Shown: positions 1-64,000 of the stretch, piece by piece
Layout of the letters: the number at the start of each line of letters is the position of its first letter
Numbering within the stretch: the first letter of the stretch is position 1
NCBI GenBank assembly: GCA_031425235.1
Contig: JANPIZ010000004.1
Location: forward strand, 66,251-130,250
DNA: 64,000 nucleotides
Origin: Candidatus Nomurabacteria bacterium
Lineage (GTDB): Bacteria; Patescibacteriota; Minisyncoccia; Phycocordibacterales; UBA9973
Reading direction: 5' to 3'
Program-made: the position numbers and the translations under genes
Notes under the pieces: generated by a model
What the model was told of the DNA's origin: nothing
Databases searched by the model: none
The model's input: the letters and a program-made list of their open reading frames with translations, nothing else

Positions 1-360
1 CGAAGAAAAATTTATTTTTGAAAATTTTTGAGATTTGTTTTTCTCCCCGATCTTTAGATCGGGATACAAGAAAACATAGTCGCTTCGCTCCTTGTTTTCT
101 AATAAATAAAAAAAACGACAAAATGCCGTCGACCCACTGGATAGGATTTATAGAAATTCTCTACCTATCTTCTTTGCGGCATAGAGACTATACCATATAT
201 TGGATACTTTGCAAATCTACTCTCCGTCTGACGATGTGAGAGCAGCTGAATCTTTTCCTTGTTCGCTAAAACTGCTAGCAAACAATATCCCGATCAAGCC
301 AAAGGCTATGATGACGATAAAAATAATCAGGGTTTTGAAAAAATGTTTGGTGACCATGGG

Positions 361-579
361 TTAGTAGTATCCAGTTATAAGTAAAACGATAAGGAGAACA
401 AGCGCGACGACCAGGAATGAATGCCATATATCCCAATGCATATAAATATTCTTTTTCTTCAAGTAATTAACGACAAATGTATTTGCTTCAAGAAATATCA
501 AAAATGGCAACACAGCTATCATGTACCACACTTGAAAAATTGCCTCCATCATAATACGCTCAGTATACCATGTGCCCAA
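361..579 (-). CDS. small hydrophobic membrane protein (hypothetical)
   Basis: 72-aa ORF with two hydrophobic helices. A second ~47-aa hydrophobic ORF follows on the same strand (~214-357). Confidence 0.3.
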   Translation of the reverse strand: MGTWYTERIMMEAIFQVWYMIAVLPFLIFLEANTFVVNYLKKKNIYMHWDIWHSFLVVALVLLIVLLITGYY

Positions 580-585
580 TAAAAC

Positions 586-614
586 AAAAACACCCCAGAA
601 TGGGGTGTTTTTTG
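586..614. terminator. bidirectional intrinsic terminator hairpin
   Basis: aaaaacaccccagaatggggtgtttttt: GC stem flanked by A-run and T-run, downstream of the minus-strand gene 632..1228. Confidence 0.6.
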
Positions 615-631
615 AATCATTTTTATTACTT

Positions 632-1228
632 TTACTTTACAGTAATTTTCGTAGCAGTATTTCCGTTACAAGATACCGCAACTTCGCCTTTGGTGCCCAT
701 AAAGCTGAGCATGTAGTGATATGGAAGAAGTTTGGCTTTTTTGTTTTGCACACTTAATTCAAGAGTTGCGTTAGAATTGTTGGCTATGAGGACCTGAGTA
801 CCCGCGGTAGATTCAAGTGTTGCTGGAGTGGAAACACAACTCGCGTTAAAGAGAAGGCTTTTACCAGAATATTGTTTTAAGGCTGCTTCGTAACTCAGAT
901 TCCCTTTACTGTCTGCTTTCATCATCGCTCCATCTTTATTGACTTCAGTTTTATTGTCTCCACATGGCTCGCCCGTATTCATGTTGTATAGGTCGCCATC
1001 TTTACATGCCTCGAAAACTTGTTCAAAACATGGTTTACCTGTAGTTCCACTAAAGATATCGCCCTGCTTACATCCCTCTACTACTTCTGTCGATTTTTCG
1101 CTCTTTTTATTATTAACTGCCATAACTATAGCTACGATAATAACAATTAAGGCAACGATGCCTAGTATTACATTCGTCTTATTCTCATTAAACATTGTTT
1201 TTATTTGGTTTATTGTATTGTTTTCCAT
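632..1228 (-). CDS. membrane-anchored secreted protein with tandem Cys-containing repeat (hypothetical)
   Basis: 198 aa; N-terminal TM helix (ILGIVALIVIIVAIVMAV); repeated G(D/E)...TG(K/E)PC motifs. Confidence 0.45.
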   Translation of the reverse strand: MENNTINQIKTMFNENKTNVILGIVALIVIIVAIVMAVNNKKSEKSTEVVEGCKQGDIFSGTTGKPCFEQVFEACKDGDLYNMNTGEPCGDNKTEVNKDGAMMKADSKGNLSYEAALKQYSGKSLLFNASCVSTPATLESTAGTQVLIANNSNATLELSVQNKKAKLLPYHYMLSFMGTKGEVAVSCNGNTATKITVK

Positions 1229-1242
1229 CCTGTAGTGAATTT

Positions 1243-1515
1243 TTAATTTGTTAAATTTTTCGACTTATATAAATAATCTTTTATTCTTCTTTTTATCAAT
1301 CTATTACCCTGCGTAGTTTTTAAATATTTTTCTCTACGCTTAGCATCACTTTCTTCTTTGCATGTTTCGTAGTAAATTATTTCCCATGGTGCATATCTTT
1401 TTGTGGAAAAATTTAACCCTTGATTATGTTCTTTAACTCTTTTCTTTAAATCTGCAGTATAGCCAATATATAATTCCTTGTTTTTAAGACTTTGTAATAT
1501 ATATACATAGAACAT
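1243..1515 (-). CDS. GIY-YIG nuclease-domain protein
   Basis: YVYILQS...GxxYIGxT...KRxxEHN motif typical of GIY-YIG (UPF0213-like) small proteins. Confidence 0.75.
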   Translation of the reverse strand: MFYVYILQSLKNKELYIGYTADLKKRVKEHNQGLNFSTKRYAPWEIIYYETCKEESDAKRREKYLKTTQGNRLIKRRIKDYLYKSKNLTN

Positions 1516-1524
1516 AATCGAATT

Positions 1525-1540
1525 AAAAATCTACTACGGG
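1525..1540. repeat. single arm of intergenic inverted-repeat family (AAAATCTACTACGGG)
   Basis: Same arm sequence as the paired copies at 10805, 20517, 23389, 41114 and 56289. Lies 25 nt upstream of the GIY-YIG gene start. Confidence 0.5.
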
Positions 1541-1582
1541 ATCCATCCATATAGTATAGCAAAATACTGCCTATTAGTAAAA

Positions 1583-1612
1583 CAAAAAACCACCCGATAA
1601 GGGTGGTTTTTT
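1583..1612. terminator. bidirectional intrinsic terminator
   Basis: aaaaaaccacccgataagggtggtttttt: perfect stem ccaccc/gggtgg with A/T runs on both sides. Confidence 0.65.
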
Positions 1613-1659
1613 GAATACTTTTTAAGGTGTATTAGCCAGACTGTATCTAATCTAACCTA

Positions 1660-3636
1660 TTAAGGAAGATTTAGGAATACAGGATCAGTCTTGTAGTCAC
1701 CAGGAAGATCGAAGTCAAATACGAAGTCGTCTCCACCAGCACCAGACAAGCCCCAACCGATAGCTTCAAGAGCAACTTGAGCGAATGCATCGCCAGTTGC
1801 AACTGCGCTAACAGTCAAAGTGATAGTTTCAGATGTGCCTTCTTCAATTAAGAATGCGACACCACCTTGTGTATCACCTGTTGATGTTGTAGTACAAGAA
1901 GCGGTATTGCTACCAGGGTTTGTAATACTAAATGAAGTAGCAGTAGATACTTCAGAACCATCGTTATCTTCTACACAAGTATTGTCGATTGCGATATCTC
2001 CATCAAATGCAGTAACTTTGTATTTGATTACGAATGTACCAATATCTCCAACAGTTGCAGTATCAGAAGATTGTTTTGATTCTGTAGCACTTACCAATTC
2101 AATATTGAATCCTACGTCGTAAGTAGCGTGAGCTTCACCTGCAGCTGTACCTGTAAGGTCAGCAGCACCTAATTCTTCACCACTTTCGTCTTCAGCTTCA
2201 ATAGCGTCAACTTCTGTACCTGTGAGCTCTACTTTTACAGTATCGCCATCATCAAGTACTCCACCAACGTCTTGTAAGCTTACAGAAACAGTGAATTTTA
2301 CTTCATCACCAGCTTCGATATCTATATCAAGATCATCGAAAGTAACAGCACCACCTGTAGGAACATCCTCAGTAGCTATTTCTTCCCCATCCATCCATAG
2401 TTTAGCTTCAACAACTATAACAGCTTCATCTGTTTCTCCAGTTGTTGTAATAAGAACTGGGATTTCAGTAACGTTTATGTCTGAATCTCCTTCCGCCTCA
2501 AGAGTGAAAGCAAGAACTTCAACATCGTCTGTATCATCAGAAGCGTCTACGTTGATAACGTGAGCATCGTTGATATCATCCTCAGCTGAATCCAAAGCAA
2601 CTTTCAACTCAGCATCAGATGCAGTAGCAAAATCTGCGAAGTCAAATGTTTCCTCAACTGTATCGTCAACAATTTCTTCGTCAACATCAAGTGTTAGAGT
2701 TTCTGTAGTTACAACTCCTTCAGCATCTTCGAATCGAACGTTTGATACACCTCCGTACCACACATCTGTATCAATATCGCCAGAATCAAGATTTGAAAGT
2801 GCACTTACAGCAACTGTGAACTCTTCAGTATCACCCTTTCGTACGATTGCACCGTCAAGAGAAACTGATTTTGACCATACATCGCTATTTTCAGAGAAAG
2901 AGTCTACGTCAGCTTCACCAACCTTTGTAGAACCCATCCAGATAGAAACTGATTCTGCGTAATCATCAAGATTTTCAGAGTCAGCTGCTGTTCCTTGGAA
3001 GAATTCAACTTTTACAGAAGTAACTTCAACGTCTGACTCATCGTCAGCTTCTACGTCGAAAGAAATAATTTCTACATCTTCCTCACCTTCACCAACCTCT
3101 TCACTTGAGTAAGATGAATTTGCTTCTATAGTGATTGAACCTGCTCCACCGGTTAGTGGACCACCAGTTGATGGTGTTGTTGTTGTACTATCACATTTCT
3201 TGCCAGTAGTTGGACTGTATCCAGCTGTTGATGAACAACCTGCTGGAAGTCCTGTTGATGGACCAGAAGTACATGGAAGACCAGTAGTTGTACTATATCC
3301 AGAAGCTGAAGTACAGCCAGCTGGGAAGTTACCACTAACAGAACCATTTAACGCAGCACGAGTCATAGGGCCAACGATACCGTCAGCAGTTAGACCCTTA
3401 CTTGTTTGGAAAGCCTTAACTGCAGCTAAAGTCATAGGACCGAAGCTACCGTCTGGGTTGGTTCCAACTTTTCCCTGAAGACATTGAACTTCAACGCCCT
3501 TAGAACCTAATTTCAATGTAACAGTGACTGCACAATCAGCTGAAGCTGGAGTTGCCTTAACAGCAACTGCACCTACGAACATAACTGCTACAACCAAAGT
3601 TCCAAGAAAGAATTTTGATTTTAATAAGTTACTCAT
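1660..3636 (-). CDS. cell-surface protein with two peptidoglycan-binding-like domains, S/T/G linker and a large acidic domain
   Basis: N-terminal signal/TM; two GPMT(L/R)AA(V/L)..(F/A)Q....L.ADGIVGP repeats (PG_binding_1-like); Cys-containing PAGC repeats; D/E-rich C-terminal two thirds. Confidence 0.55.
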   Translation of the reverse strand: MSNLLKSKFFLGTLVVAVMFVGAVAVKATPASADCAVTVTLKLGSKGVEVQCLQGKVGTNPDGSFGPMTLAAVKAFQTSKGLTADGIVGPMTRAALNGSVSGNFPAGCTSASGYSTTTGLPCTSGPSTGLPAGCSSTAGYSPTTGKKCDSTTTTPSTGGPLTGGAGSITIEANSSYSSEEVGEGEEDVEIISFDVEADDESDVEVTSVKVEFFQGTAADSENLDDYAESVSIWMGSTKVGEADVDSFSENSDVWSKSVSLDGAIVRKGDTEEFTVAVSALSNLDSGDIDTDVWYGGVSNVRFEDAEGVVTTETLTLDVDEEIVDDTVEETFDFADFATASDAELKVALDSAEDDINDAHVINVDASDDTDDVEVLAFTLEAEGDSDINVTEIPVLITTTGETDEAVIVVEAKLWMDGEEIATEDVPTGGAVTFDDLDIDIEAGDEVKFTVSVSLQDVGGVLDDGDTVKVELTGTEVDAIEAEDESGEELGAADLTGTAAGEAHATYDVGFNIELVSATESKQSSDTATVGDIGTFVIKYKVTAFDGDIAIDNTCVEDNDGSEVSTATSFSITNPGSNTASCTTTSTGDTQGGVAFLIEEGTSETITLTVSAVATGDAFAQVALEAIGWGLSGAGGDDFVFDFDLPGDYKTDPVFLNLP

Positions 3637-4117
3637 AAATTTTTATAATTTCTACGCCATTAATAAGTTTCGACAAAACTAAAAGCGTAATTTTCTTATC
3701 ATTATCTTACTCGTCATTAACTAATTAATAATTGCTAATAATGCGACGAATAAATAAATAATGAATAGAGATAAACATAATTGAAAACTAAATCTAAACA
3801 AATAGTATTTAATTTTCAATGACCTTACTTTTACCGAGAGATACACAATTGTATTGCTCGGCATTTATTTTCATACTGTATCACTTGAAATTTTTTCGAC
3901 GAAATTGCAAGCGAGGATCAGAACGAAAATAAATTATTGTTAGATTATGAATTACACAAAAAAATGCGCAGTTCATAACCACAACAACATTATAATATGG
4001 TGGCTCGAAACCGAGCAACAATATTATGTGGATAACTTACCCACGGATTACATATTTACATATTTTTGTCGAAAATGCAAATCAAAACCAAGGTCAGCAC
4101 CTGCTTATAATTGACGA

Positions 4118-4906
4118 TTAAAGAGGCAATTCATTACGTACTAAATCACCCTCAATTTTAAGTGAATATTTGCTCCAGCGTTTTTCTCCTTTTTTATCGA
4201 GGATGTTGTCTTTGACCATTGATACGAGCTCCCGTTGCAAGGTTTTTTCACCACAAGTAGCAAGAGCCGGTGAACCTTTCTGCTTTACTTCTGTTATGGT
4301 GGCGTTACCGTTATTGTCTTTTATTGCCTGGATGATATCTGCCCGACGTTGCTTTTTGAGGCCAAAAAATTGATTCTCAGAGCTATTATTTATGGGAAGA
4401 TTGATGCCTTTATTTTTATTATTGTCAGGTATTCTAAGGCGTGTTTCTGTCGACATCTGTTCAGCAAGCGAAACTTGAGGTTCTTTTAAAAATTCTTCGA
4501 GCCAGGCGTGGCTTACGATGCTCGTTTTTTGTTTAGTTTCTCCGAGAGTTTGATAGAAAATCATAAATTCTTTTTTTAGAATATTGCAGTTCATTTCAGA
4601 AATTAAATGGATAGTCAAAGAGATGTCCAATAGAGATAAAATAGCTTGTACTTTGTCCTTGATGTCTGACCTTGATTGGGAACTGATGTCCGATAAAATA
4701 TTAGCGCCAAGTGTCCTTAAGTTGAGGCGTATCGGTTCTGTTTTTTCAATGATGTCCGTGACAATATACAATGCCGTAATAAGCTTATTTAATTTTTGAT
4801 ATGAGTTGGTCATTGCTTGATCTTCTTCATAAAGGACATTCAAAGAAAGGTTGTCTTTTAAGAGATTTTTTGTAGTGTCCTTTATATTTTTATCATGTCC
4901 GAACAT
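4118..4906 (-). CDS. hypothetical protein with C-terminal winged-helix-like segment
   Basis: 262 aa; C-terminus RRADIIQAIKDNNGNATITEVKQKGSPALATCGEKTLQRELVSMVKDNIL resembles a wHTH DNA-binding fold; no family recognised. Confidence 0.4.
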   Translation of the reverse strand: MFGHDKNIKDTTKNLLKDNLSLNVLYEEDQAMTNSYQKLNKLITALYIVTDIIEKTEPIRLNLRTLGANILSDISSQSRSDIKDKVQAILSLLDISLTIHLISEMNCNILKKEFMIFYQTLGETKQKTSIVSHAWLEEFLKEPQVSLAEQMSTETRLRIPDNNKNKGINLPINNSSENQFFGLKKQRRADIIQAIKDNNGNATITEVKQKGSPALATCGEKTLQRELVSMVKDNILDKKGEKRWSKYSLKIEGDLVRNELPL

Positions 4907-4931
4907 ATGTCTTTTATATCATCAAGCGAGG

Positions 4932-4961
4932 GATAAAACAAGAGGTACCTCTTGTTTTATC
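4932..4961. promoter_or_regulatory. 30-bp perfect palindrome in a divergent promoter region (candidate operator)
   Basis: gataaaacaagaggtacctcttgttttatc equals its own reverse complement. It lies ~26 nt upstream of the 4118..4906 start and ~200 nt upstream of ftsK. Confidence 0.4.
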
Positions 4962-5111
4962 TCGATTGCCAATGATATATCGTAATCCATATGTGGGGCA
5001 CAGAAAATTGCAAGATACCTACTATAAAAAATAAACGCAATGTTCTAGAGATCTGGCCGCACCTAACTTGAGCAGAGCAATTTTTTTTATGTTAAAATAT
5101 ACATCATGGCA

Positions 5112-5150
5112 CCTGCCCGCAATGCTTTCAGCATAGCTGATGCAGGCGGG
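5112..5150 (+). repeat. copy of the ~39-nt palindromic mini-element (5' of ftsK)
   Basis: cctgcccgcaatgctttcagcatagctgatgcaggcggg. Forms a 17-codon mini-ORF (MAPARNAFSIADAGGKK) whose TGA overlaps the ftsK ATG (ATGA). Confidence 0.8.
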
Positions 5151-5155
5151 AAAAA

Positions 5156-7357
5156 ATGAAACAAAATAAAAAAAATAAAACAACCAAAGAAAAGACGCAC
5201 ATACAAGACAACTCGAAAGGATTAAAAACTCACACAAAACACGGCATCGTAGGTGTTGTTTTTTTTGTGTTAGCGTTATTTTTTTTAATGGCGTGGCTCA
5301 ACATTGCTGGAGTAGCCGGTGACTTTTTTTACAACACACTATTCCTCCCTTTGCTTGGTTTTGGATACATACTATTACCTACACTTTTTGTATTACTTGG
5401 TTATTCATTTATAAAATCCGAAGTTCCGAATATTGGATGGGCACGAGTGTTTAGTGGTTCACTTTTTCTCCTCGCTGGTGAAGGCATTATAGATATCGCT
5501 TCCGGCACTCATGCAGGCGGACTTATCGGAGAAATTTTATCAACACCATTTGTATCATTGTTTGATGTGTACGCAAGTATACTTTTCCTCGGAGCAATTT
5601 TGATCATTTCTATTTTAGTAATGTTTGATGCAAAGATAGACTTCACTGCTATGCTCCAAAAAATAAAATCATTCTTTGTAAAAGAAACCCCGGTGATCGA
5701 AGACGATGTTGCGCTCCAACAGACCACTGAAGAAGAGGAAATGAATCCGCCGAAAGAAACTGCGACTGAAAAAATAAAAAGTATATTGAGTTCAGTAAAA
5801 TCAAAACCTGCAGAAGAAGAGGAGGAAATGCCCCTAAAAAACTATCAGCAGAAAAAAAGTGGGCTCGTCTCTACATACGTCCCTCCCCCACTATCTCTCC
5901 TTGCTGAGGACAGCGGTAAACCAAACACGGGTGACATCAAAGCAAATGCAAATATTATAAAACGTACGCTCGCAAACTTCGGTATCGAAGTTGAGATGGA
6001 TGAGATCACTGTTGGACCCACTGTTACTCGCTACGCACTCAAACCCGCCGAAGGAGTTAAACTTTCTCGTATTGTTGGTTTGCAAAATGATCTTGCTCTT
6101 TCCCTCGCCGCACACCCGATACGTATCGAAGCACCGATCCCTGGTAAGTCACTCGTAGGTATCGAAATACCAAACAAATCAAAATCAATTGTTGGACTTG
6201 CTACGCTCCTCTCTGATAATAAATTCAAGGATTCACCAAAACCACTGACGATGGCTCTCGGTCGCTCAATATCTGGTAAGGCGATGTTTAGCAACTTGGC
6301 AAAAATGCCGCATGTTCTGGTCGCCGGTACTACTGGTTCCGGAAAATCAGTAACTATCCATTCAATGATCACTTCCCTTTTATATAGAAATGGACCTGAC
6401 GACCTCAAATTCATCCTAATCGATCCAAAACGCGTCGAGCTTACGCTTTACAACAACATTCCTCACCTACTCACACCAGTGATCACTGATGCCAAGAAAA
6501 CAATACTTGCGCTCAAATGGGCAGCAAAAGAAATGGATCGACGATACGATATATTGGAACAAGAATCAGTGCGTGACATTGAATCGTATCATAATAATAT
6601 ATACGGCAAAGGTCCGAAAAAAATGAAGAAAAATAGTGAGGGTGTAGACGAAGAGGTGGTTCCGGACCGCATGCCTTATATTGTCATCTTTATCGACGAG
6701 CTTGCAGATATTATGAGCGCCTATCCACGAGAACTTGAGTCAGCCATCGTTCGCCTTGCACAAATGTCTCGTGCGGTGGGTATCCACTTAGTCCTTTCTA
6801 CGCAGCGGCCTGAAGTAAATGTCATCACTGGACTTATCAAAGCTAACGTTCCTGCTCGCGTCGCCTTGAAGGTTTCTTCGCAAATAGACTCACGTACAAT
6901 ATTGGATGCAGGAGGTGCGGAAAAACTCCTCGGTGCTGGTGACATGCTCTACTCTTCTGGTGAGGCGCAGCCTGAACGCCTTCAATCTGCATTTATTTCT
7001 GAAGGAGAAGTAAAGAAAGTAGTAAAATATCTCGCCGATGCATATCGGGACGAAATATCAGATGAGATAACACTTACTGCAGCCGCTGTAGCAGGCGATA
7101 AAAGCATTTTCGAAAGCACTCTCGACGACGATGGCGATGAAGATGAAATGTATGAGGAAGCTCGTGCGTGTGTCATCGAAGCAGGTAAAGCATCGACATC
7201 ATACCTACAAAGAAAGCTAAAACTGGGTTACGCACGTGCTGCTCGCCTCATGGATACACTCGAAGAACGAGGTGTTATCGGACCTGGAGATGGTGCAAAA
7301 CCTCGCGAGGTTTTGGAAAAAATCACTCATGATGAAAATGGAGCAAATGTAATATAG
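5156..7357 (+). CDS. ftsK: DNA translocase FtsK/SpoIIIE
   Basis: N-terminal TM helices, Walker A GTTGSGKS, C-terminal gamma wHTH (YLQRKLKLGYARAARLMDTLEERGVIGP). Confidence 0.9.
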   Translation: MKQNKKNKTTKEKTHIQDNSKGLKTHTKHGIVGVVFFVLALFFLMAWLNIAGVAGDFFYNTLFLPLLGFGYILLPTLFVLLGYSFIKSEVPNIGWARVFSGSLFLLAGEGIIDIASGTHAGGLIGEILSTPFVSLFDVYASILFLGAILIISILVMFDAKIDFTAMLQKIKSFFVKETPVIEDDVALQQTTEEEEMNPPKETATEKIKSILSSVKSKPAEEEEEMPLKNYQQKKSGLVSTYVPPPLSLLAEDSGKPNTGDIKANANIIKRTLANFGIEVEMDEITVGPTVTRYALKPAEGVKLSRIVGLQNDLALSLAAHPIRIEAPIPGKSLVGIEIPNKSKSIVGLATLLSDNKFKDSPKPLTMALGRSISGKAMFSNLAKMPHVLVAGTTGSGKSVTIHSMITSLLYRNGPDDLKFILIDPKRVELTLYNNIPHLLTPVITDAKKTILALKWAAKEMDRRYDILEQESVRDIESYHNNIYGKGPKKMKKNSEGVDEEVVPDRMPYIVIFIDELADIMSAYPRELESAIVRLAQMSRAVGIHLVLSTQRPEVNVITGLIKANVPARVALKVSSQIDSRTILDAGGAEKLLGAGDMLYSSGEAQPERLQSAFISEGEVKKVVKYLADAYRDEISDEITLTAAAVAGDKSIFESTLDDDGDEDEMYEEARACVIEAGKASTSYLQRKLKLGYARAARLMDTLEERGVIGPGDGAKPREVLEKITHDENGANVI

Positions 7358-7375
7358 TGTGGTATAGTAAGGATA

Positions 7376-7720
7376 ATGAGCATTACACTAAAAAAATTCC
7401 TACAAATTAGCAGCGTCTCTCTATTTTTCATTATTATTGTCGTATTTGCTTTTTTTAGGTCATACAATATCGTCTTTGGGCTGAAAATCAGAGATGTAAA
7501 CATCGTGGATGGATCTCGAGCCTTAGATGACACGTTACATATAACCGGAAACGCCAAAAATGCAGTAAATCTCGCTATAAATGGACGAACAATATCGATA
7601 AATCATGCAGGTGATTTTAATGAGACAATAGCTCTTCTTTCGGGGTATAATATAATAAACATAACTGCCAAAGATAAGTTTGGGTATGTTGATGAGAAGA
7701 ATTATAAATTAATGTATTAA
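7376..7720 (+). CDS. hypothetical membrane-anchored protein
   Basis: 114 aa; N-terminal TM ([14 protein letters not shown]) then beta-rich segment. Confidence 0.35.
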
Positions 7721-7724
7721 TTGT

Positions 7725-8804
7725 ATGATAAAGAAAAAAGTAAAAAAAGAGGATAAAACAGTGGGTGTGAGTGTGCTAGAAGATACACTCAAATCAATTC
7801 AAAATAAATTTGGAGAAGGATCGATCATGAAGTTCGGCGATTCCCCTAAGGTGGATATCAACGTCATACCTACTGGATCTATCGGACTCGACGAAGCGCT
7901 CGGTGTCGGTGGCATACCCCGTGGCCGAATCATCGAAATATTTGGACCGGAATCATCAGGCAAAACTACCCTTTCTCTACATATAGTAGCCGAAGCACAG
8001 AAGTCGGGTGGAGTGTGTGCTTATATTGATGCAGAACACGCAATGGATCCTGAGTATACTAAAAAGCTCGGAGTTAATATAAATAACTTACTTATCTCTC
8101 AACCCGACAATGGTGAACAAGCACTTGAAATAGTGGAGAGCTTGGTGCGCACTGGCAAGATCGACGTGATCGTCATTGACTCAGTGGCTGCGCTTACACC
8201 AAAAGATGAAATCGAGGGCGATATGGGAGCGTACCACGTCGGTAAACAAGCTCGGCTTATGTCCCAAGCACTTCGTAAACTCACAGCTATAGTGGCTCGT
8301 TCAAAGACTGTGGTTATCTTCATCAACCAAATCAGAATGCAGATAGGAGTGATGTTTGGTAATCCAGAGACTACACCAGGAGGTAAGGCGCTCAAATTTT
8401 ATACTTCTGTAAGACTTGATATTCGTAAAATTGCTCAAATTAAAAAAGGTGAAGAAGTCGTCGGCTCTCGCACTCGAGTGAAAGTAGTCAAAAATAAAGT
8501 AGCTGCACCATTCAAACAAACAGAATTTGATATTATTTATGGTGAAGGTATTTCAAGCGAAGGAGAAATGATGGCTCTCGGCGAAAAATTTAAAATTGTT
8601 GAAAAAACTGGTAACTCATACTTCTATGCCCCTACTGGTCCTGCCCGCAATGCTTCTAGCACAGCTAGTGCAGGCGGGGAAAAAGCTGAGAAGATAAAGC
8701 TCGGTGTCGGATATGACGCTACCCGTAAATTCCTCAAGGAAAACAAAAAAATAGGCGACGCGATACTCAAAGAAATCAAAAAGAAGTTTAAAGAAGAACT
8801 TTAA
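7725..8804 (+). CDS. recA: recombinase RecA carrying an in-frame mini-element insertion near the C-terminus
   Basis: GPESSGKTT Walker A, full RecA core; 13-aa [13 protein letters not shown] inserted between YAPTG and EKAEKIKLG relative to canonical RecA. Confidence 0.9.
8640..8679 (+). repeat. palindromic mini-element copy in frame in recA
   Basis: cctgcccgcaatgcttctagcacagctagtgcaggcgggg; central hairpin ctagc-aca-gctag. Confidence 0.85.
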
Positions 8805-8836
8805 AAATAATAAAAAATTAAAAATCAAACTTTTAG

Positions 8837-8905
8837 CCGGTACAGATTTTTGAAGCTTCAAAAATCCTGAAGTTGGCTTGCCGCCCTCCGCCAAACCCCT
8901 TAAAA
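8837..8905 (+). repeat. ~70-nt structured repeat (family B) downstream of recA
   Basis: GGTACaGATTTTTgaagcttcAAAAATCCTGAAGTT-GC-rich-AAACCCCtTAAAA. Near-identical organisation to the reverse-complement copy at 35896..35969. Confidence 0.6.
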
Positions 8906-8947
8906 GTTTATTTTGATTTTTTTATTTAAATTTGGTAGCATACCTTT

Positions 8948-9526
8948 ATGGCACAACTACAATATAACGAAATACGCGAAAAGAAGATCATTATTTACAG
9001 CGGCGAGCCCTGCGAAGTTGTCGAGTCACATGTGGCTCGTACTCAGCAACGTAAGCCCCAAAACCAGGTCAAATTGAAGAGTTTGATATCAGGTAAAACT
9101 ATTGCAGCCACTTTCCACGTTTCCGATTCTGCCGACGAAGCTGACATCGAGAAAAAGGATATTACATTCCTCTACCAGAACAAAGGTGAATACTGGTTCT
9201 GTGACCCTGAAGAAAAAAGTAAGCGATTCAAGCTTGATGAAAATCTTATTGGAAACTCAGGTAAATTCTTGAAACAAAATGGAAATGTGACTGCCCTCGT
9301 CTGGGACGATGATGATACTGAAAAAATAATTAAAATTAGTTTACCTATCAAAATGGAATTTTTGGTAAAAGAAGCTCCTCCTGCAGTCCGTGGTGATACC
9401 TCTAAAGGAGCAAACAAAATTATAACTCTGGAAAATGGCACAACCTTAAACGCTCCTATGTTTATAAGCGAAGGTGAAAGTATCCGAGTAAACACCGAAA
9501 CCGGCGAATACGTAGAGCGAGTTTAA
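8948..9526 (+). CDS. efp: elongation factor P
   Basis: 192 aa, three-domain EF-P-like sequence (KOW-like N-terminus, OB domains). Confidence 0.75.
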   Translation: MAQLQYNEIREKKIIIYSGEPCEVVESHVARTQQRKPQNQVKLKSLISGKTIAATFHVSDSADEADIEKKDITFLYQNKGEYWFCDPEEKSKRFKLDENLIGNSGKFLKQNGNVTALVWDDDDTEKIIKISLPIKMEFLVKEAPPAVRGDTSKGANKIITLENGTTLNAPMFISEGESIRVNTETGEYVERV

Positions 9527-9545
9527 GCTAAAAACTAAACAAATA

Positions 9546-9572
9546 AAAATCCCTCGTCTGAGGGATTTTTTG
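9546..9572. terminator. bidirectional intrinsic terminator between efp (+) and rpsR (-)
   Basis: aaaaatccctcgtctgagggatttttt. Confidence 0.7.
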
Positions 9573-9581
9573 ATTTTAAAT

Positions 9582-9782
9582 CTATCTGATTATAAATGGT
9601 AACAGTCCCATAAATCGTGCGTGCTTGATCGCATTTCCGAGGTTACGTTGGTTTTTAGCAGTGACCCCACTTCTCTTTCTATTCATGATCTTACCACTTG
9701 GATTCAAAAAACGCTTTAGAATCTCTATATCTTTGTAGTCTATATATTTTATATTGTTTGCTGAAAAGTAATCTTGTTTCAT
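9582..9782 (-). CDS. rpsR: 30S ribosomal protein S18
   Basis: 66 aa, YIDYKDIEILKRFL...RKRSGVTAKNQRNLGNAIKHARFMGLLPF typical of S18. Confidence 0.85.
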   Translation of the reverse strand: MKQDYFSANNIKYIDYKDIEILKRFLNPSGKIMNRKRSGVTAKNQRNLGNAIKHARFMGLLPFIIR

Positions 9783-9809
9783 AGTATTTTGATTGATGAT
9801 TTGTAATTG

Positions 9810-10259
9810 TTAAAATGGAATGTCTTCAGGATTTATATCTTCTTCTGGGTACTCGATTGAATCAAGATCCTCATTTTCTGACTTTTGTGGTGAGCCACCT
9901 GCCTGGGTTGGGGTTCCTCCTCCTGTTCCCCCTCGTGGGCCAAATTGGGTACGATCAGCGATGATTTCAGTACGATACTTCTTCTCCCCGCTTCCCTTGT
10001 CTTCCCAACTTCGTGTTTGCATTCTTCCTTCAACAAGGATTGAGCTCCCCTTTTTCATGTACTGAGCCACTGTTTCAGCTTGGCGACCAAACACAACTAC
10101 GTTGTGATAATCAGCAGATTCTTGGCGACTACCGTTCTTGTCTTTCCAGACACGATTTGTAGCTAATGAGAAAGAACATACTTTAATACCAGAAGGAAGT
10201 GATTTTAATTCTGGGTCACGGGTTAGATTTCCTATTAATATTGCCTTGTTTAAATACAT
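9810..10259 (-). CDS. ssb: single-stranded DNA-binding protein
   Basis: OB-fold N-terminus (NKAILIGNLTRDPEL), glycine-rich linker, acidic C-terminal tip ending DIPF. Confidence 0.85.
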   Translation of the reverse strand: MYLNKAILIGNLTRDPELKSLPSGIKVCSFSLATNRVWKDKNGSRQESADYHNVVVFGRQAETVAQYMKKGSSILVEGRMQTRSWEDKGSGEKKYRTEIIADRTQFGPRGGTGGGTPTQAGGSPQKSENEDLDSIEYPEEDINPEDIPF

Positions 10260-10264
10260 ATATA

Positions 10265-10768
10265 TTATGAAATAAGTGCGTCGATTTCTTTATCAACTTC
10301 TTCTTTATTTATCGGAGCAGCCACTTCATCAGGTTTTTTGATATTCAAAGGTCTTTTGCCTACTCCCCGTCCGATAAACCTTTTTGTAGCAATAGTGTTT
10401 TCGCGAACAGTTTTTAATATTAAAAATCGAATGATGTTTGGATCGAGATCAAGTTGCTTTTTAAAAGCTAATATTCCTTCCGCATTCATAGTAAATTTTA
10501 TCCAGCCAAAGTACCCAGTGGTGAATTTATTGCGTATGTTATTGGTAACTTTTAGCATTTGATATGCGAGAGTCATCATTTTTGGCATTTCTTCTGAGAT
10601 AAATTCACCCTTGTATGTAGTAGTAATGAGCTCTTTGAGATCGCCCGCAACAGCCGGAACAGTACCCTCTTCAAGGGTAGGCACTAAAATATAGCCGAGT
10701 TCGTATACTTTGCCATTTGTACTGTCTTTTATTGGATTTTCTTCGCCGTTATTTTCACTTGCTTGCAT
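10265..10768 (-). CDS. rpsF: 30S ribosomal protein S6
   Basis: YELGYILVP...LAYQM core, conserved rpsF-ssb-rpsR order, acidic tail. Confidence 0.7.
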   Translation of the reverse strand: MQASENNGEENPIKDSTNGKVYELGYILVPTLEEGTVPAVAGDLKELITTTYKGEFISEEMPKMMTLAYQMLKVTNNIRNKFTTGYFGWIKFTMNAEGILAFKKQLDLDPNIIRFLILKTVRENTIATKRFIGRGVGKRPLNIKKPDEVAAPINKEEVDKEIDALIS

Positions 10769-10804
10769 GGCTCTTATACTAACAAAAAGTCTTTAAAAAG
10801 TAAA

Positions 10805-10864
10805 CCCCGTAGTGAATTTTGAAAAAAATATGGGTTTTAAACATTCTCAAAATCTACTACAGGG
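10805..10864. repeat. intergenic inverted-repeat element (family A), between TatD-like gene and rpsF
   Basis: ccccgtagtgaattttg ...26 nt... caaaatctactacaggg; arms are near reverse complements. Confidence 0.7.
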
Positions 10865-11693
10865 TAAAGACTCGCTTGGCATTTGCAAGAATTACTGCCG
10901 CAGCTTCTTCCTCAGGAATGTTCTTCAGCAGGGCAATTTTCTTAACTACTTCTCGCACATGTACTGGTTCATTTCTTTTACCTCTGTGTGGCGCTGGAGT
11001 TACATACGGGCAATCGGTTTCGGTCATTATACTGTCTAAAGGGATAAACTTGATCACTTCATCGTAGTCAGTCGTAAAAGTAATAACTCCGGTAAAAGAT
11101 AGCGTAAAACCAAAATCCAAAAATGCTTGCGCTTCAGGGATACCGCCGGCAAAAAAATGCACATCGCCTTTGACCTTGGCATGTTGTTTTAAAATTTCGA
11201 GCGCATCAAAATATGCATTTTTACTTTTGTCTTTTGGATTGTTGCGAATATGAAGCATAATCGGTTTATTCACTTCGTTGGCAAGTTCTATTTGAGCTAT
11301 TAATGCAGCTTTCTGTTTATCGATTGATTCATCGTCCATCCGATAGTAGTCGAGCCCACATTCCCCTATGCCGAGCACTTTTGGGTGTTTTAAAAGTTCT
11401 CGGTATGCATCTCTATCAAACACTTCACCGCGTGACGTAAACTCTTTACCACCCTCGCCCAATTCTTTTGTGTCGTGATATGAAGCTCCTGTGTGAATCG
11501 GATGTAGTCCCACAATAGCATACACATGTTCTGGATACTCGCTGATCATCTCTACAGCCTTGCGTGATGTATCTATCTGCGTGCCAACATTGATCACGAT
11601 GGTATTGTTATCAAGCGCACGCTTCATAACTTCATCTCGATCAGCATCGAAAGCATTAAAATTCACATGTGAATGTATATCTATGTATTTCAT
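10857..11693 (-). CDS. TatD-family metal-dependent hydrolase/DNase
   Basis: MKYIDIHSHV... (HxH motif), TatD-like length and motifs. ORF extends upstream to 11750 but MKYIDIH is the likely start. Confidence 0.8.
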   Translation of the reverse strand: MKYIDIHSHVNFNAFDADRDEVMKRALDNNTIVINVGTQIDTSRKAVEMISEYPEHVYAIVGLHPIHTGASYHDTKELGEGGKEFTSRGEVFDRDAYRELLKHPKVLGIGECGLDYYRMDDESIDKQKAALIAQIELANEVNKPIMLHIRNNPKDKSKNAYFDALEILKQHAKVKGDVHFFAGGIPEAQAFLDFGFTLSFTGVITFTTDYDEVIKFIPLDSIMTETDCPYVTPAPHRGKRNEPVHVREVVKKIALLKNIPEEEAAAVILANAKRVFTL

Positions 11694-11712
11694 AACAATT
11701 CTTGCTAATCTT

Positions 11713-11976
11713 CTATTGCTTTGATCCTGGTTTATTAATATCCCTCGCAAAAGAATTTAATGTAGTTAACTTTAGAAAAGGTGCCATGTCGCTTTGATCA
11801 ATATATGTTAAAACTTTATTTTCAATAAAAGGGTCGCGAGTCATCATTGTAACTAATTCAGAGTAAGGGATCTTGTATTCCTCCACACCTTTAAGATTTA
11901 CTATCTGTTCTAAAGTAGTTTCTAAGTTCTCCAATATCTCCTTTGAATATGCATGTACATTAAGTCCTTCTTCCAT
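11713..11976 (-). CDS. hypothetical protein
   Basis: 87-aa ORF immediately downstream of metG; no recognisable domain. Confidence 0.3.
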   Translation of the reverse strand: MEEGLNVHAYSKEILENLETTLEQIVNLKGVEEYKIPYSELVTMMTRDPFIENKVLTYIDQSDMAPFLKLTTLNSFARDINKPGSKQ

Positions 11977-11987
11977 AAAATTAGAAT

Positions 11988-13427
11988 TTATTCCTTACGT
12001 AAAAATAATGGTGCTTCAGGTTTTTTATTTTCTTTAATTAATTTTTTTATCTTTTCTGAAGTCTCGGGAAGTATCGGATTAAGCATTCTTCCTATTTGGT
12101 ATAAACGAACTACCATATTTGAAATCAATTCTTTACCTTTTTCAACATCCACTTTTACTACTTTAAATGGTTCGGTTTCTTGTATAAATTTGTCTAGCGC
12201 TCCTACCTCATTCCAAATAAATTCGGTGGCTTGCTTCACATCAAACTCTTCAAAGAAATTAAAATATCGAGTAAAATCAGACTTTTCTGGGATCTCTGGA
12301 GTTTTATCCAAATACTTTTCCGACAACGTCAAAATACGTGAAGTTAGGTTACCCAAACCATTCGCAAGTCCTGAATTATAGGAATCTTTAAATCGCTCCA
12401 TGGTAAATGGACTATCATCAAAGGGAGAAATTTCACGCAGTAAAAAATACCTCAGTGCATCAGTTCCGTATTCTTTGACCACATCTATAGGATTTATGAC
12501 ATTACCTAATGACTTCGACATTCTAATGCCTCCTTCTCCTGTTATAAATCCATGATAAATAATCTTATCAGTGGTGGCCAAACCCGCAGACATCAGCATC
12601 CCCTGCCACATGACTGACTGGAATTTAACCATATCTTTCCCCGCGGTTTGAATGTGTTCTCCTTGCTCCCAGAATTTTTCAAACTTTTCTTTATTGTTCG
12701 GCCAACCAAGAGTAGATATGTAATTCACTAAGGCGTCGAACCATACGTACATGATTTGGGTATCGTCCCCCGGCACTGGTATGCCCCAGTTAAAACGTTC
12801 CACACTACGAGATATGGAAAAGTCTTCCATGGCATTTCCAACAAAATCGAGCGCTTCTTGTCGTCGCCATTCTGGAAGAATTGAATTTATGTTACCTAAA
12901 TACGCAAGCAATTCAGTTCTATATTTACTTAACCTAAAAAAATAATTCTCTTCTTCGATCATTTCCGGTGTGAGCGTGGGATGAAACTCACACTTACCAT
13001 CTATCAAATCTTTTTCGGTGATGAATTTTTCACATCCTACGCAATACAACCCTTTATATTTCTTTTTGTAAATATCTCCGCGTGCGTCGCACAGACGCCA
13101 AAATTCTTGGGCGGCTTTTACGTGTTCTTCGTCGGTAGTTCTAATAAAATTGTCGCTCGAAATATTTAATACTCGTCCAAGTTCCTTATATATTCGAGCA
13201 TAATTATCTACGTATTCCTGCACAGGTTTACCTTGGTTTTGCGCAGCTTCCCAAATCTTTTGACCGTGTTCGTCTGTGCCTGTGGTGAAAAAAACGTCTC
13301 GCCCGACCAATCGATGATATCGTGCAATAGCATCTGACTGCACGAGCTCGAGCGCAAAGCCAATATGGGGATCAGCATTTACATAAGGTATTGTTGTAGT
13401 TATATAAAAACTTTTCTTTTCTATCAT
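11988..13427 (-). CDS. metG: methionyl-tRNA synthetase (short form)
   Basis: Class I motifs PHIGFA (HIGH-type) and RMSKSLGN (KMSKS); 479 aa with no C-terminal tRNA-binding extension. Confidence 0.85.
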   Translation of the reverse strand: MIEKKSFYITTTIPYVNADPHIGFALELVQSDAIARYHRLVGRDVFFTTGTDEHGQKIWEAAQNQGKPVQEYVDNYARIYKELGRVLNISSDNFIRTTDEEHVKAAQEFWRLCDARGDIYKKKYKGLYCVGCEKFITEKDLIDGKCEFHPTLTPEMIEEENYFFRLSKYRTELLAYLGNINSILPEWRRQEALDFVGNAMEDFSISRSVERFNWGIPVPGDDTQIMYVWFDALVNYISTLGWPNNKEKFEKFWEQGEHIQTAGKDMVKFQSVMWQGMLMSAGLATTDKIIYHGFITGEGGIRMSKSLGNVINPIDVVKEYGTDALRYFLLREISPFDDSPFTMERFKDSYNSGLANGLGNLTSRILTLSEKYLDKTPEIPEKSDFTRYFNFFEEFDVKQATEFIWNEVGALDKFIQETEPFKVVKVDVEKGKELISNMVVRLYQIGRMLNPILPETSEKIKKLIKENKKPEAPLFLRKE

Positions 13428-13433
13428 AATTAT

Positions 13434-14504
13434 TTATTTTTGGGTTCTAGCTAAAATTTTATCTTTTTCAATGTCACTCAAAAATTCCATGATAACCACT
13501 GTTGCCGGAATTGCAAGCACAAGCCCCCACACACCGTCTAGCTCGAAACCTATGAGTGCCGCGAGGATAATAACAATTGGTGACAAACCCACAACCTTGT
13601 TGATAACGAGCGGAGAAAGTAAGAAAACTTCAAACTCATGAATGATCAGGTATGCACCAGCCACCATGAGCGAACTCGTAACTCCCCCGGACAGGTACGC
13701 AAAGGAAACCGCGGGAATAATCGCAATCAAAATACCATATGGGATAAGTTCCATGACTCCGGCTATGATCGCTAACAAGAGCGCATATTGAATACCAAGA
13801 AGAGAAAGTACAAGATACGTCAGCACAGTAATAATAAGAGCAAGTAACAACTGACCCTTGACCCACAAGGCTATTTTCCTGCGTGAACGCTCCCATAGAT
13901 CAACCACATAATCTTCATACCGGATTGGGAAAATAATTCGCAAGAAATTTTCTATACCCTTTTCTTGAATCGACAGATAGAAAGAAATCAAAATGATGAG
14001 CATGAAATTAACAAGTCCTCCAAAGATAACAGATAGAGTTTGGAAAAAGCCTGCTGAAAGATTTGTCACGAATGCTTTGGAAACAGACATGAGTGAAGTA
14101 AGAGAGAAATCGTTTGAAAGAGTGCCTACAATATCTTTAGCTCCCGAAAATGCTTCATTGTGGAAATAATCCAAGAAGGCTACTCCTGGAATATACAGAG
14201 AGATAAATGATGAAAAATTATATAATTCCGTAATGAGCAGTGGCGCAAAGAGGTAAAATAACGCAGCTAAAACAAGTAGTGAAGTTGTATACAATGTTAC
14301 AATCCCGAGTACCCGACCAACACCAATTTTCCTAAAATGAGGCACTGCAGACTCGACAAAAGACGCTATCACAATGGATGTCAAAATAACAAGAATAATA
14401 TCTCTTAAAAACCAAACCAACACAAAAGCGAGAGCAACTAAAAATACTCGTAGAATCGTTTCAGTAGATATGGAAATACGTGTTACGGACGATTTTTCAA
14501 ACAT
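13434..14504 (-). CDS. AI-2E/UPF0118 family membrane transporter-like protein
   Basis: 356 aa, ~8 predicted TM helices, overall AI-2E (PerM-like) architecture. Confidence 0.55.
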   Translation of the reverse strand: MFEKSSVTRISISTETILRVFLVALAFVLVWFLRDIILVILTSIVIASFVESAVPHFRKIGVGRVLGIVTLYTTSLLVLAALFYLFAPLLITELYNFSSFISLYIPGVAFLDYFHNEAFSGAKDIVGTLSNDFSLTSLMSVSKAFVTNLSAGFFQTLSVIFGGLVNFMLIILISFYLSIQEKGIENFLRIIFPIRYEDYVVDLWERSRRKIALWVKGQLLLALIITVLTYLVLSLLGIQYALLLAIIAGVMELIPYGILIAIIPAVSFAYLSGGVTSSLMVAGAYLIIHEFEVFLLSPLVINKVVGLSPIVIILAALIGFELDGVWGLVLAIPATVVIMEFLSDIEKDKILARTQK

Positions 14505-14548
14505 ATATTAATGATACCAAAAAAGACCTTAAATATCTATATACGAGG

Positions 14549-15817
14549 TTAAAATTTGAGAAGTTTTGTAAACTGATCTTCTTTTTTAAATGGACCAATG
14601 AGCGCCAAATTTAAGCCTTTATTGTTAAATATCTGTTTTGCTAACGTTTGAATTTGAGTTGCCGTCACTTTACGTATTGCTTTTGCTTTTTCTTCAGCTT
14701 GTTTTATCTTTCGTTTTAAAAGCTCCTGACCGCCGTAAAAGTTGGCGATATCGTCGCTTGATTCGAGCGAAAGCTTCATGTTCCCTATCAGGCATTCTTT
14801 TACTTTATGTAATTCCTCTTCAGTGACTTTAAATTTCTTTAATTTTTTACATTCTTCGATAACTGCGTACAGCACTTCTTCGATTCTTTTATTATCAACG
14901 CCCGCCGAAATTTGAAAAAATCCATGATCGGTATAGGCGTCGTTGTAAGCACGAACATAGTATCCTACTCCCATCTCTTCGCGAAGACGCTGGAAAAGCC
15001 GGGAGCTCATGCCTCCCCCGAGTATTCCACTGAGCACTGACAGCGTGGTCGCATATGTGCTAAAAATATCATATGTACGAACACCAAGCACAAAATGCGT
15101 CTGATCAGTTTGCTTGAATTTTACCAGAACTTCTGGTTTGTGTTGAACTTCTTTTACCTTTATTTTTGATGCTTTTTTGTCGTTTTTGACGTCTTTAAAA
15201 ACCTTGTTCACCTCTTTTATAACTTCAGCCGGTGTGACCTTACCAGCAACTACGATAAGTGTCGCTTTAGGTACATAGTGTTCGTTTTTATATTTCACAA
15301 AATCATCTCGCTTCATATCCAAAATATTCTGCCTCTCCCCTGCAATATTCCAACCAGCAGGGGTGTCGCCGTACAGCAACTTCATCATAAGATCCTGCAC
15401 ATGTCGCTGGGGCATGTCTTCGTACATATTTATTTCTTCTATAATCACGCCTTTTTCTTTTTCAATTTCTGCATCGGGAAAAGTCGAATTCAAATAAATA
15501 TCCGACACAATATCAAATACTTGTTTGAAATGTTTGGCGCTCGACTTGGCGTAGTACCCAGTGTATTCTTGCGCGGTAAACGCATTGTACTGACTGCCGA
15601 GTGCGTCGAGCTCTTTTGATATGTCGATCCCTTTCGGCCTCTTGGTCGTACCCTTGAAACACATATGTTCTAGAAAATGCGATATACCATTTATTTTTTT
15701 CTCTTCGTATTTTGATCCAGTTTCTACGAGCACAAGCACAGTCACTGTCGGATTATCTTTCATCGGCACCGTCACCACGCGGAGTCCATTTTTTAAAACT
15801 TTTTTACTGTATTTCAT
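14549..15817 (-). CDS. M16-family (insulinase-like) zinc peptidase
   Basis: Inverted zinc motif HFLEHM (HxxEH) near the N-terminus, 422 aa. Confidence 0.85.
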   Translation of the reverse strand: MKYSKKVLKNGLRVVTVPMKDNPTVTVLVLVETGSKYEEKKINGISHFLEHMCFKGTTKRPKGIDISKELDALGSQYNAFTAQEYTGYYAKSSAKHFKQVFDIVSDIYLNSTFPDAEIEKEKGVIIEEINMYEDMPQRHVQDLMMKLLYGDTPAGWNIAGERQNILDMKRDDFVKYKNEHYVPKATLIVVAGKVTPAEVIKEVNKVFKDVKNDKKASKIKVKEVQHKPEVLVKFKQTDQTHFVLGVRTYDIFSTYATTLSVLSGILGGGMSSRLFQRLREEMGVGYYVRAYNDAYTDHGFFQISAGVDNKRIEEVLYAVIEECKKLKKFKVTEEELHKVKECLIGNMKLSLESSDDIANFYGGQELLKRKIKQAEEKAKAIRKVTATQIQTLAKQIFNNKGLNLALIGPFKKEDQFTKLLKF

Positions 15818-15829
15818 TTGATTTCATAT

Positions 15830-16288
15830 TTATAATTTACCTTTATATTTTTTTAAAAATCCCTCCATCGTCGAGTGTTGCGGCAAAGGCATATTTTCTA
15901 ACGTATACCATTTCACTGCATCGAATTTGTGCGGCTCACCATTTCTAACCTTATCTGGGTCGACGAGAACCTTGAAATCAAGTGCGGTCCAGTGCAATTT
16001 TTGACCATTTTCTTCCTTTATAACGTCCCTATAACCCAAGAATTCATAGTCTAGCACATCAGTGCAATATTCCTCTTTGATTTCGTTTTTTAACGTATCG
16101 ACGACCGTATCACCAAACTCAAGCCCACCTCCGCCAATATCCCAGCGACCATGTTCATCGCGACAATTCTCACTCCGTTTACTAAACACAACGTTCCCCT
16201 TACCATCGTGGCAAAAATATACAACAGCGATTCCTACATGATCAATTCCTTTTTGCATATTATTTTGGCGGATGTTTAAAAAATTCAT
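15830..16288 (-). CDS. Nudix hydrolase
   Basis: GGGLEFGDTVVDTLKNEIKEEYC resembles a Nudix box; 152 aa. Confidence 0.55.
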   Translation of the reverse strand: MNFLNIRQNNMQKGIDHVGIAVVYFCHDGKGNVVFSKRSENCRDEHGRWDIGGGGLEFGDTVVDTLKNEIKEEYCTDVLDYEFLGYRDVIKEENGQKLHWTALDFKVLVDPDKVRNGEPHKFDAVKWYTLENMPLPQHSTMEGFLKKYKGKL

Positions 16289-17261
16289 AAGTCAATTGTG
16301 TATTAGGTGACTCACTAGCTGATATTTTTTTCCAACCCATATAGGCTAATTTTTTCAAAGACCCTTTACCATATATTTTTTCAATAATACGTAAATGCAT
16401 CATCTCCCCCGTAATTTGACCTCTTTTTATGTCTCGCCAAACATCTTCTTTCGAAATCTTTTTTGTTTTGGCTATATGTTTTACTATTTGTTCAACTGTA
16501 TCAAGAAAAAGTTTATGTCCTGCATTTTTTTTAAGAAAAAAATGGAATAAATTTTTTGTTACAAAATTTTTGCCAAATTTTTTAGAAATTATATCAAGTT
16601 CGTTTTTCATAGTTACCGCTTCATCAAAACCAAGAAAGTAATCTGTGCCATTCGTACCGTGCTTATCATATTTATCTTTTCCCATAAAATGATATCCGCA
16701 ACGATAATAAGTTACTTCATTTTTTTCTATTATATATTTGTGATATGAAACTTTATGTGTAATCTCATGTATTAGACTATTGATATACGCTAAGCTAGTT
16801 TTTTCTTTATATTTAAAGATCGTGGCTGTAAGGACTACCTTAATCTTCTCGGCAAAATTTAACTTTTCTTGTTTCAGAATCATAATTTGATCTGTTGGCA
16901 CAGAGTATCCGCCACCACGATTGTGCGATAAACGATTAAAAAAATGTACTTCATCCTCAGTAATAGAAAAATTCTTTTCTAGGCCCAATTCTTTTAATTC
17001 CTCTTGAACAAGACTAACTGCGTCTCGAATAGTTTCTTTATCCTCTGCAGATGCTCGTATCTCTATTTGGTCCACATGCTTATCAAAACTGCTAAATCCC
17101 GAATTTTGTTTTTTTACTTTGTTTAATAGTTCTGTTGCCTGTTTCTTTTTTTGAGCATCTTGTTCACTCAAAACCGAAGGTTCCGGGTCAGGGTTTTTCC
17201 CCTCTTTTATTGCCTGCTTTCGTTCCTCTCTTCTTGGAATAAGAAAATTATATTCTTCCAT
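16260..17261 (-). CDS. hypothetical protein with HExxH motif (possible zincin-like metallopeptidase)
   Basis: LIHEITHKV motif; otherwise unrecognised; 333 aa. Confidence 0.35.
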   Translation of the reverse strand: MEEYNFLIPRREERKQAIKEGKNPDPEPSVLSEQDAQKKKQATELLNKVKKQNSGFSSFDKHVDQIEIRASAEDKETIRDAVSLVQEELKELGLEKNFSITEDEVHFFNRLSHNRGGGYSVPTDQIMILKQEKLNFAEKIKVVLTATIFKYKEKTSLAYINSLIHEITHKVSYHKYIIEKNEVTYYRCGYHFMGKDKYDKHGTNGTDYFLGFDEAVTMKNELDIISKKFGKNFVTKNLFHFFLKKNAGHKLFLDTVEQIVKHIAKTKKISKEDVWRDIKRGQITGEMMHLRIIEKIYGKGSLKKLAYMGWKKISASESPNTQLTYEFFKHPPK

Positions 17262-18560
17262 TTAGATTCTCTCTTTTATATATTTTTCTAAATCGCTCAC
17301 CTGTATTCTTGTCTGCTCTCCGGTATCTCGGTCACGGACTGTTACCGTATCATCTTCTAACGTATCAAAATCGATAACAATACAAAATGGTGTACCTATT
17401 TCATCCTGGCGACGATACCGCTTGCCTATGTTTCCATTATCATCCCACGCCACCCGGCCGAATTCGGATTTGAGTGCACCATGCACGAGCCGTGCTTTAT
17501 CTACGAGTTCAGCCTTGTTTTTAAGAAGTGGGGACACAGCGCATACGACAGGAGCCATGTTTGCTTTTAAGGCAAGATACGCTCGAGTTTCTCCATTTTT
17601 TTCATCCTCTTTGTATGCCGACACGAGGAGGGCAAGTAACATCCGATCCACACCCATCGATGGTTCGATAACATGTGGTACTATCTTTGTTTTATTTTCT
17701 TCATCAAGATAATTAAGCTTATGATTGTCTAAATCAAAGCTACCTCGATATGCCAACCCTAAAAGTTCTTTTTGCCCGAAAGGAAATTCGAATTCGAAAT
17801 CAATAGTTCGTTTTGAGTAGTGTGCCCTGTCGGCATCACCTATTTCAATTTCATGAAGGCGTGACATGTCGAGTCCGAGCTCTTCCACAAATTCAAGTAC
17901 GCTATCCTTCCAATATGTAAAATATTTATCCCAATCAGCTTCACGTATAAAATATTCCACTTCCATTTGTTCGAGTTCTCGCACACGAAACACAAAATCA
18001 CGAGGAGTTATTTCATTTCGAAACGCTTTACCTATTTGAGCAATACCAAAAGGAAGTTTTGGATGAAATGAATCAACCACATTTTTGAAATTTACAAATA
18101 CCCCTTGTGCGGTTTCAGGACGCAAATATACAGTGGCGGAGGAATCTTCCATAGCGCCTATTTGTGTTGCAAACATCATATTGAATTGCCTCGCCTCTCC
18201 AAGAGCTCCATTACAATCAGGGCATTTTTTAACATCTTCGAGTTGATCAGCACGGAAGCGATGCTGGCACTTGCTGCACTCTACAAGCGGATCAGAAAAC
18301 CCAGCCACATGTCCTGAGGCTTCCCATACTTTCGAATTCATAAGAATTGCAGCATCTACTTCATACATATCGTCACGAGAAGAAACAAATTTCTTCCTCC
18401 ATGCTTCCTTTATGTTATTCTTGAGTGCTACACCAAGCGGGCCATAATCCCATGTACCTGCAAGCCCACCATATATTTCAGAACCTTGAAAAATAAAGCC
18501 GCGTCTTTTACAAAGCGAAACTATCTTTTCCATTAATTCATTTTTTTCTTTATGTTGCAT
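17262..18560 (-). CDS. glyS: glycyl-tRNA synthetase, dimeric (alpha2) type
   Basis: N-terminus RRGFIFQGSEIYGGLAGTWDYGPLG, class II motifs, C-terminal anticodon-binding domain. Confidence 0.9.
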   Translation of the reverse strand: MQHKEKNELMEKIVSLCKRRGFIFQGSEIYGGLAGTWDYGPLGVALKNNIKEAWRKKFVSSRDDMYEVDAAILMNSKVWEASGHVAGFSDPLVECSKCQHRFRADQLEDVKKCPDCNGALGEARQFNMMFATQIGAMEDSSATVYLRPETAQGVFVNFKNVVDSFHPKLPFGIAQIGKAFRNEITPRDFVFRVRELEQMEVEYFIREADWDKYFTYWKDSVLEFVEELGLDMSRLHEIEIGDADRAHYSKRTIDFEFEFPFGQKELLGLAYRGSFDLDNHKLNYLDEENKTKIVPHVIEPSMGVDRMLLALLVSAYKEDEKNGETRAYLALKANMAPVVCAVSPLLKNKAELVDKARLVHGALKSEFGRVAWDDNGNIGKRYRRQDEIGTPFCIVIDFDTLEDDTVTVRDRDTGEQTRIQVSDLEKYIKERI

Positions 18561-18563
18561 ATA

Positions 18564-20504
18564 TTACTCAGTCACAAGCCCACTACCAACTGGAGCCAGA
18601 TTATCCAGAGAGAGGTCGGTACGCAAAGAGCCTTTTGCTACCCTTAGGTCTACCTTAGCAAAATCATCACGCCCGGTCAAAACTGCATCATTGATAATAA
18701 CAGCGAGATTATTTATTTGTGAGAAAAGTGGAGTAAGTGCAACTTGGAATGAAACTGTCTTCGCGGCAGTGGTAACACCTGTTGCTTTGAGTATACTGCC
18801 TGCATTCCAAACAACTTCCCGGCTCGAAGAATTAAATACGACATCCTCCGTTGCAGGTGATACAGAACCCACGAAACGCACCCACGTAGGCAACACCGCA
18901 CGCACTTGGGCTTTTGAAATATTGTTTGATGAATTTGAGATGGACCACACGATAGTATACGTGGTTTCCTTTTCAGCCTGTGGAGGTATCGGACCAGTAT
19001 TTTTAAACGCCCCAGAGTAGTACAAGGCTTTGTTTGATAATGCTAAATCAGAAGTTACTTTAATTGTTTTTGTTTCAGAATTATTTAGTTCTTGTGGCTC
19101 ATACCCAGCAACCAATTGCTTGCCCGTTATAGAAACTTCTATATTGATAGCAGGGCTATTAATTATTCCACCAATGGCTGATAAGAGCGGAATAGGATCG
19201 ATCGTAAAATTTACAGATCCAAAATCTCCTGGATTTATTTCAGCAAATTGCTCATTTGAAAATTTATCCCATACGAGAGTTGTTTGAGTTGAATCATATG
19301 TGCCCTGGTCTGCAGTGACAGTTTTTGTATTAAAAGCATTCCCTGTTATTTTTGCTCGGATTTCAAGATCGTTAACTTTTGTATCAAGGTTGTTACCCCA
19401 ATTGATGCTACCGTTAATGAGTGTTTTTGAATTTGTTGAATATTCCCTCTGCAATACGCCATTTATAGCAAGAGTCGCTTCGATAAAAGGCTTTTTAACT
19501 GACACGGTATGAGTGAGAGTGTTGAAAATAACTCCAATGTTTGATTTATCTGTTCCTCCCTGCTCACCACTATACACTCGGAAACTTTTTTGCTCACCGT
19601 CAAATACATCCACCATTCTGCCGGAAATCGAAATAGGGCGACTAACTCCAGGAGCAAGATCACCCATATTCCATATATTATTACCCATAGAGGGCTCAGG
19701 GTTTGCCGATACGAACTGGAACCCAGCGGGGTAATCTACTTTAAGCAACACACCTGAAACTGCTCTTGTAGAATTAAGTGTAGAAGTAATATTCAAGGTA
19801 ATGTTTTGATTTGGGCTCACGATGGCCGGAGCGTCGACGAGTAGATTAAGTGGTGTCGAATTAATAGTAACTTGAAAAGGTTTTTGTTTTACGAAAATCG
19901 CATTTGAACCTTCAACTCGGTATTCTATGGAGACTTTTATATCCCGCACACTTCCTTGTTCTCCAAATAAAATTAACTTTACATTCTCATTGCGCACCGA
20001 CCCGGCAGCAATAGTGCCAAGAGACTCGCGGAAATGCTCGGTTTCAGCAAGCGTATTGTTCGATGCGCCTTTTGGGTATTCAATAACAAGATCAACAAGG
20101 TCAAGTGGAGCATTGTTTCGATTAATAATACCAATAACAAGCGAAAGATCTTCTCCTCCGGCAGTAAACGTGTTCCCTATGATAGAAATATCAATATTGT
20201 TATTTGAAACAGAATTACCTGAGAAAAAGAAAATGTATGCAGCATAACCGATGGTAAGTGTAAAAAAAACTAATGAAAATATAAAAAATTTCTTAAATCG
20301 GGAAGTTTTCAAGAAAAATTTCTCCTGGAAATCTATGCTCTTTGGCTCAACTGTCTTCGTGTCTTCCCATGAATCCCGCATATCAGAAATGTGTGGATGC
20401 GAAAATGTATCATGGTGATCCATGCGTGGTTGATAGTTTTTACTAAAGAGTTTATTTTTTAACTCTTCAATCCGATTTAATTTATTCCTATCGTTAGGCA
20501 ACAT
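18564..20504 (-). CDS. large membrane-anchored extracellular protein (hypothetical)
   Basis: N-terminal cytoplasmic segment, one TM (FFIFSLVFFTLTIGYAAYIFFF), then ~550 aa of beta-rich S/T/N-rich ectodomain. Confidence 0.5.
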   Translation of the reverse strand: MLPNDRNKLNRIEELKNKLFSKNYQPRMDHHDTFSHPHISDMRDSWEDTKTVEPKSIDFQEKFFLKTSRFKKFFIFSLVFFTLTIGYAAYIFFFSGNSVSNNNIDISIIGNTFTAGGEDLSLVIGIINRNNAPLDLVDLVIEYPKGASNNTLAETEHFRESLGTIAAGSVRNENVKLILFGEQGSVRDIKVSIEYRVEGSNAIFVKQKPFQVTINSTPLNLLVDAPAIVSPNQNITLNITSTLNSTRAVSGVLLKVDYPAGFQFVSANPEPSMGNNIWNMGDLAPGVSRPISISGRMVDVFDGEQKSFRVYSGEQGGTDKSNIGVIFNTLTHTVSVKKPFIEATLAINGVLQREYSTNSKTLINGSINWGNNLDTKVNDLEIRAKITGNAFNTKTVTADQGTYDSTQTTLVWDKFSNEQFAEINPGDFGSVNFTIDPIPLLSAIGGIINSPAINIEVSITGKQLVAGYEPQELNNSETKTIKVTSDLALSNKALYYSGAFKNTGPIPPQAEKETTYTIVWSISNSSNNISKAQVRAVLPTWVRFVGSVSPATEDVVFNSSSREVVWNAGSILKATGVTTAAKTVSFQVALTPLFSQINNLAVIINDAVLTGRDDFAKVDLRVAKGSLRTDLSLDNLAPVGSGLVTE

Positions 20505-20516
20505 ATATCATATTGT

Positions 20517-20554
20517 ACCCCGTAGTGAAGTTTTTTCAAAACTCTACTACAAGG
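20517..20554. repeat. intergenic inverted-repeat element (family A)
   Basis: ccccgtagtgaagtttttt-caaaactctactacaagg, 13 nt upstream of the start of gene 18564..20504. Confidence 0.65.
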
Positions 20555-20591
20555 TGTAGCACTTTACTAGAAATTTTAAAAAGTTGTTTTT

Positions 20592-21173
20592 TTACAAGTG
20601 GGTTTCTTTGAGTGCTTTGTTTATTTGTTGCAATACATGATTCCTGGATTTTGAAGCCTCAAAAATCATACTTTCTTCAAACGGTGACCTCACAAGATTT
20701 TGCAACACTGGATTTTCCCCTATATAGCCCAAGTTATTCAATATCCGAAGGACCATAACTGCTTCAAAGCTCCGCAAATCATCTTTATCTTCAATTTTTT
20801 TTAATACCGAAAAACTATGCAGCAAATCAGTAAACAAAGCTTCGTTTGGCTCTACGCCAGCAAGAAGTCGTTTGAGAAGTCGAGTAATATTCGAAACAAT
20901 GTTCAAAGTTTCTGGTCGTTTTATAACTCCTTCAAGTGAATTTGTTTTGGATGCACTCGTAATCCGAAACGTGTTTCGCCCTTGGACAAGATCCACTTTG
21001 ATATAAGAAAAATCTTGAAGTACGTAGCGGAGCTTGGATGACATTTTTCGCACGCCAGACGCAGAGGCGTAGATCATCCCGAGGTCACGAGTAAAAATAA
21101 AATAATATTTGTCAGATTCCCGAAAATTTTTACTTCCCAATATTATCCCTTCTGTATGATAAATGTGATGCAT
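20592..21173 (-). CDS. recO: DNA repair protein RecO
   Basis: N-terminal OB-like segment (TEGIILGSKNFRESDKYYFIFTRDLGMIYASASGVRK) typical of RecO. Confidence 0.65.
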   Translation of the reverse strand: MHHIYHTEGIILGSKNFRESDKYYFIFTRDLGMIYASASGVRKMSSKLRYVLQDFSYIKVDLVQGRNTFRITSASKTNSLEGVIKRPETLNIVSNITRLLKRLLAGVEPNEALFTDLLHSFSVLKKIEDKDDLRSFEAVMVLRILNNLGYIGENPVLQNLVRSPFEESMIFEASKSRNHVLQQINKALKETHL

Positions 21174-21174
21174 T

Positions 21175-21561
21175 TTATTTTAAATTCTCATCAAGGAATT
21201 TTTTTAAGCTTTCCAAATCTTTTTTTTCGTTATCGTAATAATAAGTATCTATACCTACAGATTGTGCAATTTTTACTACTTCAGAATTATGTTCAAAATA
21301 CACTACATTGCTCGAAGCTAGATTAAAATTTTTTAACATTATCTCAAAATATTTTCGATCTGTCTTTTTAGGATTATGTTCAAGTGTAAATACCTCATAA
21401 GGCATTTTATGTAGATTGTAAGTTGGAAACTTTTCACGAGGGGCACCTGTTAGGATAATTTTTTTATTAACGTATGTATCAAGAAGCTCATTAAGAGGTT
21501 GAAATATCTGACCTTCGTCAGAAACAAAACAATTTACAGCATCGACTAAAATTATTTTCAT
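21175..21561 (-). CDS. hypothetical protein (possible HAD-like fold)
   Basis: 128 aa; IILVDAVNCF reminiscent of HAD motif I but degenerate. Confidence 0.3.
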   Translation of the reverse strand: MKIILVDAVNCFVSDEGQIFQPLNELLDTYVNKKIILTGAPREKFPTYNLHKMPYEVFTLEHNPKKTDRKYFEIMLKNFNLASSNVVYFEHNSEVVKIAQSVGIDTYYYDNEKKDLESLKKFLDENLK

Positions 21562-22148
21562 TATTTTAATATCTCGTTAATGACTTGCAGCACTTGGGGC
21601 AGTTCGTTCCATCCAGCGCTACCATTTAAATGCCCACCATTTGGTATCGAGATCAGTTTACAATTTAAATTTTTTGAAAGTTCTTCTGCGTGACCAAATG
21701 GAACCTTATCATCATTGTCCCCATGAATAACGTAAAAGTTTTTACACACTTTCTTTATATACTCAAAATCAAATGGGGTATCTAAAAAATTGTCTATTTT
21801 TCTGATTTTCGATTCTTTATCATGGGGATTAATTAAAGCACAAGGACCAGAAACCAAAATTACTCCACTAATTTTTTTACCTTCAGTTAGAGTTTCAAGG
21901 TATCGCAAAACACCCGGAACTCCGAGTGAATGCCCTATGAGTATTATTTCGTCTTCAGGAAATACATTTACAACATTATCAATTGTCTTTACCCATTCTA
22001 CCTTTTGCGGATTATTAGGTTTTGGCATCGGCAGAGCACAAGCATATATATTCTGTTTTTCTAGTTCACCCATAAGCCAAGGCCTCCAACCACCATTTGG
22101 GCTACCCATAAATCCATGAACCAAAAAAACTTTTTTCATATTACTCAA
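21561..22148 (-). CDS. alpha/beta serine hydrolase (YdeN/RBBP9-like)
   Basis: GHSLG nucleophile elbow; HG...D...H arrangement; 195 aa. Confidence 0.65.
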   Translation of the reverse strand: MSNMKKVFLVHGFMGSPNGGWRPWLMGELEKQNIYACALPMPKPNNPQKVEWVKTIDNVVNVFPEDEIILIGHSLGVPGVLRYLETLTEGKKISGVILVSGPCALINPHDKESKIRKIDNFLDTPFDFEYIKKVCKNFYVIHGDNDDKVPFGHAEELSKNLNCKLISIPNGGHLNGSAGWNELPQVLQVINEILK

Positions 22149-23373
22149 TTATAACCTCTTTTTCCGAGAATTTCATCTTTTCTAAAAAAATATCAAATTC
22201 TTCGTGATATTGCCCCGCATAACTTTGTTGAATGTTATTCACTTCATCAATTGTTTTATCTTTTCTTTTCAAATCTTTTATTCTTTCTAAATATTTCTTT
22301 CCAAAATCTGTTTGAAAAAATTCTCGATATATTTCAGACTGTGAGATGATTTCATCAATTTTTTCTGCTGTCATTTTGTCCCAATTATCTTGAATTTGTT
22401 TTAATAGTTGTGAGTCTTTCTCTACTTTTTTAGCAATTTCCGGATTTGGCTCCTTTAATATAATTTTTCCTCTACGTCCTTTTGGTAAGTATTTTTTTAA
22501 AAAATCTTCAGTTTTCATATACCCCCACACAACTTTATAGGGAGGTATACCAGTTTCTAAAAATTTCTTTACTCGCTCAATATTTATTTGTCCTTTAAAA
22601 TCAATAAATTGGCCCCAAAAGGCTCCCGTCACGTCTTCGACATTATTATCAATAACCTTAAAACCAGCACGTTTAGCGATAGCTGTATTCATAACCCATG
22701 AATGCCCAGCGATTACTTCTACTGAAGAATATGTATCCACTATTTGTTCTGCTAATTTATTAAATGATTCTGTGGGAAAAATACTTGTACTCGCGTCTGC
22801 AAGGATTTTTTTATATAGAGACTCGAGGTGGATAAACATACATCTCGTGTCCTTATTTATTTTATCTTCAGTACTTTCAAAAAAATTATTGTGATTATAT
22901 TCGATATCATAATGTATGAGACCTGCCGTCTGTTTCGGTTCTTCTTGTTCTGTTGTTAGCGTTGAATTTGTCCCTACAATTGTTACAATGGCTTTTGCTT
23001 TTTCAATTTGTAAAAATTCCTCTGTTTTTTGAATCCAATTTTCATGGTCATTTTTATAAAATGAAAGAATTTTATCAGAAAATTCTTTTTCAAGAGAAGC
23101 ATACATTTCGGTTTTCCAGTCTACTCCCTCTGGTAAAGTATTTCTACGATAGTTAATGGCTCGACTTAAAACCGGAGTGTACTTATTTAGAAGTCCTGTG
23201 AAATCGTTTACATCTACGTGTGATTCACCTTGTTCACCGAAAGGCGCAATTTTTTTTAAAAAAATTCTATCCACATATTCTAACTTTATTGCCGTTATTT
23301 TTTCATCAAGTAGCTCAGAGTGTTCCTCTATATTATGCCCTTGTATCGGTTGAGCTATACTTTCTAAATTCAT
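22141..23373 (-). CDS. hypothetical protein
   Basis: 410-aa ORF with no recognisable motifs. Confidence 0.4.
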   Translation of the reverse strand: MNLESIAQPIQGHNIEEHSELLDEKITAIKLEYVDRIFLKKIAPFGEQGESHVDVNDFTGLLNKYTPVLSRAINYRRNTLPEGVDWKTEMYASLEKEFSDKILSFYKNDHENWIQKTEEFLQIEKAKAIVTIVGTNSTLTTEQEEPKQTAGLIHYDIEYNHNNFFESTEDKINKDTRCMFIHLESLYKKILADASTSIFPTESFNKLAEQIVDTYSSVEVIAGHSWVMNTAIAKRAGFKVIDNNVEDVTGAFWGQFIDFKGQINIERVKKFLETGIPPYKVVWGYMKTEDFLKKYLPKGRRGKIILKEPNPEIAKKVEKDSQLLKQIQDNWDKMTAEKIDEIISQSEIYREFFQTDFGKKYLERIKDLKRKDKTIDEVNNIQQSYAGQYHEEFDIFLEKMKFSEKEVIIE

Positions 23374-23388
23374 CCTTATATTTTATCA

Positions 23389-23461
23389 CCCTGTAGTGAA
23401 TTTTGGAAATGCTCAAAGTACGTAAATTTAATAATTTACTTTTCCAAAATCTACTACGGGG
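23389..23461. repeat. intergenic inverted-repeat element (family A) between ileS 3' end and the start of gene 22141..23373
   Basis: ccctgtagtgaattttgg ...~38 nt... ccaaaatctactacgggg. Confidence 0.7.
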
Positions 23462-26400
23462 TATCAATTTTTACCTTAAATACCAAAGAGTCGGCTTTTA
23501 TTTCCCCGCCTGCACTAGCTGTGCTAGAAGCATTGCGGGCAGGTTCACCGTCGTTATTTTTAAAGTGTATGGTAGCAACTTGTACTGTTTTTTTCATATC
23601 CGCTTCGAATTTTTGAATCAATTTTTGTCCGTGCGCATCTGTTGCAAATGTGAGTGCCACTACGTCGCTCGGAGTCAAACCCATCTTTTTCCTCATATCC
23701 TGCAAGCCTCGTACAAGTTCACGATACGTTCCCTCTTCTTTTAATTCATGCGTGATCTTGGTATCGAGGGTAATTTTCGTGATACCTATTTTGATTTTTA
23801 CTAAATATTCAACATGTTTAATATTCAATTCATCTTTAATAATCTCGAGGTATTCTGGAGCCAAACTTTCAGCGATGATTTCCACTTGCTGCAGCGGCTG
23901 GCGAACTTTTATGCCTGCCTTCTGCCTGGCATCGAGACCGAGGGTAACAATATCTCGAGCAGTTTTCATCCGATCGATCACATTTGGTTTAAAAAAGAAG
24001 AAAAACTGAAATTTTTTCTTTGGCCACACGGAAAGATGCACGCTTTCCACATCAGTTTCATTTTTGAGCTGCTGCCAAATATCTTCCGCAGTAAACGGTG
24101 CAAATGGTGCTAATAGTTTTGATAAGGTTTTGAACACAAAATACAACGTTTTCTTTGCCTCAGCATCGCCTTCCTTTATTCGTTCTCGTGAGCGACGCAA
24201 ATACCATGTCGACAGGTCACCTATAAAATCGCGAATCGCACGTACGGGTTCGAGAAGTTTGTAATTATCTAAATGTTCAGTGGTTAATACTGTCAGTTCA
24301 TCAAGTCGAGCCAGTATCCATTGATCAAGTATGTTTGCTGACGTTGGTCTTTCGCTACTCTCTAAACTTGTATCTCGATACAATTCATAAAATGCAAGCA
24401 CGTTGTACAGCAAACTAAACACTTGCTGTGAAACTAACGCAACAGTTTTTTCATCAAAATTTTTCGATTCGCCTGGTTGATTGATCGAGTACATCCATAA
24501 GCGAATCGTGTCGACTCCGTATTTATCCATCATTGTCCAAGGGTCGACAATGTTACCAAGAGACTTTGACATTTTTTTACCTTTTGAATCAAGCAAATGC
24601 CCCAGACAAATTACATTTTTGTACGCCAATCCCCGACCCATAAGCACACCAACAGCATGCAACGTATAAAACCAGCCACGAGTCTGGTCGATGGCTTCGG
24701 AAATATAATCCGCTGGAAAACCAGGGCCCTCGACCCACTTTTTGTTTTCAAAAGGATAATGATCTTGAGCAAACGGCATCGCTCCGGAATCGAACCACAC
24801 ATCCATGACTTCTTTTGTTCGTGCAAGTTCACTACCACATACACAAACGAGCGTTACATTATCAATATATGGTCGATGTAAGTCGAGCTCATAATCTTCA
24901 TTGTGTGGTATGGTAACAAAATCAATTTGCTTATACTGTGCGTTCTTAAATAGAGCATTTTGTTCATTGCCACCCTTCTCCATAACTTCAGAGTGCCTGA
25001 AAAGTCCACCCGTCATCGCGATCGATTCGTCTACATTCAAGCCTTCGAGTACTGCATGCAACATCCAAATAGGTGCACCGTGCGAAATAATAAGAATTTT
25101 TTTATTTTTATGTTTTTCTTCGAGTTCGCAAAAAACATCTCCTATCCTTCTTTTTACATTGAGTAATGATTCACCACCATGGATAGGATTCAAAAATCTT
25201 TCCTTTTCATTTTTGAACATATCTCGATATTCATCCCAGGATTTGCCATTGAATTCTCCAGCGTCGAGTTCACCCAGCCTTTTATCGAAGACAATTTTAT
25301 TGTCTTCGATGCCTAATGATTTTTTTAGAATTTCCAATGTATCGCGTGTACGAACAAACGGAGACACCAATACAAAATCGAATTGAAGCCCTTCCTCTTT
25401 CATTTTTTTAGCTGAAGTTTCAACTTGTTGCTCTCCGACATTAGTGAGATGATCTTCATTCTCAACTCGCGATGATACCACGCCGTGTGGGCCACCCTTC
25501 ACATTACTTTCTGATTGCCCATGTCGCATGAGATAGTATTCGTTACCCGACTTTTTTGTTTTCTTTTTTAAATCTTCCACTCCCCCGACAACTTCTCTAG
25601 CATCACACGAATAACATTGCCATACCGGTAGAGGTGTGCCCCAATACCGCTCACGGGATATTGCCCAATCTTTTATTTCCCGCAACCATTCACCAAAGCG
25701 ACCATTTCTAATGTGGCTTGGCTCCCAGTTTATTTTTTGATTTTGGGAAATGAGTTCACTTTTAATTTTTCGATCTGACATCCGTATATACCATGAATCA
25801 CGTGCGTAGTAGATAAGCGCCGTTTTGCAACGCCAGCAATGTGGATATGAGTGTTTGTAGTTTTCTTGTTTGAAAAATAAATTTCTTTTCTTTAAGTCTT
25901 CTATGATATCGACTGCCAAAGTAGGTTTACCGTCGGTGTTAGTTTCTTTTACAAACCGGGCTTCCAAAAACCCTGTTCCTGAAACAAAGTTCCCTTCAGG
26001 GTTCACGAGATGATATTTAGGCAAGCCAATCTTTGTGCCAAGCACAAAGTCATCTTGACCATACATAACTGCAGTATGCACCACACCAGTACCATCTTCG
26101 ATGTTTACAAAGTCAGCAACATAAACTTTGAACATTTTTTCCGTAGATTCCCCTTTTTTCTCGAGCTGTTCTTTCAAAAATGGAAACAGTGGTTCGTATT
26201 CAAAACTGAGCAAATCCTTGCCTTTCATTTCTTCTGTAATTTCATATTCTCCACCGAGTATTTCAATTCTTTCTTTTGCTAATATTAAAAACTCATTTTC
26301 TTTTTTGACTTGTACGTATTCAATATCCTCACCTACAGCAAGAGCTACATTCCCGGGTAAAGTCCACGGAGTTGTCGTCCAAGCAAGTATGTATGTATTG

Positions 26401-27050
26401 TCCTCATTTTTTACTTTGAATTTTACATATACCGACAAATCTTTTACATCTTCGTATCCTTGTGCGAGTTCGTGCGAAGAAAGTGCGGTGCCACACCGTG
26501 GACACCATGGCACCACTTTATAGTCTTTATATAAAAGTTTCTGTTCATTAATTTTTGATACCACATTCCACAGTGACTCAATATATGTGTTATGATACGT
26601 CACATATGGATTGTCTTTATCTACCCAGTAGCCTACTCGGTCGCGATATTTATACCACACATCGACGTGTTTCCAGACACTTTCTTTGCATTTTTGATTA
26701 AATTCCGCGATACCAAAACTCTCAATTTCTCGTTTAGATTTGAGTCCAAGTTCTTTTTCGACGAGTAGCTCTACTGGCAAGCCATGGGTATCCCAGCCTC
26801 CCTTTCGGCGAACATGATACCCACGCATTGTTTTATATCGTGGAATCGCATCCTTGAATGATTGTGGAATGAGGTGATGTATACCTGGCATACCGTTTGC
26901 GGTTGGCGGTCCATCGTAAAATACAAATTCTTTTTTACCTTCAGTATTTTTTAAAGTTTTAGAAAAAATATTGTTCTCCTGCCAAAATTTTAAAACCTTT
27001 TCCTCGCGAAGAGCTTGCTCACTTTTTTGTTTTTTTTCTTGTTCGTCCAT
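23454..27050 (-). CDS. ileS: isoleucyl-tRNA synthetase with embedded histidine-phosphatase (PGAM-like) domain and a C-terminal mini-element insertion
   Basis: PTANGMPGIHH (HIGH region), KMSKSLGN, CP1 editing region; residues ~500-700 (YYLMRHGQSESN...SPFVRTRDT...LIISHGAPI) match the RHG histidine-phosphatase superfamily; [14 protein letters not shown] near the C-terminus. Confidence 0.9.
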   Translation of the reverse strand: MDEQEKKQKSEQALREEKVLKFWQENNIFSKTLKNTEGKKEFVFYDGPPTANGMPGIHHLIPQSFKDAIPRYKTMRGYHVRRKGGWDTHGLPVELLVEKELGLKSKREIESFGIAEFNQKCKESVWKHVDVWYKYRDRVGYWVDKDNPYVTYHNTYIESLWNVVSKINEQKLLYKDYKVVPWCPRCGTALSSHELAQGYEDVKDLSVYVKFKVKNEDNTYILAWTTTPWTLPGNVALAVGEDIEYVQVKKENEFLILAKERIEILGGEYEITEEMKGKDLLSFEYEPLFPFLKEQLEKKGESTEKMFKVYVADFVNIEDGTGVVHTAVMYGQDDFVLGTKIGLPKYHLVNPEGNFVSGTGFLEARFVKETNTDGKPTLAVDIIEDLKKRNLFFKQENYKHSYPHCWRCKTALIYYARDSWYIRMSDRKIKSELISQNQKINWEPSHIRNGRFGEWLREIKDWAISRERYWGTPLPVWQCYSCDAREVVGGVEDLKKKTKKSGNEYYLMRHGQSESNVKGGPHGVVSSRVENEDHLTNVGEQQVETSAKKMKEEGLQFDFVLVSPFVRTRDTLEILKKSLGIEDNKIVFDKRLGELDAGEFNGKSWDEYRDMFKNEKERFLNPIHGGESLLNVKRRIGDVFCELEEKHKNKKILIISHGAPIWMLHAVLEGLNVDESIAMTGGLFRHSEVMEKGGNEQNALFKNAQYKQIDFVTIPHNEDYELDLHRPYIDNVTLVCVCGSELARTKEVMDVWFDSGAMPFAQDHYPFENKKWVEGPGFPADYISEAIDQTRGWFYTLHAVGVLMGRGLAYKNVICLGHLLDSKGKKMSKSLGNIVDPWTMMDKYGVDTIRLWMYSINQPGESKNFDEKTVALVSQQVFSLLYNVLAFYELYRDTSLESSERPTSANILDQWILARLDELTVLTTEHLDNYKLLEPVRAIRDFIGDLSTWYLRRSRERIKEGDAEAKKTLYFVFKTLSKLLAPFAPFTAEDIWQQLKNETDVESVHLSVWPKKKFQFFFFFKPNVIDRMKTARDIVTLGLDARQKAGIKVRQPLQQVEIIAESLAPEYLEIIKDELNIKHVEYLVKIKIGITKITLDTKITHELKEEGTYRELVRGLQDMRKKMGLTPSDVVALTFATDAHGQKLIQKFEADMKKTVQVATIHFKNNDGEPARNASSTASAGGEIKADSLVFKVKIDTP
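23504..23543 (-). repeat. palindromic mini-element copy in frame in ileS
   Basis: Reverse complement is identical to the recA copy (cctgcccgcaatgcttctagcacagctagtgcaggcgggg). Confidence 0.85.
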
Positions 27051-27060
27051 AATATTTTTT

Positions 27061-27290
27061 ATTAAAAAAACTCGTCCCCGTACAACAATACAAGATTGTT
27101 ATACAAGGACGAGTTTCATCGCCAGAGGCGATCAAGTCGTGGTACCACCTTGTTTCAAGCCTACTAAAATTATAGAGCTTCTTAATTGTAGCTATTACGG
27201 GCATGCCCGTCGGGTTCTACTCTGTTATTCACAGTTCCTCCCGAAGCTCAGAGGTGATAGCCTCTTCAACGCTCGTGTAAAAATAATACC
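27061..27290 (-). promoter_or_regulatory. T-box riboswitch leader upstream of ileS (candidate Ile AUC specifier)
   Basis: Minus strand: extended -10 TGgTATTAT; T-box sequence AAGGTGGTACCACGA (matches GGTGGNACCGCG); UGGU bulge compatible with discriminator A73 of tRNA-Ile; terminator hairpin aactcgtcc...ggacgagttttttt directly before the ileS ATG; AUCA in a loop (gaggCUAUCAccuc). Confidence 0.75.
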
Positions 27291-27351
27291 ACACATTTAA
27301 TAAAAATAAAACAGGCGCTTTAAGGTGCGCCTGCAAAACATTAGAAATTAT

Positions 27352-27540
27352 TTAATCTACTAATTCCCATTTTCTCTTCTTGAGAGCTCGTCTCAGAGAG
27401 GACTGTTTGCGATTTTCTTTTGGTCTTGTCATTAAATGACGACATCCGACCGGCGAACAGTATCGCCGAATTTTTTCCAAAGTTGCAGAAGATTTTCTTT
27501 TTCCACAAAAATAGTACAAATCTAGACGTAGTTTTGGCAT
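27352..27540 (-). CDS. small basic Cys-containing protein (hypothetical; possibly zinc-ribbon or ribosomal-like)
   Basis: 62 aa, pI very basic; AAGGAG RBS 9 nt upstream; own terminator at 27305-27340; overlapping alternative frame 27341..27547 judged less likely. Confidence 0.45.
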   Translation of the reverse strand: MPKLRLDLYYFCGKRKSSATLEKIRRYCSPVGCRHLMTRPKENRKQSSLRRALKKRKWELVD

Positions 27541-27639
27541 TTATCACTCCTTTTAGAAAATTAAAAGAACTTAGTAAGTACTAAGTAAGTATGAACTTTT
27601 AAAATAAAAAAGCTTCCTCTGCTTGTGTATAACTTTTCA

Positions 27640-28065
27640 TTAATTATAAGCTCCAGATTGTGATTGTAATATGATTTTGCGAACTTCCTCGATAGCTTCT
27701 TCGGTGGTCATGGGGTTTTTAACCTTTTTTTCTACATAATCTTTTAAGTTTGCCACTAGTGCATCTGCGACCATCACTAATTCTCTTTCGTTTGCATTAT
27801 ATTTAAATTTTACTTCTTGGAGCCTCTCCGTCAGTGTACGCAAAAATTCCTTTGGACAACTTTTTATAATTTCATTTAAACCAAACTCAACAACTTTATG
27901 TTCCATTTTCTTCATTACGGTTCCGGGTTCTATGTGATTATTAAAAACCCGACTTGTGGCTATATTGTCCGCTGATTCAACGATCACCTTCTTTGATTCC
28001 ATTGGGTTTTCTTTGCTCATGCGGTTAATTATACACCTAGCTAACAATAAAAGGTATTCTTGCAT
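27640..28065 (-). CDS. hypothetical protein
   Basis: 141-aa ORF; likely start MSKENPMESKK. Confidence 0.4.
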   Translation of the reverse strand: MQEYLLLLARCIINRMSKENPMESKKVIVESADNIATSRVFNNHIEPGTVMKKMEHKVVEFGLNEIIKSCPKEFLRTLTERLQEVKFKYNANERELVMVADALVANLKDYVEKKVKNPMTTEEAIEEVRKIILQSQSGAYN

Positions 28066-28142
28066 TAAGTGAAAGTTTAAACGCCACGCTTCGGTTTTCG
28101 GCCAAAGCGCGGCGTTATTTTTGATTGAAAAAGAATTTCTGC

Positions 28143-28610
28143 CTATATAAATGGTACCGTCCCTGTGCCGGTACTACTACTTTGCATGCCGGCAAAACCT
28201 TTTGGCTCAGAATTTTGTTTTTCAAAAGCCTTTTGCCTTTTTTTTAATTTGACGAGATTTGGTTCAATTAAAACCTGAACCTTGTCTTCATTTTTCATTC
28301 TTTTCAATTTTAAGTTGACCCACTCCAACTTGTCATCAGGGGTGGATTTAAGTAAATATTCAAAAGAAAGCTTTACCCGTGCCAAGATTATTCTCTCAGC
28401 CTCTTCCAAAAGCTCCATTCGCTGAACAGGGCTCCCGACGTATTTTTCTTTCATTTTCGAATATTTTTCCCCAAGACTGAGGCAATCTTTTGTGATTGTT
28501 TCAGTAATGACTTCATGTGGTGGTTGAATTTTTTTCATTTTTTCTCCTAAGAACGAAATTAACCCGACTATCGAGCTGTGTTCTATAAATATGAATACCA
28601 TAAATTTCAT
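28143..28610 (-). CDS. hypothetical protein
   Basis: 155-aa ORF; likely real start MKKIQPPHEV; followed by GC hairpin terminator 28070-28110. Confidence 0.4.
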   Translation of the reverse strand: MKFMVFIFIEHSSIVGLISFLGEKMKKIQPPHEVITETITKDCLSLGEKYSKMKEKYVGSPVQRMELLEEAERIILARVKLSFEYLLKSTPDDKLEWVNLKLKRMKNEDKVQVLIEPNLVKLKKRQKAFEKQNSEPKGFAGMQSSSTGTGTVPFI

Positions 28611-28643
28611 CGCTCGTCAATTATGTCGAAAACTTAAAACCAT

Positions 28644-30263
28644 CTATTCTTGTATCAACCCAAGCTTTTTTAATCTTGAGCGTACGCCACCGGGTTGACG
28701 GCCAGTTATGGTGCATAAGTTTTTTATGGACTGATCAACTTCGAACAATTTTTTCAATTCCACGTCTTGTTCTTTACTCCATGATTTGTAGGCGTTTGGG
28801 TATATTTCCCGAATTTTCGCATACGGCTTTTCTTGCGACATTTCTGATATCGACGAAGCACTGCCTTTTTTTACTTTTTTAGTTTTATTAAAATTTCCTC
28901 CGCAAGCCAAAATAAAATTCTCGTGCATCTTTTTAATTTCTTCTTCGGGCATCTTACCAAAAAATTCGGCCGCTTGTATGGAACTTCGCTTGAACTCAAT
29001 ATCTTGTTCTAAAATTTCCGGATGTACTTTCAATGCTTGCTCATTGATACCAAGCAAGTACAAGCCTGAGAGTCTGCGGACTCGAGAAAGCGCTACGTAT
29101 CCCTGTCCATATTCAAATACTTGCGACAAATCCATAACTGCCGCATCCAAGCTCATACCTTGGCTTTTATGCACAGTGATAGCCCAGGCGAGGCGAAGTG
29201 GCACTTGTGAAATTTGTGCACGGATCTTACCATTTTCTTCGACAGTCCAATCCATTGCAGTTATTGTAATATTCTTTCCATCTCTCGTTTCAATAATTGG
29301 GTGACCACTAAACTCTTCGAATCCTACTACTACGCCCAGTGTGCCATTTACATATTTTTCCTTTTGATTGTTTTTGGTGCACATCACTACGGCACCTACC
29401 TTGAGTTCAAGTTTCTCTGGTGACAAGCAGCCTTTCTTGATCGTTTCGACAAGTTTATCATTGCCTGTTGAAATCATCTCGAATATCCGTGATCCTCCGT
29501 CGAGCTTTTCAAGCTCCCCGTTATTCACCCGATCCACATCCACATTATGCGAAAAAAGCTTGGTGATATTTTCTGGCATGTCATCAATATGTATGTGCCT
29601 ATTTGTAATATGATCCATGTGTTCCTCAGAAAAATCGTTCCGACGTATTGCGCTCAGCACCGAAAGAAATGCGGTGTCGTCCTGGCGATATTGCTCGGAA
29701 AGATAACACGTAATGAATTTAGCACGTTCCCATGCTCCTGAATCATAAGCAAACGTACCCATACGTTCTTCATCACCTAATAATGAGTTTTGTTTTTTCT
29801 GGTTGTCGTCTTTTGTCTCCCTTTTAAAAATTGGCGGTAATTGAAAAAAATCCCCTACGAGTACTATTTGTATCCCGCCGAACGGTTCAGGGTTTTGTTT
29901 TATTTCCCGGCACACCATATCCACCATGTCGAGTGTACTGGGTGAGAGCATCGATATTTCATCGATAATTAATACTTTTGTTTTGCGTACTCGCTTGCTG
30001 ATGTATTCGCTCGAAGCTATTTTATCCAAATCATATTTGTCTAATTTGTTTTTAATACCAATACCGCTCCACGAATGAATAGTCATACCCCCGATATGAG
30101 TCGCGGCAATACCTGTCGAAGCAGTAATAGCGGGATCAACCTCACACGAGCGTAAATACTCCACATACGCATTTACCGTATGTGTTTTCCCGGCACCTGG
30201 TTCCCCCGTCAAAAAAACATTAGCTCCAGTTTTTAATATGTTGAGTGCCTGCTCTTGAGTCAT
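28644..30263 (-). CDS. RecD/PIF1-like superfamily I DNA helicase with C-terminal extra domain
   Basis: Walker A GEPGAGKTH, Walker B VLIIDEISML, motif TVHKSQGMS; ~90-aa C-terminal extension. Confidence 0.75.
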   Translation of the reverse strand: MTQEQALNILKTGANVFLTGEPGAGKTHTVNAYVEYLRSCEVDPAITASTGIAATHIGGMTIHSWSGIGIKNKLDKYDLDKIASSEYISKRVRKTKVLIIDEISMLSPSTLDMVDMVCREIKQNPEPFGGIQIVLVGDFFQLPPIFKRETKDDNQKKQNSLLGDEERMGTFAYDSGAWERAKFITCYLSEQYRQDDTAFLSVLSAIRRNDFSEEHMDHITNRHIHIDDMPENITKLFSHNVDVDRVNNGELEKLDGGSRIFEMISTGNDKLVETIKKGCLSPEKLELKVGAVVMCTKNNQKEKYVNGTLGVVVGFEEFSGHPIIETRDGKNITITAMDWTVEENGKIRAQISQVPLRLAWAITVHKSQGMSLDAAVMDLSQVFEYGQGYVALSRVRRLSGLYLLGINEQALKVHPEILEQDIEFKRSSIQAAEFFGKMPEEEIKKMHENFILACGGNFNKTKKVKKGSASSISEMSQEKPYAKIREIYPNAYKSWSKEQDVELKKLFEVDQSIKNLCTITGRQPGGVRSRLKKLGLIQE

Positions 30264-30276
30264 TAGTATTATACTA

Positions 30277-32058
30277 CTACATTTTTTCTGGAGCTTGGAT
30301 ACCGAGCAGATGAAGCCCTGTTTTCATTATAAACGAAAATGCGTAGGTAAGAGTTATTTTATACGCTGAACTTTTGTCATCTTTACTCACAATGGTGTTA
30401 TTCGCATAAAAACTGTTAAACGATCTTGCAACTTCTATCAAATAATTCGCTATGTAGTGAGGCTCATATTCTCTCGCAGATCGTTCTACAACTTCATCAA
30501 ATGTATACAGCATTTTTTCAATTTCAAAAATTTCTGCTGGAAAGGCATGCGGGTCAGGGGAAATATTTTCTTTCTGTGACTTTTCTAATATAGATTTTGC
30601 TCGAGCATATGAATACTGAAGGTATGGACCCGAGTCTCCTTCAAATGAAATTGATTTGTCAAAATCGTATGCGATGTCCCCTCCAGTTGATTGTTTTAAG
30701 ATGGAGTATTTGAGCGCAGCGATACCGACGACTTCCGCGACTTTCGTTTTCTTTCCCCCGCCTGCACCAGCTATGCTGGAAGCATTGCGGGCAGGTTCAT
30801 CAGTCCATCTATCCTTCATTCGCTCTTCTACTAAATTAATAGTATCCCGAATCAAAGACTCGCCAGTAACCACATTCCCCTTTCGAGACGACATTTTACC
30901 CGAAGCCAAACGCATCATCCCGTGCGTAATGTGTTTCATTTTTGATTCGTATTCTGGATGAATAATGGAAATTGCTTTCGCGACTACCTTCATGTATTCC
31001 ATTTGTTCATTTGCAGTTACCACAATACTCAAATTCATTTCAGGCAACTTGGCAAACTTTTCCTCAGTTAATCCTAGTTCTTTTGTCTCGTAGGTAGGTA
31101 ATCCTTTCGAAGTCATGAAAACCCTGGTATGAAGTTTTGGGTCATATTTTTCCGCCTTGAAAACAACTGCTCCGTCGGAATCTTCAAAAATCATCTTGCT
31201 CCCAAGTGGGTCGATAGCTTTATTCATATTATCCTCGACCAGTTTTTGACCAAGCGGCGCTACGTAACTTTCCAAGAAATAATATTCAAATTTTGTGCCG
31301 AGTATTGTATACAAATCTTCAAACGCATTCATGGTCGCCTCAAAACCCCACGCATATATTTCATTTATCTTTTCATCACTCTTATCGTAAAGTTTTTTAT
31401 TTATTTCATCTATTTCGGCTTTCGCGTTTGGGTCATCTTCGTACAAGGCAGCGCCAGAAACATATGCCTCGCCGATGCGTGCCGCTTGGTCCGTGTGCGT
31501 ACCTGACCTGTCCTCAAGTCCTTTGTTTTTCAAAAGGCCGTATATCGCCTTGGCCACATGAAGGCCGACATCGCCTTGGTAGTTTGCGCGTGACACTACT
31601 GCTCCCGAATGTTCTAAAATAGTAGCTACTGATTCGCCAATCGCATTTGTCATCAAGTGACCTATGTGAAAAGGCTTGAATGGATTTGGATCAGTGTACT
31701 CTACCATTATTTTTTGACCTGAGAGAGTTTTGTTTTTACCAACCTCGTACCCTTTATTTACAATTTCTTCTACACTATGAGCAAAAAATTCACGTGATAA
31801 ATAGAAGTTTATAAACCCGGCCCCGGCGACCTCAATTTTTTCTATATGTGTATCTGTATTCAGTCGGAGCATTTCCGTAACTATTTTTTCAGCGAAATCT
31901 TTTGGATTCATCTGCACGCCCTTGGCTACAGCTAAAGCAATATTCGTAGAATAATCTCCCATTTTTAAATCAGCTGGATGTTCAAGAGTTATAGTACTCA
32001 CCTCTATGTTGAGATTTTGAAGTGCGTCTTGTATTAATTTTTTTATATTAGCGTGCAT
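30277..32058 (-). CDS. argS: arginyl-tRNA synthetase with in-frame mini-element insertion
   Basis: PFHIGHLMTN HIGH motif, MSSRKGN (KMSKS-like), C-terminal DALR-type helical domain; PARNASSIAGAGGG insertion; start probably MHANIKK (ORF extends to 32112). Confidence 0.85.
   Translation of the reverse strand: MHANIKKLIQDALQNLNIEVSTITLEHPADLKMGDYSTNIALAVAKGVQMNPKDFAEKIVTEMLRLNTDTHIEKIEVAGAGFINFYLSREFFAHSVEEIVNKGYEVGKNKTLSGQKIMVEYTDPNPFKPFHIGHLMTNAIGESVATILEHSGAVVSRANYQGDVGLHVAKAIYGLLKNKGLEDRSGTHTDQAARIGEAYVSGAALYEDDPNAKAEIDEINKKLYDKSDEKINEIYAWGFEATMNAFEDLYTILGTKFEYYFLESYVAPLGQKLVEDNMNKAIDPLGSKMIFEDSDGAVVFKAEKYDPKLHTRVFMTSKGLPTYETKELGLTEEKFAKLPEMNLSIVVTANEQMEYMKVVAKAISIIHPEYESKMKHITHGMMRLASGKMSSRKGNVVTGESLIRDTINLVEERMKDRWTDEPARNASSIAGAGGGKKTKVAEVVGIAALKYSILKQSTGGDIAYDFDKSISFEGDSGPYLQYSYARAKSILEKSQKENISPDPHAFPAEIFEIEKMLYTFDEVVERSAREYEPHYIANYLIEVARSFNSFYANNTIVSKDDKSSAYKITLTYAFSFIMKTGLHLLGIQAPEKM
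30755..30795 (-). repeat. palindromic mini-element copy in frame in argS
   Basis: Reverse complement cctgcccgcaatgcttccagcatagctggtgcaggcggggg; central stem ccagc-ata-gctgg with compensatory changes. Confidence 0.85.
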
Positions 32059-32062
32059 AAAT

Positions 32063-32485
32063 TTATTTTCTTCCCGTACTCCCAAATTTACCTTCACCAC
32101 GAGCTGAGTCACTTAATACCTCGACTTCTTCCAGCTCGCCGATGACTATAGGTATTATAACAAGTTGAGAAACTTTATCACCTTCTTCAAATGTATAAGG
32201 TTCGCTCGAAAGGTTTACTAGTAAGGTATTGTATTCGCCTCTATATCCTGCATCAAACACACCACCCATGTGTGTAAGCCCAGCTTTAGAGATACTACCT
32301 TTATCCATAATGATTCCTGCATAACCTTCAGGGAATTCTAACGCAAATCCATGCCAGAAGCGATAATGTTCCCCTGGCCCCACCGTCACTGTTTCCATAG
32401 CATACATATCCATACCCACATCACCCGGATGATGGTAAGTCGGCAACTTGGCTCCATCTTTTAATTTTTTTATTCTGATTTTCAT
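32063..32485 (-). CDS. dut: dUTP diphosphatase
   Basis: Conserved dUTPase motifs (AGxD, GVFDAGYRGE, KFGSTGRK-type motif V). Confidence 0.85.
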   Translation of the reverse strand: MKIRIKKLKDGAKLPTYHHPGDVGMDMYAMETVTVGPGEHYRFWHGFALEFPEGYAGIIMDKGSISKAGLTHMGGVFDAGYRGEYNTLLVNLSSEPYTFEEGDKVSQLVIIPIVIGELEEVEVLSDSARGEGKFGSTGRK

Positions 32486-32964
32486 TGAAATATATCTTTA
32501 TAGGTTTTAAAATTTGTTAGAAACATTTCTGGTTTTTCTTCCAATAATTTATCTACCTCATTTTTTGTAAACCATCTTATTTCTTCAACTTCGTCATCTT
32601 GTTTCTTAAAGGGGTAGTTGTGCTCAATCACTGCAGTAAACCATTGAACAAAATATTCATGACTTGTAGATCTCCTAATTTTTTGCCCTACTAGTGGCTT
32701 AAAACCAGTCAGCCCTATTTCCTCTTCTGCTTCTTTAATAACGTTTGACTCGTATGTTTCTCCCTCTTCTACCGTACCTGCCACCGCTGGGCCCCACAGC
32801 CCCGGATCATGTTTTTTACTTAGCGCTCTTTGTGCAAGTAATATATTACCTTCCTGGTCGGTTATCCAGAGACCAGTTACTCGACAAATATGCTTTGAGT
32901 CTCGTTCACGTCTGTCTTTGTATCCTATTATTTCATCTTGTTCATTTACAATTGGAATTTTCAT
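32482..32964 (-). CDS. Nudix hydrolase
   Basis: Nudix box GTVEEGETYESNVIKEAEEEIGL. Confidence 0.75.
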   Translation of the reverse strand: MKIPIVNEQDEIIGYKDRRERDSKHICRVTGLWITDQEGNILLAQRALSKKHDPGLWGPAVAGTVEEGETYESNVIKEAEEEIGLTGFKPLVGQKIRRSTSHEYFVQWFTAVIEHNYPFKKQDDEVEEIRWFTKNEVDKLLEEKPEMFLTNFKTYKDIFQ

Positions 32965-32965
32965 A

Positions 32966-33658
32966 TTACTTTACAATTTTTTTAACTTTTTCGTATATTT
33001 CTTTGTGGATTTCTTCACGTGTACCCATGACACCATCTTTCACACACTCTATCTTGATCCAGCCTTTTTGTGTCTTTGCGAGCCAAAGAGCTGTCTTGTT
33101 TGAATTTGTAAGATATGGAATATTACCTTCTACTATATCTTTCTTTTTACCCGTATATGCACGACTAGATACTTTATTTCTTTCTTTTATTAACCTTAAA
33201 ATTATATTGAGTGGAACATTTAAATAAAACACAGCATCAGGTTTTGGGATTTTAAAAACTTTATATTCCATTTCCTCTTGCCATTTTATAAAATTCAAAC
33301 GTTTTTTGGGATTGGAAATTTTCCCCCCTTGGTGAATCTGGTTTGCGCTCACATATCTGTTTGCCAGAACAATGTAACCTTTTGTGAGCCATTCTTCTAT
33401 TTTCTTAGATGATTCCCATCTATCTGCAGCATAAGCTATAGAAGCAATCTTTGGATGTACGTTGATCCAATTGTAATATTGCTCTGAAAGACAGTGACCA
33501 ATGAATTTTCCAAAGAAATTTTTATAATATTCCGGAAAATCAAGCAATTTTACAGTATACCCTTCTTTTGTAAGTCTTTTTTGTAAGAGTTTTACTTGAG
33601 TAGATTTACCACTTCCGTCGGTGCCATCTATTACAATCAATTTACCTTTATGTACCAT
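32966..33658 (-). CDS. tmk: thymidylate kinase-like nucleoside monophosphate kinase
   Basis: P-loop IVIDGTDGSGKSTQ, LID-like NRYVSANQIHQG (DRY-type motif). Confidence 0.65.
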   Translation of the reverse strand: MVHKGKLIVIDGTDGSGKSTQVKLLQKRLTKEGYTVKLLDFPEYYKNFFGKFIGHCLSEQYYNWINVHPKIASIAYAADRWESSKKIEEWLTKGYIVLANRYVSANQIHQGGKISNPKKRLNFIKWQEEMEYKVFKIPKPDAVFYLNVPLNIILRLIKERNKVSSRAYTGKKKDIVEGNIPYLTNSNKTALWLAKTQKGWIKIECVKDGVMGTREEIHKEIYEKVKKIVK

Positions 33659-33701
33659 CTAGAAAATATACCAGAAAAATGCTTGAATTGAAAATTGTGT
33701 T

Positions 33702-34175
33702 TTATTTACTAAGTTCTTTTAGTGCTTCTGTTGCATAAAAAAGTACATTTGGTACTAATTCCATTGATCCAAGTTCTTCTTTGCTCACCCAGCGAGTTTC
33801 TGATTTTTCATGATCGCTCAGAGAATCTAAAATTTTATCTGTGTCTGATGTAGCAAAATAAACAAAAGCGATATGTTCATGGGTGTCAGATGCTGGATGC
33901 CTTCCTAGGTAGCGTGGTGGAATTAAGTATTTATATCCCCTATTTTCTTTTACACCATGTAGTGGGCCCTGTGCATCACCGACAATTTTAATATCAAGTC
34001 CCACTTCTTCTTTTACCTCACGAATAGCTGCCTCGTTTGGATCTTCATCGAGCTCAATGTGTCCACCAACAGAAAGCCATATCTTATATTTATCATGCAT
34101 ACGCAATAAAACTTTATTTTTATGTACAATAAAAACTTCGGCAGTGAAATCAATTTTTTCGTGAATATGTGGCAT
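33702..34175 (-). CDS. Nudix hydrolase
   Basis: GGHIELDEDPNEAAIREVKEEVGL Nudix box. Confidence 0.75.
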   Translation of the reverse strand: MPHIHEKIDFTAEVFIVHKNKVLLRMHDKYKIWLSVGGHIELDEDPNEAAIREVKEEVGLDIKIVGDAQGPLHGVKENRGYKYLIPPRYLGRHPASDTHEHIAFVYFATSDTDKILDSLSDHEKSETRWVSKEELGSMELVPNVLFYATEALKELSK

Positions 34176-34191
34176 GTTGCTTTACGCTACT

Positions 34192-34608
34192 TTAATTAAG
34201 TAAAGTAAACAAATCATTTTCTGCTAAAAGTTTTTTAATATATGAATCTATTGGTTCTAGATCGGAAATCTCATCCAAACTAAACCATTTATACTTTGAG
34301 TGTTCCTCACTTAATATAATTTCCCCCTCTCCATGCCCAACATAAATCAAACGAACAACATGGTAACCTTCTTTGATAATATCTTGCCCTTTAATTAACT
34401 TAGGTTCGCCCATGATCTCAAGACCTGTTTCTTCCATGACTTCTCTTTTTAGATTATCAATTAAAGAAAATCCTTTATTGATCCGTCCACCCGGCATATC
34501 CCAATACTCTCTGTGGGGTGTTGGCTTATTTTCAAATGAGCGAAAAAGTAAAAGATATTTATTATCTTTATTCTTTAGAAAAATTTTCACCCCAACTTGT
34601 AGTTCCAT
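34192..34608 (-). CDS. Nudix hydrolase
   Basis: PGGRINKGFSLIDNLKREVMEETGL Nudix box. Confidence 0.75.
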   Translation of the reverse strand: MELQVGVKIFLKNKDNKYLLLFRSFENKPTPHREYWDMPGGRINKGFSLIDNLKREVMEETGLEIMGEPKLIKGQDIIKEGYHVVRLIYVGHGEGEIILSEEHSKYKWFSLDEISDLEPIDSYIKKLLAENDLFTLLN

Positions 34609-34613
34609 AAATT

Positions 34614-35858
34614 TTATACAAACTTCTTTGGTATCGGAAACTTTTTAGCGAGTTTTTGAATTTCTTTGTGTACGTTTTGTTTTACTTTTTTATCGTCCTT
34701 ATTTTTGAGAACTTCGATCATCAGTTCAGCGACTCGCTTGCATTCTTTCTCTTTAAAACCTCGCGTAGTTATCGCTGGTGTACCAAATCGAATGCCGGAC
34801 GGATCGAGTGGTTTTCGCGTGTCCCCTGCAATTGAATTCATGTTGAGAGTGATGCCAACTTCATCAAGCACTGTTTGCGCTTCTTTACCTGTAACTCCAA
34901 GTGAACCAAACACATCAGCCAAGATAAGGTGATTATCAGTACCACCACCAATCATACGAATTTTATTTTTCTTGAAAACTTCCGCCATTGCTTTGGCGTT
35001 TTTTAATATTTGCTTAGCATAGATTTTGTACCTTGGAGTCATTGCTTCTCCGAATGCTACTGCCTTCGCGGCAATAGTATGCATGTGCGGGCCGCCTTGA
35101 ATACCAGGAAAAATTGATTTATCTATCTTTTTTGCTATGTCTTCATTTTCCCGAGTGAGAATGATTCCCCCGCGTGGCCCACGAAGGGTTTTGTGGGTAG
35201 TTGAAGTTATAATATCAAATCCATCTGCAAAGGGGTTGCGAAGCGCACCAGCTGCGATAAGCCCCGCGATGTGGGCCATGTCTGCCATAGTAATAGCGCC
35301 TACTTCTTTGGCAATATCTACAAATTTTTTGTAATCCAAGGTTCTCGAATATGCGGAAAATCCGGCGAGAATTATTTTAGGCTTATGCTCGAGGGCCTGG
35401 CGATGCAAATCTGCATAATCAATCTCACCTGTTTCGGGATCTTTCATTTTATAGGTAACGAATTTATATATCTTTGCGGGAAGAGTCATAGGATGTCCGT
35501 GTGTAAGGTGCCCACCATGCGACAAGTCCATACCGAGTACTGTATCTCCAGGATTTAAAAGGGCTGCATATACTGCCAGGTTTGCCGGAGCGCCAGAATG
35601 GGGTTGGACGTTTGCGTATTTAGACTTAAAAAGTTTGCATGCACGCTCGATAGCAAGACGTTCTACTTGATCAGTAAAATCTTGCCCTCCGTAATACCTT
35701 CTGCCTGGATAACCCTCAGAATATTTATTGGTAAACACAGAGCCATTGGCTTCAAGCACATCTTGCGATACATAGTTTTCAGAAGGAATGAGTTCCAGTC
35801 CTTCTTTTTGGCGCTTTTCCTCACCTTTTATGAGTTTTTCAATTTTTTTATCTTTCAT
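34614..35858 (-). CDS. glyA: serine hydroxymethyltransferase
   Basis: LELIPSENYVS, PLP-lysine region TTHKTLRGPRGG; 414 aa. Confidence 0.9.
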   Translation of the reverse strand: MKDKKIEKLIKGEEKRQKEGLELIPSENYVSQDVLEANGSVFTNKYSEGYPGRRYYGGQDFTDQVERLAIERACKLFKSKYANVQPHSGAPANLAVYAALLNPGDTVLGMDLSHGGHLTHGHPMTLPAKIYKFVTYKMKDPETGEIDYADLHRQALEHKPKIILAGFSAYSRTLDYKKFVDIAKEVGAITMADMAHIAGLIAAGALRNPFADGFDIITSTTHKTLRGPRGGIILTRENEDIAKKIDKSIFPGIQGGPHMHTIAAKAVAFGEAMTPRYKIYAKQILKNAKAMAEVFKKNKIRMIGGGTDNHLILADVFGSLGVTGKEAQTVLDEVGITLNMNSIAGDTRKPLDPSGIRFGTPAITTRGFKEKECKRVAELMIEVLKNKDDKKVKQNVHKEIQKLAKKFPIPKKFV

Positions 35859-35895
35859 AAATTTATTATATCACAGGGTTAGAAATTATTAGAAA

Positions 35896-35969
35896 CTAAG
35901 TTTTTAGGGGGTTTGAAGCGCGCCGGCGCGGAAACTTCAGGATTTTTAGAGCTCTAAAAATCCGTACCC
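35896..35969 (-). repeat. ~70-nt structured repeat (family B) downstream of comEC-MBL gene
   Basis: Minus strand GGTACgGATTTTTagagctctAAAAATCCTGAAGTT-tccgcgccggcgcgcttca-AAACCCCCTAAAA; shares order and blocks with 8837..8905. Confidence 0.6.
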
Positions 35970-35994
35970 TAGAAAATTTAGTTTAAAGTAATTT

Positions 35995-36864
35995 CTATTT
36001 TTGAAAACTAAAGCTCTCTTTTTGACCATCAGATTTCATGATTATAGTGCCGACTAAGTCAGTTCGAAAAATTTTTACTCCAAGTTGAGTCAGGGTTTCA
36101 AGGGTTTGGGGATGAGGGTGTCCGTACGTATTATCTTTACCATTTGATACTAGTGCATACATTGGCCTGACAGCCTCCACAAAATCACTTGAGGTTGAAG
36201 TGCGCGAACCATGGTGTCCTACTTTCAAGACACTACTCTGTAGTCCTGATTGTGAAAATTCGCTAAGAATTATTTTTTCTGTTTCGGACGTTGCGTCACC
36301 AGTTAACATGATTGAAGTATTCCCATATGTAAGCTTGGCAACAATTGAACCATCATTACTATCCCACATCGACACATCACGATCAGGAAATAAAATATCT
36401 ATTACTGCCCCACCACCTATATCGAGCCGCATTCCTTTTTTAAGTAACATATTTGGAATATTTTTATTTTTTATTTGTTCTTGAAGGTTTTGATACGTTT
36501 TCGAATCATTGAACGTTCCGGGTTCAAACACCTGTCCAACTTTATAGGTTTTCAAAATATCATTGTAGCCTCCTATATGGTCGCTGTCAGGATTTGTAAT
36601 CACAATAGCGTCGACGTGTCTATCAAATGGCGATATTACCCTTGCAAGCTTGCCCAATATTTTTTTGGGCGGACCAGCATCAAATAAAATTTGAGTGCCC
36701 GTTGGAGACTCGATAAAAATTCCATCACCTTGCCCAATATCAAGCATCACAAATGTGAGGTCGTGATTTTGTTCTTTAGAATGAAGGTGAAATAGATATA
36801 TATTTACCACAACAAGCATTAGACACATTGCCAACAGAATATATGCTTTAGAGCGTACCGGCAT
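35995..36864 (-). CDS. ComEC-type metallo-beta-lactamase domain protein (membrane-anchored)
   Basis: N-terminal TM, LDIGQGDGIFIE, TNPDSDHIGG, KVGHHGSRTS motifs characteristic of the ComEC C-terminal MBL domain. Confidence 0.7.
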   Translation of the reverse strand: MPVRSKAYILLAMCLMLVVVNIYLFHLHSKEQNHDLTFVMLDIGQGDGIFIESPTGTQILFDAGPPKKILGKLARVISPFDRHVDAIVITNPDSDHIGGYNDILKTYKVGQVFEPGTFNDSKTYQNLQEQIKNKNIPNMLLKKGMRLDIGGGAVIDILFPDRDVSMWDSNDGSIVAKLTYGNTSIMLTGDATSETEKIILSEFSQSGLQSSVLKVGHHGSRTSTSSDFVEAVRPMYALVSNGKDNTYGHPHPQTLETLTQLGVKIFRTDLVGTIIMKSDGQKESFSFQK

Positions 36865-36904
36865 GTTACAATAATAACATATTAATAATTAATAAATAAA
36901 AACC

Positions 36905-37498
36905 ATGAAAACATTCACTATCAAAACTTTTAACATCGCAAAACTCAAAGGAATCTCGGACGAAAATGTTGCCGATCACTTGAAACTCTATGCCGGATAC
37001 GTAAACAATGCCAACTTAATTTTAAAAAAAATCGAAGAACTTTCAGAAGATAGTGAAAAAAATGCGTATGAGATTGCCGAAGTGCAAAGAAGATTTGGCT
37101 TTGAATACGATGGTATCAGAAACCATGAAATATATTTTGAAACATTATCTAACGGCGCAAAAGAAATAAATAAAGATGGCGAATTGTATAAAGCTATCGA
37201 GGTTACGTGGGGTTCGTTTGATAAATGGCTCGCAAGATTTAAAGCAATAGCCATGAGTCGTGGCATAGGCTGGGCAATGCTCTACTATGACAAAAAAGAG
37301 GATATGCTTTTAAATGCCTATGTGGGAGATCACGAACTCGGACAGCTCTCCGGCTGTGCGCCCATCATAGCACTCGACCTATGGGAACATGCCTACATTT
37401 CAGATTATGCACCAGGTGGCAAAAAAGACTACGTAGAAGACTTTTTCTTCAATCTAAACTGGGAAGCTGTGGAGAAAAATTTTACAGAGGCTCAGTAA
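36905..37498 (+). CDS. sod: Fe/Mn superoxide dismutase
   Basis: C-terminal DLWEHAYISDYAPGGKKDYVEDFF..NW signature (D-x-W-E-H-A-Y). Confidence 0.85.
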   Translation: MKTFTIKTFNIAKLKGISDENVADHLKLYAGYVNNANLILKKIEELSEDSEKNAYEIAEVQRRFGFEYDGIRNHEIYFETLSNGAKEINKDGELYKAIEVTWGSFDKWLARFKAIAMSRGIGWAMLYYDKKEDMLLNAYVGDHELGQLSGCAPIIALDLWEHAYISDYAPGGKKDYVEDFFFNLNWEAVEKNFTEAQ

Positions 37499-38957
37499 AA
37501 AAACTTTTTATACTCCTTCCAAAAAGCATATATATGAAATATATGTAAATTATTAGTGTCAGAACAAGTGGAAAATTTGGAATGGTAAACGACGCAAATG
37601 GTATATGCGCGAAGAAATTAATAACAGCAAGCTCGTAATGTAATAAAAGATATGAAATATACCCAAATGGCACTGCTAATATATAGGAGAAAAATCCCAC
37701 AAACCCAGTCAAAAATCCGAGCAACATAGTAATAGGAATAAATGGCAAAATAAGAATATTGGCTGGCAATGCAACCAAGGAAAGATTACCCATTTTGTAG
37801 ATAATAAAAGGTAAAACAAAAATGTATGCTGCTGTAGTGACAGACACTATGTCTCGCAATTGAAAAGTTTTTGGCACCCAGGCAAAATATTTCTCGATAC
37901 GAGGTGTGAAAAATATCACCGCAATAGTAGCTATGAAAGAAAGTTGAAACGATACGTCGTACACGAGCACAAAGGGATTAAAAACGATCATTAACACTCC
38001 CGCCAGAATGAGCGCGCGACCAATATCATAATTCCGACCTGTTGCCCGTGCAATTAAAACTAAAATTGCCATAATGCCTGCGCGAATAGCAGTCGAGTTC
38101 GCACCCGTCATTAAGACAAAAAGAAATATAGCAAAAATACCCATGCTGATACTGACACTTTGTGGAAAATATGAAAATAATTTCATAAACCATTCGGCAA
38201 TTATTGTCACATTGTATCCAGAAAGTGCAACAATGTGTATAGTCCCAGTATTTACAAAATTAGTACGAAGCTCTTCACTAAAAGCAGATTTCTCACCCAA
38301 GATAAGTCCTCCCATGAGTAAATTCTCTGGTTCACGTATAGTAAAATTAATTTTTTCTAAAAATTTTTCTTTGATAAAAAATAGGGCGCTTTTTATTTTA
38401 TAACCATTACCACTCGAAACAACATCAACTTGTGCATAATTCATTGCATAGAAAATTCCGTCTTTACGCAAATAGTTTACATAATCAAACTCTTTGCCTT
38501 GATCGGTCATAAAATTCTCCGGCTTTTGTAATGTACCTTCTATGATCACCTCATCACCATAATTAAAATTATCACCAAAATTCACGCTGGTTAAAATTTT
38601 AGTATGCTGTCCATCTTCTTGCACTTCGACCGTAAGTTTTTGATTTTTTTCTCGTATGTCTGGTGCATCTATTATCATTCCAGATAAAGAAACTTTTTGT
38701 CCTACTCGCGATTCAAAAATATATGGAGCTAATATATCCACAGTGTGAAATCTAAAAATTCCAAGAGAGAATGCAAGGATGAACACAGAGCATACTATGC
38801 CCCCTGTATTTTTTGAAATAAAAGTAAATATTAAAAATAAAGCGATCGCAATAATTCCTATAAAAATAGTGGTAAAAATATTTACAAATAAAAAAGAGCG
38901 CAAAAGCACTCCGATAATAAATCCAAAACATATTGAGTAAAAAATTCTATCCTGCAT
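37482..38957 (-). CDS. comEC: ComEC/Rec2 DNA-uptake channel protein (membrane domain only)
   Basis: N-terminal OB/DUF4131-like region then polytopic competence domain with GTIHIVALSGYNVTII (HxxAxSG motif). Confidence 0.75.
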   Translation of the reverse strand: MQDRIFYSICFGFIIGVLLRSFLFVNIFTTIFIGIIAIALFLIFTFISKNTGGIVCSVFILAFSLGIFRFHTVDILAPYIFESRVGQKVSLSGMIIDAPDIREKNQKLTVEVQEDGQHTKILTSVNFGDNFNYGDEVIIEGTLQKPENFMTDQGKEFDYVNYLRKDGIFYAMNYAQVDVVSSGNGYKIKSALFFIKEKFLEKINFTIREPENLLMGGLILGEKSAFSEELRTNFVNTGTIHIVALSGYNVTIIAEWFMKLFSYFPQSVSISMGIFAIFLFVLMTGANSTAIRAGIMAILVLIARATGRNYDIGRALILAGVLMIVFNPFVLVYDVSFQLSFIATIAVIFFTPRIEKYFAWVPKTFQLRDIVSVTTAAYIFVLPFIIYKMGNLSLVALPANILILPFIPITMLLGFLTGFVGFFSYILAVPFGYISYLLLHYELAVINFFAHIPFASFTIPNFPLVLTLIIYIYFIYMLFGRSIKSFFTEPL

Positions 38958-38966
38958 GTTAAATAT

Positions 38967-39431
38967 TTATTTCATAAGTTGTATTTGTTCTTTATCTGCA
39001 AATGTTGTCGCTATTTCGTCCACCCTATCATTCCACTTGTCCCCACTATGACCTTTTACATAGTGCCATTTTGGTTTAAATTCTTGTGTGAGTTTGTGTA
39101 GGTCTTCCCAAAGTTCGCGATTCATAACTGCTTTTTTTGCAGAATTTATCCAATTATTTTTTAGCCATCCATGTATCCACTCTGTCGCCCCATGAATAAC
39201 ATATTTTGAATCAGCAAAAATTTCTACTGGCAAATCAATCTTATGTTTCTTTAAATATTTTAACCCTTCAATAGCAGCCATTAGCTCCATCTGATTATTA
39301 GTAGCGTGATCACTCCGTCCACCAAGTTCAAAAACTTTATCTCCTAATAGGATAGCAGCACCCCAGCCAGCTGGACCTGGATTCCCCCGTGCAGCACCAT
39401 CTGTATATATGATTATTTTATTTGGTTTCAT
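38967..39431 (-). CDS. rnhA: ribonuclease HI
   Basis: IYTDGAARGNPGPAGWG, MELMAAIEGL, ADSKYV, GHSGDKWNDRVDE catalytic DEDD pattern. Confidence 0.9.
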   Translation of the reverse strand: MKPNKIIIYTDGAARGNPGPAGWGAAILLGDKVFELGGRSDHATNNQMELMAAIEGLKYLKKHKIDLPVEIFADSKYVIHGATEWIHGWLKNNWINSAKKAVMNRELWEDLHKLTQEFKPKWHYVKGHSGDKWNDRVDEIATTFADKEQIQLMK

Positions 39432-39433
39432 GT

Positions 39434-41113
39434 TTAATATATATCTTCTACTCTTAATCTTAACTCTTCTCTACCTCTAAATCTAGACAGGTCAAAAGTA
39501 GCGAGTAGATTTACATTTAATCCTTCAGCTAAAGGCTTTTTAAAAGATTCCGTATTGGAGAAGAAAGAAATTGCCACAACTTTGTAGTGCTTACTACTAT
39601 TTATGTCAGAAAAAATAATTTCCAAATGTTCCCCGGACCCATTTTTGCCGAACTTTTTCAATTTTTCTATTTTCACTCCCTCAAACAAAAAAACTGGTTT
39701 TTCATTAGCCAGACCAAAAGGTGACATTTTTTCTATCTCACGCCAATTTCTCATATTCACCATATCGAGTGTAGAGTGTATATCATACAATATTTCATTT
39801 TTGGTTTTTTCTTTTTTAATTTTATGAAAAGAATCAGATAAGGCTTCTTCTAAAAAATGAATTTTATCATGATGAACCGTAAAACCACCTGCGAGTTCGT
39901 GTCCACCATGTTCTAGAAATGACCCGGAAGTTGCCCCCATAAGTTCCACCACTGATACTGAGCCATTGCTTCGACACGAACCCTTTATACAGTCATTTTC
40001 ATCTTTTCCCCATACAAACACCGGTCGTTCGTGCTCGTCCATTATTTTACCTGCCACTAACCCCAAGACACCGACACGCCATTCTGGATTTCCCACCACT
40101 ATTACGGGAGACATTTCTTCTACATTTCTTTTTTCTAATTTCTTATTAACATCACGCATGATACCGGTGACAATAGTTTTTCTCTCGTCGTTTATTTTTG
40201 TCAGATGTTTGGCTAAGATATCAGCCTGAGCTTCATCTTCAGTAGACAAAAGTTCAAATGCTCGCATTGGATCGTCCATGCGGGATGCGGCATTCAGTCT
40301 CGGGGTCACCATAAAACCGATATCGTCTTCGGATATAGTTTTTTGATCTATTTTTATTTTTGCCAAAAGTTTTTGCAAGCCAGGCCTTCTCGATTTTCTA
40401 AAAACTTTCACCCCAAAGTATGCCAGCGCTCTATTTTCTCCGGTAAGTGGAACCATATCAGAGAGTGTCGCCAAGCCTGCCATGTCGAGCATCCATTTTT
40501 CTGCGCCTTTTGCTATATTAAATTTCTGATTTTCCGTACCATATTTCTTTATAAATCCTTGAGATAATTTAAATGCTACGCCCGCACCGCAAAGCATTTT
40601 TTCTGGGTATTCATCTACTTTTGGATTTAAAATTGCATAGGCACGAGGCAATACTTCGTGTGGTAAATGATGATCCGTAATTATGACATCAATACCGTCT
40701 ACTAATGCCTGTGCCACTTCTTCTACTGCAGTAATCCCTAAATCTACTGTAATAATTAATTTCACATTACTTTTTGCAAATATTTCTATCGCTTCTAAAT
40801 TTAATCCATACCCTTCACTATTTCTCTGGGGAATATATACTTTAAAATTCGTATACTTAACTAGTTTAAATAAGTCACATAAAATAACTGCTCCAGGGAT
40901 ACCATCGCAATCATAATCAGCATAGATTAATATTTTTTCATTTGCCTCAATGGCTTCAAATATTCTCACACACGCACGCTCCATGTCGCGCATTAAAAAT
41001 GGGTCATGCAGGTCCCTCTCGTAGTTTGGACTCAAGAAAATGTCAGCTTGTGTTTCATTCACAATTCCACGTTTTTCTAAAAGAATCCTTAATAATTCGC
41101 CATACTTTTGCAT
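39434..41113 (-). CDS. recJ: single-stranded-DNA-specific exonuclease RecJ
   Basis: DHH family motifs (YADYDCDGIPG, ITDHH), DHHA1 region GGHELAGG, C-terminal OB-like domain. Confidence 0.85.
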   Translation of the reverse strand: MQKYGELLRILLEKRGIVNETQADIFLSPNYERDLHDPFLMRDMERACVRIFEAIEANEKILIYADYDCDGIPGAVILCDLFKLVKYTNFKVYIPQRNSEGYGLNLEAIEIFAKSNVKLIITVDLGITAVEEVAQALVDGIDVIITDHHLPHEVLPRAYAILNPKVDEYPEKMLCGAGVAFKLSQGFIKKYGTENQKFNIAKGAEKWMLDMAGLATLSDMVPLTGENRALAYFGVKVFRKSRRPGLQKLLAKIKIDQKTISEDDIGFMVTPRLNAASRMDDPMRAFELLSTEDEAQADILAKHLTKINDERKTIVTGIMRDVNKKLEKRNVEEMSPVIVVGNPEWRVGVLGLVAGKIMDEHERPVFVWGKDENDCIKGSCRSNGSVSVVELMGATSGSFLEHGGHELAGGFTVHHDKIHFLEEALSDSFHKIKKEKTKNEILYDIHSTLDMVNMRNWREIEKMSPFGLANEKPVFLFEGVKIEKLKKFGKNGSGEHLEIIFSDINSSKHYKVVAISFFSNTESFKKPLAEGLNVNLLATFDLSRFRGREELRLRVEDIY

Positions 41114-41179
41114 CCCAGTAGTAAAATTTAAAATAATAATGCCTATCCTTATGTACCGTAATCAAAAATTTACTACGGG
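41114..41179. repeat. intergenic inverted-repeat element (family A) in divergent recJ/HIT promoter region
   Basis: cccagtagtaaaattt ...~38 nt... aaaaatttactacggg. Confidence 0.65.
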
Positions 41180-41224
41180 ACAGGTAAATTGAATTTTAAC
41201 ATATATAAGTTATAATCTATACAC

Positions 41225-41635
41225 ATGGATGATTGCGTATTTTGCAAAATAATAAAAGGAGAATTGCCAGCAAGTAAGATTTATGAAGACGACAAAGTCC
41301 TCGCTTTTCTGGATATTGAACCAGTAAATATTGGGCATGCATTAGTTATCCCAAAAGAGCATTATGTAAACATCTATGAAACCCCTGAAGGTATTTTATT
41401 GGATATGATCAAAGTTGTTAAAAAACTCTCAAGTGCAATCAAGGGCGCCTTGAACTCGGATGGTATAAATGTCACCATGAACAATGACCCTGCTGCTGGA
41501 CAAATTATCTTTCACTCCCATATACATATAATTCCTAGAATCACAGATGATGGATTTGGTACCTGGAAAGGCAAAAGACCATATGAAAAAAGCGAAAAAG
41601 ATGAAGTAGCCAGCAAAATTATCCGAGCGCTTTAA
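41225..41635 (+). CDS. HIT-family (histidine triad) hydrolase
   Basis: HSHIHIIPR histidine triad; 136 aa. Confidence 0.9.
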   Translation: MDDCVFCKIIKGELPASKIYEDDKVLAFLDIEPVNIGHALVIPKEHYVNIYETPEGILLDMIKVVKKLSSAIKGALNSDGINVTMNNDPAAGQIIFHSHIHIIPRITDDGFGTWKGKRPYEKSEKDEVASKIIRAL

Positions 41636-41638
41636 TTT

Positions 41639-42829
41639 ATGAGTACTCACAAAAATATAAGGCTGCTAACTTGGTTAAACTTTTGCATTGATTTTCGTAT
41701 TTATAATGCCATAGCCGCGATTTATTTTGCACAGGTTACTGGTTCATACGCACTAGGGCTTGGGATTTTTTCCATCCGAACGATTTCTTCTTCTGTGTTT
41801 GAATTACCAACAGGGGTTTTGTCTGATTTGGTAGGTAGGCGAATGACAGTAGTGCTAATGCAGGTGAGTAGCGTGCTTTCAATCATTTGTTATGCAATAG
41901 GTGGATCTTTTTTCTTTCTTGCAATAGGTGCTGCTTTAGGAGGGCTAGCTTCGGCGCTTTACAGTGGTAATAATTCCGCATTACTATACGATTCCTTGAA
42001 AGAAGAAGGGAAAGAAGAGCACTATAGTGAATATGAAGGAAAAACTAGTTCGATGTTTCAAATTGCCCTTGCCGTTTCAGCATTAATAGGAAGTATTACT
42101 TTAGGTTTTGAATCCTTTAAATTTCTTTTTTGGCTTTCTGTTATTCCGCAGGTTGTAGGGTTGGTCTTGGCTTTCAAGCTCGTTGAACCTAAACAACACT
42201 ACCAAGTTATCGATACTAATATTTTCAGTCACTTGAAAGAGGCCTTGAAAAAATTTAAAGAAAATGCAAGATTAAGATCTTTAAGTTTTATAAAAATTCT
42301 TGAATATGGAACTGGCGAAGCTGTGCATGAGTTCTCTCCTGTTTTCTTTGCTACGCTATGGCCGGCGTGGGCGATTGCTTTGGCAAGAGTTTTGAGCCAT
42401 CTTTTTGGAGCATTGGGGTATCGCATGTCGGGAAAAATGATTCAAAAATTTGGTGAGCTTCGAACTTTACTTTCCGTAAAAACTGCAAGTTTTTCTATCA
42501 GTACCATTATTATTGCTTTCCCCACTATACTTACCCCACTTATTAAAACATTAACATCTTTTAGTTTTGGAATTAGCTCTGTTGCCCAAAGTAGTTTGCT
42601 CCAAAAGGAGTTTTCTGATGAGCAAAGAGCTACTATGGGGTCCTTAAATTCATTGGCGGGTAGTTTGTTTTTCGGGTTAGGAGTTTTTGGACTGGGTCTT
42701 TTAGCGGACAGAATAGGTGTACAATATGCTATGTTAATAGTGCAGCTGTCATCAGTTTCCGTAATTATTTTATACTGGAAACTTTTTAAAAAATATAACG
42801 TAGTTAGTAAAACTATTGCAGCGCTTTAA
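41639..42829 (+). CDS. MFS-type transporter
   Basis: ~12 predicted TM helices, GRR-type loop motif (DLVGRRMT). Confidence 0.6.
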   Translation: MSTHKNIRLLTWLNFCIDFRIYNAIAAIYFAQVTGSYALGLGIFSIRTISSSVFELPTGVLSDLVGRRMTVVLMQVSSVLSIICYAIGGSFFFLAIGAALGGLASALYSGNNSALLYDSLKEEGKEEHYSEYEGKTSSMFQIALAVSALIGSITLGFESFKFLFWLSVIPQVVGLVLAFKLVEPKQHYQVIDTNIFSHLKEALKKFKENARLRSLSFIKILEYGTGEAVHEFSPVFFATLWPAWAIALARVLSHLFGALGYRMSGKMIQKFGELRTLLSVKTASFSISTIIIAFPTILTPLIKTLTSFSFGISSVAQSSLLQKEFSDEQRATMGSLNSLAGSLFFGLGVFGLGLLADRIGVQYAMLIVQLSSVSVIILYWKLFKKYNVVSKTIAAL

Positions 42830-43928
42830 TGCCAGGCAAGGTTCCACTCGACAAAAAATCTAACGTTGAACCACCACCAGTAGATACAAAAGAGAATTTT
42901 TTCTCTAATTTCATTTTTGATATCAATGCCACTGTGTCTCCACCGCCAATAACACTCTCACCTTTTCCTGCTGCGACAAGTTTCAATATTTTCTTTGTAG
43001 ACTCTGCTCCACCGTCTTCGTATTTACCAAGTGGACCATTCCATAATATTAGTTTTGAATTTTTTATTAATGGAGCTAGATTTTTCACTGTCTGTTCGCC
43101 TATATCTAAAATGTAATCATCGACGCTAACTTCCTCGATTCTTTTATTTAAAAAATATTTTCCAGATTTTACGACAACATCGACAGGTAAAATTATTTTC
43201 TTATTCTTCATGAGTTTTCTCAATGTTTCATTGTCGGTATCATCTACTAAGGATTTGCCCACTATATATCCTTCAGCCTTTAAAAAATCATTAGCAAGGG
43301 CTCCAGCAATAAACACATAATCCGCAAGCTTGAGGTATTTTTTAATAAGTGGCATTTTGGTCGAAAACTTTGCACCACCCAAGATAAATAAAAATGGATG
43401 TTTAGGTTTTAAAGCATGAGATAAATTTTTTACCTCTTCTTCAAGTTGAAATCCTGCATACGCTGGAAGTAATTTTGGTAAAAGTACAATTGAAGCATCT
43501 TTTCGATGATCGACAGAAAAAGCTTCGTTGACATACATGTCAGCAAGTTTCGCCAATTCTTTAGCAAACATTTTACTACATTCTTGTTCTCCTATATTGT
43601 TTCTCAAATTTTCGAGCAACACTATATCTCCATTTTTCATTTCAAAAACTGCTTGTGTGGCTTTGGGGCCCACAATTTCTTTGACAAATGTTGCTCTCAT
43701 ATATGTATTAAAAACTTTATACACAGGAAGCAAACTTTCTCCACCTTTTCCGAGGTGAGCAATGAGAACAATCTTCGCTCCTTTTTTTTGTAAAAATTGT
43801 ATTGTCGGTAATGCTTTTTGGATTCTAAAATCATCCAGAACTCGGCTATTTTTAATAGGTACATTAAAATCTACGCGCAATAAAACACGCTTCCCTTTTA
43901 AATTTTTTATTTGTTTGATGCTTCGCAT
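42813..43928 (-). CDS. pgk: phosphoglycerate kinase
   Basis: RVDFNVP...AHLG(K/R) N-terminal motif, hinge and C-terminal nucleotide-binding GGGDT region. Confidence 0.85.
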   Translation of the reverse strand: MRSIKQIKNLKGKRVLLRVDFNVPIKNSRVLDDFRIQKALPTIQFLQKKGAKIVLIAHLGKGGESLLPVYKVFNTYMRATFVKEIVGPKATQAVFEMKNGDIVLLENLRNNIGEQECSKMFAKELAKLADMYVNEAFSVDHRKDASIVLLPKLLPAYAGFQLEEEVKNLSHALKPKHPFLFILGGAKFSTKMPLIKKYLKLADYVFIAGALANDFLKAEGYIVGKSLVDDTDNETLRKLMKNKKIILPVDVVVKSGKYFLNKRIEEVSVDDYILDIGEQTVKNLAPLIKNSKLILWNGPLGKYEDGGAESTKKILKLVAAGKGESVIGGGDTVALISKMKLEKKFSFVSTGGGSTLDFLSSGTLPGIKALQ

Positions 43929-44671
43929 ATAGCTAGAATTGTTGTAAATTTTTTGGCGCTTAGACTCGCCTTACCCGGCAAAAGCCCGTCAATACCTCCG
44001 TGAACTAAAAACTCTCCTGCGTCTTTTTCGTTTACTGAACCACCATAGATAATTCTCGGCATATGTATCTTCGCTCCAAATTTATCTGCAAGTGTTTTTT
44101 TAATAAAAATACCCATTTCTTCTGAGTCTCTCGGCGTAGCGTCTCGCCTGCCAACAGTGCTTGAAATAGCCCACACGGGCTCGTAAGCAATAATAACTTT
44201 TGAAAGAGAATTTTTTGAAACTCCATTTAAGCATTCTTCGAGCTGCATTCTTACTACATTAAAATATTCATGGCTATGATCGCGGTCCTGCTCGCCCGCA
44301 CATAGTATTGGAATTAATCCAACAGAAAGTGCACCTTTTAATTTTTTATTGATTATTTCATTTGTCTCACCTAGAGCTCTTCGTTCCGAATGACCTAAAA
44401 TTACGTACCGTGCTCCAATATTGTACAGCATTTCCGCTGATACTTCCCCTGTAAAAGGTCCCGTATCCAGACCAAAAGAATCTTGTCCACCAAGAGATAT
44501 TTTTTTAGATAATTTTTTCAATTTTTCTATATATACAAAAGGTGCACAGATCACAACATCCGTTTTTTTGAGACGAGTTATCTTTTTTGCTACATCTTTA
44601 AATAATTTTTCTGCATCTTTTGACGATGCAGGGTTCATTTTCCAGTTTCCTATTATTATCTTCTTTTGCAT
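43907..44671 (-). CDS. tpiA: triosephosphate isomerase
   Basis: GNWKMN, AYEPVWAI, ILGHSERR motifs. Confidence 0.85.
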   Translation of the reverse strand: MQKKIIIGNWKMNPASSKDAEKLFKDVAKKITRLKKTDVVICAPFVYIEKLKKLSKKISLGGQDSFGLDTGPFTGEVSAEMLYNIGARYVILGHSERRALGETNEIINKKLKGALSVGLIPILCAGEQDRDHSHEYFNVVRMQLEECLNGVSKNSLSKVIIAYEPVWAISSTVGRRDATPRDSEEMGIFIKKTLADKFGAKIHMPRIIYGGSVNEKDAGEFLVHGGIDGLLPGKASLSAKKFTTILAICEASNK

Positions 44672-44690
44672 GACATCAGTATATCATATA

Positions 44691-46421
44691 TTATCTCACC
44701 TCTCTCCAAGACGTTATGCTCCATCCACCTGATGGGCCGTTGACAAAGTTGGCATTCGCCAAGCCACTATCATATATAACAGTGGCATTATTGCTTAGAT
44801 TAATGTATTTACCATTTAATGATTTTGCGCTCGCATTATTAGCTAGATTCACTGTGCCATTTGCTGCATATAAAATGACAGCTCCACCATTGTTTGACAG
44901 GGTTATAGCTGATGTAGAAGTCGATTTTGAAAGAACCATAAGATAGCTACCCGCAGATCCAGAGCCGTAAAATAACGCATTATTATTGATAGTAACAGTA
45001 CCGTCTACTATAATCACACCTTCAGAAGTACCATAACTTGAAGCAAGTCTCACTATGCCGTTATTACTAATAAAAAGATCACCGTGAACTAAAAGGGTTC
45101 CTGTCACCGTAAGCTCTGCGCCATTACTAACAGTTAGATTACCAGTTATTTCTTTTGGCCCTAGAGAAGAAGTTCCGCTTGCTGTATAGCTTCCAGAGTA
45201 TACTCCACCAGCGGATGCTTCTGTTTCCCAATCTAAAATGTTTTGATCAGATATAGGCATGGCAACTTGAGTTGGGTCGGCGAGTGTAGTGTTGCAGACT
45301 TTGTTATTTCCACTGCCAACTTGGCAATAGTTGATACCAGCTATAGTCGAATTCGTAACTGTGTGTGCGTATGAATTACCTACTCCGCCGGTCCCTACTG
45401 TTATACCATTTATTAACCCTGTTACTCCACCAAGGTATAGATTAAAAAAAGCGTCCAAACCTGCAGGGCTTGTGCTACTCCATGCACTGGCATATGCTCC
45501 GATTTTCCCGAGACCACTTGCATATCCAGCACTACTAGCACCAATAACATAGTATCTCGTTGAGTTTGTCGCTCCATCAACAACTATCCAATAAGTATTA
45601 CCTGATGTTAATTCAGGGTTGGTTGAAAACGGAACACTCACCCATCCATATGTAGTAGAAATAAGCGACGCTGATAATACTCCTGAAGCGATGGTGGTGG
45701 TTCCCGGGCTGCCACTTACGTCCGAAACAATTCGGACAGTTAGATTACCTGGGGTGCTTACTTTTCTTATATATAAATCTACTTTATTTACGGGGCCAGT
45801 CGCACTAACTTGAAAACTTTGGGCAAAATCTTGTGTAGCATTAGCATTTCCAAAAGTTACATTGTACGTAGGTACACCAGTGCCATGAGTCTGATCAGCT
45901 ACTAATGCGGCTGAGTTCGCTGATAGTGCCGTACCAGTAATTGATCCAGAACCATTAATGGGTCCATTCGAATACACACTACCATTCACCGCAGAACCAT
46001 TATTCATAGTGAAGCCACCTGTTCCAACCTGTACTCCATAACTAAAAGACACCCCTGTCCCTGTGTTTAGTATCATCTCAGTCTTTCTTTGCCTCGAAGA
46101 AACGTCACCGGTGGCGGAAATAGTTTTTTCATTATAACCAGAATCTGTAATGGTCGCAGTAGCAGAATTCCCCGCAAGAGTAATAGTATTTACAGCACCT
46201 AATGCCTTACCTGTTTTTAGGCGAAAATATGAATCTTCGACGACTGATTCTGAAAGAAAAAGACTCTGCCTCGACTGAACTAAGTTGTTTGCAACTTTAA
46301 ATTCACGAATTGAAGGTACAACAAGTCCAGAAATAATAGCAAGAGAGATGAAAAGGAAGAACACTACTGATATTATCATTGCCTGTCCACCATTTTTTTT
46401 GTATGTACGATAAGTAATCAT
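44691..46421 (-). CDS. large pilus-associated S/T/G-rich protein (hypothetical; possible minor pilin/adhesin)
   Basis: N-terminal hydrophobic helix (IISVVFFLFISLAIISGLV); immediately downstream of prepilin genes in the same strand block. Confidence 0.4.
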   Translation of the reverse strand: MITYRTYKKNGGQAMIISVVFFLFISLAIISGLVVPSIREFKVANNLVQSRQSLFLSESVVEDSYFRLKTGKALGAVNTITLAGNSATATITDSGYNEKTISATGDVSSRQRKTEMILNTGTGVSFSYGVQVGTGGFTMNNGSAVNGSVYSNGPINGSGSITGTALSANSAALVADQTHGTGVPTYNVTFGNANATQDFAQSFQVSATGPVNKVDLYIRKVSTPGNLTVRIVSDVSGSPGTTTIASGVLSASLISTTYGWVSVPFSTNPELTSGNTYWIVVDGATNSTRYYVIGASSAGYASGLGKIGAYASAWSSTSPAGLDAFFNLYLGGVTGLINGITVGTGGVGNSYAHTVTNSTIAGINYCQVGSGNNKVCNTTLADPTQVAMPISDQNILDWETEASAGGVYSGSYTASGTSSLGPKEITGNLTVSNGAELTVTGTLLVHGDLFISNNGIVRLASSYGTSEGVIIVDGTVTINNNALFYGSGSAGSYLMVLSKSTSTSAITLSNNGGAVILYAANGTVNLANNASAKSLNGKYINLSNNATVIYDSGLANANFVNGPSGGWSITSWREVR

Positions 46422-46428
46422 AAATTTT

Positions 46429-46932
46429 TTAGTAATAACTACCCCTTAAAACAACTGTACTATAGAAACTCTCGACGCGACTTGAGGCATCCTTAGTGCT
46501 CGTAACACTAATATATACTTTTACTGCCTTCCCGACCAAAGTATTAATTTGTGTAAACGACAAGCTTGTCACCTGTATCGTAGAACTATTTAAGTTTCCT
46601 ATAAGGATACCATTTTCAAAAATCTGCACATCGGATCCCGACAACAAAAACCGGATCGTTTTATTATTACCTGCCTCATCTTTAGTATTTAAAGTTACAT
46701 CACTTGAACTAATCGCATAAATATCGTAAGACTGCCTTATGTCTCTCGATATTCTTTCTATAATTGAGGAGCTCTGAACAAAGTCAGCTTGAATAGAAGT
46801 TGCTCTGAAAGATTTTGTCATAGAAATTAAAGCATTTACCACCACAAGAGCAACGACAACAAAAAGTGCTATATAAAAAATAGTTTCTATTAATGAAAAT
46901 CCACTATCTTTTTTTTGTGGTATGGCTTTCAT
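46429..46932 (-). CDS. type IV pilin-like protein (prepilin N-terminal motif)
   Basis: GFSLIETIFYIALFVVVALVV prepilin cleavage/methylation motif (G|FxxxE); start probably MKAIPQK. Confidence 0.65.
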   Translation of the reverse strand: MKAIPQKKDSGFSLIETIFYIALFVVVALVVVNALISMTKSFRATSIQADFVQSSSIIERISRDIRQSYDIYAISSSDVTLNTKDEAGNNKTIRFLLSGSDVQIFENGILIGNLNSSTIQVTSLSFTQINTLVGKAVKVYISVTSTKDASSRVESFYSTVVLRGSYY

Positions 46933-46934
46933 AG

Positions 46935-47423
46935 CTATGAAAATAAATCCGTTATGTAAAATTGTAAATTCTTTGAAATGGTTTGCCCGCCTTCGACCCA
47001 AGACACAGTGATTGTCACCAGTTTTGTTTGATTATCAACTACACCCGACGCAGCAAGGTTTTGACTTCCATCTCGATATGCTGAAGAAAATACAACTTTT
47101 CTAGTAAAGATATCTACAACGTTCGGTGTGCTAGATAAAATCCATGTGCCCCCGGTAAAAGTAAGATAATAGTTAGTATCAAGATTTAAACTAGAAATAT
47201 TAGACCAACCGTTGTCCCGCAAAATGCGAGTTGCCTCTGCACCCTCTTCTAGAAGCATTGCAGATTGGGATTGATGTACAGACTGTCGTGCAAGATAAAT
47301 AGATTTCTGGGTCACCAATGAAGCTGCGATAATAACTACAGTGACGATAGAAGTAGCAACAATTATTTCAACCATAAGAGAACCTTTTTGTTTGTTGCTT
47401 ATAAAATTAAATTTGTCTTGCAT
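46935..47423 (-). CDS. type IV pilin-like protein
   Basis: KGSLMVEIIVATSIVTVVII prepilin N-terminus. Confidence 0.65.
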   Translation of the reverse strand: MQDKFNFISNKQKGSLMVEIIVATSIVTVVIIAASLVTQKSIYLARQSVHQSQSAMLLEEGAEATRILRDNGWSNISSLNLDTNYYLTFTGGTWILSSTPNVVDIFTRKVVFSSAYRDGSQNLAASGVVDNQTKLVTITVSWVEGGQTISKNLQFYITDLFS

Positions 47424-47455
47424 GTTATTTTAATTTTACCACACTCTATCCTAAA

Positions 47456-47911
47456 TTAATTACTACTAATCGCCCCAGTAGCAGAAACAATAATCGTTTT
47501 GGATTGAGAGGCATTCGAAATAGTAATATTCCCAGTTTTGTTGGGTGTACCAGATAATTTATCAAAATAAAGATCAGTTGCCCCGCCAGTAAGATTAATA
47601 TTAGAAATATATGCTGGAGTAGAAATAAGCACGGTTTCATTAGTGCTATCAGATGCAGAATATGTTGACCCTTCAAACATCACTATCTTATTTGATTCAA
47701 AGTGTATCCCATACTCTAAAGAATTTACTGAGGAAAGAGTTTGTGATTTTGCTTTATCGAGCGTAGAAGAAATATCCGAAACAGCAGACTTGAGGACTTG
47801 ATTTTGTTTCATTTTCTCGAGAGACGGCACTGCAACTGCTAAAAGCATAGCCACGATAGCCACAACTATTATAATCTCGAGGGCAGAAAATCCTTTTTTG
47901 TGATGTTTCAT
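47456..47911 (-). CDS. type IV major pilin-like protein
   Basis: KKGFSALEIIIVVAIVAMLLAVAV canonical prepilin N-terminus. Confidence 0.75.
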   Translation of the reverse strand: MKHHKKGFSALEIIIVVAIVAMLLAVAVPSLEKMKQNQVLKSAVSDISSTLDKAKSQTLSSVNSLEYGIHFESNKIVMFEGSTYSASDSTNETVLISTPAYISNINLTGGATDLYFDKLSGTPNKTGNITISNASQSKTIIVSATGAISSN

Positions 47912-47918
47912 TTTAAAA

Positions 47919-49154
47919 TTAACCTATACTACCTAAAATTGAGTACAGCGGTGATATCATAGATATCGCAAAGAACCCAACACCGGCTCCAATAATAACC
48001 ATTAAAAATGGCTCAATAACAGTAGAAAGATTTTTTGTCTTACCTTCAATTTCCTCTTCGTAGAATAAAGCAATTTGGAGCAGCATATCTGAAAGTTTTC
48101 CTGTTTCCTCCCCGACTTGGATCATTTCTGACATCATAACAGGATACAAATGATTGTTGGCTTCAAATACTTCAGAAAAAGGAGCTCCTTTTTCAACCGC
48201 AACTTTTGCTTCGGTTAATACTTTTTTAAAATAAATGTTTTGGACCACATCTTCAGTAATCTCAATAGCTCGAGTGAGTGAAACACCCGAGAGGAGGAGT
48301 GACGACATACTGCGAGCAGTACGAGCAGTATTCAATTCTTTTGTTAAAGTACTAATAAGTGGAATTTTAATAAAAATAAAGTCGAGATATTTTGCCATAA
48401 ATTTCGCGCGAACGAGTGAATATGCACCGAAAGCGAGTCCACCCATTATCAAAAATGTGAGAATTAAGTTATTGGAAAAAAAGTTTCCAAACGCAATTAT
48501 GATCCGTGTCGAAATAGGCAACACTACCCCGAGCTCTTTGAACGTACTTGCAAGCGTCGGCACCACAAACGCAAACATGAGAACACCTATGACCACCATC
48601 GCGGACATGATCACCCCGGGGTAAATAAGAGCACCATGTATTTTTTTAGTTAAAGAATATGATTTTTCTAAATTGAGCGCAATTTCAGAAAGAGCGCCCG
48701 AGAGATTTCCGGATTCTTCGCCTGCGCGAGTCATCGACACAAAAAGTTTAGAGAAAACATTTGGGAATTTTTCCAAACTGGATGAAAACGTTTCCCCGGA
48801 ATCGATGTCATTTGCTATAGACGTCAGGGCTTTGTTTAAAGCTTTATTTTTAGTTTGCTTTTTTAATACAGACAACGCGCGAGCAAGTGACAAACCTGCG
48901 GTAAGCATACCGCTTAAATTTTTTGTGAAAATAATTTGATCAGCAACTTTTACTTTTGAAAAAAGATTGTCAAAAATTGCAATATTCGCAAAAGGATTAC
49001 TCTTTTTTTCGCTGATTGATATAGGAGTATCTCCCTTTTCCCGAAATTCGCGTGCTAAAGCAAGACGATCGGGAGCTTCTTGAGACCCTTCAAACATTTG
49101 CCCATTTTTTAGTTTTATTTTGTAAGAAAAAAGCATACAGTTATTCGGACACAA
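47919..49154 (-). CDS. pilC: type IV pilus assembly platform protein PilC (GspF family)
   Basis: Two T2SSF repeats, three TM segments, ~400 aa. Confidence 0.85.
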   Translation of the reverse strand: MCPNNCMLFSYKIKLKNGQMFEGSQEAPDRLALAREFREKGDTPISISEKKSNPFANIAIFDNLFSKVKVADQIIFTKNLSGMLTAGLSLARALSVLKKQTKNKALNKALTSIANDIDSGETFSSSLEKFPNVFSKLFVSMTRAGEESGNLSGALSEIALNLEKSYSLTKKIHGALIYPGVIMSAMVVIGVLMFAFVVPTLASTFKELGVVLPISTRIIIAFGNFFSNNLILTFLIMGGLAFGAYSLVRAKFMAKYLDFIFIKIPLISTLTKELNTARTARSMSSLLLSGVSLTRAIEITEDVVQNIYFKKVLTEAKVAVEKGAPFSEVFEANNHLYPVMMSEMIQVGEETGKLSDMLLQIALFYEEEIEGKTKNLSTVIEPFLMVIIGAGVGFFAISMISPLYSILGSIG

Positions 49155-50901
49155 CTCGGAATACTTCTTCGAGGGTTGTCATTCCAAGGACTGCTTGGTA
49201 GACACCGTCTTCGAGCATAGTCATCATTCCCTCTTTTTTTGCTTGTATTTCTATGTCGTCCTGCGAGCTTCCTTTAATTATCATATCTCGAATCGTAGCA
49301 CTCACAGATAATACTTCGTGTATACCCGTACGACTCGAATAGCCGTCTTCAAGTTCATTGATTTTTTTAGCTTTATAAAAAGCAACTTTTTCCCACGTAT
49401 CTTTTGGTCCTACTAGTTTCTCTTCTTGAAGTAATTTAAGCATGCGATCGAGATCGACTATTTTTGAGAGATTTTTAATTTCTGCTTCGGATAAAAAATA
49501 TTTTTCCTTCTCGGGCACAAGCTTTCGTACTAAACGCTGAGCGATGATCGTTTTTACTGTCGCGGTTATCAAAAAAGGCTCGATACCCATATCTCGCATT
49601 CTCGGTATAGCGCCAGCAGCTGAGTTTGTATGGATAGTAGAGAGTACGAGGTGTCCGGTAAGTGAGGCATTGATAGCAAGACCGGCGGTTTCTCCATCGC
49701 GAATCTCGCCCACCATCACTATGTCGGGATCCTGCCTGAGAAGTGATCGCAGTCCGTTTGCAAAAGTAAGCCCAATTTCAGGCTTTACTTGGGTTTGGTT
49801 GACTCGCGGCATTTGATACTCGATGGGATCTTCAACAGTAGAAATATTTACTTCTGGTTTATTTAAAATATCGAGTATGGTATAGAGTGTAGTAGTTTTT
49901 CCAGAGCCTGTCGGACCTGTCGCAAGCACCATACCAGTTTTTTGTTTAAGTGAAGTATGGATTCGTTCTAAACCCTCACCATGAAATCCGAGCCCTTCGA
50001 GCGAAAATCCATGCGAGGTTTCTTTTAAAATTCTCATTACTGTTTTTTCACCATAAAAAGTTGGCAGCGTCGACACACGAAATGAAATTTTTTCACCATC
50101 TTGCTCTTTTTTAAACCTACCGTCCTGGGGCAATCTTTTTTCATCAAGTTTTAAATTCGCAAGCACTTTAATACGAGCAGTGATGCCTGCTGCAGCGTTC
50201 TTGTCGAGCACCATAGCATCATGCAGTATCCCGTCGATGCGATATCGTATCGTAAGTTCTTTCTCTCCTGGCTCGATATGAATATCGGATGCATTTTGAA
50301 GAACAGCGTGCACAATAAGCGAGTCGACAATTTTCACCACTGGTAAATCCTCAGCCATTTTCTGTAATTCCACTTCTGTTTTTTCCACTGACTTGTCTCC
50401 GTCTTCGACAACATCACCCAAGAGAGTGGTCGATTCTTTTTGAATTATATTTTGAAATTCAGACTGCAGGCTCTTCCGGTATTGAATAAGCACAGCACGT
50501 ATAGAGCTGGTGTCTGTGAGTCGAGGTAATATTTTAAAACCTGAACGCTTTTTTATAAAATCAATCACGGGTAAATCATCAACGTCAAGCATAGCTACTT
50601 CAAGCCCTTGAGTATTTTTTTTGTAAGCGACAATATTATAATTCCGAGCGATCGGCTCAGGTATTAAAGAAAGAACAGCAAAATCAATTTTTTCTGCGGA
50701 AAGATTGACGAATGGTATTCCTAAGACAAACGCTTCCATTCGTTTATAATCAATTTCAGAAATTTTACCTTCCGAAAGCAGTACATTGCCGAGTTTTTGT
50801 TTTTTTTCTTGCGCCTTTTTTACAGCTGCCTCAAAATCTGTTTTTGTAACAAGTCCTGACTCCAAAACAAATTTTTTAAATTGCTGTTCGTCAATTTGCA
50901 T
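49141..50901 (-). CDS. pilB: type IV pilus assembly ATPase PilB (GspE family)
   Basis: Walker A GPTGSGKTTTL, Asp/His boxes, N-terminal GspE_N domain. Confidence 0.9.
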   Translation of the reverse strand: MQIDEQQFKKFVLESGLVTKTDFEAAVKKAQEKKQKLGNVLLSEGKISEIDYKRMEAFVLGIPFVNLSAEKIDFAVLSLIPEPIARNYNIVAYKKNTQGLEVAMLDVDDLPVIDFIKKRSGFKILPRLTDTSSIRAVLIQYRKSLQSEFQNIIQKESTTLLGDVVEDGDKSVEKTEVELQKMAEDLPVVKIVDSLIVHAVLQNASDIHIEPGEKELTIRYRIDGILHDAMVLDKNAAAGITARIKVLANLKLDEKRLPQDGRFKKEQDGEKISFRVSTLPTFYGEKTVMRILKETSHGFSLEGLGFHGEGLERIHTSLKQKTGMVLATGPTGSGKTTTLYTILDILNKPEVNISTVEDPIEYQMPRVNQTQVKPEIGLTFANGLRSLLRQDPDIVMVGEIRDGETAGLAINASLTGHLVLSTIHTNSAAGAIPRMRDMGIEPFLITATVKTIIAQRLVRKLVPEKEKYFLSEAEIKNLSKIVDLDRMLKLLQEEKLVGPKDTWEKVAFYKAKKINELEDGYSSRTGIHEVLSVSATIRDMIIKGSSQDDIEIQAKKEGMMTMLEDGVYQAVLGMTTLEEVFRVVSE

Positions 50902-50930
50902 ATTTTAATTATAACAATAAACACTCCTCA

Positions 50931-50952
50931 TAAACAAATTAATTTGTTTATT
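50931..50952. promoter_or_regulatory. 22-bp perfect palindrome upstream of pilB (candidate operator)
   Basis: ataaacaaattaatttgtttat equals its reverse complement; ~30 nt upstream of the pilB ATG. Confidence 0.35.
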
Positions 50953-50974
50953 TTGATGATTAAAAAGTCGTTAC

Positions 50975-51006
50975 AAAAAAAATCCCCCATTACGGGGGAT
51001 TTTTTC
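50975..51006. terminator. bidirectional intrinsic terminator
   Basis: aaaaaaaatcccccattacgggggattttttc. Confidence 0.7.
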
Positions 51007-52571
51007 TAGTTCTCGATGAATATCGGTTTCTTTTTTAACTCAGTGCACGCTGCTGATGCTCCCCCATTTTTACCGTTGCATGTCCAAGTCCACTTAGAAA
51101 TACCGTTTACATTACTACCGCCTGTCGCGCTGCCGCTGGGATTTGTACCAACAACACAATTGTAATGATTGGCAGCACACTTGGCTGCAATAGGGAGAGG
51201 GCCACCAGGGCCTCCGGGGCCAGGACCCGCACACGCTTGAGTTGTAGGAGGTTGTGGAAGAGGGCATTGTGAGCCTCCGTTTGACGGAGGAATACATGTA
51301 ACTGTTCGAGTTCGTACTCCGTTAATACATGGTCCCCAATCACCTGTTTCCCAACGTCCATCAATCGGTGCATTTTCTTCTACGCACAAGCTTCCGTTGT
51401 ACTTAGCTCCCTGCTCACATCTTGCTGTGATAGGTGCTTGGGCTAGAATTAAATTATTATGATACAAATAAAATGTACTTGACCCTTCGTTCACTATGTT
51501 CGAAAAATTTGTGGCTGAAGTATTTGTAGACACCGTTGTATTGTTGGGATTATTCCTTGTTACAGCAGTATTAGCCCCAGGAACACGATTTTGTGTGTCC
51601 CAAGTTACTGAAGAAGTACATGTAGAGCTTCCGATGGGTATGGTGCAAGAAGTTGCTGATATAGTTCCTGACGGAGCTATGTCTGCAGAACAGGTGCTAC
51701 CATTCCATGTGCTGTTTCCGCCACAGGTAGTAGTTACTGTCGCCAACGCCAGCTGCTCTGAATTATTGTATAAATAAAAAGTAGTTACACCGTCAAAATC
51801 AGTATTGTATCGAACTGTAAAAAGTTGAGATCCATTATTGCCATTGGCTGAACTTGGTGTTGCTCCTCCATTATTAGTAACTGCTGAAGTGCCTACGGGA
51901 TTAGTTGTAGTCCATGTTAATGTTTGAGTGCAGGTGCTTTGCCCAGAAGGAATAGTGCAGGTTGATGATGGTGGGATAAGGGTGCCGGACATGGGGGAGG
52001 TAGTTCTAGTTATGGTGAAGGTGCGAGACATAGGAAGCGGATCTAAGGGATGACCTTGAGTATCATAATACTCATTACCTTGACTCATAACTCCATAAAA
52101 ATCAGGGTATTGAGAACATGAATATCCTGGCAATTGACAATTAGGATTATCAACAGCTGGATTGGGATTATTATTATATATAGTTGCCGTTATTGTATAG
52201 ATTCCTGCAGACCACGCAGAAACATCTACGGTATGATTTATGAAACTATTCGCTGCCCCAGATTGGAACATTACTGTGCCAACACTATTAGTAATAATAT
52301 AGTTTAAGCTAGTTTGTCTATCTATAACACCGCTGCCACTATTTGTATGAGGATTATAATGACTACAAAACCAACTTCTTTCCCCAGATATGTTTACATT
52401 AATATTGCTTGGGTTGGAGTACACACCTGTAGGGCTATTCATAGTAGATATACTAGGATGGACTGCAGGCTCATTACCACAACTAGCAAGAGCAATTTCT
52501 GACTTAAAAAACACTCCGGAGACTACTAACAGGCTCACTAAAACAAAAAGGTTAAAAAATTTTAATTTCAT
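51006..52571 (-). CDS. secreted T/S/N-rich protein with Cys-rich C-terminal region (hypothetical; adjacent to pilus cluster)
   Basis: Signal peptide (LFVLVSLLVVSGVFF), low-complexity T/S/N-rich body, multiple paired Cys in the C-terminal third. Confidence 0.45.
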   Translation of the reverse strand: MKLKFFNLFVLVSLLVVSGVFFKSEIALASCGNEPAVHPSISTMNSPTGVYSNPSNINVNISGERSWFCSHYNPHTNSGSGVIDRQTSLNYIITNSVGTVMFQSGAANSFINHTVDVSAWSAGIYTITATIYNNNPNPAVDNPNCQLPGYSCSQYPDFYGVMSQGNEYYDTQGHPLDPLPMSRTFTITRTTSPMSGTLIPPSSTCTIPSGQSTCTQTLTWTTTNPVGTSAVTNNGGATPSSANGNNGSQLFTVRYNTDFDGVTTFYLYNNSEQLALATVTTTCGGNSTWNGSTCSADIAPSGTISATSCTIPIGSSTCTSSVTWDTQNRVPGANTAVTRNNPNNTTVSTNTSATNFSNIVNEGSSTFYLYHNNLILAQAPITARCEQGAKYNGSLCVEENAPIDGRWETGDWGPCINGVRTRTVTCIPPSNGGSQCPLPQPPTTQACAGPGPGGPGGPLPIAAKCAANHYNCVVGTNPSGSATGGSNVNGISKWTWTCNGKNGGASAACTELKKKPIFIEN

Positions 52572-52611
52572 ATTATGTTGATTTTACCTATAATACCTCC
52601 ATTATACTAAA

Positions 52612-52638
52612 TATACTTACAAAGTATATTTAGTATGT
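52612..52638. promoter_or_regulatory. perfect 12-bp-arm inverted repeat in divergent region upstream of nusA
   Basis: ctaaatatactt-aca-aagtatatttag. Confidence 0.35.
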
Positions 52639-52795
52639 GTATAACTCAACGAACAAGACTACATTGCGTTCATTTTATAATTGTGGTATATTGGATTTGT
52701 ATAAGTCCTGTGCCAACAGGGCTTTTAATTTTAGAAACTTAATAAAAGAGCGTCGCGCTAATTTGACGGTTGCGTGACGTGATTTCGCAAAATCA

Positions 52796-53947
52796 ATGTT
52801 AGACTTAAAAACATTCAAATCAGCTCTGGAACAACTAGAACAAGACAGAAAAATACCAAAAGAAAAAATACTAGACGCAATTGAGCAAGCGATGGCCGCC
52901 GCCTACAAAAAAGATTACGGGAAAAAAGGACAAATCATCCGAGCAAAATTCGACCTTGATACTGGTAAGACCAATTTTTATCAAGTAAAGATCGTGGTAG
53001 ATGAATCTATTGCAATTTTAGACGGAGAAGATGACAGTTCCGACGATGAGTCAGACGAGCGCGTTCATTTTAATGCCGAGCATCATATACTTCTCGAAGA
53101 TGCTAAAAAAATAAAAAAGGACGCTGAACTAAATGATGAGATGATATTCCCCCTCGAGGCAAAAGAGGACTATGGCCGTATTGCTGCCCAAACAGCCAAG
53201 CAGGTTATAATTCAGAAAATTCGGGAAGCAGAACGTGTGTCTATCATCGATGAATATGGCACAAAAGAAGGAGAAATCATTTCTGGTATAGTACAAAAAG
53301 TGGAACGAGGTAATATTTATATTGATTTCAATCGTGCTACAGGGATATTACCTGCGGAAGAGCAGATCCCAGGAGAATTCTGGGAACGGGGACGAAGAAT
53401 CCGAGCATATCTATACTCAGTGGAAGACACTCAACGGGGTATAAATCTACGTCTTTCACGCACGCATCCTAAATTCATAGAGAAGCTTTTCATGATGGAA
53501 GCTCCAGAAATACAGAATGGGGTTGTAGAAATAAAATCTATCGCTCGCGAAGCGGGAGCACGTTCCAAAATTGGTGTATATTCAAACGATGAACATATCG
53601 ATGCTGTCGGCTCATGTGTCGGACAAAAAGGTACTCGTGTAAACACTATAACGCAAGAACTCGGCGGAGAAAAAATCGATATTATCCCTTGGTCTGCAGA
53701 TCCAAAAATGTTTGTCACCAACGCTCTTTCACCCGCAAAAGTCATTTCTATTGAAATCGATGAGAAAGAGCATAAAGCTATCGTCGAAGTGGGCGACGAT
53801 CAACTCTCCCTCGCAATTGGTAAAGGTGGACAAAATGTACGCCTTGCTGCCAAGCTTACTGGTTGGAGAATAGACATCAAAGGTGATGGAAAGATGGTAA
53901 GCTCTGAGGAAGATGCAGAAGAAGTAGTTGAAAAAACTGAGGAATAG
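52796..53947 (+). CDS. nusA: transcription termination/antitermination factor NusA
   Basis: NusA N-terminal domain, S1 domain (GEIISGIVQKVERGNIYIDF), two KH domains. Confidence 0.9.
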   Translation: MLDLKTFKSALEQLEQDRKIPKEKILDAIEQAMAAAYKKDYGKKGQIIRAKFDLDTGKTNFYQVKIVVDESIAILDGEDDSSDDESDERVHFNAEHHILLEDAKKIKKDAELNDEMIFPLEAKEDYGRIAAQTAKQVIIQKIREAERVSIIDEYGTKEGEIISGIVQKVERGNIYIDFNRATGILPAEEQIPGEFWERGRRIRAYLYSVEDTQRGINLRLSRTHPKFIEKLFMMEAPEIQNGVVEIKSIAREAGARSKIGVYSNDEHIDAVGSCVGQKGTRVNTITQELGGEKIDIIPWSADPKMFVTNALSPAKVISIEIDEKEHKAIVEVGDDQLSLAIGKGGQNVRLAAKLTGWRIDIKGDGKMVSSEEDAEEVVEKTEE

Positions 53948-53961
53948 AATATAATAAAAAT

Positions 53962-54507
53962 ATGAACTTGTGGCACGACATAACAATAGGAAAAAATGTA
54001 CCTGAAGAATTTAATTGTATAGTCGAAATTCCAAAGGGCTCACATAATAAGTATGAGATAGATAAGGAAACAGGTCTTATAGGTCTTGACCGCGCAAATT
54101 ATAATTCTGCGCCATACCCTTTTGATTACGCTTTTATTCCTCAAACTCTGTGGGATGATGGAGATGCGCTTGATGTAATAATTCTTACTACCTACCCACT
54201 CGAAGTAGGGATAATGGTTGCTGCGCGACCAATCGCAATCATGGATATGAATGATTCGGGTGAGTCGGACGCAAAAATAATTGCGGTGCCGGTAAACGAC
54301 AGAAGGTTTGAAGGTATACAAGATTTAAATGACTTAAACAAGCATATGCTTAAAGAATATGCTCATTTTTTTGAAACATACAAAATACTAAAGGGAGATG
54401 ACCCTCGTAAATATCCCGTAACTATTTCAGGCTATAAAGACAAAAGTGAAGCAATAAAGGCAATCAATCACTCAATTAAATTATATAACGATAAATTTAA
54501 TAAATAA
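53962..54507 (+). CDS. ppa: inorganic pyrophosphatase (family I)
   Basis: EIPKGS..KYE, DGDALDVI motifs. Confidence 0.9.
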   Translation: MNLWHDITIGKNVPEEFNCIVEIPKGSHNKYEIDKETGLIGLDRANYNSAPYPFDYAFIPQTLWDDGDALDVIILTTYPLEVGIMVAARPIAIMDMNDSGESDAKIIAVPVNDRRFEGIQDLNDLNKHMLKEYAHFFETYKILKGDDPRKYPVTISGYKDKSEAIKAINHSIKLYNDKFNK

Positions 54508-54575
54508 TGGGAGTAAGAAAAATAATCCCAAATGGTGAACCGTAAATTTTAGCACAAGCTAGAATTGGAGCCCTT

Positions 54576-55103
54576 GTGGTTTTTCCTGTACTTGTTGATT
54601 CTGGAAATGGACATGAAGAAAAAATGTTTGAAAAATTCGTGCGCCCGCCAGGTACACGAATTATCGCATCAAAAGATGATAAAATATTTTTGCAAAAAGA
54701 AATACGGTTAGAAACAAATAATACATTCGATTGGCGCCTACCAGGAGGTAAGGTCATGGATAGTTTTGATGAGTATAAAGATTTTATCGGCAAGGAAATC
54801 CCTGAAAAAATTATATTAGAGGCTGGTATAAAAGAACTACGCGAAGAAGCTCTTCTGAACACAGACACAATTAAAATGTTTAAGAAATCCACGTGCGGAG
54901 CATTAGTGGAGTGGGATTTATATTATTTAGTAGCTGAAAACACGAGCCCCGTTGAACACACGCATGATGAAGGAGAAGAAATAATAGAGGGAAAATGGTT
55001 TTCCGCTGATGAAATTCTAGAAATGTGTAAAAATGGAGAAATTGATGAAGATCGAACTGTATCTGCATTGTACCAATTCATACATAAAAGTTTGAATAAC
55101 TAA
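54576..55103 (+). CDS. Nudix hydrolase
   Basis: LPGGKV...GIKELREEAL Nudix-box-like segment. Confidence 0.6.
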   Translation: MVFPVLVDSGNGHEEKMFEKFVRPPGTRIIASKDDKIFLQKEIRLETNNTFDWRLPGGKVMDSFDEYKDFIGKEIPEKIILEAGIKELREEALLNTDTIKMFKKSTCGALVEWDLYYLVAENTSPVEHTHDEGEEIIEGKWFSADEILEMCKNGEIDEDRTVSALYQFIHKSLNN

Positions 55104-55191
55104 CATTGCGCGAAAACACTAATACGTTGTATAATTAATGGAGGCCTTTTATTTTTTACAAAGGTTTAATTATAAGTTTAACTTTAAAATT

Positions 55192-55911
55192 ATGAAAAAA
55201 TATTTAAGTTTATTGATTGTTTTGTTGTTAGTGGGTACAGTGGGTATAAGTGCAGCACGAGCAGAGACTAGTGTCAGTCTTGACGCTCAAGGTGAAGTTA
55301 AGCTCGACGGAAGTGGAGGAAAAATGCAAGAACTTCGAAAGGAAATGCAAGATAAAAAAATGGAGCTAAAAGCAGGATTCGAAGCAAAAAGACAAGAAAT
55401 GAAGACTAAGTGGGAAAGCTTGAGACTCGAAGCAAAAGCAAAAATGGAAGCCTTGAAAGAAAAAGTTAAAGAGGAAAAGGACGCGGCAAAAGCAAAGATA
55501 AAAGAACTCAGAATCACTGGACGTGAAAACGCGCTAGCTCGATTTGACGTCGCAATTAGTAGGATGAGTACACTTTCTGACAAAGTCAGCCTTCACATTA
55601 CGAATCTAAAAGCAAAAGATATAGATGTGACTGCGGCAACAGCTTTTGTTGTCACAGCCGACGCAAAGCTAGAAGCAGCAAAAGCTAAAACAGTCGCAGT
55701 AAACGAATTGCTTTCAAAGTCGGTTGACCAGCTTACCGCCGAAGAAAAAACAAAATTACGAACCCTCACTCAAGAGACACAAGCGCTTCTTCAAGATGCT
55801 CGCCAAGCATTGAAGGAAGCCGTAAAAGCACTCAAGGAAGCCGTAAGAATAAAAATAGAGGCCAAGGCAAAAGTAAAAGCTGAAACAAGTACTGAGGCAA
55901 CCACTCAATAA
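55192..55911 (+). CDS. secreted coiled-coil K/E/A-rich protein (hypothetical)
   Basis: Signal peptide MKKYLSLLIVLLLVGTVGISAARA, then long K/E/A-rich helical repeats; ORF extends upstream to 55138. Confidence 0.5.
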   Translation: MKKYLSLLIVLLLVGTVGISAARAETSVSLDAQGEVKLDGSGGKMQELRKEMQDKKMELKAGFEAKRQEMKTKWESLRLEAKAKMEALKEKVKEEKDAAKAKIKELRITGRENALARFDVAISRMSTLSDKVSLHITNLKAKDIDVTAATAFVVTADAKLEAAKAKTVAVNELLSKSVDQLTAEEKTKLRTLTQETQALLQDARQALKEAVKALKEAVRIKIEAKAKVKAETSTEATTQ

Positions 55912-55940
55912 ATATATTTTATAAATTTTAACAAAAAATT

Positions 55941-56195
55941 ATGGACACAGAAAAAAAATCAAATGGAGCAGTTATAGGTTTGGTGATCATTATACTTATC
56001 CTGGTGATTGGAGGTATCTATATGTGGCAAAGTAATGCGGGTACTGACACGATAGAAAACTCAACACAGGGAGAAACTCCAACCGAAAGTGGCTCTATCA
56101 CAGCGGAAGACTCCGCAAATCTCGACACCTTAGACAAGGATCTTGATGGAGCAAACACAAACATAGACGCAGCTGCAATAAATAGTGTGCAGTAA
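55941..56195 (+). CDS. small single-pass membrane protein (hypothetical)
   Basis: 84 aa, TM AVIGLVIIILILVIGGIYMW. Confidence 0.4.
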   Translation: MDTEKKSNGAVIGLVIIILILVIGGIYMWQSNAGTDTIENSTQGETPTESGSITAEDSANLDTLDKDLDGANTNIDAAAINSVQ

Positions 56196-56288
56196 TTTGC
56201 TCGTAAAAAATAACCCTATGGCTTTTACGAGTCATAAGGTTATTTTTTTTGACAAAATACACTAATATATATAAGATACATATACTTG

Positions 56289-56354
56289 TCCCGTAGTAAA
56301 TTTTTGATTACGGAACATAAAAATACACCTTATTAGTTAAAATTTTACTACTGG
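56289..56354. repeat. intergenic inverted-repeat element (family A) in tig 5' UTR, abutting the start codon
   Basis: cccgtagtaaatttttg ...~33 nt... aaaattttactactggg then ATG; upstream TTGACA-17-TAAGAT candidate promoter at ~56249. Confidence 0.7.
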
Positions 56355-56355
56355 G

Positions 56356-57465
56356 ATGCTAAAAACAAAAATCACAAAACTACCAAAAAGTGAGGTTGAA
56401 ATAGAGGGTTCACTACATGAAGACGCCTTTGAACAGTACTACAGCAAGGCACTTAAAAACATAGGCGCAAATGTAGAGCTTGATGGATTTAGGAAAGGTA
56501 AAGTTCCTGAAAGTGTTCTTGTTTCTAACATTCCAGAAAATCATATATTGGAAGAAATGGCTCAGCTTGCAATAAACGAACACTACCCCAACATATTAGA
56601 AAGTGAAAAAATTGATGCTATCAGTCGACCAGAAATTTCCATTACTAAACTCGCTCGAAAAAATCCACTTGAGTTTAAAATCAAAACAGCGATATTACCG
56701 CACATAACACTCCCTGACTATAAAACAATAGCCAAAGATATCTCGGCAAGTGTTACCGATGCAGAAAAAAATGTAGTGGTGTCTGACGATGATGTCGAAA
56801 ATGCTATTTTGGATATTAGAAAATCTCGTGCGCCGCGAACACATGTAACGGAAGTAGCTACAGAGGAGAACAAAGAAACACCCGAAAACACAGAACCAAA
56901 AGTAGAACCTGCCCGCAATGCTTCTGACATAGCTGATGCAGGCGGGGAACTCCCAGAATTCAATGATGAATTTGTGAAAAATCTTGGACCATTTGAAAAT
57001 GTCAAAGATTTTAAAAATAAATTAAAAATAAATTTGAAACTCGAGAAAGAAAACGCTCAGAAAGAAAAAACAAGATTGAAAATCATTGAAGAAATAATTG
57101 AAAAAAGCCATCTTGAAGTACCTGAAATTCTTATTGATATCGAAGTCAATAAAATTTTGCAAAAAATGGAAGCAGATATAACTCAAATGGGCTTAAAATT
57201 TGAGGATTATTTAAAGCACATAAACAAAACCATTGAAGACTTAAAAAAAGAATTCCGCATTGATGGCGAGAAAAAAGCTAAACTTTCACTTATCTTAAAT
57301 GAAATATCTAAGGTAGAAAAGATAGTCCCCGATCCTGAGCTTGTAAAAAAAGAAGTCGAGGCTATCATGGAACACTACAAAGATGCTGACCTCGAACGAG
57401 CAATAATGCATGTAGAAAATGTGTTAGTTAATGATCAAATTTTCAAACTTCTTGAAACTCAATAA
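56356..57465 (+). CDS. tig: trigger factor (short form, apparently lacking PPIase domain) with in-frame mini-element insertion
   Basis: DGFRKGKVP hallmark; 369 aa; PARNASDIADAGG inserted just before conserved ELPEFNDEF. Confidence 0.8.
   Translation: MLKTKITKLPKSEVEIEGSLHEDAFEQYYSKALKNIGANVELDGFRKGKVPESVLVSNIPENHILEEMAQLAINEHYPNILESEKIDAISRPEISITKLARKNPLEFKIKTAILPHITLPDYKTIAKDISASVTDAEKNVVVSDDDVENAILDIRKSRAPRTHVTEVATEENKETPENTEPKVEPARNASDIADAGGELPEFNDEFVKNLGPFENVKDFKNKLKINLKLEKENAQKEKTRLKIIEEIIEKSHLEVPEILIDIEVNKILQKMEADITQMGLKFEDYLKHINKTIEDLKKEFRIDGEKKAKLSLILNEISKVEKIVPDPELVKKEVEAIMEHYKDADLERAIMHVENVLVNDQIFKLLETQ
56908..56947 (+). repeat. palindromic mini-element copy in frame in tig
   Basis: cctgcccgcaatgcttctgacatagctgatgcaggcgggg (central hairpin degenerate in this copy). 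Confidence 0.85.
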
Positions 57466-57518
57466 AGGAGGGGAAATCATAAGTTGAAAAAAGTTGGGAA
57501 AAGATATATTATGTATTT

Positions 57519-58124
57519 ATGTTAATACCAACTGTTATAGAAAAATCACAATTTGGTGAACGAGCGTATGATATATACTCACGTTTGCTCCGTGAACGTA
57601 TCATATTTTTAAGTGGCCCTATCGATGACCATGCTTCCAATATCATCATTGCTCAGCTTCTTTTCCTGGAATCAGAAGATTCGAAAAAAGATATATTTCT
57701 ATACATAAACTCTCCTGGTGGGTCAGTTACATCCACTCTCGCGATAGTCGACACCATGAACCACGTCCGTCCTGATATCGCTACATTTTGCGTAGGGCTC
57801 GCTGCTTCGGGTGCTGCTATCGTATTGTCGTCTGGTAAAAAAGGCAAAAGGTACGTGCTGCCAAATGCTGAAATTATGATTCATCAACCTCTTGGTGGTG
57901 TCGAAGGCCAGGCGTCCGATATTGCGATCACTGCAAAACACATCCTTAAAACAAGAGATAATTTAAACAAGATGCTCGCAAAAAATACAGGAAAATCTGT
58001 GTCTCAGATAGAAAAAGATGTAGAGAGAGACTTTTTCATGGACGCTGATGAAGCCAAGAAATACGGTATTATTGACGAAATAGTTACAAAATCAAAAATT
58101 CCAGAGAAAAAATCGAGTAACTAA
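57519..58124 (+). CDS. clpP: ATP-dependent Clp protease proteolytic subunit
   Basis: [12 protein letters not shown], catalytic Ser context GLAAS, His (MIHQP), Asp. Confidence 0.9.
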
Positions 58125-58127
58125 AAA

Positions 58128-60020
58128 CTAAACTATTTTAATAGTCCCCTCTGAGTTGCCGGCCATTATATAGTCGGCAACTTTGTTTTCCACGAGGTCT
58201 TCGATAGCTCTTTTTATTGGTCTTGCGCCAAACTGCGGATCAAAGCCAGCTGCAGCCACTTTGTCTATCAAAGCATCTGTTATATCTAAGGTTATTTTTT
58301 TATCTTCTTGTAGTCGGTCCGCAAATTCAGCAAGTAGAAGTGAAGCTATCTGCCTCCCCTGTGATTGATCAAGTGGTTTGAAAAGGATGACGCTATTAAA
58401 GCGATTTAAAAATTCTGGCGCAAATGCACCATTTTGTATTACGGTATTTATAAAAGTTTTCTTTTCGATATTTGGGTTCGCCATGATATCACTACTCCCG
58501 GCGTTCGAAGTTGCGATAATAATAGCGTCTTTAAAGCTTGCTTCCCTACCCGAGCTCTTTGTTAGTCGCCCTTCATCAAGAACTTGTAAAAGTAAGTTTC
58601 GAACGAGAACATTTGACTTTTCAAGCTCATCAAAAAATACAAGAGAAAGTGGTGCTTCCTCAATAGCGCTCGTGAGCCTGTCAGTAAAAGCAATCGTAGA
58701 TCCCTCAAGCGAAAACTCACTCATGTCAAAACGAATCATGGCATTTTTCCTACCAAAATAACTTTCCGCTAGTATTTTTGCCGTATATGTTTTACCGACA
58801 CCAGTCGGACCCAAGAAAAGAAAGCTCCCTGCGGGCTTGCTGTGATCCGCGATACCGGTGCGAAGTCGCACTAAAGCCTCCGTAACATCTTCCACGGCTT
58901 CATCTTGTCCAACTATTTTCGCCCTCATGGAAGTTTTGAGATATTGTAACACCTGTCTTTCGTCTGCGCTGATAGCTCCGATCGGCATATTGATCTTGTC
59001 AGATATGATCTGTTGTACATCTTCTACTGTGATGGTTTTGCCGAGAGTTTTGAGTTCCTCGAGCACACCGATGGACTTTATTGGTTGGGATTGATTGCCA
59101 ATTAACCGATCTGTCAATCTAACAATTTCAAAAACAGCATCTTCATGTATAGATATGTCGCTCTTGCGCGCATTGTCTCTCAGTATCATCATCGTATCCT
59201 CGACGCTTGTTTCATTCAAATCAACTTTTGAAAATTTGGACAAAAATTCGGGGTGATTTTTTAATACTTGGTCATAATTTGAAAAATCAGTCGTCACCAC
59301 AATTCCAAGATGCGCCACGGAAAGGTAAGGTAAAAGTTTTTCATACATAGATTCGTAGAGGTGTATATTTTCTATCACTAGAATAATGTTGCCGGCAGCA
59401 GCAGCTTCTTTGAGACATTTTTCAAAATCAGATACGTTTATGTCTTCTACGAACAATTCAACTACGCGATGATGATGAATACCGGGAAAAGACATCCCAG
59501 ACTTACCGAGGAGCCCTAAATATGACACAACAGTCGACTTACCGGTACCGGTCTCCCCCACAATAAGTACATTATGATTTGAATCCTTCGAAAGACCACG
59601 CTCTATCATGCGGAGTGCTTTTTCTTTACCATACACTTTCTGTGTTGAGGCGTCTCCAAGATCACGACTATGGGCGTTAAGTGTGTACGTTTCGCCATAC
59701 GAAAGCGATGAACCAAAACTAGGCAAGCCTTCAAAGTATTCTTTACTTATTTTTAAAGGTAAAAAGAAAAAAATCGGAAACGTTCCAATGGTGACGAGTG
59801 TGAACAGAAGTCCAAGGATAATAAGTATACTGCGAGCAAAAAATCCAAGCATTCGTGAGAAGATGGAGAATATAATTCGTTCAAACAAGGTGGAGTGTGC
59901 CCCGACATCTTTGTCCATTTTCCAGGGCAAAAACAGAGTATCAGCAAGGAGTGGAATAGAAAAAGCATTGTACGCATAGACCACGAGGTTCCTCCACGAT
60001 TGTATTCCAGGATGCATCAC
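58128..60020 (-). CDS. membrane-anchored two-domain Clp/Hsp100-family AAA+ ATPase
   Basis: N-terminal TM helices; D1 GETGTGKST with degenerate Walker B (ILVIENIH); D2 GPTGVGKTYTAKILAESYF, FDELEK, sensor region; no canonical Clp N-domain. Confidence 0.7.
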   Translation of the reverse strand: MMHPGIQSWRNLVVYAYNAFSIPLLADTLFLPWKMDKDVGAHSTLFERIIFSIFSRMLGFFARSILIILGLLFTLVTIGTFPIFFFLPLKISKEYFEGLPSFGSSLSYGETYTLNAHSRDLGDASTQKVYGKEKALRMIERGLSKDSNHNVLIVGETGTGKSTVVSYLGLLGKSGMSFPGIHHHRVVELFVEDINVSDFEKCLKEAAAAGNIILVIENIHLYESMYEKLLPYLSVAHLGIVVTTDFSNYDQVLKNHPEFLSKFSKVDLNETSVEDTMMILRDNARKSDISIHEDAVFEIVRLTDRLIGNQSQPIKSIGVLEELKTLGKTITVEDVQQIISDKINMPIGAISADERQVLQYLKTSMRAKIVGQDEAVEDVTEALVRLRTGIADHSKPAGSFLFLGPTGVGKTYTAKILAESYFGRKNAMIRFDMSEFSLEGSTIAFTDRLTSAIEEAPLSLVFFDELEKSNVLVRNLLLQVLDEGRLTKSSGREASFKDAIIIATSNAGSSDIMANPNIEKKTFINTVIQNGAFAPEFLNRFNSVILFKPLDQSQGRQIASLLLAEFADRLQEDKKITLDITDALIDKVAAAGFDPQFGARPIKRAIEDLVENKVADYIMAGNSEGTIKIV

Positions 60021-60294
60021 CTTATTCTATCACAGATAATTAAGACAGAAAATAAAGAATTCCCTGCAAGTAGACAAAATACCGCTAATCTGTTATACTA
60101 TTTTTGTTAATTTACAAATTTATTTTCTTAATTTTTAGTCGGGTTCACAAGAATATCCATATATTATTATGTTTTCAAAAGAAACAAGAGAAGATACAAT
60201 CATAGAAATTTTCCCAATCTCTTTGTGTAAAATTTTTTTAGGGAAACAGAGCCGAATATATAATGGCTTGTTCTTGTAGGCTTGAAACAAGCTT

Positions 60295-61827
60295 ATGAGC
60301 ATAACATTAATCACAATTCTAATAAGCGCACTGGCGCTTCTTTTAGGTGTTGGAGTAGGATACTATTTGCGTTTCATTATAGCCCTTGGCAAGAGACGCT
60401 CAATCGAAATAGATATCAAGCAAATGATGGTTGGCGCGAAAGAAGAATCGCAAAAAATCATTGATGAAGCAAAAAAGATATCAGAAACAAGGCTCGCGGA
60501 ATTAAAAGAAGAAGAGAAGAAAAAAGAGCAAGAATTCAAAGAAACTGAAAAAAGACTCATCAAAAAAGACGAGTTTCTTGATGGGCGCCAAACTGAGATA
60601 GATAAAGAAGTAGAAAATATAAAAACAAAGGTAGAAGAAATAAAGAAAATACAAGAAAAAGTTCAGAAAACAGAAGCTGAAAAGACTCTCGAGCTCGAAC
60701 GAGTATCTCAGCTTTCTAAAGAAGAGGCAAAGGAAGAATTACTTAAAGATGTTGAGAAAAATTACGAGGAAGATCTTGTCGTCCGAATTCAAAAACTTGA
60801 AAATGGCAATGAAGAGAAGTTGGAGCGCCGAGCAAAAGACATATTGGCTACAAGCATCCAACGTCTCGCTAAAAGTACGGCCTCTGAGCTCATGACCACA
60901 GTGGTCACTATCACCAACAACGAAATGAAAGGTAAAATCATCGGTAAAGAGGGGCGAAATATCCGCGCGTTCGAACGAGCGGCAGGTGTCGAACTTATCG
61001 TCGATGATACTCCAGGCTCGATAGTCATTTCTTCATTTGATCCTATTCGTAGACAAGTCGCTCGTCTTGCACTCGAAAACCTGATTCTCGATGGACGTAT
61101 CCAGCCAGCTAAAATAGAAGAGCTCGTCGAAAAAGCTAAGGAAGAAATCAATAAGATCATTAAAGAAAAAGGTGAACAAGCAGTATACGAATGCGGCATA
61201 TTCAATCTCGACCCACGCATCGTGGCTATTGTCGGTCGGCTATATTTCCGTACCAGCTTCGGACAAAATGTACTCCAACACTCAATAGAGATGGCCCACA
61301 TCGCCGGCATGATCGCTGAGGAACTTGGTGCTGATGTTGCCATAGCAAAAGCCGGCGCCCTCGTTCACGACATAGGAAAAGCTCTCGACCATGAAGTACA
61401 AGGTACGCACGTGGATATCGGTATGCGTATATTGCAGAAATTTGGTGCTGATGAACGCATTGTGACAGCTATGAAGAGTCATCACGAAGCATACCCATAT
61501 GAAACTGTTGAATCTATCATCGTTCAGACCGCCGATGCAATATCTGGCGGACGCCCTGGAGCACGACGTGACTCAGTTGAAAATTATTTGAAACGACTGC
61601 AAGAGCTCGAAACCCTTGTAAATGCATTCCCTGGCATCGAAAAATCCTATGCTCTTCAAGCTGGCCGTGAGATCCGCATATTTGTAACACCCGAAAAGGT
61701 AACTGATGCCGAAGCAAAGATCATGGCTCGCGATATGGCTATAAAAATAGAACAAGAACTCAAATATCCAGGTGAAATCAAAGTCACTATGATCCGAGAA
61801 ACACGTATTATCGAATACGCTCGTTAA
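60295..61827 (+). CDS. rny: ribonuclease Y
   Basis: N-terminal TM, coiled coil, KH domain (GKIIGKEGRNIRAFE), HD domain (HSIEMAHIAGMIA...VHDIGK). Confidence 0.9.
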   Translation: MSITLITILISALALLLGVGVGYYLRFIIALGKRRSIEIDIKQMMVGAKEESQKIIDEAKKISETRLAELKEEEKKKEQEFKETEKRLIKKDEFLDGRQTEIDKEVENIKTKVEEIKKIQEKVQKTEAEKTLELERVSQLSKEEAKEELLKDVEKNYEEDLVVRIQKLENGNEEKLERRAKDILATSIQRLAKSTASELMTTVVTITNNEMKGKIIGKEGRNIRAFERAAGVELIVDDTPGSIVISSFDPIRRQVARLALENLILDGRIQPAKIEELVEKAKEEINKIIKEKGEQAVYECGIFNLDPRIVAIVGRLYFRTSFGQNVLQHSIEMAHIAGMIAEELGADVAIAKAGALVHDIGKALDHEVQGTHVDIGMRILQKFGADERIVTAMKSHHEAYPYETVESIIVQTADAISGGRPGARRDSVENYLKRLQELETLVNAFPGIEKSYALQAGREIRIFVTPEKVTDAEAKIMARDMAIKIEQELKYPGEIKVTMIRETRIIEYAR

Positions 61828-61971
61828 AAAACTATTATTTTTAATTTTTTAACTGCATTTTGATGAGCTTGCCCTTAAAAAACCCTTACTATATAATACT
61901 AAGAGACTACTAACGTAGTAATTATAGGCTTAATTTGGTCGAAAGAATTATAAAACTAACTTTTTAAAAAT

Positions 61972-62244
61972 ATGAATAAACAAGCATTAGCGGATTTAGT
62001 ACACGGAAAACTAGGTGGTACAAAAGTACAAGCTGAAGAAGTAGTGGACGGTTTGTTTGAGGCTATTATCGGAACTTTGAAAAAAGGTGGTGAAGTTTCA
62101 ATAGCTGGTTTTGGTATCTTTTCTGTAAAAGGACGTGCAGCGCGTATGGCTCGTAATCCAAAAACTGGAGAACAAGTCAAAGTAGCTGCAAAGAAAGTTC
62201 CAAAATTTCGACCTGCAAAAGGTTTGAAGGACGCTGTAGCGTAA
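61972..62244 (+). CDS. hup: DNA-binding protein HU
   Basis: 90 aa, GFGIFSVKGRAARMARNPKTGE arm. Confidence 0.9.
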   Translation: MNKQALADLVHGKLGGTKVQAEEVVDGLFEAIIGTLKKGGEVSIAGFGIFSVKGRAARMARNPKTGEQVKVAAKKVPKFRPAKGLKDAVA

Positions 62245-62261
62245 ATTATCTCCTTACACAA

Positions 62262-62296
62262 AACAAAAAACACCCTTGTCGGGTGTTTTTTGTTTT
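62262..62296. terminator. bidirectional intrinsic terminator between hup and lexA
   Basis: aaaacaaaaaacacccttgtcgggtgttttttgtttt. Confidence 0.7.
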
Positions 62297-62305
62297 AGTA
62301 GTGAT

Positions 62306-62872
62306 TTAATATTTTCGAATGACTGCTTTTAGTACTGCATTGATATTTAAAGAATGTTCGGGATATATCGGCTGGTAGTTTTTGTTCGCTGGTTCAAGCC
62401 ACGATTTACTTCCCTCTTTTCTAAAGTATTTCATAGTAAATTCTCCATCTACTTCGGCTATAACTATCTGTCCGTCGCGAGCCGTGTTTGCCCGTTCCAC
62501 TAAAATCATATCACCAGGCTCTATATGCGCATCTATCATTGAGTCACCATCTACCTCAAGCATGTAGGTGAGAGATTTATTTTTCACGAGCATATCATCG
62601 AGGTTCACAGTGTCAGCCAATTCTTCCTCTACGCTCGCTGGCAAACCAGCTGTTACAAAACCAAGTTTTGGAATTTCTCCAAATGTTTCTGAGGGAGTAA
62701 GTCGGCCAAGATGATCTTTGGTTACTATTCCCGATTCCATTAGTTTTTCGACAACCTTAAATACAGCATTTTTAGATTTGAAACCAAAGAGCTGCATCAT
62801 CTCGGTATATGTAGGCATTCGTTTATTGTCAGAATAAAAAGATTCTATTTTTGTTTGATAAATATTCCGCAT
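62306..62872 (-). CDS. lexA: LexA repressor
   Basis: N-terminal wHTH, S24 peptidase domain with GDSM (Ser) and FTMKYF (Lys) motifs. Confidence 0.85.
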   Translation of the reverse strand: MRNIYQTKIESFYSDNKRMPTYTEMMQLFGFKSKNAVFKVVEKLMESGIVTKDHLGRLTPSETFGEIPKLGFVTAGLPASVEEELADTVNLDDMLVKNKSLTYMLEVDGDSMIDAHIEPGDMILVERANTARDGQIVIAEVDGEFTMKYFRKEGSKSWLEPANKNYQPIYPEHSLNINAVLKAVIRKY

Positions 62873-62940
62873 CCCGGTACTAAAATTTTAAATTGTAATT
62901 TTTAATGATCATATATATTTTGTTGAATTTAGTACGGGAC
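62873..62940. repeat. variant inverted repeat (GTACT arms) between small SOS ORF and lexA
   Basis: cccggtactaaaatttt ...~35 nt... gaatttagtacggg; resembles family A but with GTACT instead of GTAGT core. Confidence 0.5.
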
Positions 62941-62944
62941 AAGT

Positions 62945-63145
62945 CTAGAATGCAAGGTTAGCAAAAGTTGGAAAAAAGCGATTGAAAAAATTCTTGCGAG
63001 AATGGTATCGAACCTTCTGAAGAAGTAGTTTGTGATTTCGAGCTTCCTTGATATATGACTCCCCTTGTAAGATCTTCAAGTCGATCTTCTTGTTAATGAC
63101 TTGTATTTCTCGCTCTAGCATTTTTAAGTATTGTGATTGTGACAT
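62945..63145 (-). CDS. small hypothetical protein, first gene downstream of the LexA-box promoter
   Basis: 66-aa ORF ~90 nt downstream of the SOS-box promoter; no TM. Confidence 0.4.
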   Translation of the reverse strand: MSQSQYLKMLEREIQVINKKIDLKILQGESYIKEARNHKLLLQKVRYHSRKNFFNRFFPTFANLAF

Positions 63146-63234
63146 TTGATTCTGCGAATCACGTCGCGTAAGTCCTTTTGGCGCGACGCAATCTGTTTAA
63201 TTTTACTAATCTGACCCGACGTGGTCATGTGTAT

Positions 63235-63263
63235 AGTATAGGTGAACGATCGTTCACTGTCAA
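63235..63263 (-). promoter_or_regulatory. LexA-repressible promoter: TTGACA - GTGAACGATCGTTCACC - TATACT
   Basis: Minus strand has perfect -35 TTGACA, 17-nt spacer that is a 16-bp perfect palindrome containing a Cheo-type box GAAC-N4-GTTC, and -10 TATACT. Confidence 0.75.
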
Positions 63264-63294
63264 CAACCTCACATGTGGATAACTACCAGCACAA

Positions 63295-63846
63295 CTATTC
63301 TAGATACTCTAGTATTTTTTTATATTCTTCGAGATGAAGACACATCTTCTCTCCCTTGCCAGATATCCACTTTTCAAACTCCTCTTTATCGAGCCACCTC
63401 ACTTCTTCTACTTCATCTGGTGGTAATTTAAATTCTTCTAGAGGTGCGTCGTGATTTACAATATATACGTCGTTGAGTGCGTGCTCGATATGTGAACCAT
63501 TGTTTAAAATATACTGCTCTTCAATAGTAAATAAATATTTAAAATCAGATAGTAGTAGCGTTACTCCGAGCTCTTCTTCGGTTTCTGTTTGAGCCCCTTC
63601 GAGGCTCGACTGCCCGGCAAGCACATGTCCCGAAGCGGAGTTGTCCCAATATCCGGGATACACACGAACTTGTTTTGACCGCTTTTGCAAAAGTATTTGA
63701 CCTTTAGAATTTAAAAGCCAGACATGTGCAGTGATGTGAAGTAAACCTTTTTCATGTACTTCAGTATATGTTTTTGATTCTCCTGTCTTTTCACCCTGTT
63801 CATTTACAATATCAAATACATCATCTTTGTCTTTGTATTTTTCCAT
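63295..63846 (-). CDS. Nudix hydrolase (IDI/Nudix-like)
   Basis: GLLHITAHVWLLN...SASGHVLAGQSSLEGAQTETEEELGV Nudix fold/box. Confidence 0.65.
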   Translation of the reverse strand: MEKYKDKDDVFDIVNEQGEKTGESKTYTEVHEKGLLHITAHVWLLNSKGQILLQKRSKQVRVYPGYWDNSASGHVLAGQSSLEGAQTETEEELGVTLLLSDFKYLFTIEEQYILNNGSHIEHALNDVYIVNHDAPLEEFKLPPDEVEEVRWLDKEEFEKWISGKGEKMCLHLEEYKKILEYLE

Positions 63847-64000
63847 ATGTTACATAGTAGCATATTTAAGTATTCACTTTTGGTCGATACTGTATTGCTT
63901 CTAATATATGCTTGGCTTGTATCTCGTTAGAATGTTCTAGGTCTGCAATAGTACGAGCTATCTTGATAACTCTATGGTATGCACGCGCGGAAAGGCCGAG

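Follow-up and report, generated by a model that had tools for sequence, protein, structure and literature searches.

The ileS gene in the window, as we call the whole 64,000-nucleotide stretch of DNA under study, is preceded by a T-box leader that extends over positions 27064–27278 of the minus strand, immediately upstream of the gene. Judged from its predicted structure and its conservation in relatives, the leader is most probably an isoleucine-specific T-box riboswitch that would read its tRNA with an ultrashort-Stem-I decoding module and control ileS by transcription attenuation.

Identification of the leader

The search of the whole window with Rfam at gathering thresholds returned no match of any family, and the T-box emerged only in E-value mode. 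In this mode the T-box model RF00230 aligned end to end with positions 27278..27102 of the minus strand at 46 bits, with E-values of 5.9e-9 (region) and 6.3e-7 (whole window, both strands). The gathering score of RF00230 is 93 bits, and the leader falls short of it only for want of the distal part of Stem I. The initial annotation, made from the sequence alone, had named a sub-threshold covariance-model score as grounds for refuting its T-box proposal. The score is indeed below the threshold, 46 against 93 bits, but this is outweighed by the E-value and by the 30 homologous leaders and the covariation described below. The remainder of the proposal, a T-box leader governing ileS, agrees with the RF00230 match and with the presence of the IleRS coding sequence directly downstream.

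The near-consensus T-box sequence that the initial annotation had reported in the ileS 5′ UTR on the minus strand is found at 27151..27138. It agrees at 12 of 14 positions with the T-box consensus AGGGUGGNACCGCG as quoted in PMC11297988. It is also the sole match in the window to RGGTGGNACCRCG, for which 0.13 matches are expected by chance at one mismatch; a 13-nt degenerate T-box motif, with one mismatch allowed, occurred at least once in 10 of 100 shuffles. The E-value, a motif that is rare by chance and a strong terminator together indicate that the T-box observation is real and not fortuitous. Other weak Rfam matches in the region (23S-methyl, idnO, JA03, microRNAs and others) were rejected, as they only capture the long terminator hairpin. 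No further T-box-like match was found within the window either with Rfam in E-value mode or with our own covariance model R1. The earlier statement that no T-box precedes metG (11988..13427) or argS (30277..32112) thus holds.

The elements of the leader and its surroundings are listed below in the direction of transcription, each with the evidence by which it was placed.

27311..27334, minus strand: intrinsic terminator that closes the preceding transcription unit, GCAGGCGC...GCGCCUGU with a U-rich run after it (terminator scan and sequence)
27283..27291, minus strand: extended −10 promoter TGgTATTAT with a weak −35 (read from the sequence)
27245..27273, minus strand: ultrashort Stem I (Rfam alignment, fold, covariation, RNAalifold)
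27260..27255, minus strand: specifier loop CUAUCA, the 6-nt apical loop of Stem I
27258..27256, minus strand: specifier codon AUC (Ile), followed by the conserved purine A27255 (invariance among leaders)
27210..27244, minus strand: Stem II (Rfam alignment, folds, conservation in homologues)
27191..27209, minus strand: Stem IIA/B-like element, a hairpin CGGG-CAUG-CCCG followed by UAAUAGC (fold)
27157..27180, minus strand: Stem III, AAGCU-CUA ... UAG-ua-GGCUU (placed by homology)
27151..27138, minus strand: T-box sequence AAGGUGGUACCACG, a 14-mer forming the 5′ side of the antiterminator
27104..27152, minus strand: antiterminator (folds alone at −15.4 kcal/mol; Rfam alignment)
27064..27116, minus strand: intrinsic terminator, a hairpin of ~23 bp (27116..27069) with a U7 run (27070..27064)
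27050..23454, minus strand: ileS, the regulated gene, 1198 aa (Pfam tRNA-synt_1, Anticodon_1 and DUF5915)

The nearest relatives of the 300 N-terminal residues of the IleRS are 60–74% identical to it and come from metagenome-assembled genomes, which are labelled Patescibacteria, Paceibacterota, Parcubacteria, Zambryskibacteria or Nomurabacteria. These Patescibacteria-type relatives fit the CPR-like host assumed in the initial annotation. The terminator at 27311..27334 isolates ileS as a transcription unit of its own. Downstream of it lies the extended −10 element noted earlier, at 27291..27283, and its weak −35 accounts for the absence of this promoter from a consensus promoter scan. Relatives carry a promoter of the form TTGCAA-N17-TAnnnT at equal spacing from Stem I. 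Transcription is predicted to start at about A27278 or A27276, 3–5 nt 5′ of Stem I. At the other end, the distance from the U-tract to the ATG at 27050, estimated earlier at ~12 nt, is 13 nt. This spacer, AAUAAAAAAUAUU, contains no G, so no Shine-Dalgarno sequence precedes ileS.

Stem I and the specifier

Stem I consists of a predicted K-turn (AGC-GUU-GA ... UGA-GCU), a 5-bp helix (A-GAGG/CCUC-U) and the 6-nt apical loop CUAUCA. The K-turn at its base has a 3-nt bulge and tandem G.A/A.G pairs beside a covarying 3-bp C-stem. Enclosed by the two strands of the upper helix, 6 nt stand in place of 76 positions of the RF00230 model, and neither the Rfam alignment nor the sequence reveals an AG bulge, a distal loop or an elbow-binding platform in Stem I. 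The initial annotation had ascribed the shortness of the leader to a missing Stem II and pseudoknot. This proved incorrect: it is the distal two-thirds of Stem I that are absent, whereas Stem II, a IIA/B-like element and Stem III are present.

The AUC-A specifier proposed for the CUAUCA loop is strongly upheld by the homologues. The triplet AUC does not vary in any of the 31 leaders, and the base after it is a purine in each (A in 27, G in 4), while the bases on its 5′ side in the loop differ (UU, CA, CU, AU, AA, GU or UA). Specifiers CUA (Leu) and UAU (Tyr) were rejected, as those positions vary among homologues. Bacterial tRNA-Ser has the discriminator G73. The Ser codons UCA/UCG were likewise rejected: C, not a purine, would come next, the gene is ileS, and UGGU implies A73. 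Bacterial tRNA-Ile has the discriminator A73 and the anticodon GAU. Three features together identify the amino acid as isoleucine: an AUC that never varies, the location ahead of ileS, and the variable base of UGGN, here a U, which pairs with A73. No tRNA gene was found in the window or in 23 related loci, and GAU and A73 are therefore assumed for this organism.

Stem II, the IIA/B-like element and Stem III

Stem II has a basal helix UCGGG/CCCGA, an S-turn internal loop AGGAA / AGUAGAA and an apical helix CUGU/ACAG closed by the loop GAAUA. The S-turn motifs correspond to GAA and AGUA in the Rfam consensus, and the Stem II motifs GGGAAGAAA and AGUAGAACCC are nearly invariant among homologues. 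In the 24-leader alignment, four of the five pairs of the basal helix show compensatory changes.

In the element that follows, the GC of UAAUAGC may pair with G27202-C27201, which would give a 2-bp Stem IIB and a compact 19-nt pseudoknot. An alignment of the nine homologues with this element contains one compensatory event, GC/GC to GA/UC in leader L124. Since compensation amounts to this single event, the pseudoknot is at best plausible.

Stem III is flanked by the purine-rich UUAAGA on its 5′ side and by GAAA on its 3′ side. Six homologues (L020, L111, L124, L146, L110 and L173) have it in a common frame, AAUGAG-[hairpin]-GAAA-CAAGG. Although the minimum free energy fold of the 5′ domain favours an alternative hairpin that partly overlaps Stem III, we prefer the pairing suggested by homology; its exact pairs are uncertain.

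Antiterminator and terminator

The predicted antiterminator is composed of helix A1 (CAAGG/CCUUG, 5 bp), a 7-nt bulge UGGUACC and helix A2 (ACGA/UCGU, 4 bp), with an extra hairpin AUCGCC-UCU-GGCGAU (27132..27118, minus strand) inserted in the A2 loop. The UGGU of the bulge, which the initial annotation had matched to a tRNA with A73, is predicted to pair with the 3′ ACCA of the tRNA. In five homologues the outermost A1 pair is changed from C-G to U-A. In 24 homologues the T-box and the 3′ strand of the antiterminator show no variation by construction, being fixed in the pattern used for the metagenome search, and for this reason support for A1 and A2 comes mainly from the fold and this one covarying pair.

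The terminator hairpin, AAACUCGUCC...GGACGAGUU, has at least 20 pairs and a folding energy of −29.8 kcal/mol (z = −9.3), and was also detected by a pattern scan. Among 21 homologues analysed with RNAalifold, 9 of 19 terminator pairs show compensatory changes, and a run of 4–8 U follows the hairpin in all. The 3′ arm of the antiterminator is the 5′ arm of the terminator (27116..27104, minus strand), which makes the two structures mutually exclusive, an arrangement familiar from classical T-boxes. When the terminator 3′ arm is left out, the RNA folds into the specifier hairpin, Stem II, Stem IIA and the bulged antiterminator; when it is included, the terminator prevails. Both expectations raised initially are therefore borne out by the folds: an intrinsic terminator competes with the antiterminator for a common segment, and the antiterminator can form, with A1, the 7-nt bulge and A2 as expected.

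Homologous leaders in other genomes

The model R1 was built from the window leader and four relatives. A motif screen together with R1 revealed the leader upstream of ileS in six Patescibacteria genomes (L002, L004, L005, L006, L007 and L020), while the other ~20 Patescibacteria loci had no match. In several of the leaderless loci argS is followed by ileS with a spacer of ~30–80 nt, and in L004 and L006 the argS stop codon is immediately followed by the leader promoter. The argS-ileS synteny is thus conserved, with the leader present in some genomes and absent from others. A metagenome search with the pattern GGTGGTACCACG-N(1-30)-ACTCGTCC returned 120 contigs, of which R1 selected 24 at 70–159 bits. 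In all, 30 further copies of the leader were obtained, from the six genomes and the 24 metagenome contigs, with R1 scores of 70–178 bits; the next-best matches scored ~41 bits.

The downstream gene was checked in 23 of the 30 homologues and encoded IleRS in 23 of 23 cases (24 of 24 with the window). These proteins are 41–75% identical to the window protein. Five of them are only 41–44% identical, and the leader thus spans deep divergence. When RF00230 was run on 15 relatives, 14 scored 30–67 bits and L020 was unlisted at E ≤ 0.01. All are under the gathering score, so routine annotation misses leaders of this kind.

When 24 leaders were aligned to the model, standard pairs made up 95% of cells, and both partners had changed in 12 of the 21 pairs of the 5′ domain and antiterminator. 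All seven Stem I pairs have compensatory changes across 24 homologues. None of 500 shuffles reached the observed values, and sliding the partners by 1–3 columns lowered the paired fraction to 26–51%. Because this alignment had been fitted to the model, the test was repeated on the 5′ domains of 16 leaders, aligned simply with MAFFT and analysed with RNAalifold. This independent prediction recovered both Stem I helices and the base of Stem II, with compensatory changes at 7 of 10 pairs. The MAFFT alignment A1 misaligned L005 and L007, which have insertions in Stem I, and the covariance-model alignment A3 was used in its place.

The homologues differ in their complement of elements and in their spacing. 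The distance from the U-tract to the start codon, estimated from offsets, ranges from ~7 to ~200 nt. The most complete type, with an ultrashort Stem I, Stem II, IIA/B and Stem III, is represented by the window leader, L020, L111, L124, L173 and L110. Stem III is absent from L117, L158, L154, L179, L193, L103 and L166, the IIA/B element from L146, L088 and L156, and both from L002, L004, L006, L084, L136, L157, L198 and others. In leaders that have neither, a linker AAAUGAGAAGUAAA connects Stem II straight to the T-box. In a few members a short hairpin is added above the specifier, or the K-turn region contains an additional hairpin.

Mode of regulation

What the sequences themselves show are the elements of the leader, two structures that exclude each other, conservation and covariation in 30 further leaders and a specifier that fits the gene; from these we infer that the leader binds tRNA, senses its charge and lets the host polymerase terminate. 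Structures of actinobacterial ileS T-boxes (PMC7583486) are the source of the roles assigned to the K-turn, S-turn, pseudoknot and Stem III. In the proposed mechanism, transcription would begin a few nucleotides ahead of Stem I. The K-turn would let the 5-bp specifier hairpin dock on the S-turn of Stem II, with the Stem IIA/B element as a buttress. The GAU anticodon of tRNA-Ile would be clamped onto the AUC of the apical loop, with A27255 stacking beneath and no contact made with the tRNA elbow. If the tRNA is uncharged, its 3′ ACCA would pair with the UGGU of the bulge, stabilising the weak antiterminator (−15 kcal/mol) and allowing read-through into ileS. If the tRNA is charged or absent, the far stronger terminator (−30 kcal/mol) would take up the same 13 nt and transcription would stop at the U7 run, 13 nt before the start codon. 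Three features speak for termination and against translational masking: the constant presence of a U-tract, the missing Shine-Dalgarno sequence and a start codon at varying distance.

The hairpin could instead act in translation, sequestering the ribosome-binding region beside the start codon until tRNA binding releases it. Decoding modules of this architecture have so far been described for translational ileS T-boxes (PMC7583486; PMC12990946), an A2 helix with an insertion has been remarked on in translational T-boxes (PMC7583486, section 6.2), and the window hairpin, ending 13 nt from the AUG, lies close enough for an initiating ribosome to reach it. However, neither the hairpin nor the G-free spacer after it contains a Shine-Dalgarno sequence, and a sequestrator would have no need of the 4–8 U that always follow. 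Moreover, with distances of ~7 to ~200 nt to the start codon among homologues, the hairpin cannot serve in general to mask the site of initiation. Sequestration as the main mechanism was rejected on account of the U-tract, the missing Shine-Dalgarno sequence and the variable spacing, and we hold a translational T-box to be quite unlikely. The short distance to the AUG leaves room for an added effect on initiation in this genome, where attenuation would be primary and the hairpin, re-formed on read-through transcripts, would also hinder ribosomes at the A/U-rich start, whose spacer consists of A and U only and is devoid of a Shine-Dalgarno sequence. The short spacing is not conserved among homologues, and such two-level control, which we consider unlikely, would be an addition to attenuation and not an alternative to it.

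The score below the Rfam gathering threshold could also be that of a decaying relic, a canonical T-box that has lost distal Stem I and with it useful tRNA binding, and that persists as a leaky constitutive terminator or an RNA-stability element. In many close relatives argS and ileS have no leader between them, so the element is dispensable in the lineage. Decay is nevertheless hard to reconcile with the retention of AUC and the following purine in 31 of 31 leaders, and of the K-turn, both S-turn strands and the T-box bulge down to 41% IleRS identity. Changes in Stem I, Stem II and the terminator are compensatory, not disruptive, and an equally truncated Stem I is functional in Actinobacteria (PMC7583486). 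This makes a relic very unlikely. As for a chance resemblance to the T-box consensus beside an ordinary terminator, the 13-nt degenerate motif by itself can arise randomly, as the shuffles with one mismatch demonstrate. Such a coincidence is refuted by the comparative data, that is, by 30 homologous copies with covariation. It would also have to produce a covariance-model E-value of 6e-7 over the whole window and all modules in the correct order directly upstream of the matching aminoacyl-tRNA synthetase gene, and we regard it as scarcely conceivable. Transcription attenuation by an isoleucine-specific T-box remains the preferred reading.

Discussion

A working rule links an ultrashort Stem I to translational and a long Stem I to transcriptional control, and is the basis of a kinetic argument concerning the elbow platform: transcriptional T-boxes are argued to need it for fast enough tRNA capture (PMC7583486, section 6.2). 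The argument raises doubt whether a T-box that makes no elbow contact can act co-transcriptionally. The window leader and its 30 relatives appear, from their predicted structures, to depart from this rule. We consider the case evenly balanced that they form an unrecognised class of T-boxes in Patescibacteria, in which tRNA would be sensed co-transcriptionally without elbow contact by an actinobacterial-type decoding module joined to a Firmicute-style terminator. If so, the elbow platform would be no requirement for transcriptional T-boxes, and a natural counter-example would make the kinetic argument directly testable. It is unknown which T-box class evolved first (PMC7583486), and a lineage combining features of both is relevant to the order of their evolution; the class would be a candidate for a form that links the two known ones, or for an ancestral form. 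Its members without Stem III and/or IIA/B, with a sensing domain of ~100 nt, would be the smallest natural T-boxes. Stem III is regarded as indispensable in published work. Such reduced relatives are compact natural scaffolds, potentially useful for engineered tRNA-responsive switches.

Very little is known about gene regulation in Patescibacteria. These bacteria cannot make amino acids and may for this reason have a special need to monitor tRNA charging. The leader places a putative tRNA-sensing regulator of the riboswitch type in Patescibacteria (CPR) and so widens the range of T-boxes. A full-text literature search, in which subscription papers were thinly covered so that a prior description is possible, returned no paper joining T-boxes with CPR, Patescibacteria or their subgroups. 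The TBDB database (preprint) was built from earlier databases with RF00230, and short-Stem-I ileS T-boxes were sought for it only in Actinobacteria. As every scored member lies below the gathering score, the RF00230 model and threshold would need revisiting.

Ultrashort-Stem-I ileS T-boxes of Actinobacteria were reportedly described by Sherwood et al. in 2015. They are known from Mycobacterium tuberculosis, M. smegmatis and Nocardia farcinica, with structures 6UFG/6UFM (PMC7583486), and are treated as a translational class, a 2026 review included (PMC7583486; PMC12990946; PMC11297988). Their truncated Stem I cannot bind tRNA unassisted and needs the S-turn of Stem II, which latches onto the codon-anticodon helix, while the K-turn and the IIA/B element position the S-turn; Stem III, together with the purines that flank it, is part of the aminoacylation-sensing domain (PMC7583486). 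The window leader resembles them in regulating ileS, in presenting AUC and a following A in the apical loop of a Stem I made of a K-turn and a short helix, and in having no elbow platform. It shares with them an S-turn Stem II, a compact IIA/B element, Stem III, the T-box bulge and an insertion in A2. This likeness was judged from published descriptions and not from sequence alignment, and the hosts differ, Patescibacteria as opposed to Actinobacteria. The actinobacterial T-boxes sequester a Shine-Dalgarno sequence, and their control is translational and reversible, whereas the window leader has a long hairpin with a U7 run, no Shine-Dalgarno sequence and, in its homologues, a variable distance to the start codon.

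With canonical Firmicutes T-boxes (RF00230; for example B. subtilis tyrS and ileS) the leader has in common the T-box 14-mer, at 12 of 14 positions, and an antiterminator with a 7-nt bulge opposed to a terminator. It further shares their K-turn, S-turn in Stem II, IIA/B region and Stem III, and its specifier likewise fits the gene downstream. Unlike them, it has no AG bulge, distal loop or interdigitated T-loop platform, and its specifier lies in an apical and not in an internal loop. The glyQS T-boxes are, like the window leader, naturally reduced and act by transcription attenuation, which for the window leader is a prediction. Their reduction is the reverse of that seen here: glyQS drops Stem II and IIA/B and keeps a long Stem I with the elbow platform. 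The lack of a distal Stem I sets the leader apart from the canonical transcriptional class, and the lack of a Shine-Dalgarno sequestrator sets it apart from the actinobacterial translational class. By its predicted architecture it is a T-box in the broad sense, a variant that combines features of both classes.

The leader and its IleRS

The isoleucyl-tRNA synthetase (IleRS) encoded downstream of the T-box leader contains an insertion of ~210 amino acids, with one half of the catalytic domain on either side of it. A domain of the histidine-phosphatase superfamily was identified inside it:

24897..25538 (−), IleRS residues ~505–718, insertion containing Pfam His_Phos_1 (E = 1.8e-30)

The insertion is shared at an identical position by IleRS from ~40 Patescibacteria loci (31–47% identity); it is absent from the enzymes of Clostridium, Bacilli, Chloroflexi and Ignavibacteria, and from those of other loci. 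Among the papers searched, none links IleRS to a histidine-phosphatase-superfamily domain.

Leaders of the same class were found at five related loci (L154, L158, L156, L088 and L152) upstream of genes for IleRS that are 41–44% identical to the window protein and still carry the phosphatase-domain insertion. Since these five leaders precede such distant genes, the T-box leader is conserved across very divergent IleRS lineages.

Distribution of the leader in the argS-ileS region

The argS-ileS synteny is kept in the lineage, as revealed by comparison of L001, L008, L010, L012, L004 and L006. In L004 and L006, a T-box leader with its own promoter begins immediately 3′ of the argS stop codon. L001, L008, L010 and L012 are close relatives of leader-bearing genomes, yet they have no T-box leader in an argS-ileS spacer of ~30–80 nt. 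Among them, L001 encodes the closest relative of the window IleRS (74% identity). The presence of the leader in some genomes and its absence from close relatives, including L001, implies that it was repeatedly lost or gained within the lineage. In the window itself argS lies 3 kb upstream of ileS, and the intervening DNA holds an ORF for a RecD-like helicase as well as small ORFs.

A T-box motif, GGTGGTACC(G/A)CG, is also present upstream of ileS in two contigs whose metagenome-assembled genomes carry the label Muribaculaceae (Bacteroidota), at L044:1391 and L047:327; in L044 it is located immediately 5′ of GGAGG and the start codon. Finding T-boxes in Bacteroidota is unexpected, and these occurrences may therefore reflect mis-binning or another unusual case.

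The ileS start region and other RNA features

The spacer preceding the ileS start codon (27051..27063, minus strand) consists of A and U only and contains no Shine-Dalgarno sequence. The same is true of several relatives (L002, L007), which suggests that ileS initiation is Shine-Dalgarno-independent.

No tRNA genes and no Rfam families at the gathering score were found across the entire 64 kb window (1..64000). The Pseudomonas rnk leader model (gathering score 55 bits) gave two weak matches:

578..646 (−), rnk-leader-like match, 31 bits, E = 0.23
1576..1681 (−), rnk-leader-like match, 36 bits, E = 0.018

The matches lie on the same strand, 1 kb apart; they may represent a structured element that occurs twice, or may be due to chance.

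Reduced leaders and the role of Stem III

In related leaders (upstream of ileS in L002, L004, L006, L084, L136, L157 and L198; also in L117, L158, L154, L179 and L193), either or both of Stem III and the Stem IIA/B element are missing. These leaders nevertheless retain a specifier, S-turn, T-box bulge and terminator, and their sensing domain is reduced to ~100 nt. Because published work describes Stem III as indispensable for binding of the tRNA 3′ end, natural T-boxes devoid of Stem III, such as those among these reduced leaders, would not be expected on that view.

Follow-up and report, generated by a model that had tools for sequence, protein, structure and literature searches.

Hsp100/Clp proteins are textbook polypeptide-threading motors. 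In ClpA, ClpB, ClpC and ClpX the pore-1 loops grip and translocate the polypeptide, and an Ar-phi-Gly pore-1 loop is needed for translocation by ClpX, ClpA and ClpB. The Torsins of the eukaryotic ER and nuclear envelope are ClpB-D2-like, membrane-associated AAA+ proteins without an aromatic pore loop. They act with a partner domain (LAP1/LULL1) that is AAA-like but catalytically dead, and they are lumenal proteins with a single AAA+ domain, no arginine finger of their own and a Cys-containing sensor-2. In NSF and p97-type proteins one ring binds nucleotide without hydrolysing it and serves oligomerisation (NSF D2). The membrane and envelope biology of Patescibacteria is largely unknown, and their genomes encode few chaperones and proteases.

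Here we describe a Clp-like ATPase encoded in a 64-kb window (the whole stretch of DNA analysed) from a patescibacterial genome. The protein combines an intact ATPase ring with a membrane module, and it no longer has either tyrosine pore loop, the loop for ClpP or any known adaptor domain; the combination suggests a different mode of action within a well-studied fold. In databases such proteins are annotated as 'ATP-dependent Clp protease ATP-binding subunit ClpA/ClpC'. The label implies proteolysis coupled to ClpP, for which the sequence offers no support.

The gene and its Clp/Hsp100 ancestry

The coding sequence occupies 58128..60017 on the minus strand and specifies 629 aa, with the stop codon at 58128–58130; the coordinates were checked by translation. 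The original prediction had taken the open reading frame as 58128..60020 (minus strand). The frame itself exists and its start had to be corrected: because a length of 629 aa and an MHPG start recur in more than 100 homologues, we took the ATG at 60017 as the true start, so that the GTG listed at 60020 lies one codon early and the protein has 629 residues instead of 630. Full-length homologues measured 628–631 aa, all with the MHPG start. The product was 67–79% identical over its full length to more than 110 homologues, so the frame is not a chance one, and the identical 629-aa architecture in over 100 of them ruled out a fusion of genes or a frameshift artefact.

Pfam searches identified AAA_2 (5e-34) and ClpB_D2-small (3e-20), and the NCBIfam ClpA model covered residues 128–623. 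When the AlphaFold model was submitted to Foldseek, chains of ClpC, ClpB and ClpA were recovered with TM-scores of 0.64–0.70 at 26–31% identity. We found tandem D1 and D2 AAA+ modules followed by a C-terminal D2-small domain, the arrangement by which class-I Clp/Hsp100 proteins are recognised, and the two-ring ancestry first read from the sequence was supported. None of the equivalog cut-offs of the NCBIfam ClpA, ClpB, ClpV, ClpG and ClpK models was reached by the protein (ClpB, 300.8 against 1232 bits; ClpA, 264.9 against 993; TssH, 210.6 against 885). The M-domain, a coiled coil that ClpB/Hsp104 disaggregases carry as an insertion in the D1 small subdomain, was missing: the alignment ran straight on from residue 398 to residue 467 of ClpC and from residue 390 to residue 520 of ClpB, no query residue lying between, and the AlphaFold model contained no coiled-coil. 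A membrane AAA+ protein such as an FtsH fragment had been named as an assignment that would overturn this reading. It was rejected: FtsH has one classical AAA module, set between two N-terminal transmembrane helices and a Peptidase_M41 domain, whereas here HMM comparison gave no M41 or FtsH match, D2 is of the AAA_2/ClpB type and a D1 is present.

The protein belongs to a superfamily of membrane-anchored Clp-like proteins in Patescibacteria (CPR), which occur in short (~630 aa) and long (~800–900 aa) forms and share a degenerate D1, near-invariant D2 motifs and the absence of GYVG. We define this unnamed superfamily by an N-module carrying F-S-(I/V)..L..T-L-F-x-P-W-(K/R) and S-R..G...R, then a hydrophobic core, the whole joined to a D1 that is degenerate and a D2 that is active but has no GYVG; every one of these elements was present in the Clp-like ATPase. 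Judged from its sequences, the superfamily is large, uncharacterised and widespread in Patescibacteria. Because it is widespread in organisms whose genomes hold few chaperones and proteases, the family probably fulfils a core housekeeping function. A search of the literature on membrane-anchored Clp/Hsp100 proteins, or on Clp systems of CPR/Patescibacteria, found nothing relevant. The ClpX and ClpC named in papers on TM7x are host proteins.

A conserved membrane module at the N-terminus

Residues 1–88 (59754..60017, minus strand) were delimited by conservation and hydropathy as an N-terminal membrane module. The Clp_N domain (PF02861) had no match in the Clp-like ATPase, and residues 1–88 were hydrophobic instead. 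The earlier description of transmembrane helices in place of a Clp N-domain understated the region, which is a module conserved across the superfamily. Within its ~90 aa, F19, T27, W32 and P81 were invariant, and S20, L24, F29, G58, R62 and I66 near-invariant, in short and long forms alike, and the module was conserved among relatives spanning 25% to 79% identity. When the isolated module was searched against Pfam nothing significant was returned, and a fold search against the PDB gave no match. These patterns of conservation indicate that the N-terminus is a family-defining membrane module and no generic anchor.

Topology was approached by positive-inside and hydrophobic-moment analysis, with transmembrane calls taken from hydropathy. 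Helix A (residues 3–31; 59925..60011, minus strand) carries the motif W..L....(F/Y).FS(I/V)..L..TLF.PW(K/R) and was moderately hydrophobic, with a Kyte-Doolittle maximum of 1.39 and values of 1.7–2.2 in many relatives; it may be a transmembrane or an interfacial helix. It is followed by the amphipathic helix B (residues 44–62, LFERIIFSIFSRMLGFFAR; 59832..59888, minus strand), with a hydrophobic moment of 0.50, a mean hydrophobicity of 0.28, a polar stripe of E46/R47/S51/S54/R55/G58/R62 and the conserved motif SR..G...R. The transmembrane core C (residues 63–87; 59757..59831, minus strand) was strongly transmembrane-like: the 19-residue Kyte-Doolittle mean peaked at 2.46 over residues 65–83, and the Eisenberg mean hydrophobicity reached 0.85 over residues 63–87. 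Membrane tethering, as originally proposed, is supported by this hydropathy, and the finding foreseen as a refutation, a hydrophobic N-terminal segment not predicted to be transmembrane, did not arise. In the AlphaFold model a helix spans residues 44–77/85, with helix B running on into core C, whereas the charge distribution and an insertion in the long forms suggest a hairpin instead of one helix over 44–85.

A degenerate D1 and an intact D2

The linker and first D1 element (residues 89–125; 59643..59753, minus strand) correspond by homology to the 'TPTLD...DLT' segment found ahead of D1 in ClpC and ClpB, with residues 106–126 aligning with ClpC 155–175. D1 itself (residues 126–325; 59043..59642, minus strand) was recognised by alignment, motifs and Foldseek as a degenerate AAA+ module, or pseudo-ATPase. 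Its Walker A, GETGTGKS (59535..59558, minus strand), is intact here and degenerate in most of the superfamily, where the P-loop often reads G..G.G(K/R)(K/H/R). In the Walker B, IILVIENIH (59361..59387, minus strand), the Asp position is occupied by E, K or R (92, 15 and 3 of 110 sequences, respectively) and the catalytic Glu is replaced by Asn (N in 108, D in 2); across the superfamily a 'DE' Walker B was found in just 16 of 119 representatives. At the arginine-finger site, EFLSKFS (59229..59249, minus strand), 'LSKF' takes the place of the 'ERRF' of ClpB and ClpC. The intact Walker A, the degenerate IENIH Walker B and the probable loss of catalysis that were first read from the translation were all upheld. 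Because the P-loop is intact, D1 may still bind nucleotide; with neither the catalytic Glu nor an arginine finger, it would be unable to hydrolyse ATP.

The D2 module and its D2-small domain (residues 326–629; 58131..59042, minus strand) were assigned by Pfam (AAA_2, ClpB_D2-small) and Foldseek. We found that the catalytic set is complete, comprising, all on the minus strand, the Walker A GPTGVGKT (58788..58811, from the translation and homologue motifs), the Walker B LVFFDELEK (58617..58643, with D463 and E464 invariant), sensor-1, R539 of the motif NRF as the arginine finger acting in trans (58401..58403, R539 invariant) and the sensor-2 motif GARP with R599 (58218..58229, from homologue motifs). 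Among 110 close homologues these motifs did not vary, and among 119 superfamily representatives they hardly did, in line with the intact D2 ATPase site (GPTGVGKT, FDELEK) proposed at the outset. Many canonical Hsp100 features have gone one after another (N-domain, M-domain, D1 catalysis, both pore loops), and this progressive loss might be taken for the decay of a paralogue, or for a non-enzymatic scaffold, that is, a pseudo-enzyme without ATP-driven function. Such a course is very hard to reconcile with D2 catalytic residues that vary little or not at all, whether in the more than 110 close homologues or in the 119 distant representatives, and with length and sequence well conserved throughout, the N-module included; we regard it as extremely improbable.

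Both pore-1 loops were found to be deleted. ClpB and ClpC have an AG.KYRG segment that has been lost from the D1 pore-loop site, FVEDINVSDF (59424..59453, minus strand), leaving a 5-residue gap against either protein and no KYR. The D2 pore-1 loop region (MSEFSLEGSTIAFTDR; 58677..58724, minus strand) is truncated by a 12-residue deletion that has removed GAPPGYVGY. Among the 119 representatives this segment gave a G-Ar-phi-G match in one and GY[VIL]G in none, and across the family the residual loop has no conserved aromatic residue. The simultaneous deletion of KYR from D1 and GYVG from D2 had gone unremarked, and the name 'unfoldase' given in the original prediction was not sustained. F at position 444 was invariant in the close clade, and this hydrophobic residue could line a pore, which would allow a non-canonical threading mode.

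These observations bear on the possibility, which goes back to the original prediction, that the protein is a membrane-protein dislocase or unfoldase. It would then thread by non-aromatic or alternative pore residues and, independently of ClpP, pull misfolded proteins out of the membrane; its analogues would be Msp1 and the ATPase part of FtsH. The membrane anchor and the complete D2 motor are consistent with such an activity, as are the pre-sensor-1 beta-hairpin, which is kept, and a fold that overall remains that of ClpC/ClpB, and a single Tyr left in the shortened D2 loop of some long forms ('GGPGYEAGG', 'QGYL', 'SGGYL') suggests a graded rather than an abrupt loss. However, the short forms lack the entire GAPPGYVGY segment and the D1 KYR loop, and the family-wide want of an aromatic in the residual loop contrasts with the Ar-phi-Gly requirement of ClpX, ClpA and ClpB. 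We consider a dislocase of this kind unlikely.

ClpP docking and the genomic neighbourhood

The segment equivalent to the IGL/VGF/IGF loop of ClpA/ClpC/ClpX (58419..58496, minus strand) is a short, ClpB-like helix-turn-helix without the tripeptide. The spacing from SNAGS to F-x-PEF was 23 residues (SDIMANPNIEKKTFINTVIQNGA), compared with 34 in B. subtilis ClpC (VGF) and 27 in ClpB, and no [ILV]-G-[FL] tripeptide was found in the Clp-like ATPase between D2 sensor-1 and the F-x-PEF helix, where the ClpP-partner unfoldases ClpX, ClpA, ClpC and ClpE bear it on a surface loop. The lack of an obvious IGF/IGL docking motif had been noted before and is now substantiated. Since the docking tripeptide is absent, independence from ClpP, also part of the original prediction, appears likely on sequence grounds.

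The gene for ClpP lies close by. The tig gene (trigger factor, with Trigger_N and Trigger_C; 56356..57465, plus strand) is upstream of clpP (57519..58124, plus strand; 272 bits), a convergent neighbour that stands outside the transcription unit of the ATPase gene; the two stop codons are separated by 3 nt, and an RNase Y gene flanks the ATPase gene on the side away from clpP. In all 18 close relatives with enough flanking sequence, clpP was directly adjacent and convergent, 0–1.1 kb off. It was adjacent in none of ~10 more distant family members, the arrangement being gone at or below ~67% identity. RNase Y, HU and LexA, encoded in the flanks, were co-conserved like clpP among the close relatives, and no neighbouring gene was conserved across the family in the loci compared. 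The locus thus shows housekeeping synteny, and the sequence conservation of the ATPase gene was typical of it, falling between that of tig and that of LexA. That clpP lies next door is a matter of local synteny within a single clade of close relatives; the loss of adjacency beyond that clade, together with the convergent orientation, ruled out an operon link. A defence-system ATPase (PADLOC DolB, PDC-M37B) was also rejected, the similarity being only generic and at the AAA_2 level (77 bits) and the context a housekeeping one.

We then considered clpX. The window held no ORF with a P-loop or a likeness to ClpX that could be this gene, and clpX was likewise not found in ~9 kb of contig extension past the window ends. 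No clpX was detected by phmmer in the fetched related loci, or by blastp in 79 metagenome loci with an approximate E. coli ClpX sequence as the query; together the related loci covered 0.85 Mb. Furthermore, clpX was missing from its canonical position after clpP in 18 of the 18 close relatives examined. The suggestion that the ATPase gene stands in place of clpX is right as to position only: the genes are convergent, not operonic, and their adjacency is limited to one clade.

A ClpP partner that replaces ClpX, docking by a non-IGF interface and tethering proteolysis to the membrane, would account for the constant neighbour in the close relatives and for the failure to find clpX in the window, its extension and the related loci. 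ClpP was also highly conserved among the close relatives (87–91% identity) and so presumably has an ATPase partner. Against this, the docking segment is short, ClpB-like and devoid of an [ILV]-G-[FL] loop, pore loops that could feed a protease are missing, convergent genes imply no co-transcription, and the loss of adjacency with divergence fits the general synteny of close relatives that RNase Y, HU and LexA likewise display. We hold a role of this kind to be quite improbable; by its sequence the protein probably is not an unfoldase of the classical kind and does not stand in for ClpX.

Proposed function and relation to known systems

The reading we favour, with confidence that is about evenly balanced, is that of a membrane AAA+ remodeller of class-I Clp/Hsp100 descent that works without ClpP, is powered by D2 and keeps D1 as a pseudo-ATPase scaffold. 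Homology to its relatives and the conserved arginine finger suggest that it would assemble into a stacked double ring, a hexamer, in which the D2 ring alone would hydrolyse ATP and the D1 ring would serve as the scaffold. The D2 ATPase cycle would be coupled to the N-terminal membrane module and to membrane-associated clients; we infer the coupling to the module because the pore-1 and ClpP loops, Clp_N and the M-domain are gone and the N-module is strongly conserved. The output would be remodelling, extraction or assembly at the cytoplasmic membrane, acting on a putative client there. Since both pore-1 loops, the D1 arginine fingers, Clp_N and the M-domain are absent, canonical polypeptide threading is unlikely, and the protein probably does not pass chains hand over hand through tyrosine pore loops or on into a protease.

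A wider reading, which we offer tentatively as a possibility, is that these proteins form a phylum-wide, undescribed class of membrane-embedded Hsp100 derivatives without threading, in which D2, seated on a dead D1, drives a conserved polytopic module. The membrane module would then be the working end, for example in remodelling or gating in the cytoplasmic membrane or envelope of ultra-small epibiotic cells, and the mechanism would lie nearer to AAA+ proteins of the Torsin/Bcs1 type than to ClpB or ClpX.

The favoured remodeller was compared with described systems. With ClpA, ClpB and ClpC it shares the tandem D1/D2 with a D1 lid, the ClpB_D2-small domain and a D2 ATPase site that is complete; the M-domain is lacking, as in ClpA, and so is the ClpP loop, as in ClpB. 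It differs from all three in having a conserved membrane module where Clp_N would be, a D1 without the catalytic Glu, arginine fingers and KYR, and a D2 without GYVG. NSF and p97-type proteins resemble it in that its D1 retains a P-loop without hydrolysis residues, but they come from another AAA+ clade (the classical one, not HCLR), they are soluble proteins, and their active ring has functional pore loops. FtsH, Msp1/ATAD1, Bcs1 and archaeal LonB likewise place a cytoplasmic AAA+ ring at the membrane by N-terminal or internal transmembrane segments, whereas their sequence relationship to the Clp-like ATPase is limited to the AAA+ fold. Pfam found no M41 or Lon protease domain in the Clp-like ATPase, and FtsH and Msp1 differ further in having aromatic pore loops. 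Bcs1 handles a folded client without classical threading, which may offer a mechanistic analogy only. As in the Torsin system, a dead AAA module stands beside an active one, here fused as D1–D2; unlike a Torsin, the Clp-like ATPase is built of two modules, supplies R539 as an arginine finger of its own and has a sensor-2 of the canonical GAR type. The resemblance is best taken as one of analogy and not of membership, and the Pfam Torsin match was weak, with E = 2.7e-4 around the Walker A, below the cut-off.

Gene structure and Clp/Hsp100 ancestry

The minus-strand Clp-like gene was called as a 630-aa ORF (58128..60020) with a GTG first codon and an ATG directly after it. More than 100 homologues among the database matches were 628–631 aa long with an MHPG N-terminus, indicating that the true start is the ATG at 60017 and that the product has 629 aa, the form used here for residue numbering. 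The nearest named homologues came from Candidatus Paceibacterota, Nomurabacteria and Minisyncoccia MAGs; the G+C content of the window was ~38%. In the start region (60017–60040, minus strand), an SD-like AAGGTG directly abuts the ATG with zero spacing and ~8 nt upstream there is a −10-like hexamer, TAGAAT, with TGTGA in front of it, suggesting that the mRNA may be leaderless or have a very short leader. The gene is convergent with clpP (57519–58124, plus strand), the trigger factor gene tig (56356–57465, plus strand) lies upstream, and RNase Y (60295–61827) is divergent on the side opposite clpP. Only 3 nt separate the clpP and Clp-like stop codons (58124–58131) and no terminator-like hairpin was found between them, so the convergent transcripts would overlap.

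Within the C-terminal half of the protein, Pfam analysis identified AAA_2 (5e-34) and ClpB_D2-small (3e-20); D1, the first AAA+ module, gave generic P-loop matches only. The NCBIfam ClpA model gave an unbroken alignment to residues 128–623 and the ClpB model aligned mainly to D2, the second module, with both scores far under the equivalog cut-offs. When compared with PDB sequences using phmmer, D1 (~106–325) matched ClpC/ClpB D1 weakly (31–45 bits) and D2 matched ClpC/ClpB strongly (204–214 bits). An AlphaFold2 model (pLDDT 81) matched ClpC, ClpB and ClpA chains in Foldseek with TM-scores of 0.64–0.70. Residues 106–126 were the counterpart of the conserved pre-D1 'TPTLD...DLT' segment of ClpC, so that the non-Clp N-terminal part comprises only ~residues 1–90. 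The Clp N-domain is absent, as is the M-domain, the alignment skipping from ClpC 398 to 467 with zero query residues between. The protein is of Clp/Hsp100 ancestry. Most of the membership tests for ClpA, ClpB, ClpC, ClpP partners, FtsH and Torsin came out negative, and the protein is best described as a variant within Clp/Hsp100.

A dead D1 and an intact D2 without pore loops

Motifs were counted in 110 aligned family members, with verified coordinates. D1 is dead. Its Walker A (GETGTGKS) is intact in the window protein and its Walker B reads IILVIENIH; across the alignment the Walker B Asp position held E (92), K (15) or R (3) and the catalytic Glu position N (108) or D (2). 'LSKF' occupies the arginine-finger site, compared with 'ERRF' in ClpB/ClpC. 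In D2, GPTGVGKT, FFDELEK, sensor-1 TSN, arginine finger NR539F and sensor-2 GAR599P were invariant, so that the predicted ATPase site is complete; its arginine finger is of the trans-acting kind and implies that the protein assembles into a ring. These invariant motifs contradict the idea that the protein is an inert relic, an explanation that we regard as extremely improbable. At the site of IGL/VGF/IGF in ClpA/ClpC/ClpX there is a 23-residue ClpB-like segment in which no tripeptide of this type was present. The alignment thus bore out the original prediction of an intact D1 Walker A, degenerate Walker B, intact D2 and no ClpP tripeptide.

What that prediction had overlooked was the deletion of both pore loops. 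In the pairwise alignments with ClpB and with ClpC, a gap of 5 residues takes the place of the D1 loop AG-x-KYRG. Compared with ClpB of T. thermophilus and ClpC of B. subtilis, D2 is 12 residues shorter between strand beta-2 (MIRFDM) and helix alpha-2, a deletion that takes out the Ar-phi-Gly pore-1 loop 'GAPPGYVGY'. F444 aligned with the structural Leu of 'RLIG', and no conserved aromatic was found in the remaining D2 loop in the wider family alignment. The loss of both pore loops bears on interpretation, since ClpX, ClpA and ClpB use these loops to grip their substrates. A threading dislocase would be of a non-canonical kind, and we consider this reading rather unlikely.

The N-terminal membrane module

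The hydrophobic N-terminus proposed in place of a Clp N-domain was confirmed, hydropathy indicating a strong TM core at residues 63–87 (Kyte–Doolittle 2.46, Eisenberg hydrophobicity 0.85). Ahead of it lies an amphipathic helix (44–62; hydrophobic moment 0.50) whose polar stripe consists of E46/R47/S51/S54/R55/G58/R62, and residues 3–31 form a helix of moderate hydrophobicity terminating in '...TLF-x-PW-K'. AlphaFold placed helices at 3–18 and 21–29, a loop, and a single continuous helix at 44–85. These elements were retained in relatives at 79% down to 25% identity, with F19, T27, W32 and P81 invariant and S20, L24, F29, G58, R62 and I66 near-invariant, showing that this is a conserved predicted membrane module. 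It had no family in Pfam and no match in a fold search against the PDB. Many members have a basic linker between helices 3–31 and 44–62 ('PWKRQFWKKQKRG' is one example), and ~50 hydrophobic residues follow R62 in long forms (~800–900 aa) compared with ~30 in short forms (~630 aa); these features favour, though not decisively, a cytoplasmic N-terminus and a hairpin.

A Patescibacteria-wide superfamily

An exhaustive HMMER search with residues 1–340 against 1.84 billion cluster representatives gave 1554 matches at E ≤ 1e-3, of which 223 reached ≤ 1e-10 and 17 reached ≤ 1e-30. The ~640-aa architecture was common to ~11 of the 50%-identity clusters, and nearly all the rest of the best 150 matches were ~740–990 aa long, also with N-terminal hydrophobic segments. 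Many of these longer relatives carried the same 'WHY...FFSI..LL.TLF.PWKR' module as the window protein, others had a different two-TM arrangement, and further relatives had a zinc-ribbon plus TM N-terminus. This third type (CxxC...CxxC, then TM segments) was seen in the homologues P0316, P0318 and P0379, in which the D1 Walker B 'DEV' is intact, yet GYVG and the ClpP loop are lacking. Among 119 representatives, D2 Walker A, Walker B, sensor-1, arginine finger and sensor-2 were near-invariant, the D1 P-loop was mostly G..G.G(K/R)(K/H/R), D1 Walker B 'DE' was present in only 16, and D1 arginine fingers were absent. No GY[VIL]G motif was found in D2 of the best family matches. The D2 pore segment had 22–24 residues in most long forms, 16 in short forms and 28 in canonical proteins. 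P0162, a 637-aa protein that is related to the short form and has no TM segments, has an intermediate D2 pore loop, 'LIGGPGYEAGG'; this and 'LIGS..----....G' in long forms suggest that the loop eroded stepwise within the superfamily.

By these sequence comparisons, the window gene belongs, as a short form, to a membrane-anchored Clp-like superfamily that spans the Patescibacteria. Named long-form sources were Portnoybacteria, Gottesmanbacteria, Moranbacteria, the Parcubacteria group and 'Patescibacteria group'. Databases label the family 'AAA family ATPase' or 'ATP-dependent Clp protease ATP-binding subunit (ClpA/ClpC)', and no description of the superfamily was found in the literature on membrane-anchored Clp/Hsp100 and CPR/Patescibacteria Clp systems. 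A widespread Hsp100 derivative with its motor intact, its pore loops gone and a conserved membrane domain would probably surprise a specialist.

Synteny and clpP adjacency

The gene order LexA-HU-RNase Y-[Clp-like gene]-clpP(-tig...NusA) was kept in close relatives (~67% identity or more), and clpP was convergent and within ~1.1 kb in all 18 loci with enough downstream flank. At 10 other loci clpP and RNase Y were both absent nearby: eight family members at 58–67% identity (L003, L028, L030, L032, L033, L037, L040 and L044) and two more distantly related ones, P0263 and P0124, at L008 and L010, respectively. The flanking genes were more conserved than the Clp-like gene (ClpP 87–91%, RNase Y 85–92%, HU 88–93%), so clpP adjacency is as predicted by general synteny among close relatives. 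It is not evidence for a functional unit. No partner gene was conserved across the whole family, and conservation of the Clp-like gene was shown to be of the housekeeping type. None of the loci examined had clpX in its canonical place right after clpP, and the window, ~9 kb of extensions and 0.85 Mb of related loci yielded no ClpX-like ORF. A ClpP partner docking without IGF could draw on the tight adjacency and on clpX not being located in the loci searched; we consider it very unlikely. An unannotated ORF of ~300 aa without a Pfam match separates the Clp-like gene from clpP in some of the Nomurabacteria relatives (L001 11971–12882 and L002 5184–6074, both minus strand).

Proposed mechanism

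The membrane module, dead D1 and missing ClpP loop agree with the membrane-tethered, ClpP-independent unfoldase originally predicted, and the loss of the pore-1 loops speaks against unfolding. We propose, with about an even chance of being right, that the protein assembles as a double ring embedded in the membrane in which D2 alone would hydrolyse ATP and D1 would act as scaffold. Mechanical output would go to the membrane module and membrane-associated clients, rather than to a polypeptide threaded into ClpP. Such a scaffold D1 would be comparable to the D2 ring of NSF, which is non-catalytic. Torsins are likewise ClpB-D2-like, membrane-associated and without aromatic pore loops, with a dead AAA-like partner; this likeness is a mechanistic analogy and no family assignment.

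Other genes of the window

The trigger factor (56356–57465, plus strand) has just 369 aa, with Trigger_N at 3–150, Trigger_C at 216–349 and a 65-residue low-complexity linker rich in E/T/P in the middle. No FKBP/PPIase domain was matched in Pfam, and it appears from its sequence to be PPIase-less. The gene at 55138–55911 (plus strand) encodes a 257-aa predicted coiled-coil protein that is rich in Ala, Lys and Glu, has a hydrophobic segment at its N-terminus and had no Pfam match; several relatives keep this gene in synteny, flanked by PPase/NusA and tig, with just 27–48% identity. The 521-aa protein encoded at 51006–52571 (minus strand) is predicted to be secreted and has a high content of Cys, Thr, Ser and Asn; close to its C-terminus is a segment, 'WETGDWGPC...RTRTVTC...', that we take to resemble a thrombospondin type-1 repeat.

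What the first reader, a model, noticed from the sequence alone, without database searches (positions are those of the whole stretch)
62873..63263. Textbook LexA-repressed promoter with Cheo-type box driving a small ORF-lexA unit
On the minus strand the promoter reads TTGACA / GTGAACGATCGTTCACC / TATACT. The -35 and -10 boxes are perfect or near-perfect, and the entire 17-nt spacer is a 16-bp perfect palindrome containing a Firmicutes/Actinobacteria-type SOS box (GAAC-N4-GTTC). Downstream lie a 66-aa ORF (62945..63145) and then lexA. lexA has no separate box, so it is probably autoregulated through this promoter. The small ORF could be an SOS-induced effector such as a division inhibitor. No comparable box is visible upstream of recA in this window.
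Basis: partly seen in the sequence, partly recalled or inferred. Interest (0 to 1): 0.5.

Follow-up and report, generated by a model that had tools for sequence, protein, structure and literature searches.

The report
Self-repressed lexA operon with DnaA box
This is the promoter of the DNA-damage (SOS) repressor gene lexA in an uncultured Patescibacteria bacterium: a LexA binding site sits inside the promoter as expected, but across this whole bacterial group the same promoter also carries a perfect binding site for the replication initiator DnaA, and it first transcribes a conserved 66-residue protein of unknown function.

Summary
On the minus strand, TTGACA (63263-63258), GTGAACGATCGTTCACC (63257-63241) and TATACT (63240-63235) precede a 66-aa ORF (63145-62945) and lexA (62872-62306).

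One GAAC-N4-GTTC in 64 kb is what chance gives. Comparison makes it real:
- All 80 related Paceibacteria/Nomurabacteria genomes, and about 27 more distant Patescibacteria loci, keep GTGAAC-N4-GTTCAC between a -35 and a -10 upstream of the same small ORF plus lexA.
- The element carries about 2 bits per position against about 0.1 bit in the flanks.

The small ORF is a real gene under purifying selection. In most relatives it overlaps or abuts lexA, so the two genes form one autoregulated operon. The encoded LexA passes the NCBIfam lexA equivalog cut-off and keeps its Ala-Gly cleavage site and Ser/Lys dyad. recA has no box.

- A perfect DnaA box (TTATCCACA, 63282-63274) lies 10 nt upstream of the -35. 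It is present in 77 of 80 relatives and kept, in either orientation, in distant lineages.
- The small protein belongs to an unannotated Patescibacteria-only family predicted to be a helical hairpin with a basic-aromatic tail.

LexA and DnaA binding, and the small protein's function, are inferred and not shown.

The parts
63274..63282 (-). DnaA-box consensus TTATCCACA, 10 nt upstream of the -35 hexamer
   Evidence: Exact match. An exact copy lies 25-27 nt upstream of the GAAC core in 77 of 80 related loci, against only 5 other copies in 485 kb. It is kept in distant lineages in either orientation and at variable distance. DnaA binding is inferred from the consensus only.
63258..63263 (-). -35 hexamer TTGACA
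   Evidence: TTGACA-like in all relatives, with a 17- or 18-nt spacer.
63242..63257 (.). 16-bp perfect palindrome GTGAACGATCGTTCAC (core GAAC-N4-GTTC at 63244-63255); inferred LexA operator filling the -35/-10 spacer
   Evidence: Present in 80 of 80 relatives, at about 2 bits per position, and in distant Patescibacteria loci. LexA binding is inferred, not shown.
63235..63240 (-). -10 hexamer TATACT; predicted transcription start near 63228
   Evidence: In L055 and L080 the small-ORF ATG lies 6 nt after the -10, so the mRNA there is effectively leaderless. The start site itself is inferred.
63146..63228 (-). 5' leader of about 83 nt with two hairpins (63227-63212 and 63193-63158)
   Evidence: RNA fold -23.2 kcal/mol, z = -2.4. 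Leaders range from 6 to 144 nt among relatives and are built from different hairpin modules. An (A/G)GTCG motif near the 5' end is found in 54 of 78 leaders against a 6.4% background. No Rfam match. The 34-aa ORF 63124..63228 inside the leader is not conserved.
62945..63145 (-). Gene for a 66-aa protein of an unannotated Patescibacteria family (predicted helical hairpin plus basic-aromatic C-terminal tail)
   Evidence: Conserved in 80 of 80 loci. Codon-position entropy 0.48/0.33/1.20 bits, and 60% of codon differences are synonymous. 375 close homologues and 288 cluster representatives, all 34-108 aa. No Pfam, NCBIfam, PHROGs or PDB match. AF2 pLDDT 86.8, helices 3-27 and 32-57.
62871..62944 (-). 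72-nt spacer (62873-62944). A long-range 13-bp stem pairs 62940-62928 (starting 5 nt after the small-ORF stop) with 62884-62871, which includes the A and U of the lexA AUG.
   Evidence: RNA fold -13.3 kcal/mol, z = -1.7. The same stem, with different sequence and G-U pairs, is the minimum-energy fold in L042 and L068. No promoter-like match on this strand. Coupling of lexA translation to the small ORF through this stem is inferred.
62306..62872 (-). lexA (188 aa): winged-HTH domain plus S24 self-cleaving domain
   Evidence: Pfam Peptidase_S24 1e-27 and a weak LexA_DNA_bind match. TIGR00498 lexA equivalog 122.1 bits against a cut-off of 110.95. E. coli LexA structures at E = 4e-19. A75-G76, S111 and K148 conserved in 81 of 81. 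80-86% identical to proteins named LexA in Paceibacterota/Nomurabacteria MAGs.
62261..62286 (-). Intrinsic-terminator-like hairpin ACACCC-gacaa-GGGTGT followed by TTTTTGTTTT, between the convergent lexA and hup (HU) genes
   Evidence: Read directly. The automatic scan did not list it. HU gene identified.

Best explanation
This is the autoregulated SOS-repressor operon of a Patescibacteria (Paceibacteria/Nomurabacteria-like) bacterium.

One sigma-70-type promoter (TTGACA-17-TATACT) transcribes a leader, a 66-aa protein gene and lexA, ending at a terminator shared with the convergent HU gene. The 16-bp palindrome GTGAACGATCGTTCAC fills the -35/-10 spacer. A LexA dimer bound there would exclude RNA polymerase, so LexA limits its own synthesis and that of the small protein. 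After DNA damage, RecA-stimulated self-cleavage (Ala75-Gly76, Ser111/Lys148) would derepress both genes. All of this paragraph's mechanism is inferred.

lexA translation is coupled to the small ORF. In most relatives the coupling is by overlap or abutment of stop and start. In this window it is by a long-range RNA stem that hides the lexA AUG until a ribosome finishing the small ORF opens it. This is also inferred.

A consensus DnaA box 10 nt upstream of the -35 gives the replication initiator a second input into the promoter. Its sign is unresolved. I lean slightly to limiting or co-repression, as reported for E. coli SOS genes.

The small protein is a helical hairpin with a basic-aromatic tail. 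It is most likely a damage- and replication-status-dependent effector (a checkpoint-type inhibitor) or a LexA partner. Its function is not established.
For: Shown by sequence and comparison:
- Promoter anatomy.
- Box in the same promoter position in 80 of 80 related genomes, with 81 copies at these promoters and 3 elsewhere in 549 kb.
- About 2 bits per position across box and -10, against about 0.1 bit in the flanks, over 78 distinct sequences.
- The same module in distant lineages with 26-50% GC, reached through remote small-ORF homologues and through an independent metagenome pattern scan.
- The small ORF is coding and under purifying selection. Its stop overlaps lexA by 8 nt in 32 loci and lies no more than 16 nt away in 63 of 81.
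- In L055 and L080 its ATG is 6 nt after the -10.
- LexA identity and catalytic residues.
- Spacer stem recurring with compensatory changes.
- DnaA box exact in 77 of 80 loci at a fixed offset, with only 5 copies elsewhere in 485 kb. It is kept in inverted orientation or at other distances in distant loci, and next to six different upstream genes.

Precedent: DnaA and LexA jointly repress E. coli uvrB, recN and dinJ (PMC6015884).
Against: - There is no experimental evidence for LexA or DnaA binding, for the transcription start, or for damage induction.
- The window alone is not statistically compelling.
- LexA's predicted recognition helix (SKNAVFKVVEKL) looks more like that of E. coli LexA than that of B. 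subtilis LexA. This rests on my memory of those sequences, so recognition of a GAAC-N4-GTTC site cannot be argued by homology of the reading head.
- No other regulon member was found: none in the window, none in 549 kb around lexA in relatives, and none convincing among the non-lexA loci with 34-50% GC that I inspected from the 80 metagenome hits. recA lacks a box. The regulon may therefore be tiny, and 'SOS response' may be too grand a word.
- There is no terminator between the upstream Nudix gene and the promoter, so read-through could add to lexA expression.
- The variable spacing and orientation of the DnaA box do not tell activation from repression.
- The small protein gave only generic fold matches.
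Confidence: 0.75

Rival explanations
1. The small protein is not an SOS effector but a stoichiometric partner of LexA. It would be a co-repressor, or a modulator of LexA's DNA binding or self-cleavage, which would explain why it is translationally coupled to LexA.
For: Stop/start overlap or abutment in most loci. The two genes stay adjacent even when the order is reversed (L086) or another ORF is inserted between them (L091). The family is confined to loci that also carry lexA in every case examined. Precedent from memory: phage GIL01 gp7, a roughly 50-aa protein that binds LexA and stabilises it on DNA.
Against: There is no interaction evidence and no similarity to gp7 or to any other family. 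Gene adjacency to lexA is also typical of plain SOS effectors. From memory, sulA lies downstream of lexA in Pseudomonas, and yneA is divergent from lexA in Bacillus.
Confidence: 0.3
2. TTATCCACA upstream of the -35 is not a DnaA site. It would be the site of another factor, or an UP-like promoter element that happens to match the DnaA consensus.
For: DnaA binding was not tested, and neither dnaA nor oriC of this genome is in the window. A second exact copy in the window (4027-4035, minus strand) also sits 8 nt upstream of a promoter-like TTGCTC-17-TATAAT. That would fit a promoter-associated element.
Against: A 9-of-9 match to the near-universal DnaA box is present in 77 of 80 loci. It occurs at chance frequency elsewhere in 485 kb, so it is not a general promoter element. 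In distant lineages it appears inverted (TGTGGATAA), as TTGTCCACA or TTATCCCCA, and 0-22 nt from the -35. That behaviour suits a transcription-factor site but not an UP element.
Confidence: 0.2
3. In this particular genome lexA is expressed mainly from its own promoter inside the 72-nt AT-rich spacer, or by read-through from upstream genes. The boxed promoter would then control only the small ORF.
For: The window is one of a minority of loci (18 of 81) with a spacer longer than 16 nt. The spacer is very AT-rich, and no terminator separates the Nudix gene from the promoter.
Against: There is no promoter-like match on the coding strand in 62873-62944 at the scan threshold, and no terminator between the small ORF and lexA. 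The spacer's conserved feature is a stem joining the stop region to the lexA AUG, which argues for coupling rather than independence. Most relatives have no spacer at all.
Confidence: 0.1
4. The palindrome is the operator of a regulator other than LexA, for example the small protein itself.
For: Binding was not tested. LexA's reading helix does not resemble that of Firmicutes LexA (from memory).
Against: The site is found only at lexA operons and has the GAAC-N4-GTTC core bound by LexA in Firmicutes and Actinobacteria (established knowledge). A dyad of this size fits a LexA dimer. The small protein is a predicted helical hairpin with no recognisable DNA-binding motif.
Confidence: 0.05

Closest known systems
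Autoregulated lexA (dinR) promoters with the GAAC-N4-GTTC 'Cheo' SOS box of Firmicutes and Actinobacteria
   Same: Same palindromic GAAC-N4-GTTC core. The operator overlaps the core promoter of lexA itself. The repressor is a canonical winged-HTH plus S24 LexA with an Ala-Gly site and a Ser/Lys dyad.
   Different: The flanking bases are T/A (GTGAAC..GTTCAC, invariant in the clade), not CGAAC..GTTCG. The box is placed exactly in the spacer. recA carries no box. lexA is the second gene of the operon. The organism is a Patescibacteria member.
Dual DnaA plus LexA control of E. coli SOS genes uvrB, recN and dinJ (PMC6015884)
   Same: A DnaA box and a LexA box lie in one SOS promoter region. The proposed logic is that the replication initiator modulates SOS gene output.
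   Different: In E. coli the boxes overlap and compete, the genes are repair genes, and lexA itself was not among the genes studied there. Here the boxes are adjacent and do not overlap, the target is the lexA operon itself, and the arrangement is conserved across a whole class-level clade. Binding and sign are untested here.
lexA operons or neighbourhoods that carry an SOS checkpoint gene: Pseudomonas lexA-sulA, E. coli lexA-dinF, B. subtilis yneA-yneB-ynzC divergent from lexA (all from memory)
   Same: A small SOS-controlled gene is physically linked to lexA and shares its operator.
   Different: The gene order is small ORF first, with translational coupling to lexA. The protein has no detectable similarity to SulA, YneA, YnzC/DUF896, SidA or SosA and no transmembrane segment.
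B. subtilis Sda (from memory: a 46-aa helical-hairpin checkpoint protein whose promoter is controlled through DnaA boxes)
   Same: A small predicted helical hairpin expressed from a promoter with a DnaA box. A replication-status input is plausible.
   Different: No sequence similarity was detected. Sda's target (sporulation kinases) does not exist in Patescibacteria. This gene is also under a LexA box and is coupled to lexA.
Published comparative genomics of the Patescibacteria SOS network (Sanchez-Osuna, Barbe and Erill, Environ Microbiol 2017; 19:3465)
   Same: Same superphylum and same question (LexA motif and regulon).
   Different: I could not read the paper, because it is not held in the library. 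PMC7739468 cites it among examples of LexA evolving direct-repeat motifs, whereas the site here is a palindrome. I cannot tell whether that paper already describes this palindromic motif, the small ORF or the DnaA box.

Membership tests
LexA repressor (TIGR00498; S24 self-cleaving repressors) | Full-length match to the lexA equivalog model above its curated cut-off | tested here: met
   122.1 bits against a cut-off of 110.95. Pfam Peptidase_S24 1.2e-27.
LexA repressor (TIGR00498; S24 self-cleaving repressors) | N-terminal winged-HTH LexA DNA-binding domain | tested here: inconclusive
   Pfam LexA_DNA_bind scores 17.5 bits, below the gathering cut-off of 23.7. However, residues 13-60 align with the E. 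coli LexA N-terminal domain in the PDB search and are highly conserved in the clade.
LexA repressor (TIGR00498; S24 self-cleaving repressors) | Ala-Gly cleavage site and Ser/Lys catalytic dyad | tested here: met
   A75-G76 (VTAG), S111 (GDSM) and K148 (TMKY) align with E. coli A84-G85, S119 and K156 and are conserved in 81 of 81 sequences.
LexA repressor (TIGR00498; S24 self-cleaving repressors) | RecA*-stimulated autocleavage and operator binding | not testable with these tools
   Needs purified proteins.
Gram-positive-type SOS (Cheo) box | Palindromic GAAC-N4-GTTC core | tested here: met
   GAACGATCGTTC at 63244-63255; present in 80 of 80 relatives.
Gram-positive-type SOS (Cheo) box | Consensus flanks CGAAC...GTTCG | tested here: not met
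   The flanks are invariably T and A (GTGAAC..GTTCAC) at 2 bits. This is therefore a variant of the motif, not the Firmicutes consensus. That consensus is quoted from memory.
Gram-positive-type SOS (Cheo) box | Located so that bound LexA occludes the promoter of an SOS gene | tested here: met
   The box fills the 17-nt spacer between TTGACA and TATACT.
DnaA box | 9-mer TTATCCACA (or TTATNCACA) | tested here: met
   Exact at 63274-63282; exact in 77 of 80 relatives; exact, inverted or with one mismatch in distant loci.
DnaA box | Bound by the organism's DnaA; the same consensus is used at its oriC | not testable with these tools
   dnaA and oriC are not in the window and no binding data exist.
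Known SOS cell-division inhibitors (SulA, YneA, ChiZ, DivS, SidA, DidA, SosA) | Sequence or domain similarity to one of these (SulA fold; LysM; single transmembrane helix) | tested here: not met
   No Pfam, NCBIfam or PDB match at permissive E-values. The only hydrophobic part is a C-terminal tail of about 14 residues interrupted by Arg, Asn and Pro, which is too short for a membrane span.
Known SOS cell-division inhibitors (SulA, YneA, ChiZ, DivS, SidA, DidA, SosA) | Blocks division when induced | not testable with these tools
   Needs expression experiments.
YnzC / DUF896 (helical-hairpin SOS protein of Bacillus) | Match to Pfam DUF896 | tested here: not met
   DUF896 was not hit for the window protein or for 10 distant members at E up to 1. 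The profile search found nothing in the PDB. The only shared feature is a predicted helical hairpin.

The most novel reading that the evidence does not exclude
Across Patescibacteria, the lexA promoter integrates two signals: DNA damage through LexA and replication-initiation status through DnaA. Its first product is a previously unrecognised family of small helical-hairpin proteins. This protein would be the clade's checkpoint effector, blocking division or replication initiation, or tuning LexA itself. It would replace the SulA/YneA-type inhibitors that these reduced genomes lack.
Probability: 0.3. Interest if true: 0.7.

Novelty: new variant of a known kind. Interest (0 to 1): 0.5.

Why it matters
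LexA autoregulation through a GAAC-N4-GTTC-type box is ordinary. The interest lies in what is attached to it.

First, an invariant DnaA box is wired into the promoter of the SOS master repressor itself, across a very large group of uncultured bacteria with minimal genomes. That would be the clearest comparative-genomic case for cross-talk between replication-initiation control and the SOS switch. So far this cross-talk has been argued mainly from E. coli repair genes.

Second, a 66-aa protein family with no annotation is always produced together with LexA. It is a concrete candidate for the missing cell-cycle or SOS effector of these organisms.

Third, recA carries no box and no other site was found. 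This suggests an SOS circuit reduced to little more than this operon.

All three points can be tested with purified proteins and heterologous expression, without cultivating the organism.

Tried and rejected
- The 34-aa ORF 63124..63228 starts at the predicted transcription start. It is not conserved: only the window has it. Where its sequence is kept, the changes preserve a hairpin and not a reading frame. Rejected as a gene.
- Known RNA families in the leader or spacer: no Rfam match even at E up to 1.
- Function of the small protein by homology: Pfam, NCBIfam, PHROGs and a PDB profile search all gave nothing.
- C-terminal tail as a clamp-binding motif (QLxLF-like). Considered because distant members end in ...SLF or ...LF. 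Rejected as unsupported, because the extreme C-terminus is not conserved within the close clade: it ends either in ..FSF or in ..NIYA.
- C-terminal tail as an amphipathic membrane anchor. The tails are consistently basic (net 0 to +4, positive in all but one member examined) and aromatic, but their hydrophobic moment is only weakly above shuffled controls (mean z = 0.5). Left as a weak possibility.
- Other regulon members. None in the window, none in 549 kb of related loci, and none among the non-lexA loci with 34-50% GC that I inspected from the 80 metagenome hits to the 16-mer. The remaining, mostly higher-GC, non-lexA hits were not inspected.
- The window as an oriC region, which could have explained the DnaA box. 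The GC-skew and gene-orientation switch lies near 52.6 kb, about 10 kb away, with no DnaA-box cluster. The upstream genes differ between lineages. Rejected.
- The key prior paper on the Patescibacteria SOS network could not be read.

Full report
**1. What is in the window**

Read on the minus strand, the region is TTATCCACA (63282-63274), 10 nt, TTGACA (63263-63258), GTGAACGATCGTTCACC (63257-63241), TATACT (63240-63235). A leader of about 83 nt follows, then a 66-aa ORF (63145-62945), a 72-nt spacer, and a 188-aa ORF (62872-62306). A hairpin plus T-run (62286-62261) faces the convergent HU gene.

The promoter scan ranks TTGACA-17-TATACT as the best match in the region, with 11 of 12 positions. 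The 188-aa protein has a Peptidase_S24 domain (1e-27) and a weak LexA_DNA_bind match.

**2. Is it more than chance?**

Within the window alone, it is not. One GAAC-N4-GTTC is found where 0.76 is expected. Seven promoter-like sites are found where 6.4 are expected. The case rests on comparison.

The LexA protein identifies the organism as a Patescibacteria member. Its homologues are 80-86% identical and are named LexA of Paceibacterota, Nomurabacteria or Minisyncoccia MAGs. A genome scan returned 80 loci from different species.

- All 80 carry GTGAACGnnCGTTCAC 253-433 nt upstream of lexA, always between a TTGACA-like hexamer and TATACT.
- In 549 kb, GAAC-N4-GTTC occurs 81 times at these promoters and 3 times elsewhere.
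- Over 78 distinct promoter sequences, information content is about 2 bits per position from the GT before GAAC through the -10, and about 0.1 bit in the flanks.

**3. The operon**

The 66-aa ORF is conserved in 80 of 80 loci. It shows a coding signature: entropy per codon position is 0.48, 0.33 and 1.20 bits, and 60% of codon differences are synonymous.

Its stop codon lies inside lexA codons 2-3 (ATGCGTAA, an overlap of 8 nt) in 32 loci. It abuts the ATG in 9 loci, and lies no more than 16 nt away in 63 of 81. Most relatives therefore have no room for a separate lexA promoter.

In L055 and L080 the small-ORF ATG is 6 nt after the -10. This fixes both the promoter and the start codon.

The window belongs to a minority with a long spacer. 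It has no promoter-like match on the coding strand and no second box. Its conserved feature is a 13-bp stem. The stem pairs the sequence starting 5 nt after the small-ORF stop with the sequence ending in the A and U of the lexA AUG. L042 and L068 form the same stem with different sequence and G-U pairs. I read this as preserved translational coupling. That is an inference, and the fold z-score is only -1.7.

**4. The repressor**

The protein passes the NCBIfam lexA equivalog cut-off (122.1 against 110.95 bits). It aligns over both domains with E. coli LexA structures. It keeps A75-G76, S111 and K148 in 81 of 81 sequences.

Repression by occlusion of the spacer, and derepression by RecA-stimulated cleavage, follow from established LexA biology. 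They are not shown here.

The operator shares the GAAC-N4-GTTC core with the Firmicutes and Actinobacteria box but has invariant T/A flanks.

recA (7725..8804) has no site upstream, and neither does ftsK ahead of it. No other site was found in the window or in the relatives' flanks. None was found among the non-lexA loci with 34-50% GC that I inspected from the 80 metagenome hits to the 16-mer.

**5.

TTATCCACA, the consensus DnaA box, lies 10 nt upstream of the -35. In the 80 relatives it occurs 82 times in 485 kb. Of these, 77 lie 25-27 nt upstream of the GAAC core, and the other 5 are at chance level. It is therefore a specific part of this promoter and not a general promoter element.

I looked up nine remote homologues of the small protein, found by a profile search of 1.84 billion representatives. 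For seven of them the sequence upstream of the small ORF could be examined.
- All seven carry a GAAC-N4-GTTC box between a -35 and a TATACT.
- Two carry TTATCCACA exactly.
- One has it inverted (TGTGGATAA).
- The other four have TTGTCCACA, TTATACACA, CTTATCCACA or only GGGGGATAA.
- The box lies 0-20 nt from the -35.

An independent metagenome scan with the 16-mer gave 20 further Patescibacteria-type loci with 26-50% GC. Nineteen of them have upstream sequence. Fourteen carry the exact box, one an inverted exact box, three a one-mismatch box, and one none.

The upstream gene differs between lineages: Nudix, PF1765-like, DUF1003, murG and others. The box therefore travels with the lexA operon.

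DnaA binding is inferred from the consensus only. The variable geometry does not reveal whether DnaA activates or represses. E. coli offers a precedent for joint repression of SOS genes by DnaA and LexA (PMC6015884).

**6. The small protein**

There are 375 close homologues, all labelled hypothetical or unnamed, and none has a Pfam domain. The profile search found 288 cluster representatives of 34-108 aa. The only taxonomic label recovered for distant members is 'Patescibacteria group bacterium'.

No match was found in Pfam, NCBIfam, PHROGs or PDB sequences.

AlphaFold2 on a 30-sequence alignment predicts a helical hairpin, with helices 3-27 and 32-57 and pLDDT 86.8, followed by a low-confidence tail. 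Fold searches return only generic hairpins.

The invariant residues (N18, I21, D22, K24, I25, G28, Y31, E34, A35, H38) cluster around the hairpin turn. The tail is basic and aromatic and only weakly amphipathic.

It is not a member of any known SOS division-inhibitor family, and it has no transmembrane segment. Its constant coupling to LexA fits either an SOS effector or a LexA partner. I cannot separate these two possibilities.

**7. Leader**

Leaders vary from 6 to 144 nt and are assembled from different hairpin modules. The window's leader folds into two hairpins (z = -2.4).

A short (A/G)GTCG motif near the 5' end occurs in 54 of 78 leaders, against a 6.4% background. It is unexplained.

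**8. Known or new?**

A LexA-autoregulated lexA promoter with a GAAC-N4-GTTC-type operator is a known kind. A dedicated paper on the Patescibacteria SOS network exists (Environ Microbiol 2017; 19:3465) but is not held in the library. A citing paper lists it among direct-repeat LexA motifs. I therefore cannot say whether this palindromic motif or the small ORF was reported there.

The library search for papers combining a DnaA box, LexA, a promoter and an SOS box found only the E. coli uvrB study and one genome-annotation paper.

I class the whole module as a new variant of a known kind: a DnaA box plus a LexA box driving a coupled small-protein gene and lexA, conserved across a large clade.

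**9. Verdict**

- Confidence in the autoregulated bicistronic operon is about 0.75.
- Confidence that the DnaA box is a real DnaA input is about 0.7, with its sign unknown.
- Confidence in any specific function for the small protein is low.
- Interest is 0.5.

Noticed in passing
window 5112-5150(+), 8640-8678(+), 23505-23543(-), 30757-30795(-), 56908-56946(+); also L064 2418-, L009 1632-, L055 2976-: A 39-bp imperfect-palindrome element, CCTGCCCGCAATGCTTCnnnCAnAGCTnnTGCAGGCGGG, occurs 5 times in the window where 0 are expected. Four copies lie inside protein genes: recA, a class I aminoacyl-tRNA synthetase, a 611-aa ORF and trigger factor. All four are in the gene's orientation and in frame 0, adding 13 residues P-A-R-N-A-S-x-x-A-x-A-G-G. 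The fifth copy lies 6 nt upstream of the ftsK start. This resembles the Rickettsia palindromic elements that insert in frame into coding genes (comparison from memory). It deserves its own study.
   Followed up: partly
window 4027-4035 (-) and 3960-4020: The only other exact TTATCCACA in the window also sits 8 nt upstream of a promoter-like TTGCTC-17-TATAAT. It is followed by about 330 nt without a convincing ORF or Rfam match, ahead of a 658-aa peptidoglycan-binding protein gene (1660..3636). It may be a second DnaA-controlled promoter.
   Followed up: partly
window 27102-27278 (-): A T-box leader lies upstream of the 1198-aa class I aminoacyl-tRNA synthetase gene (23454..27050). It scores 46 bits (E = 5e-9), below Rfam's gathering score of 93, so the default scan missed it. 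The enzyme itself carries a histidine-phosphatase (His_Phos_1) domain inserted at residues 506-676.
   Followed up: partly
window 63211-63226 (-) and the first 35 nt of the leaders in L001-L080: The motif (A/G)GTCG is enriched near the 5' end of the lexA-operon transcript: 54 of 78 leaders against a 6.4% background. It lies either at the predicted start site or in the loop of a 5-bp hairpin whose stem shows compensatory changes (GACC/GGTC against AGCC/GGCT). It is often followed by ATTAGTA. Its function is unknown.
   Followed up: partly
L002, L003, L013, L047, L051, L052, L079, L132 (leaders of the lexA operon): A G+C-rich hairpin module...TACCCCTACCCAGCCTCCCCCTAtgTAGGGGGAGG..., is inserted in the leader in several species. 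Other species carry other hairpin modules at the same place. The leader seems to be a hotspot for small palindromic insertions.
   Followed up: no
L086 451-651 and L091 2200-2409: These are variant gene orders in distant lineages. In L086 the small-protein gene lies downstream of lexA. In L091 an extra 69-aa ORF sits between the small ORF and lexA.
   Followed up: no
window about 52570-52800: Cumulative GC skew reaches its minimum here, and gene orientation switches from mostly minus to mostly plus. That would fit a replication origin or an inversion breakpoint. However, there is no cluster of DnaA boxes and dnaA is not in the window.
   Followed up: no
L105, L123, L169 (metagenome loci, 54-61% GC): The same 16-mer, GTGAACGnnCGTTCAC, lies next to lexA homologues that lack the small ORF, in organisms with higher GC. 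The extended motif is therefore not confined to Patescibacteria.
   Followed up: no
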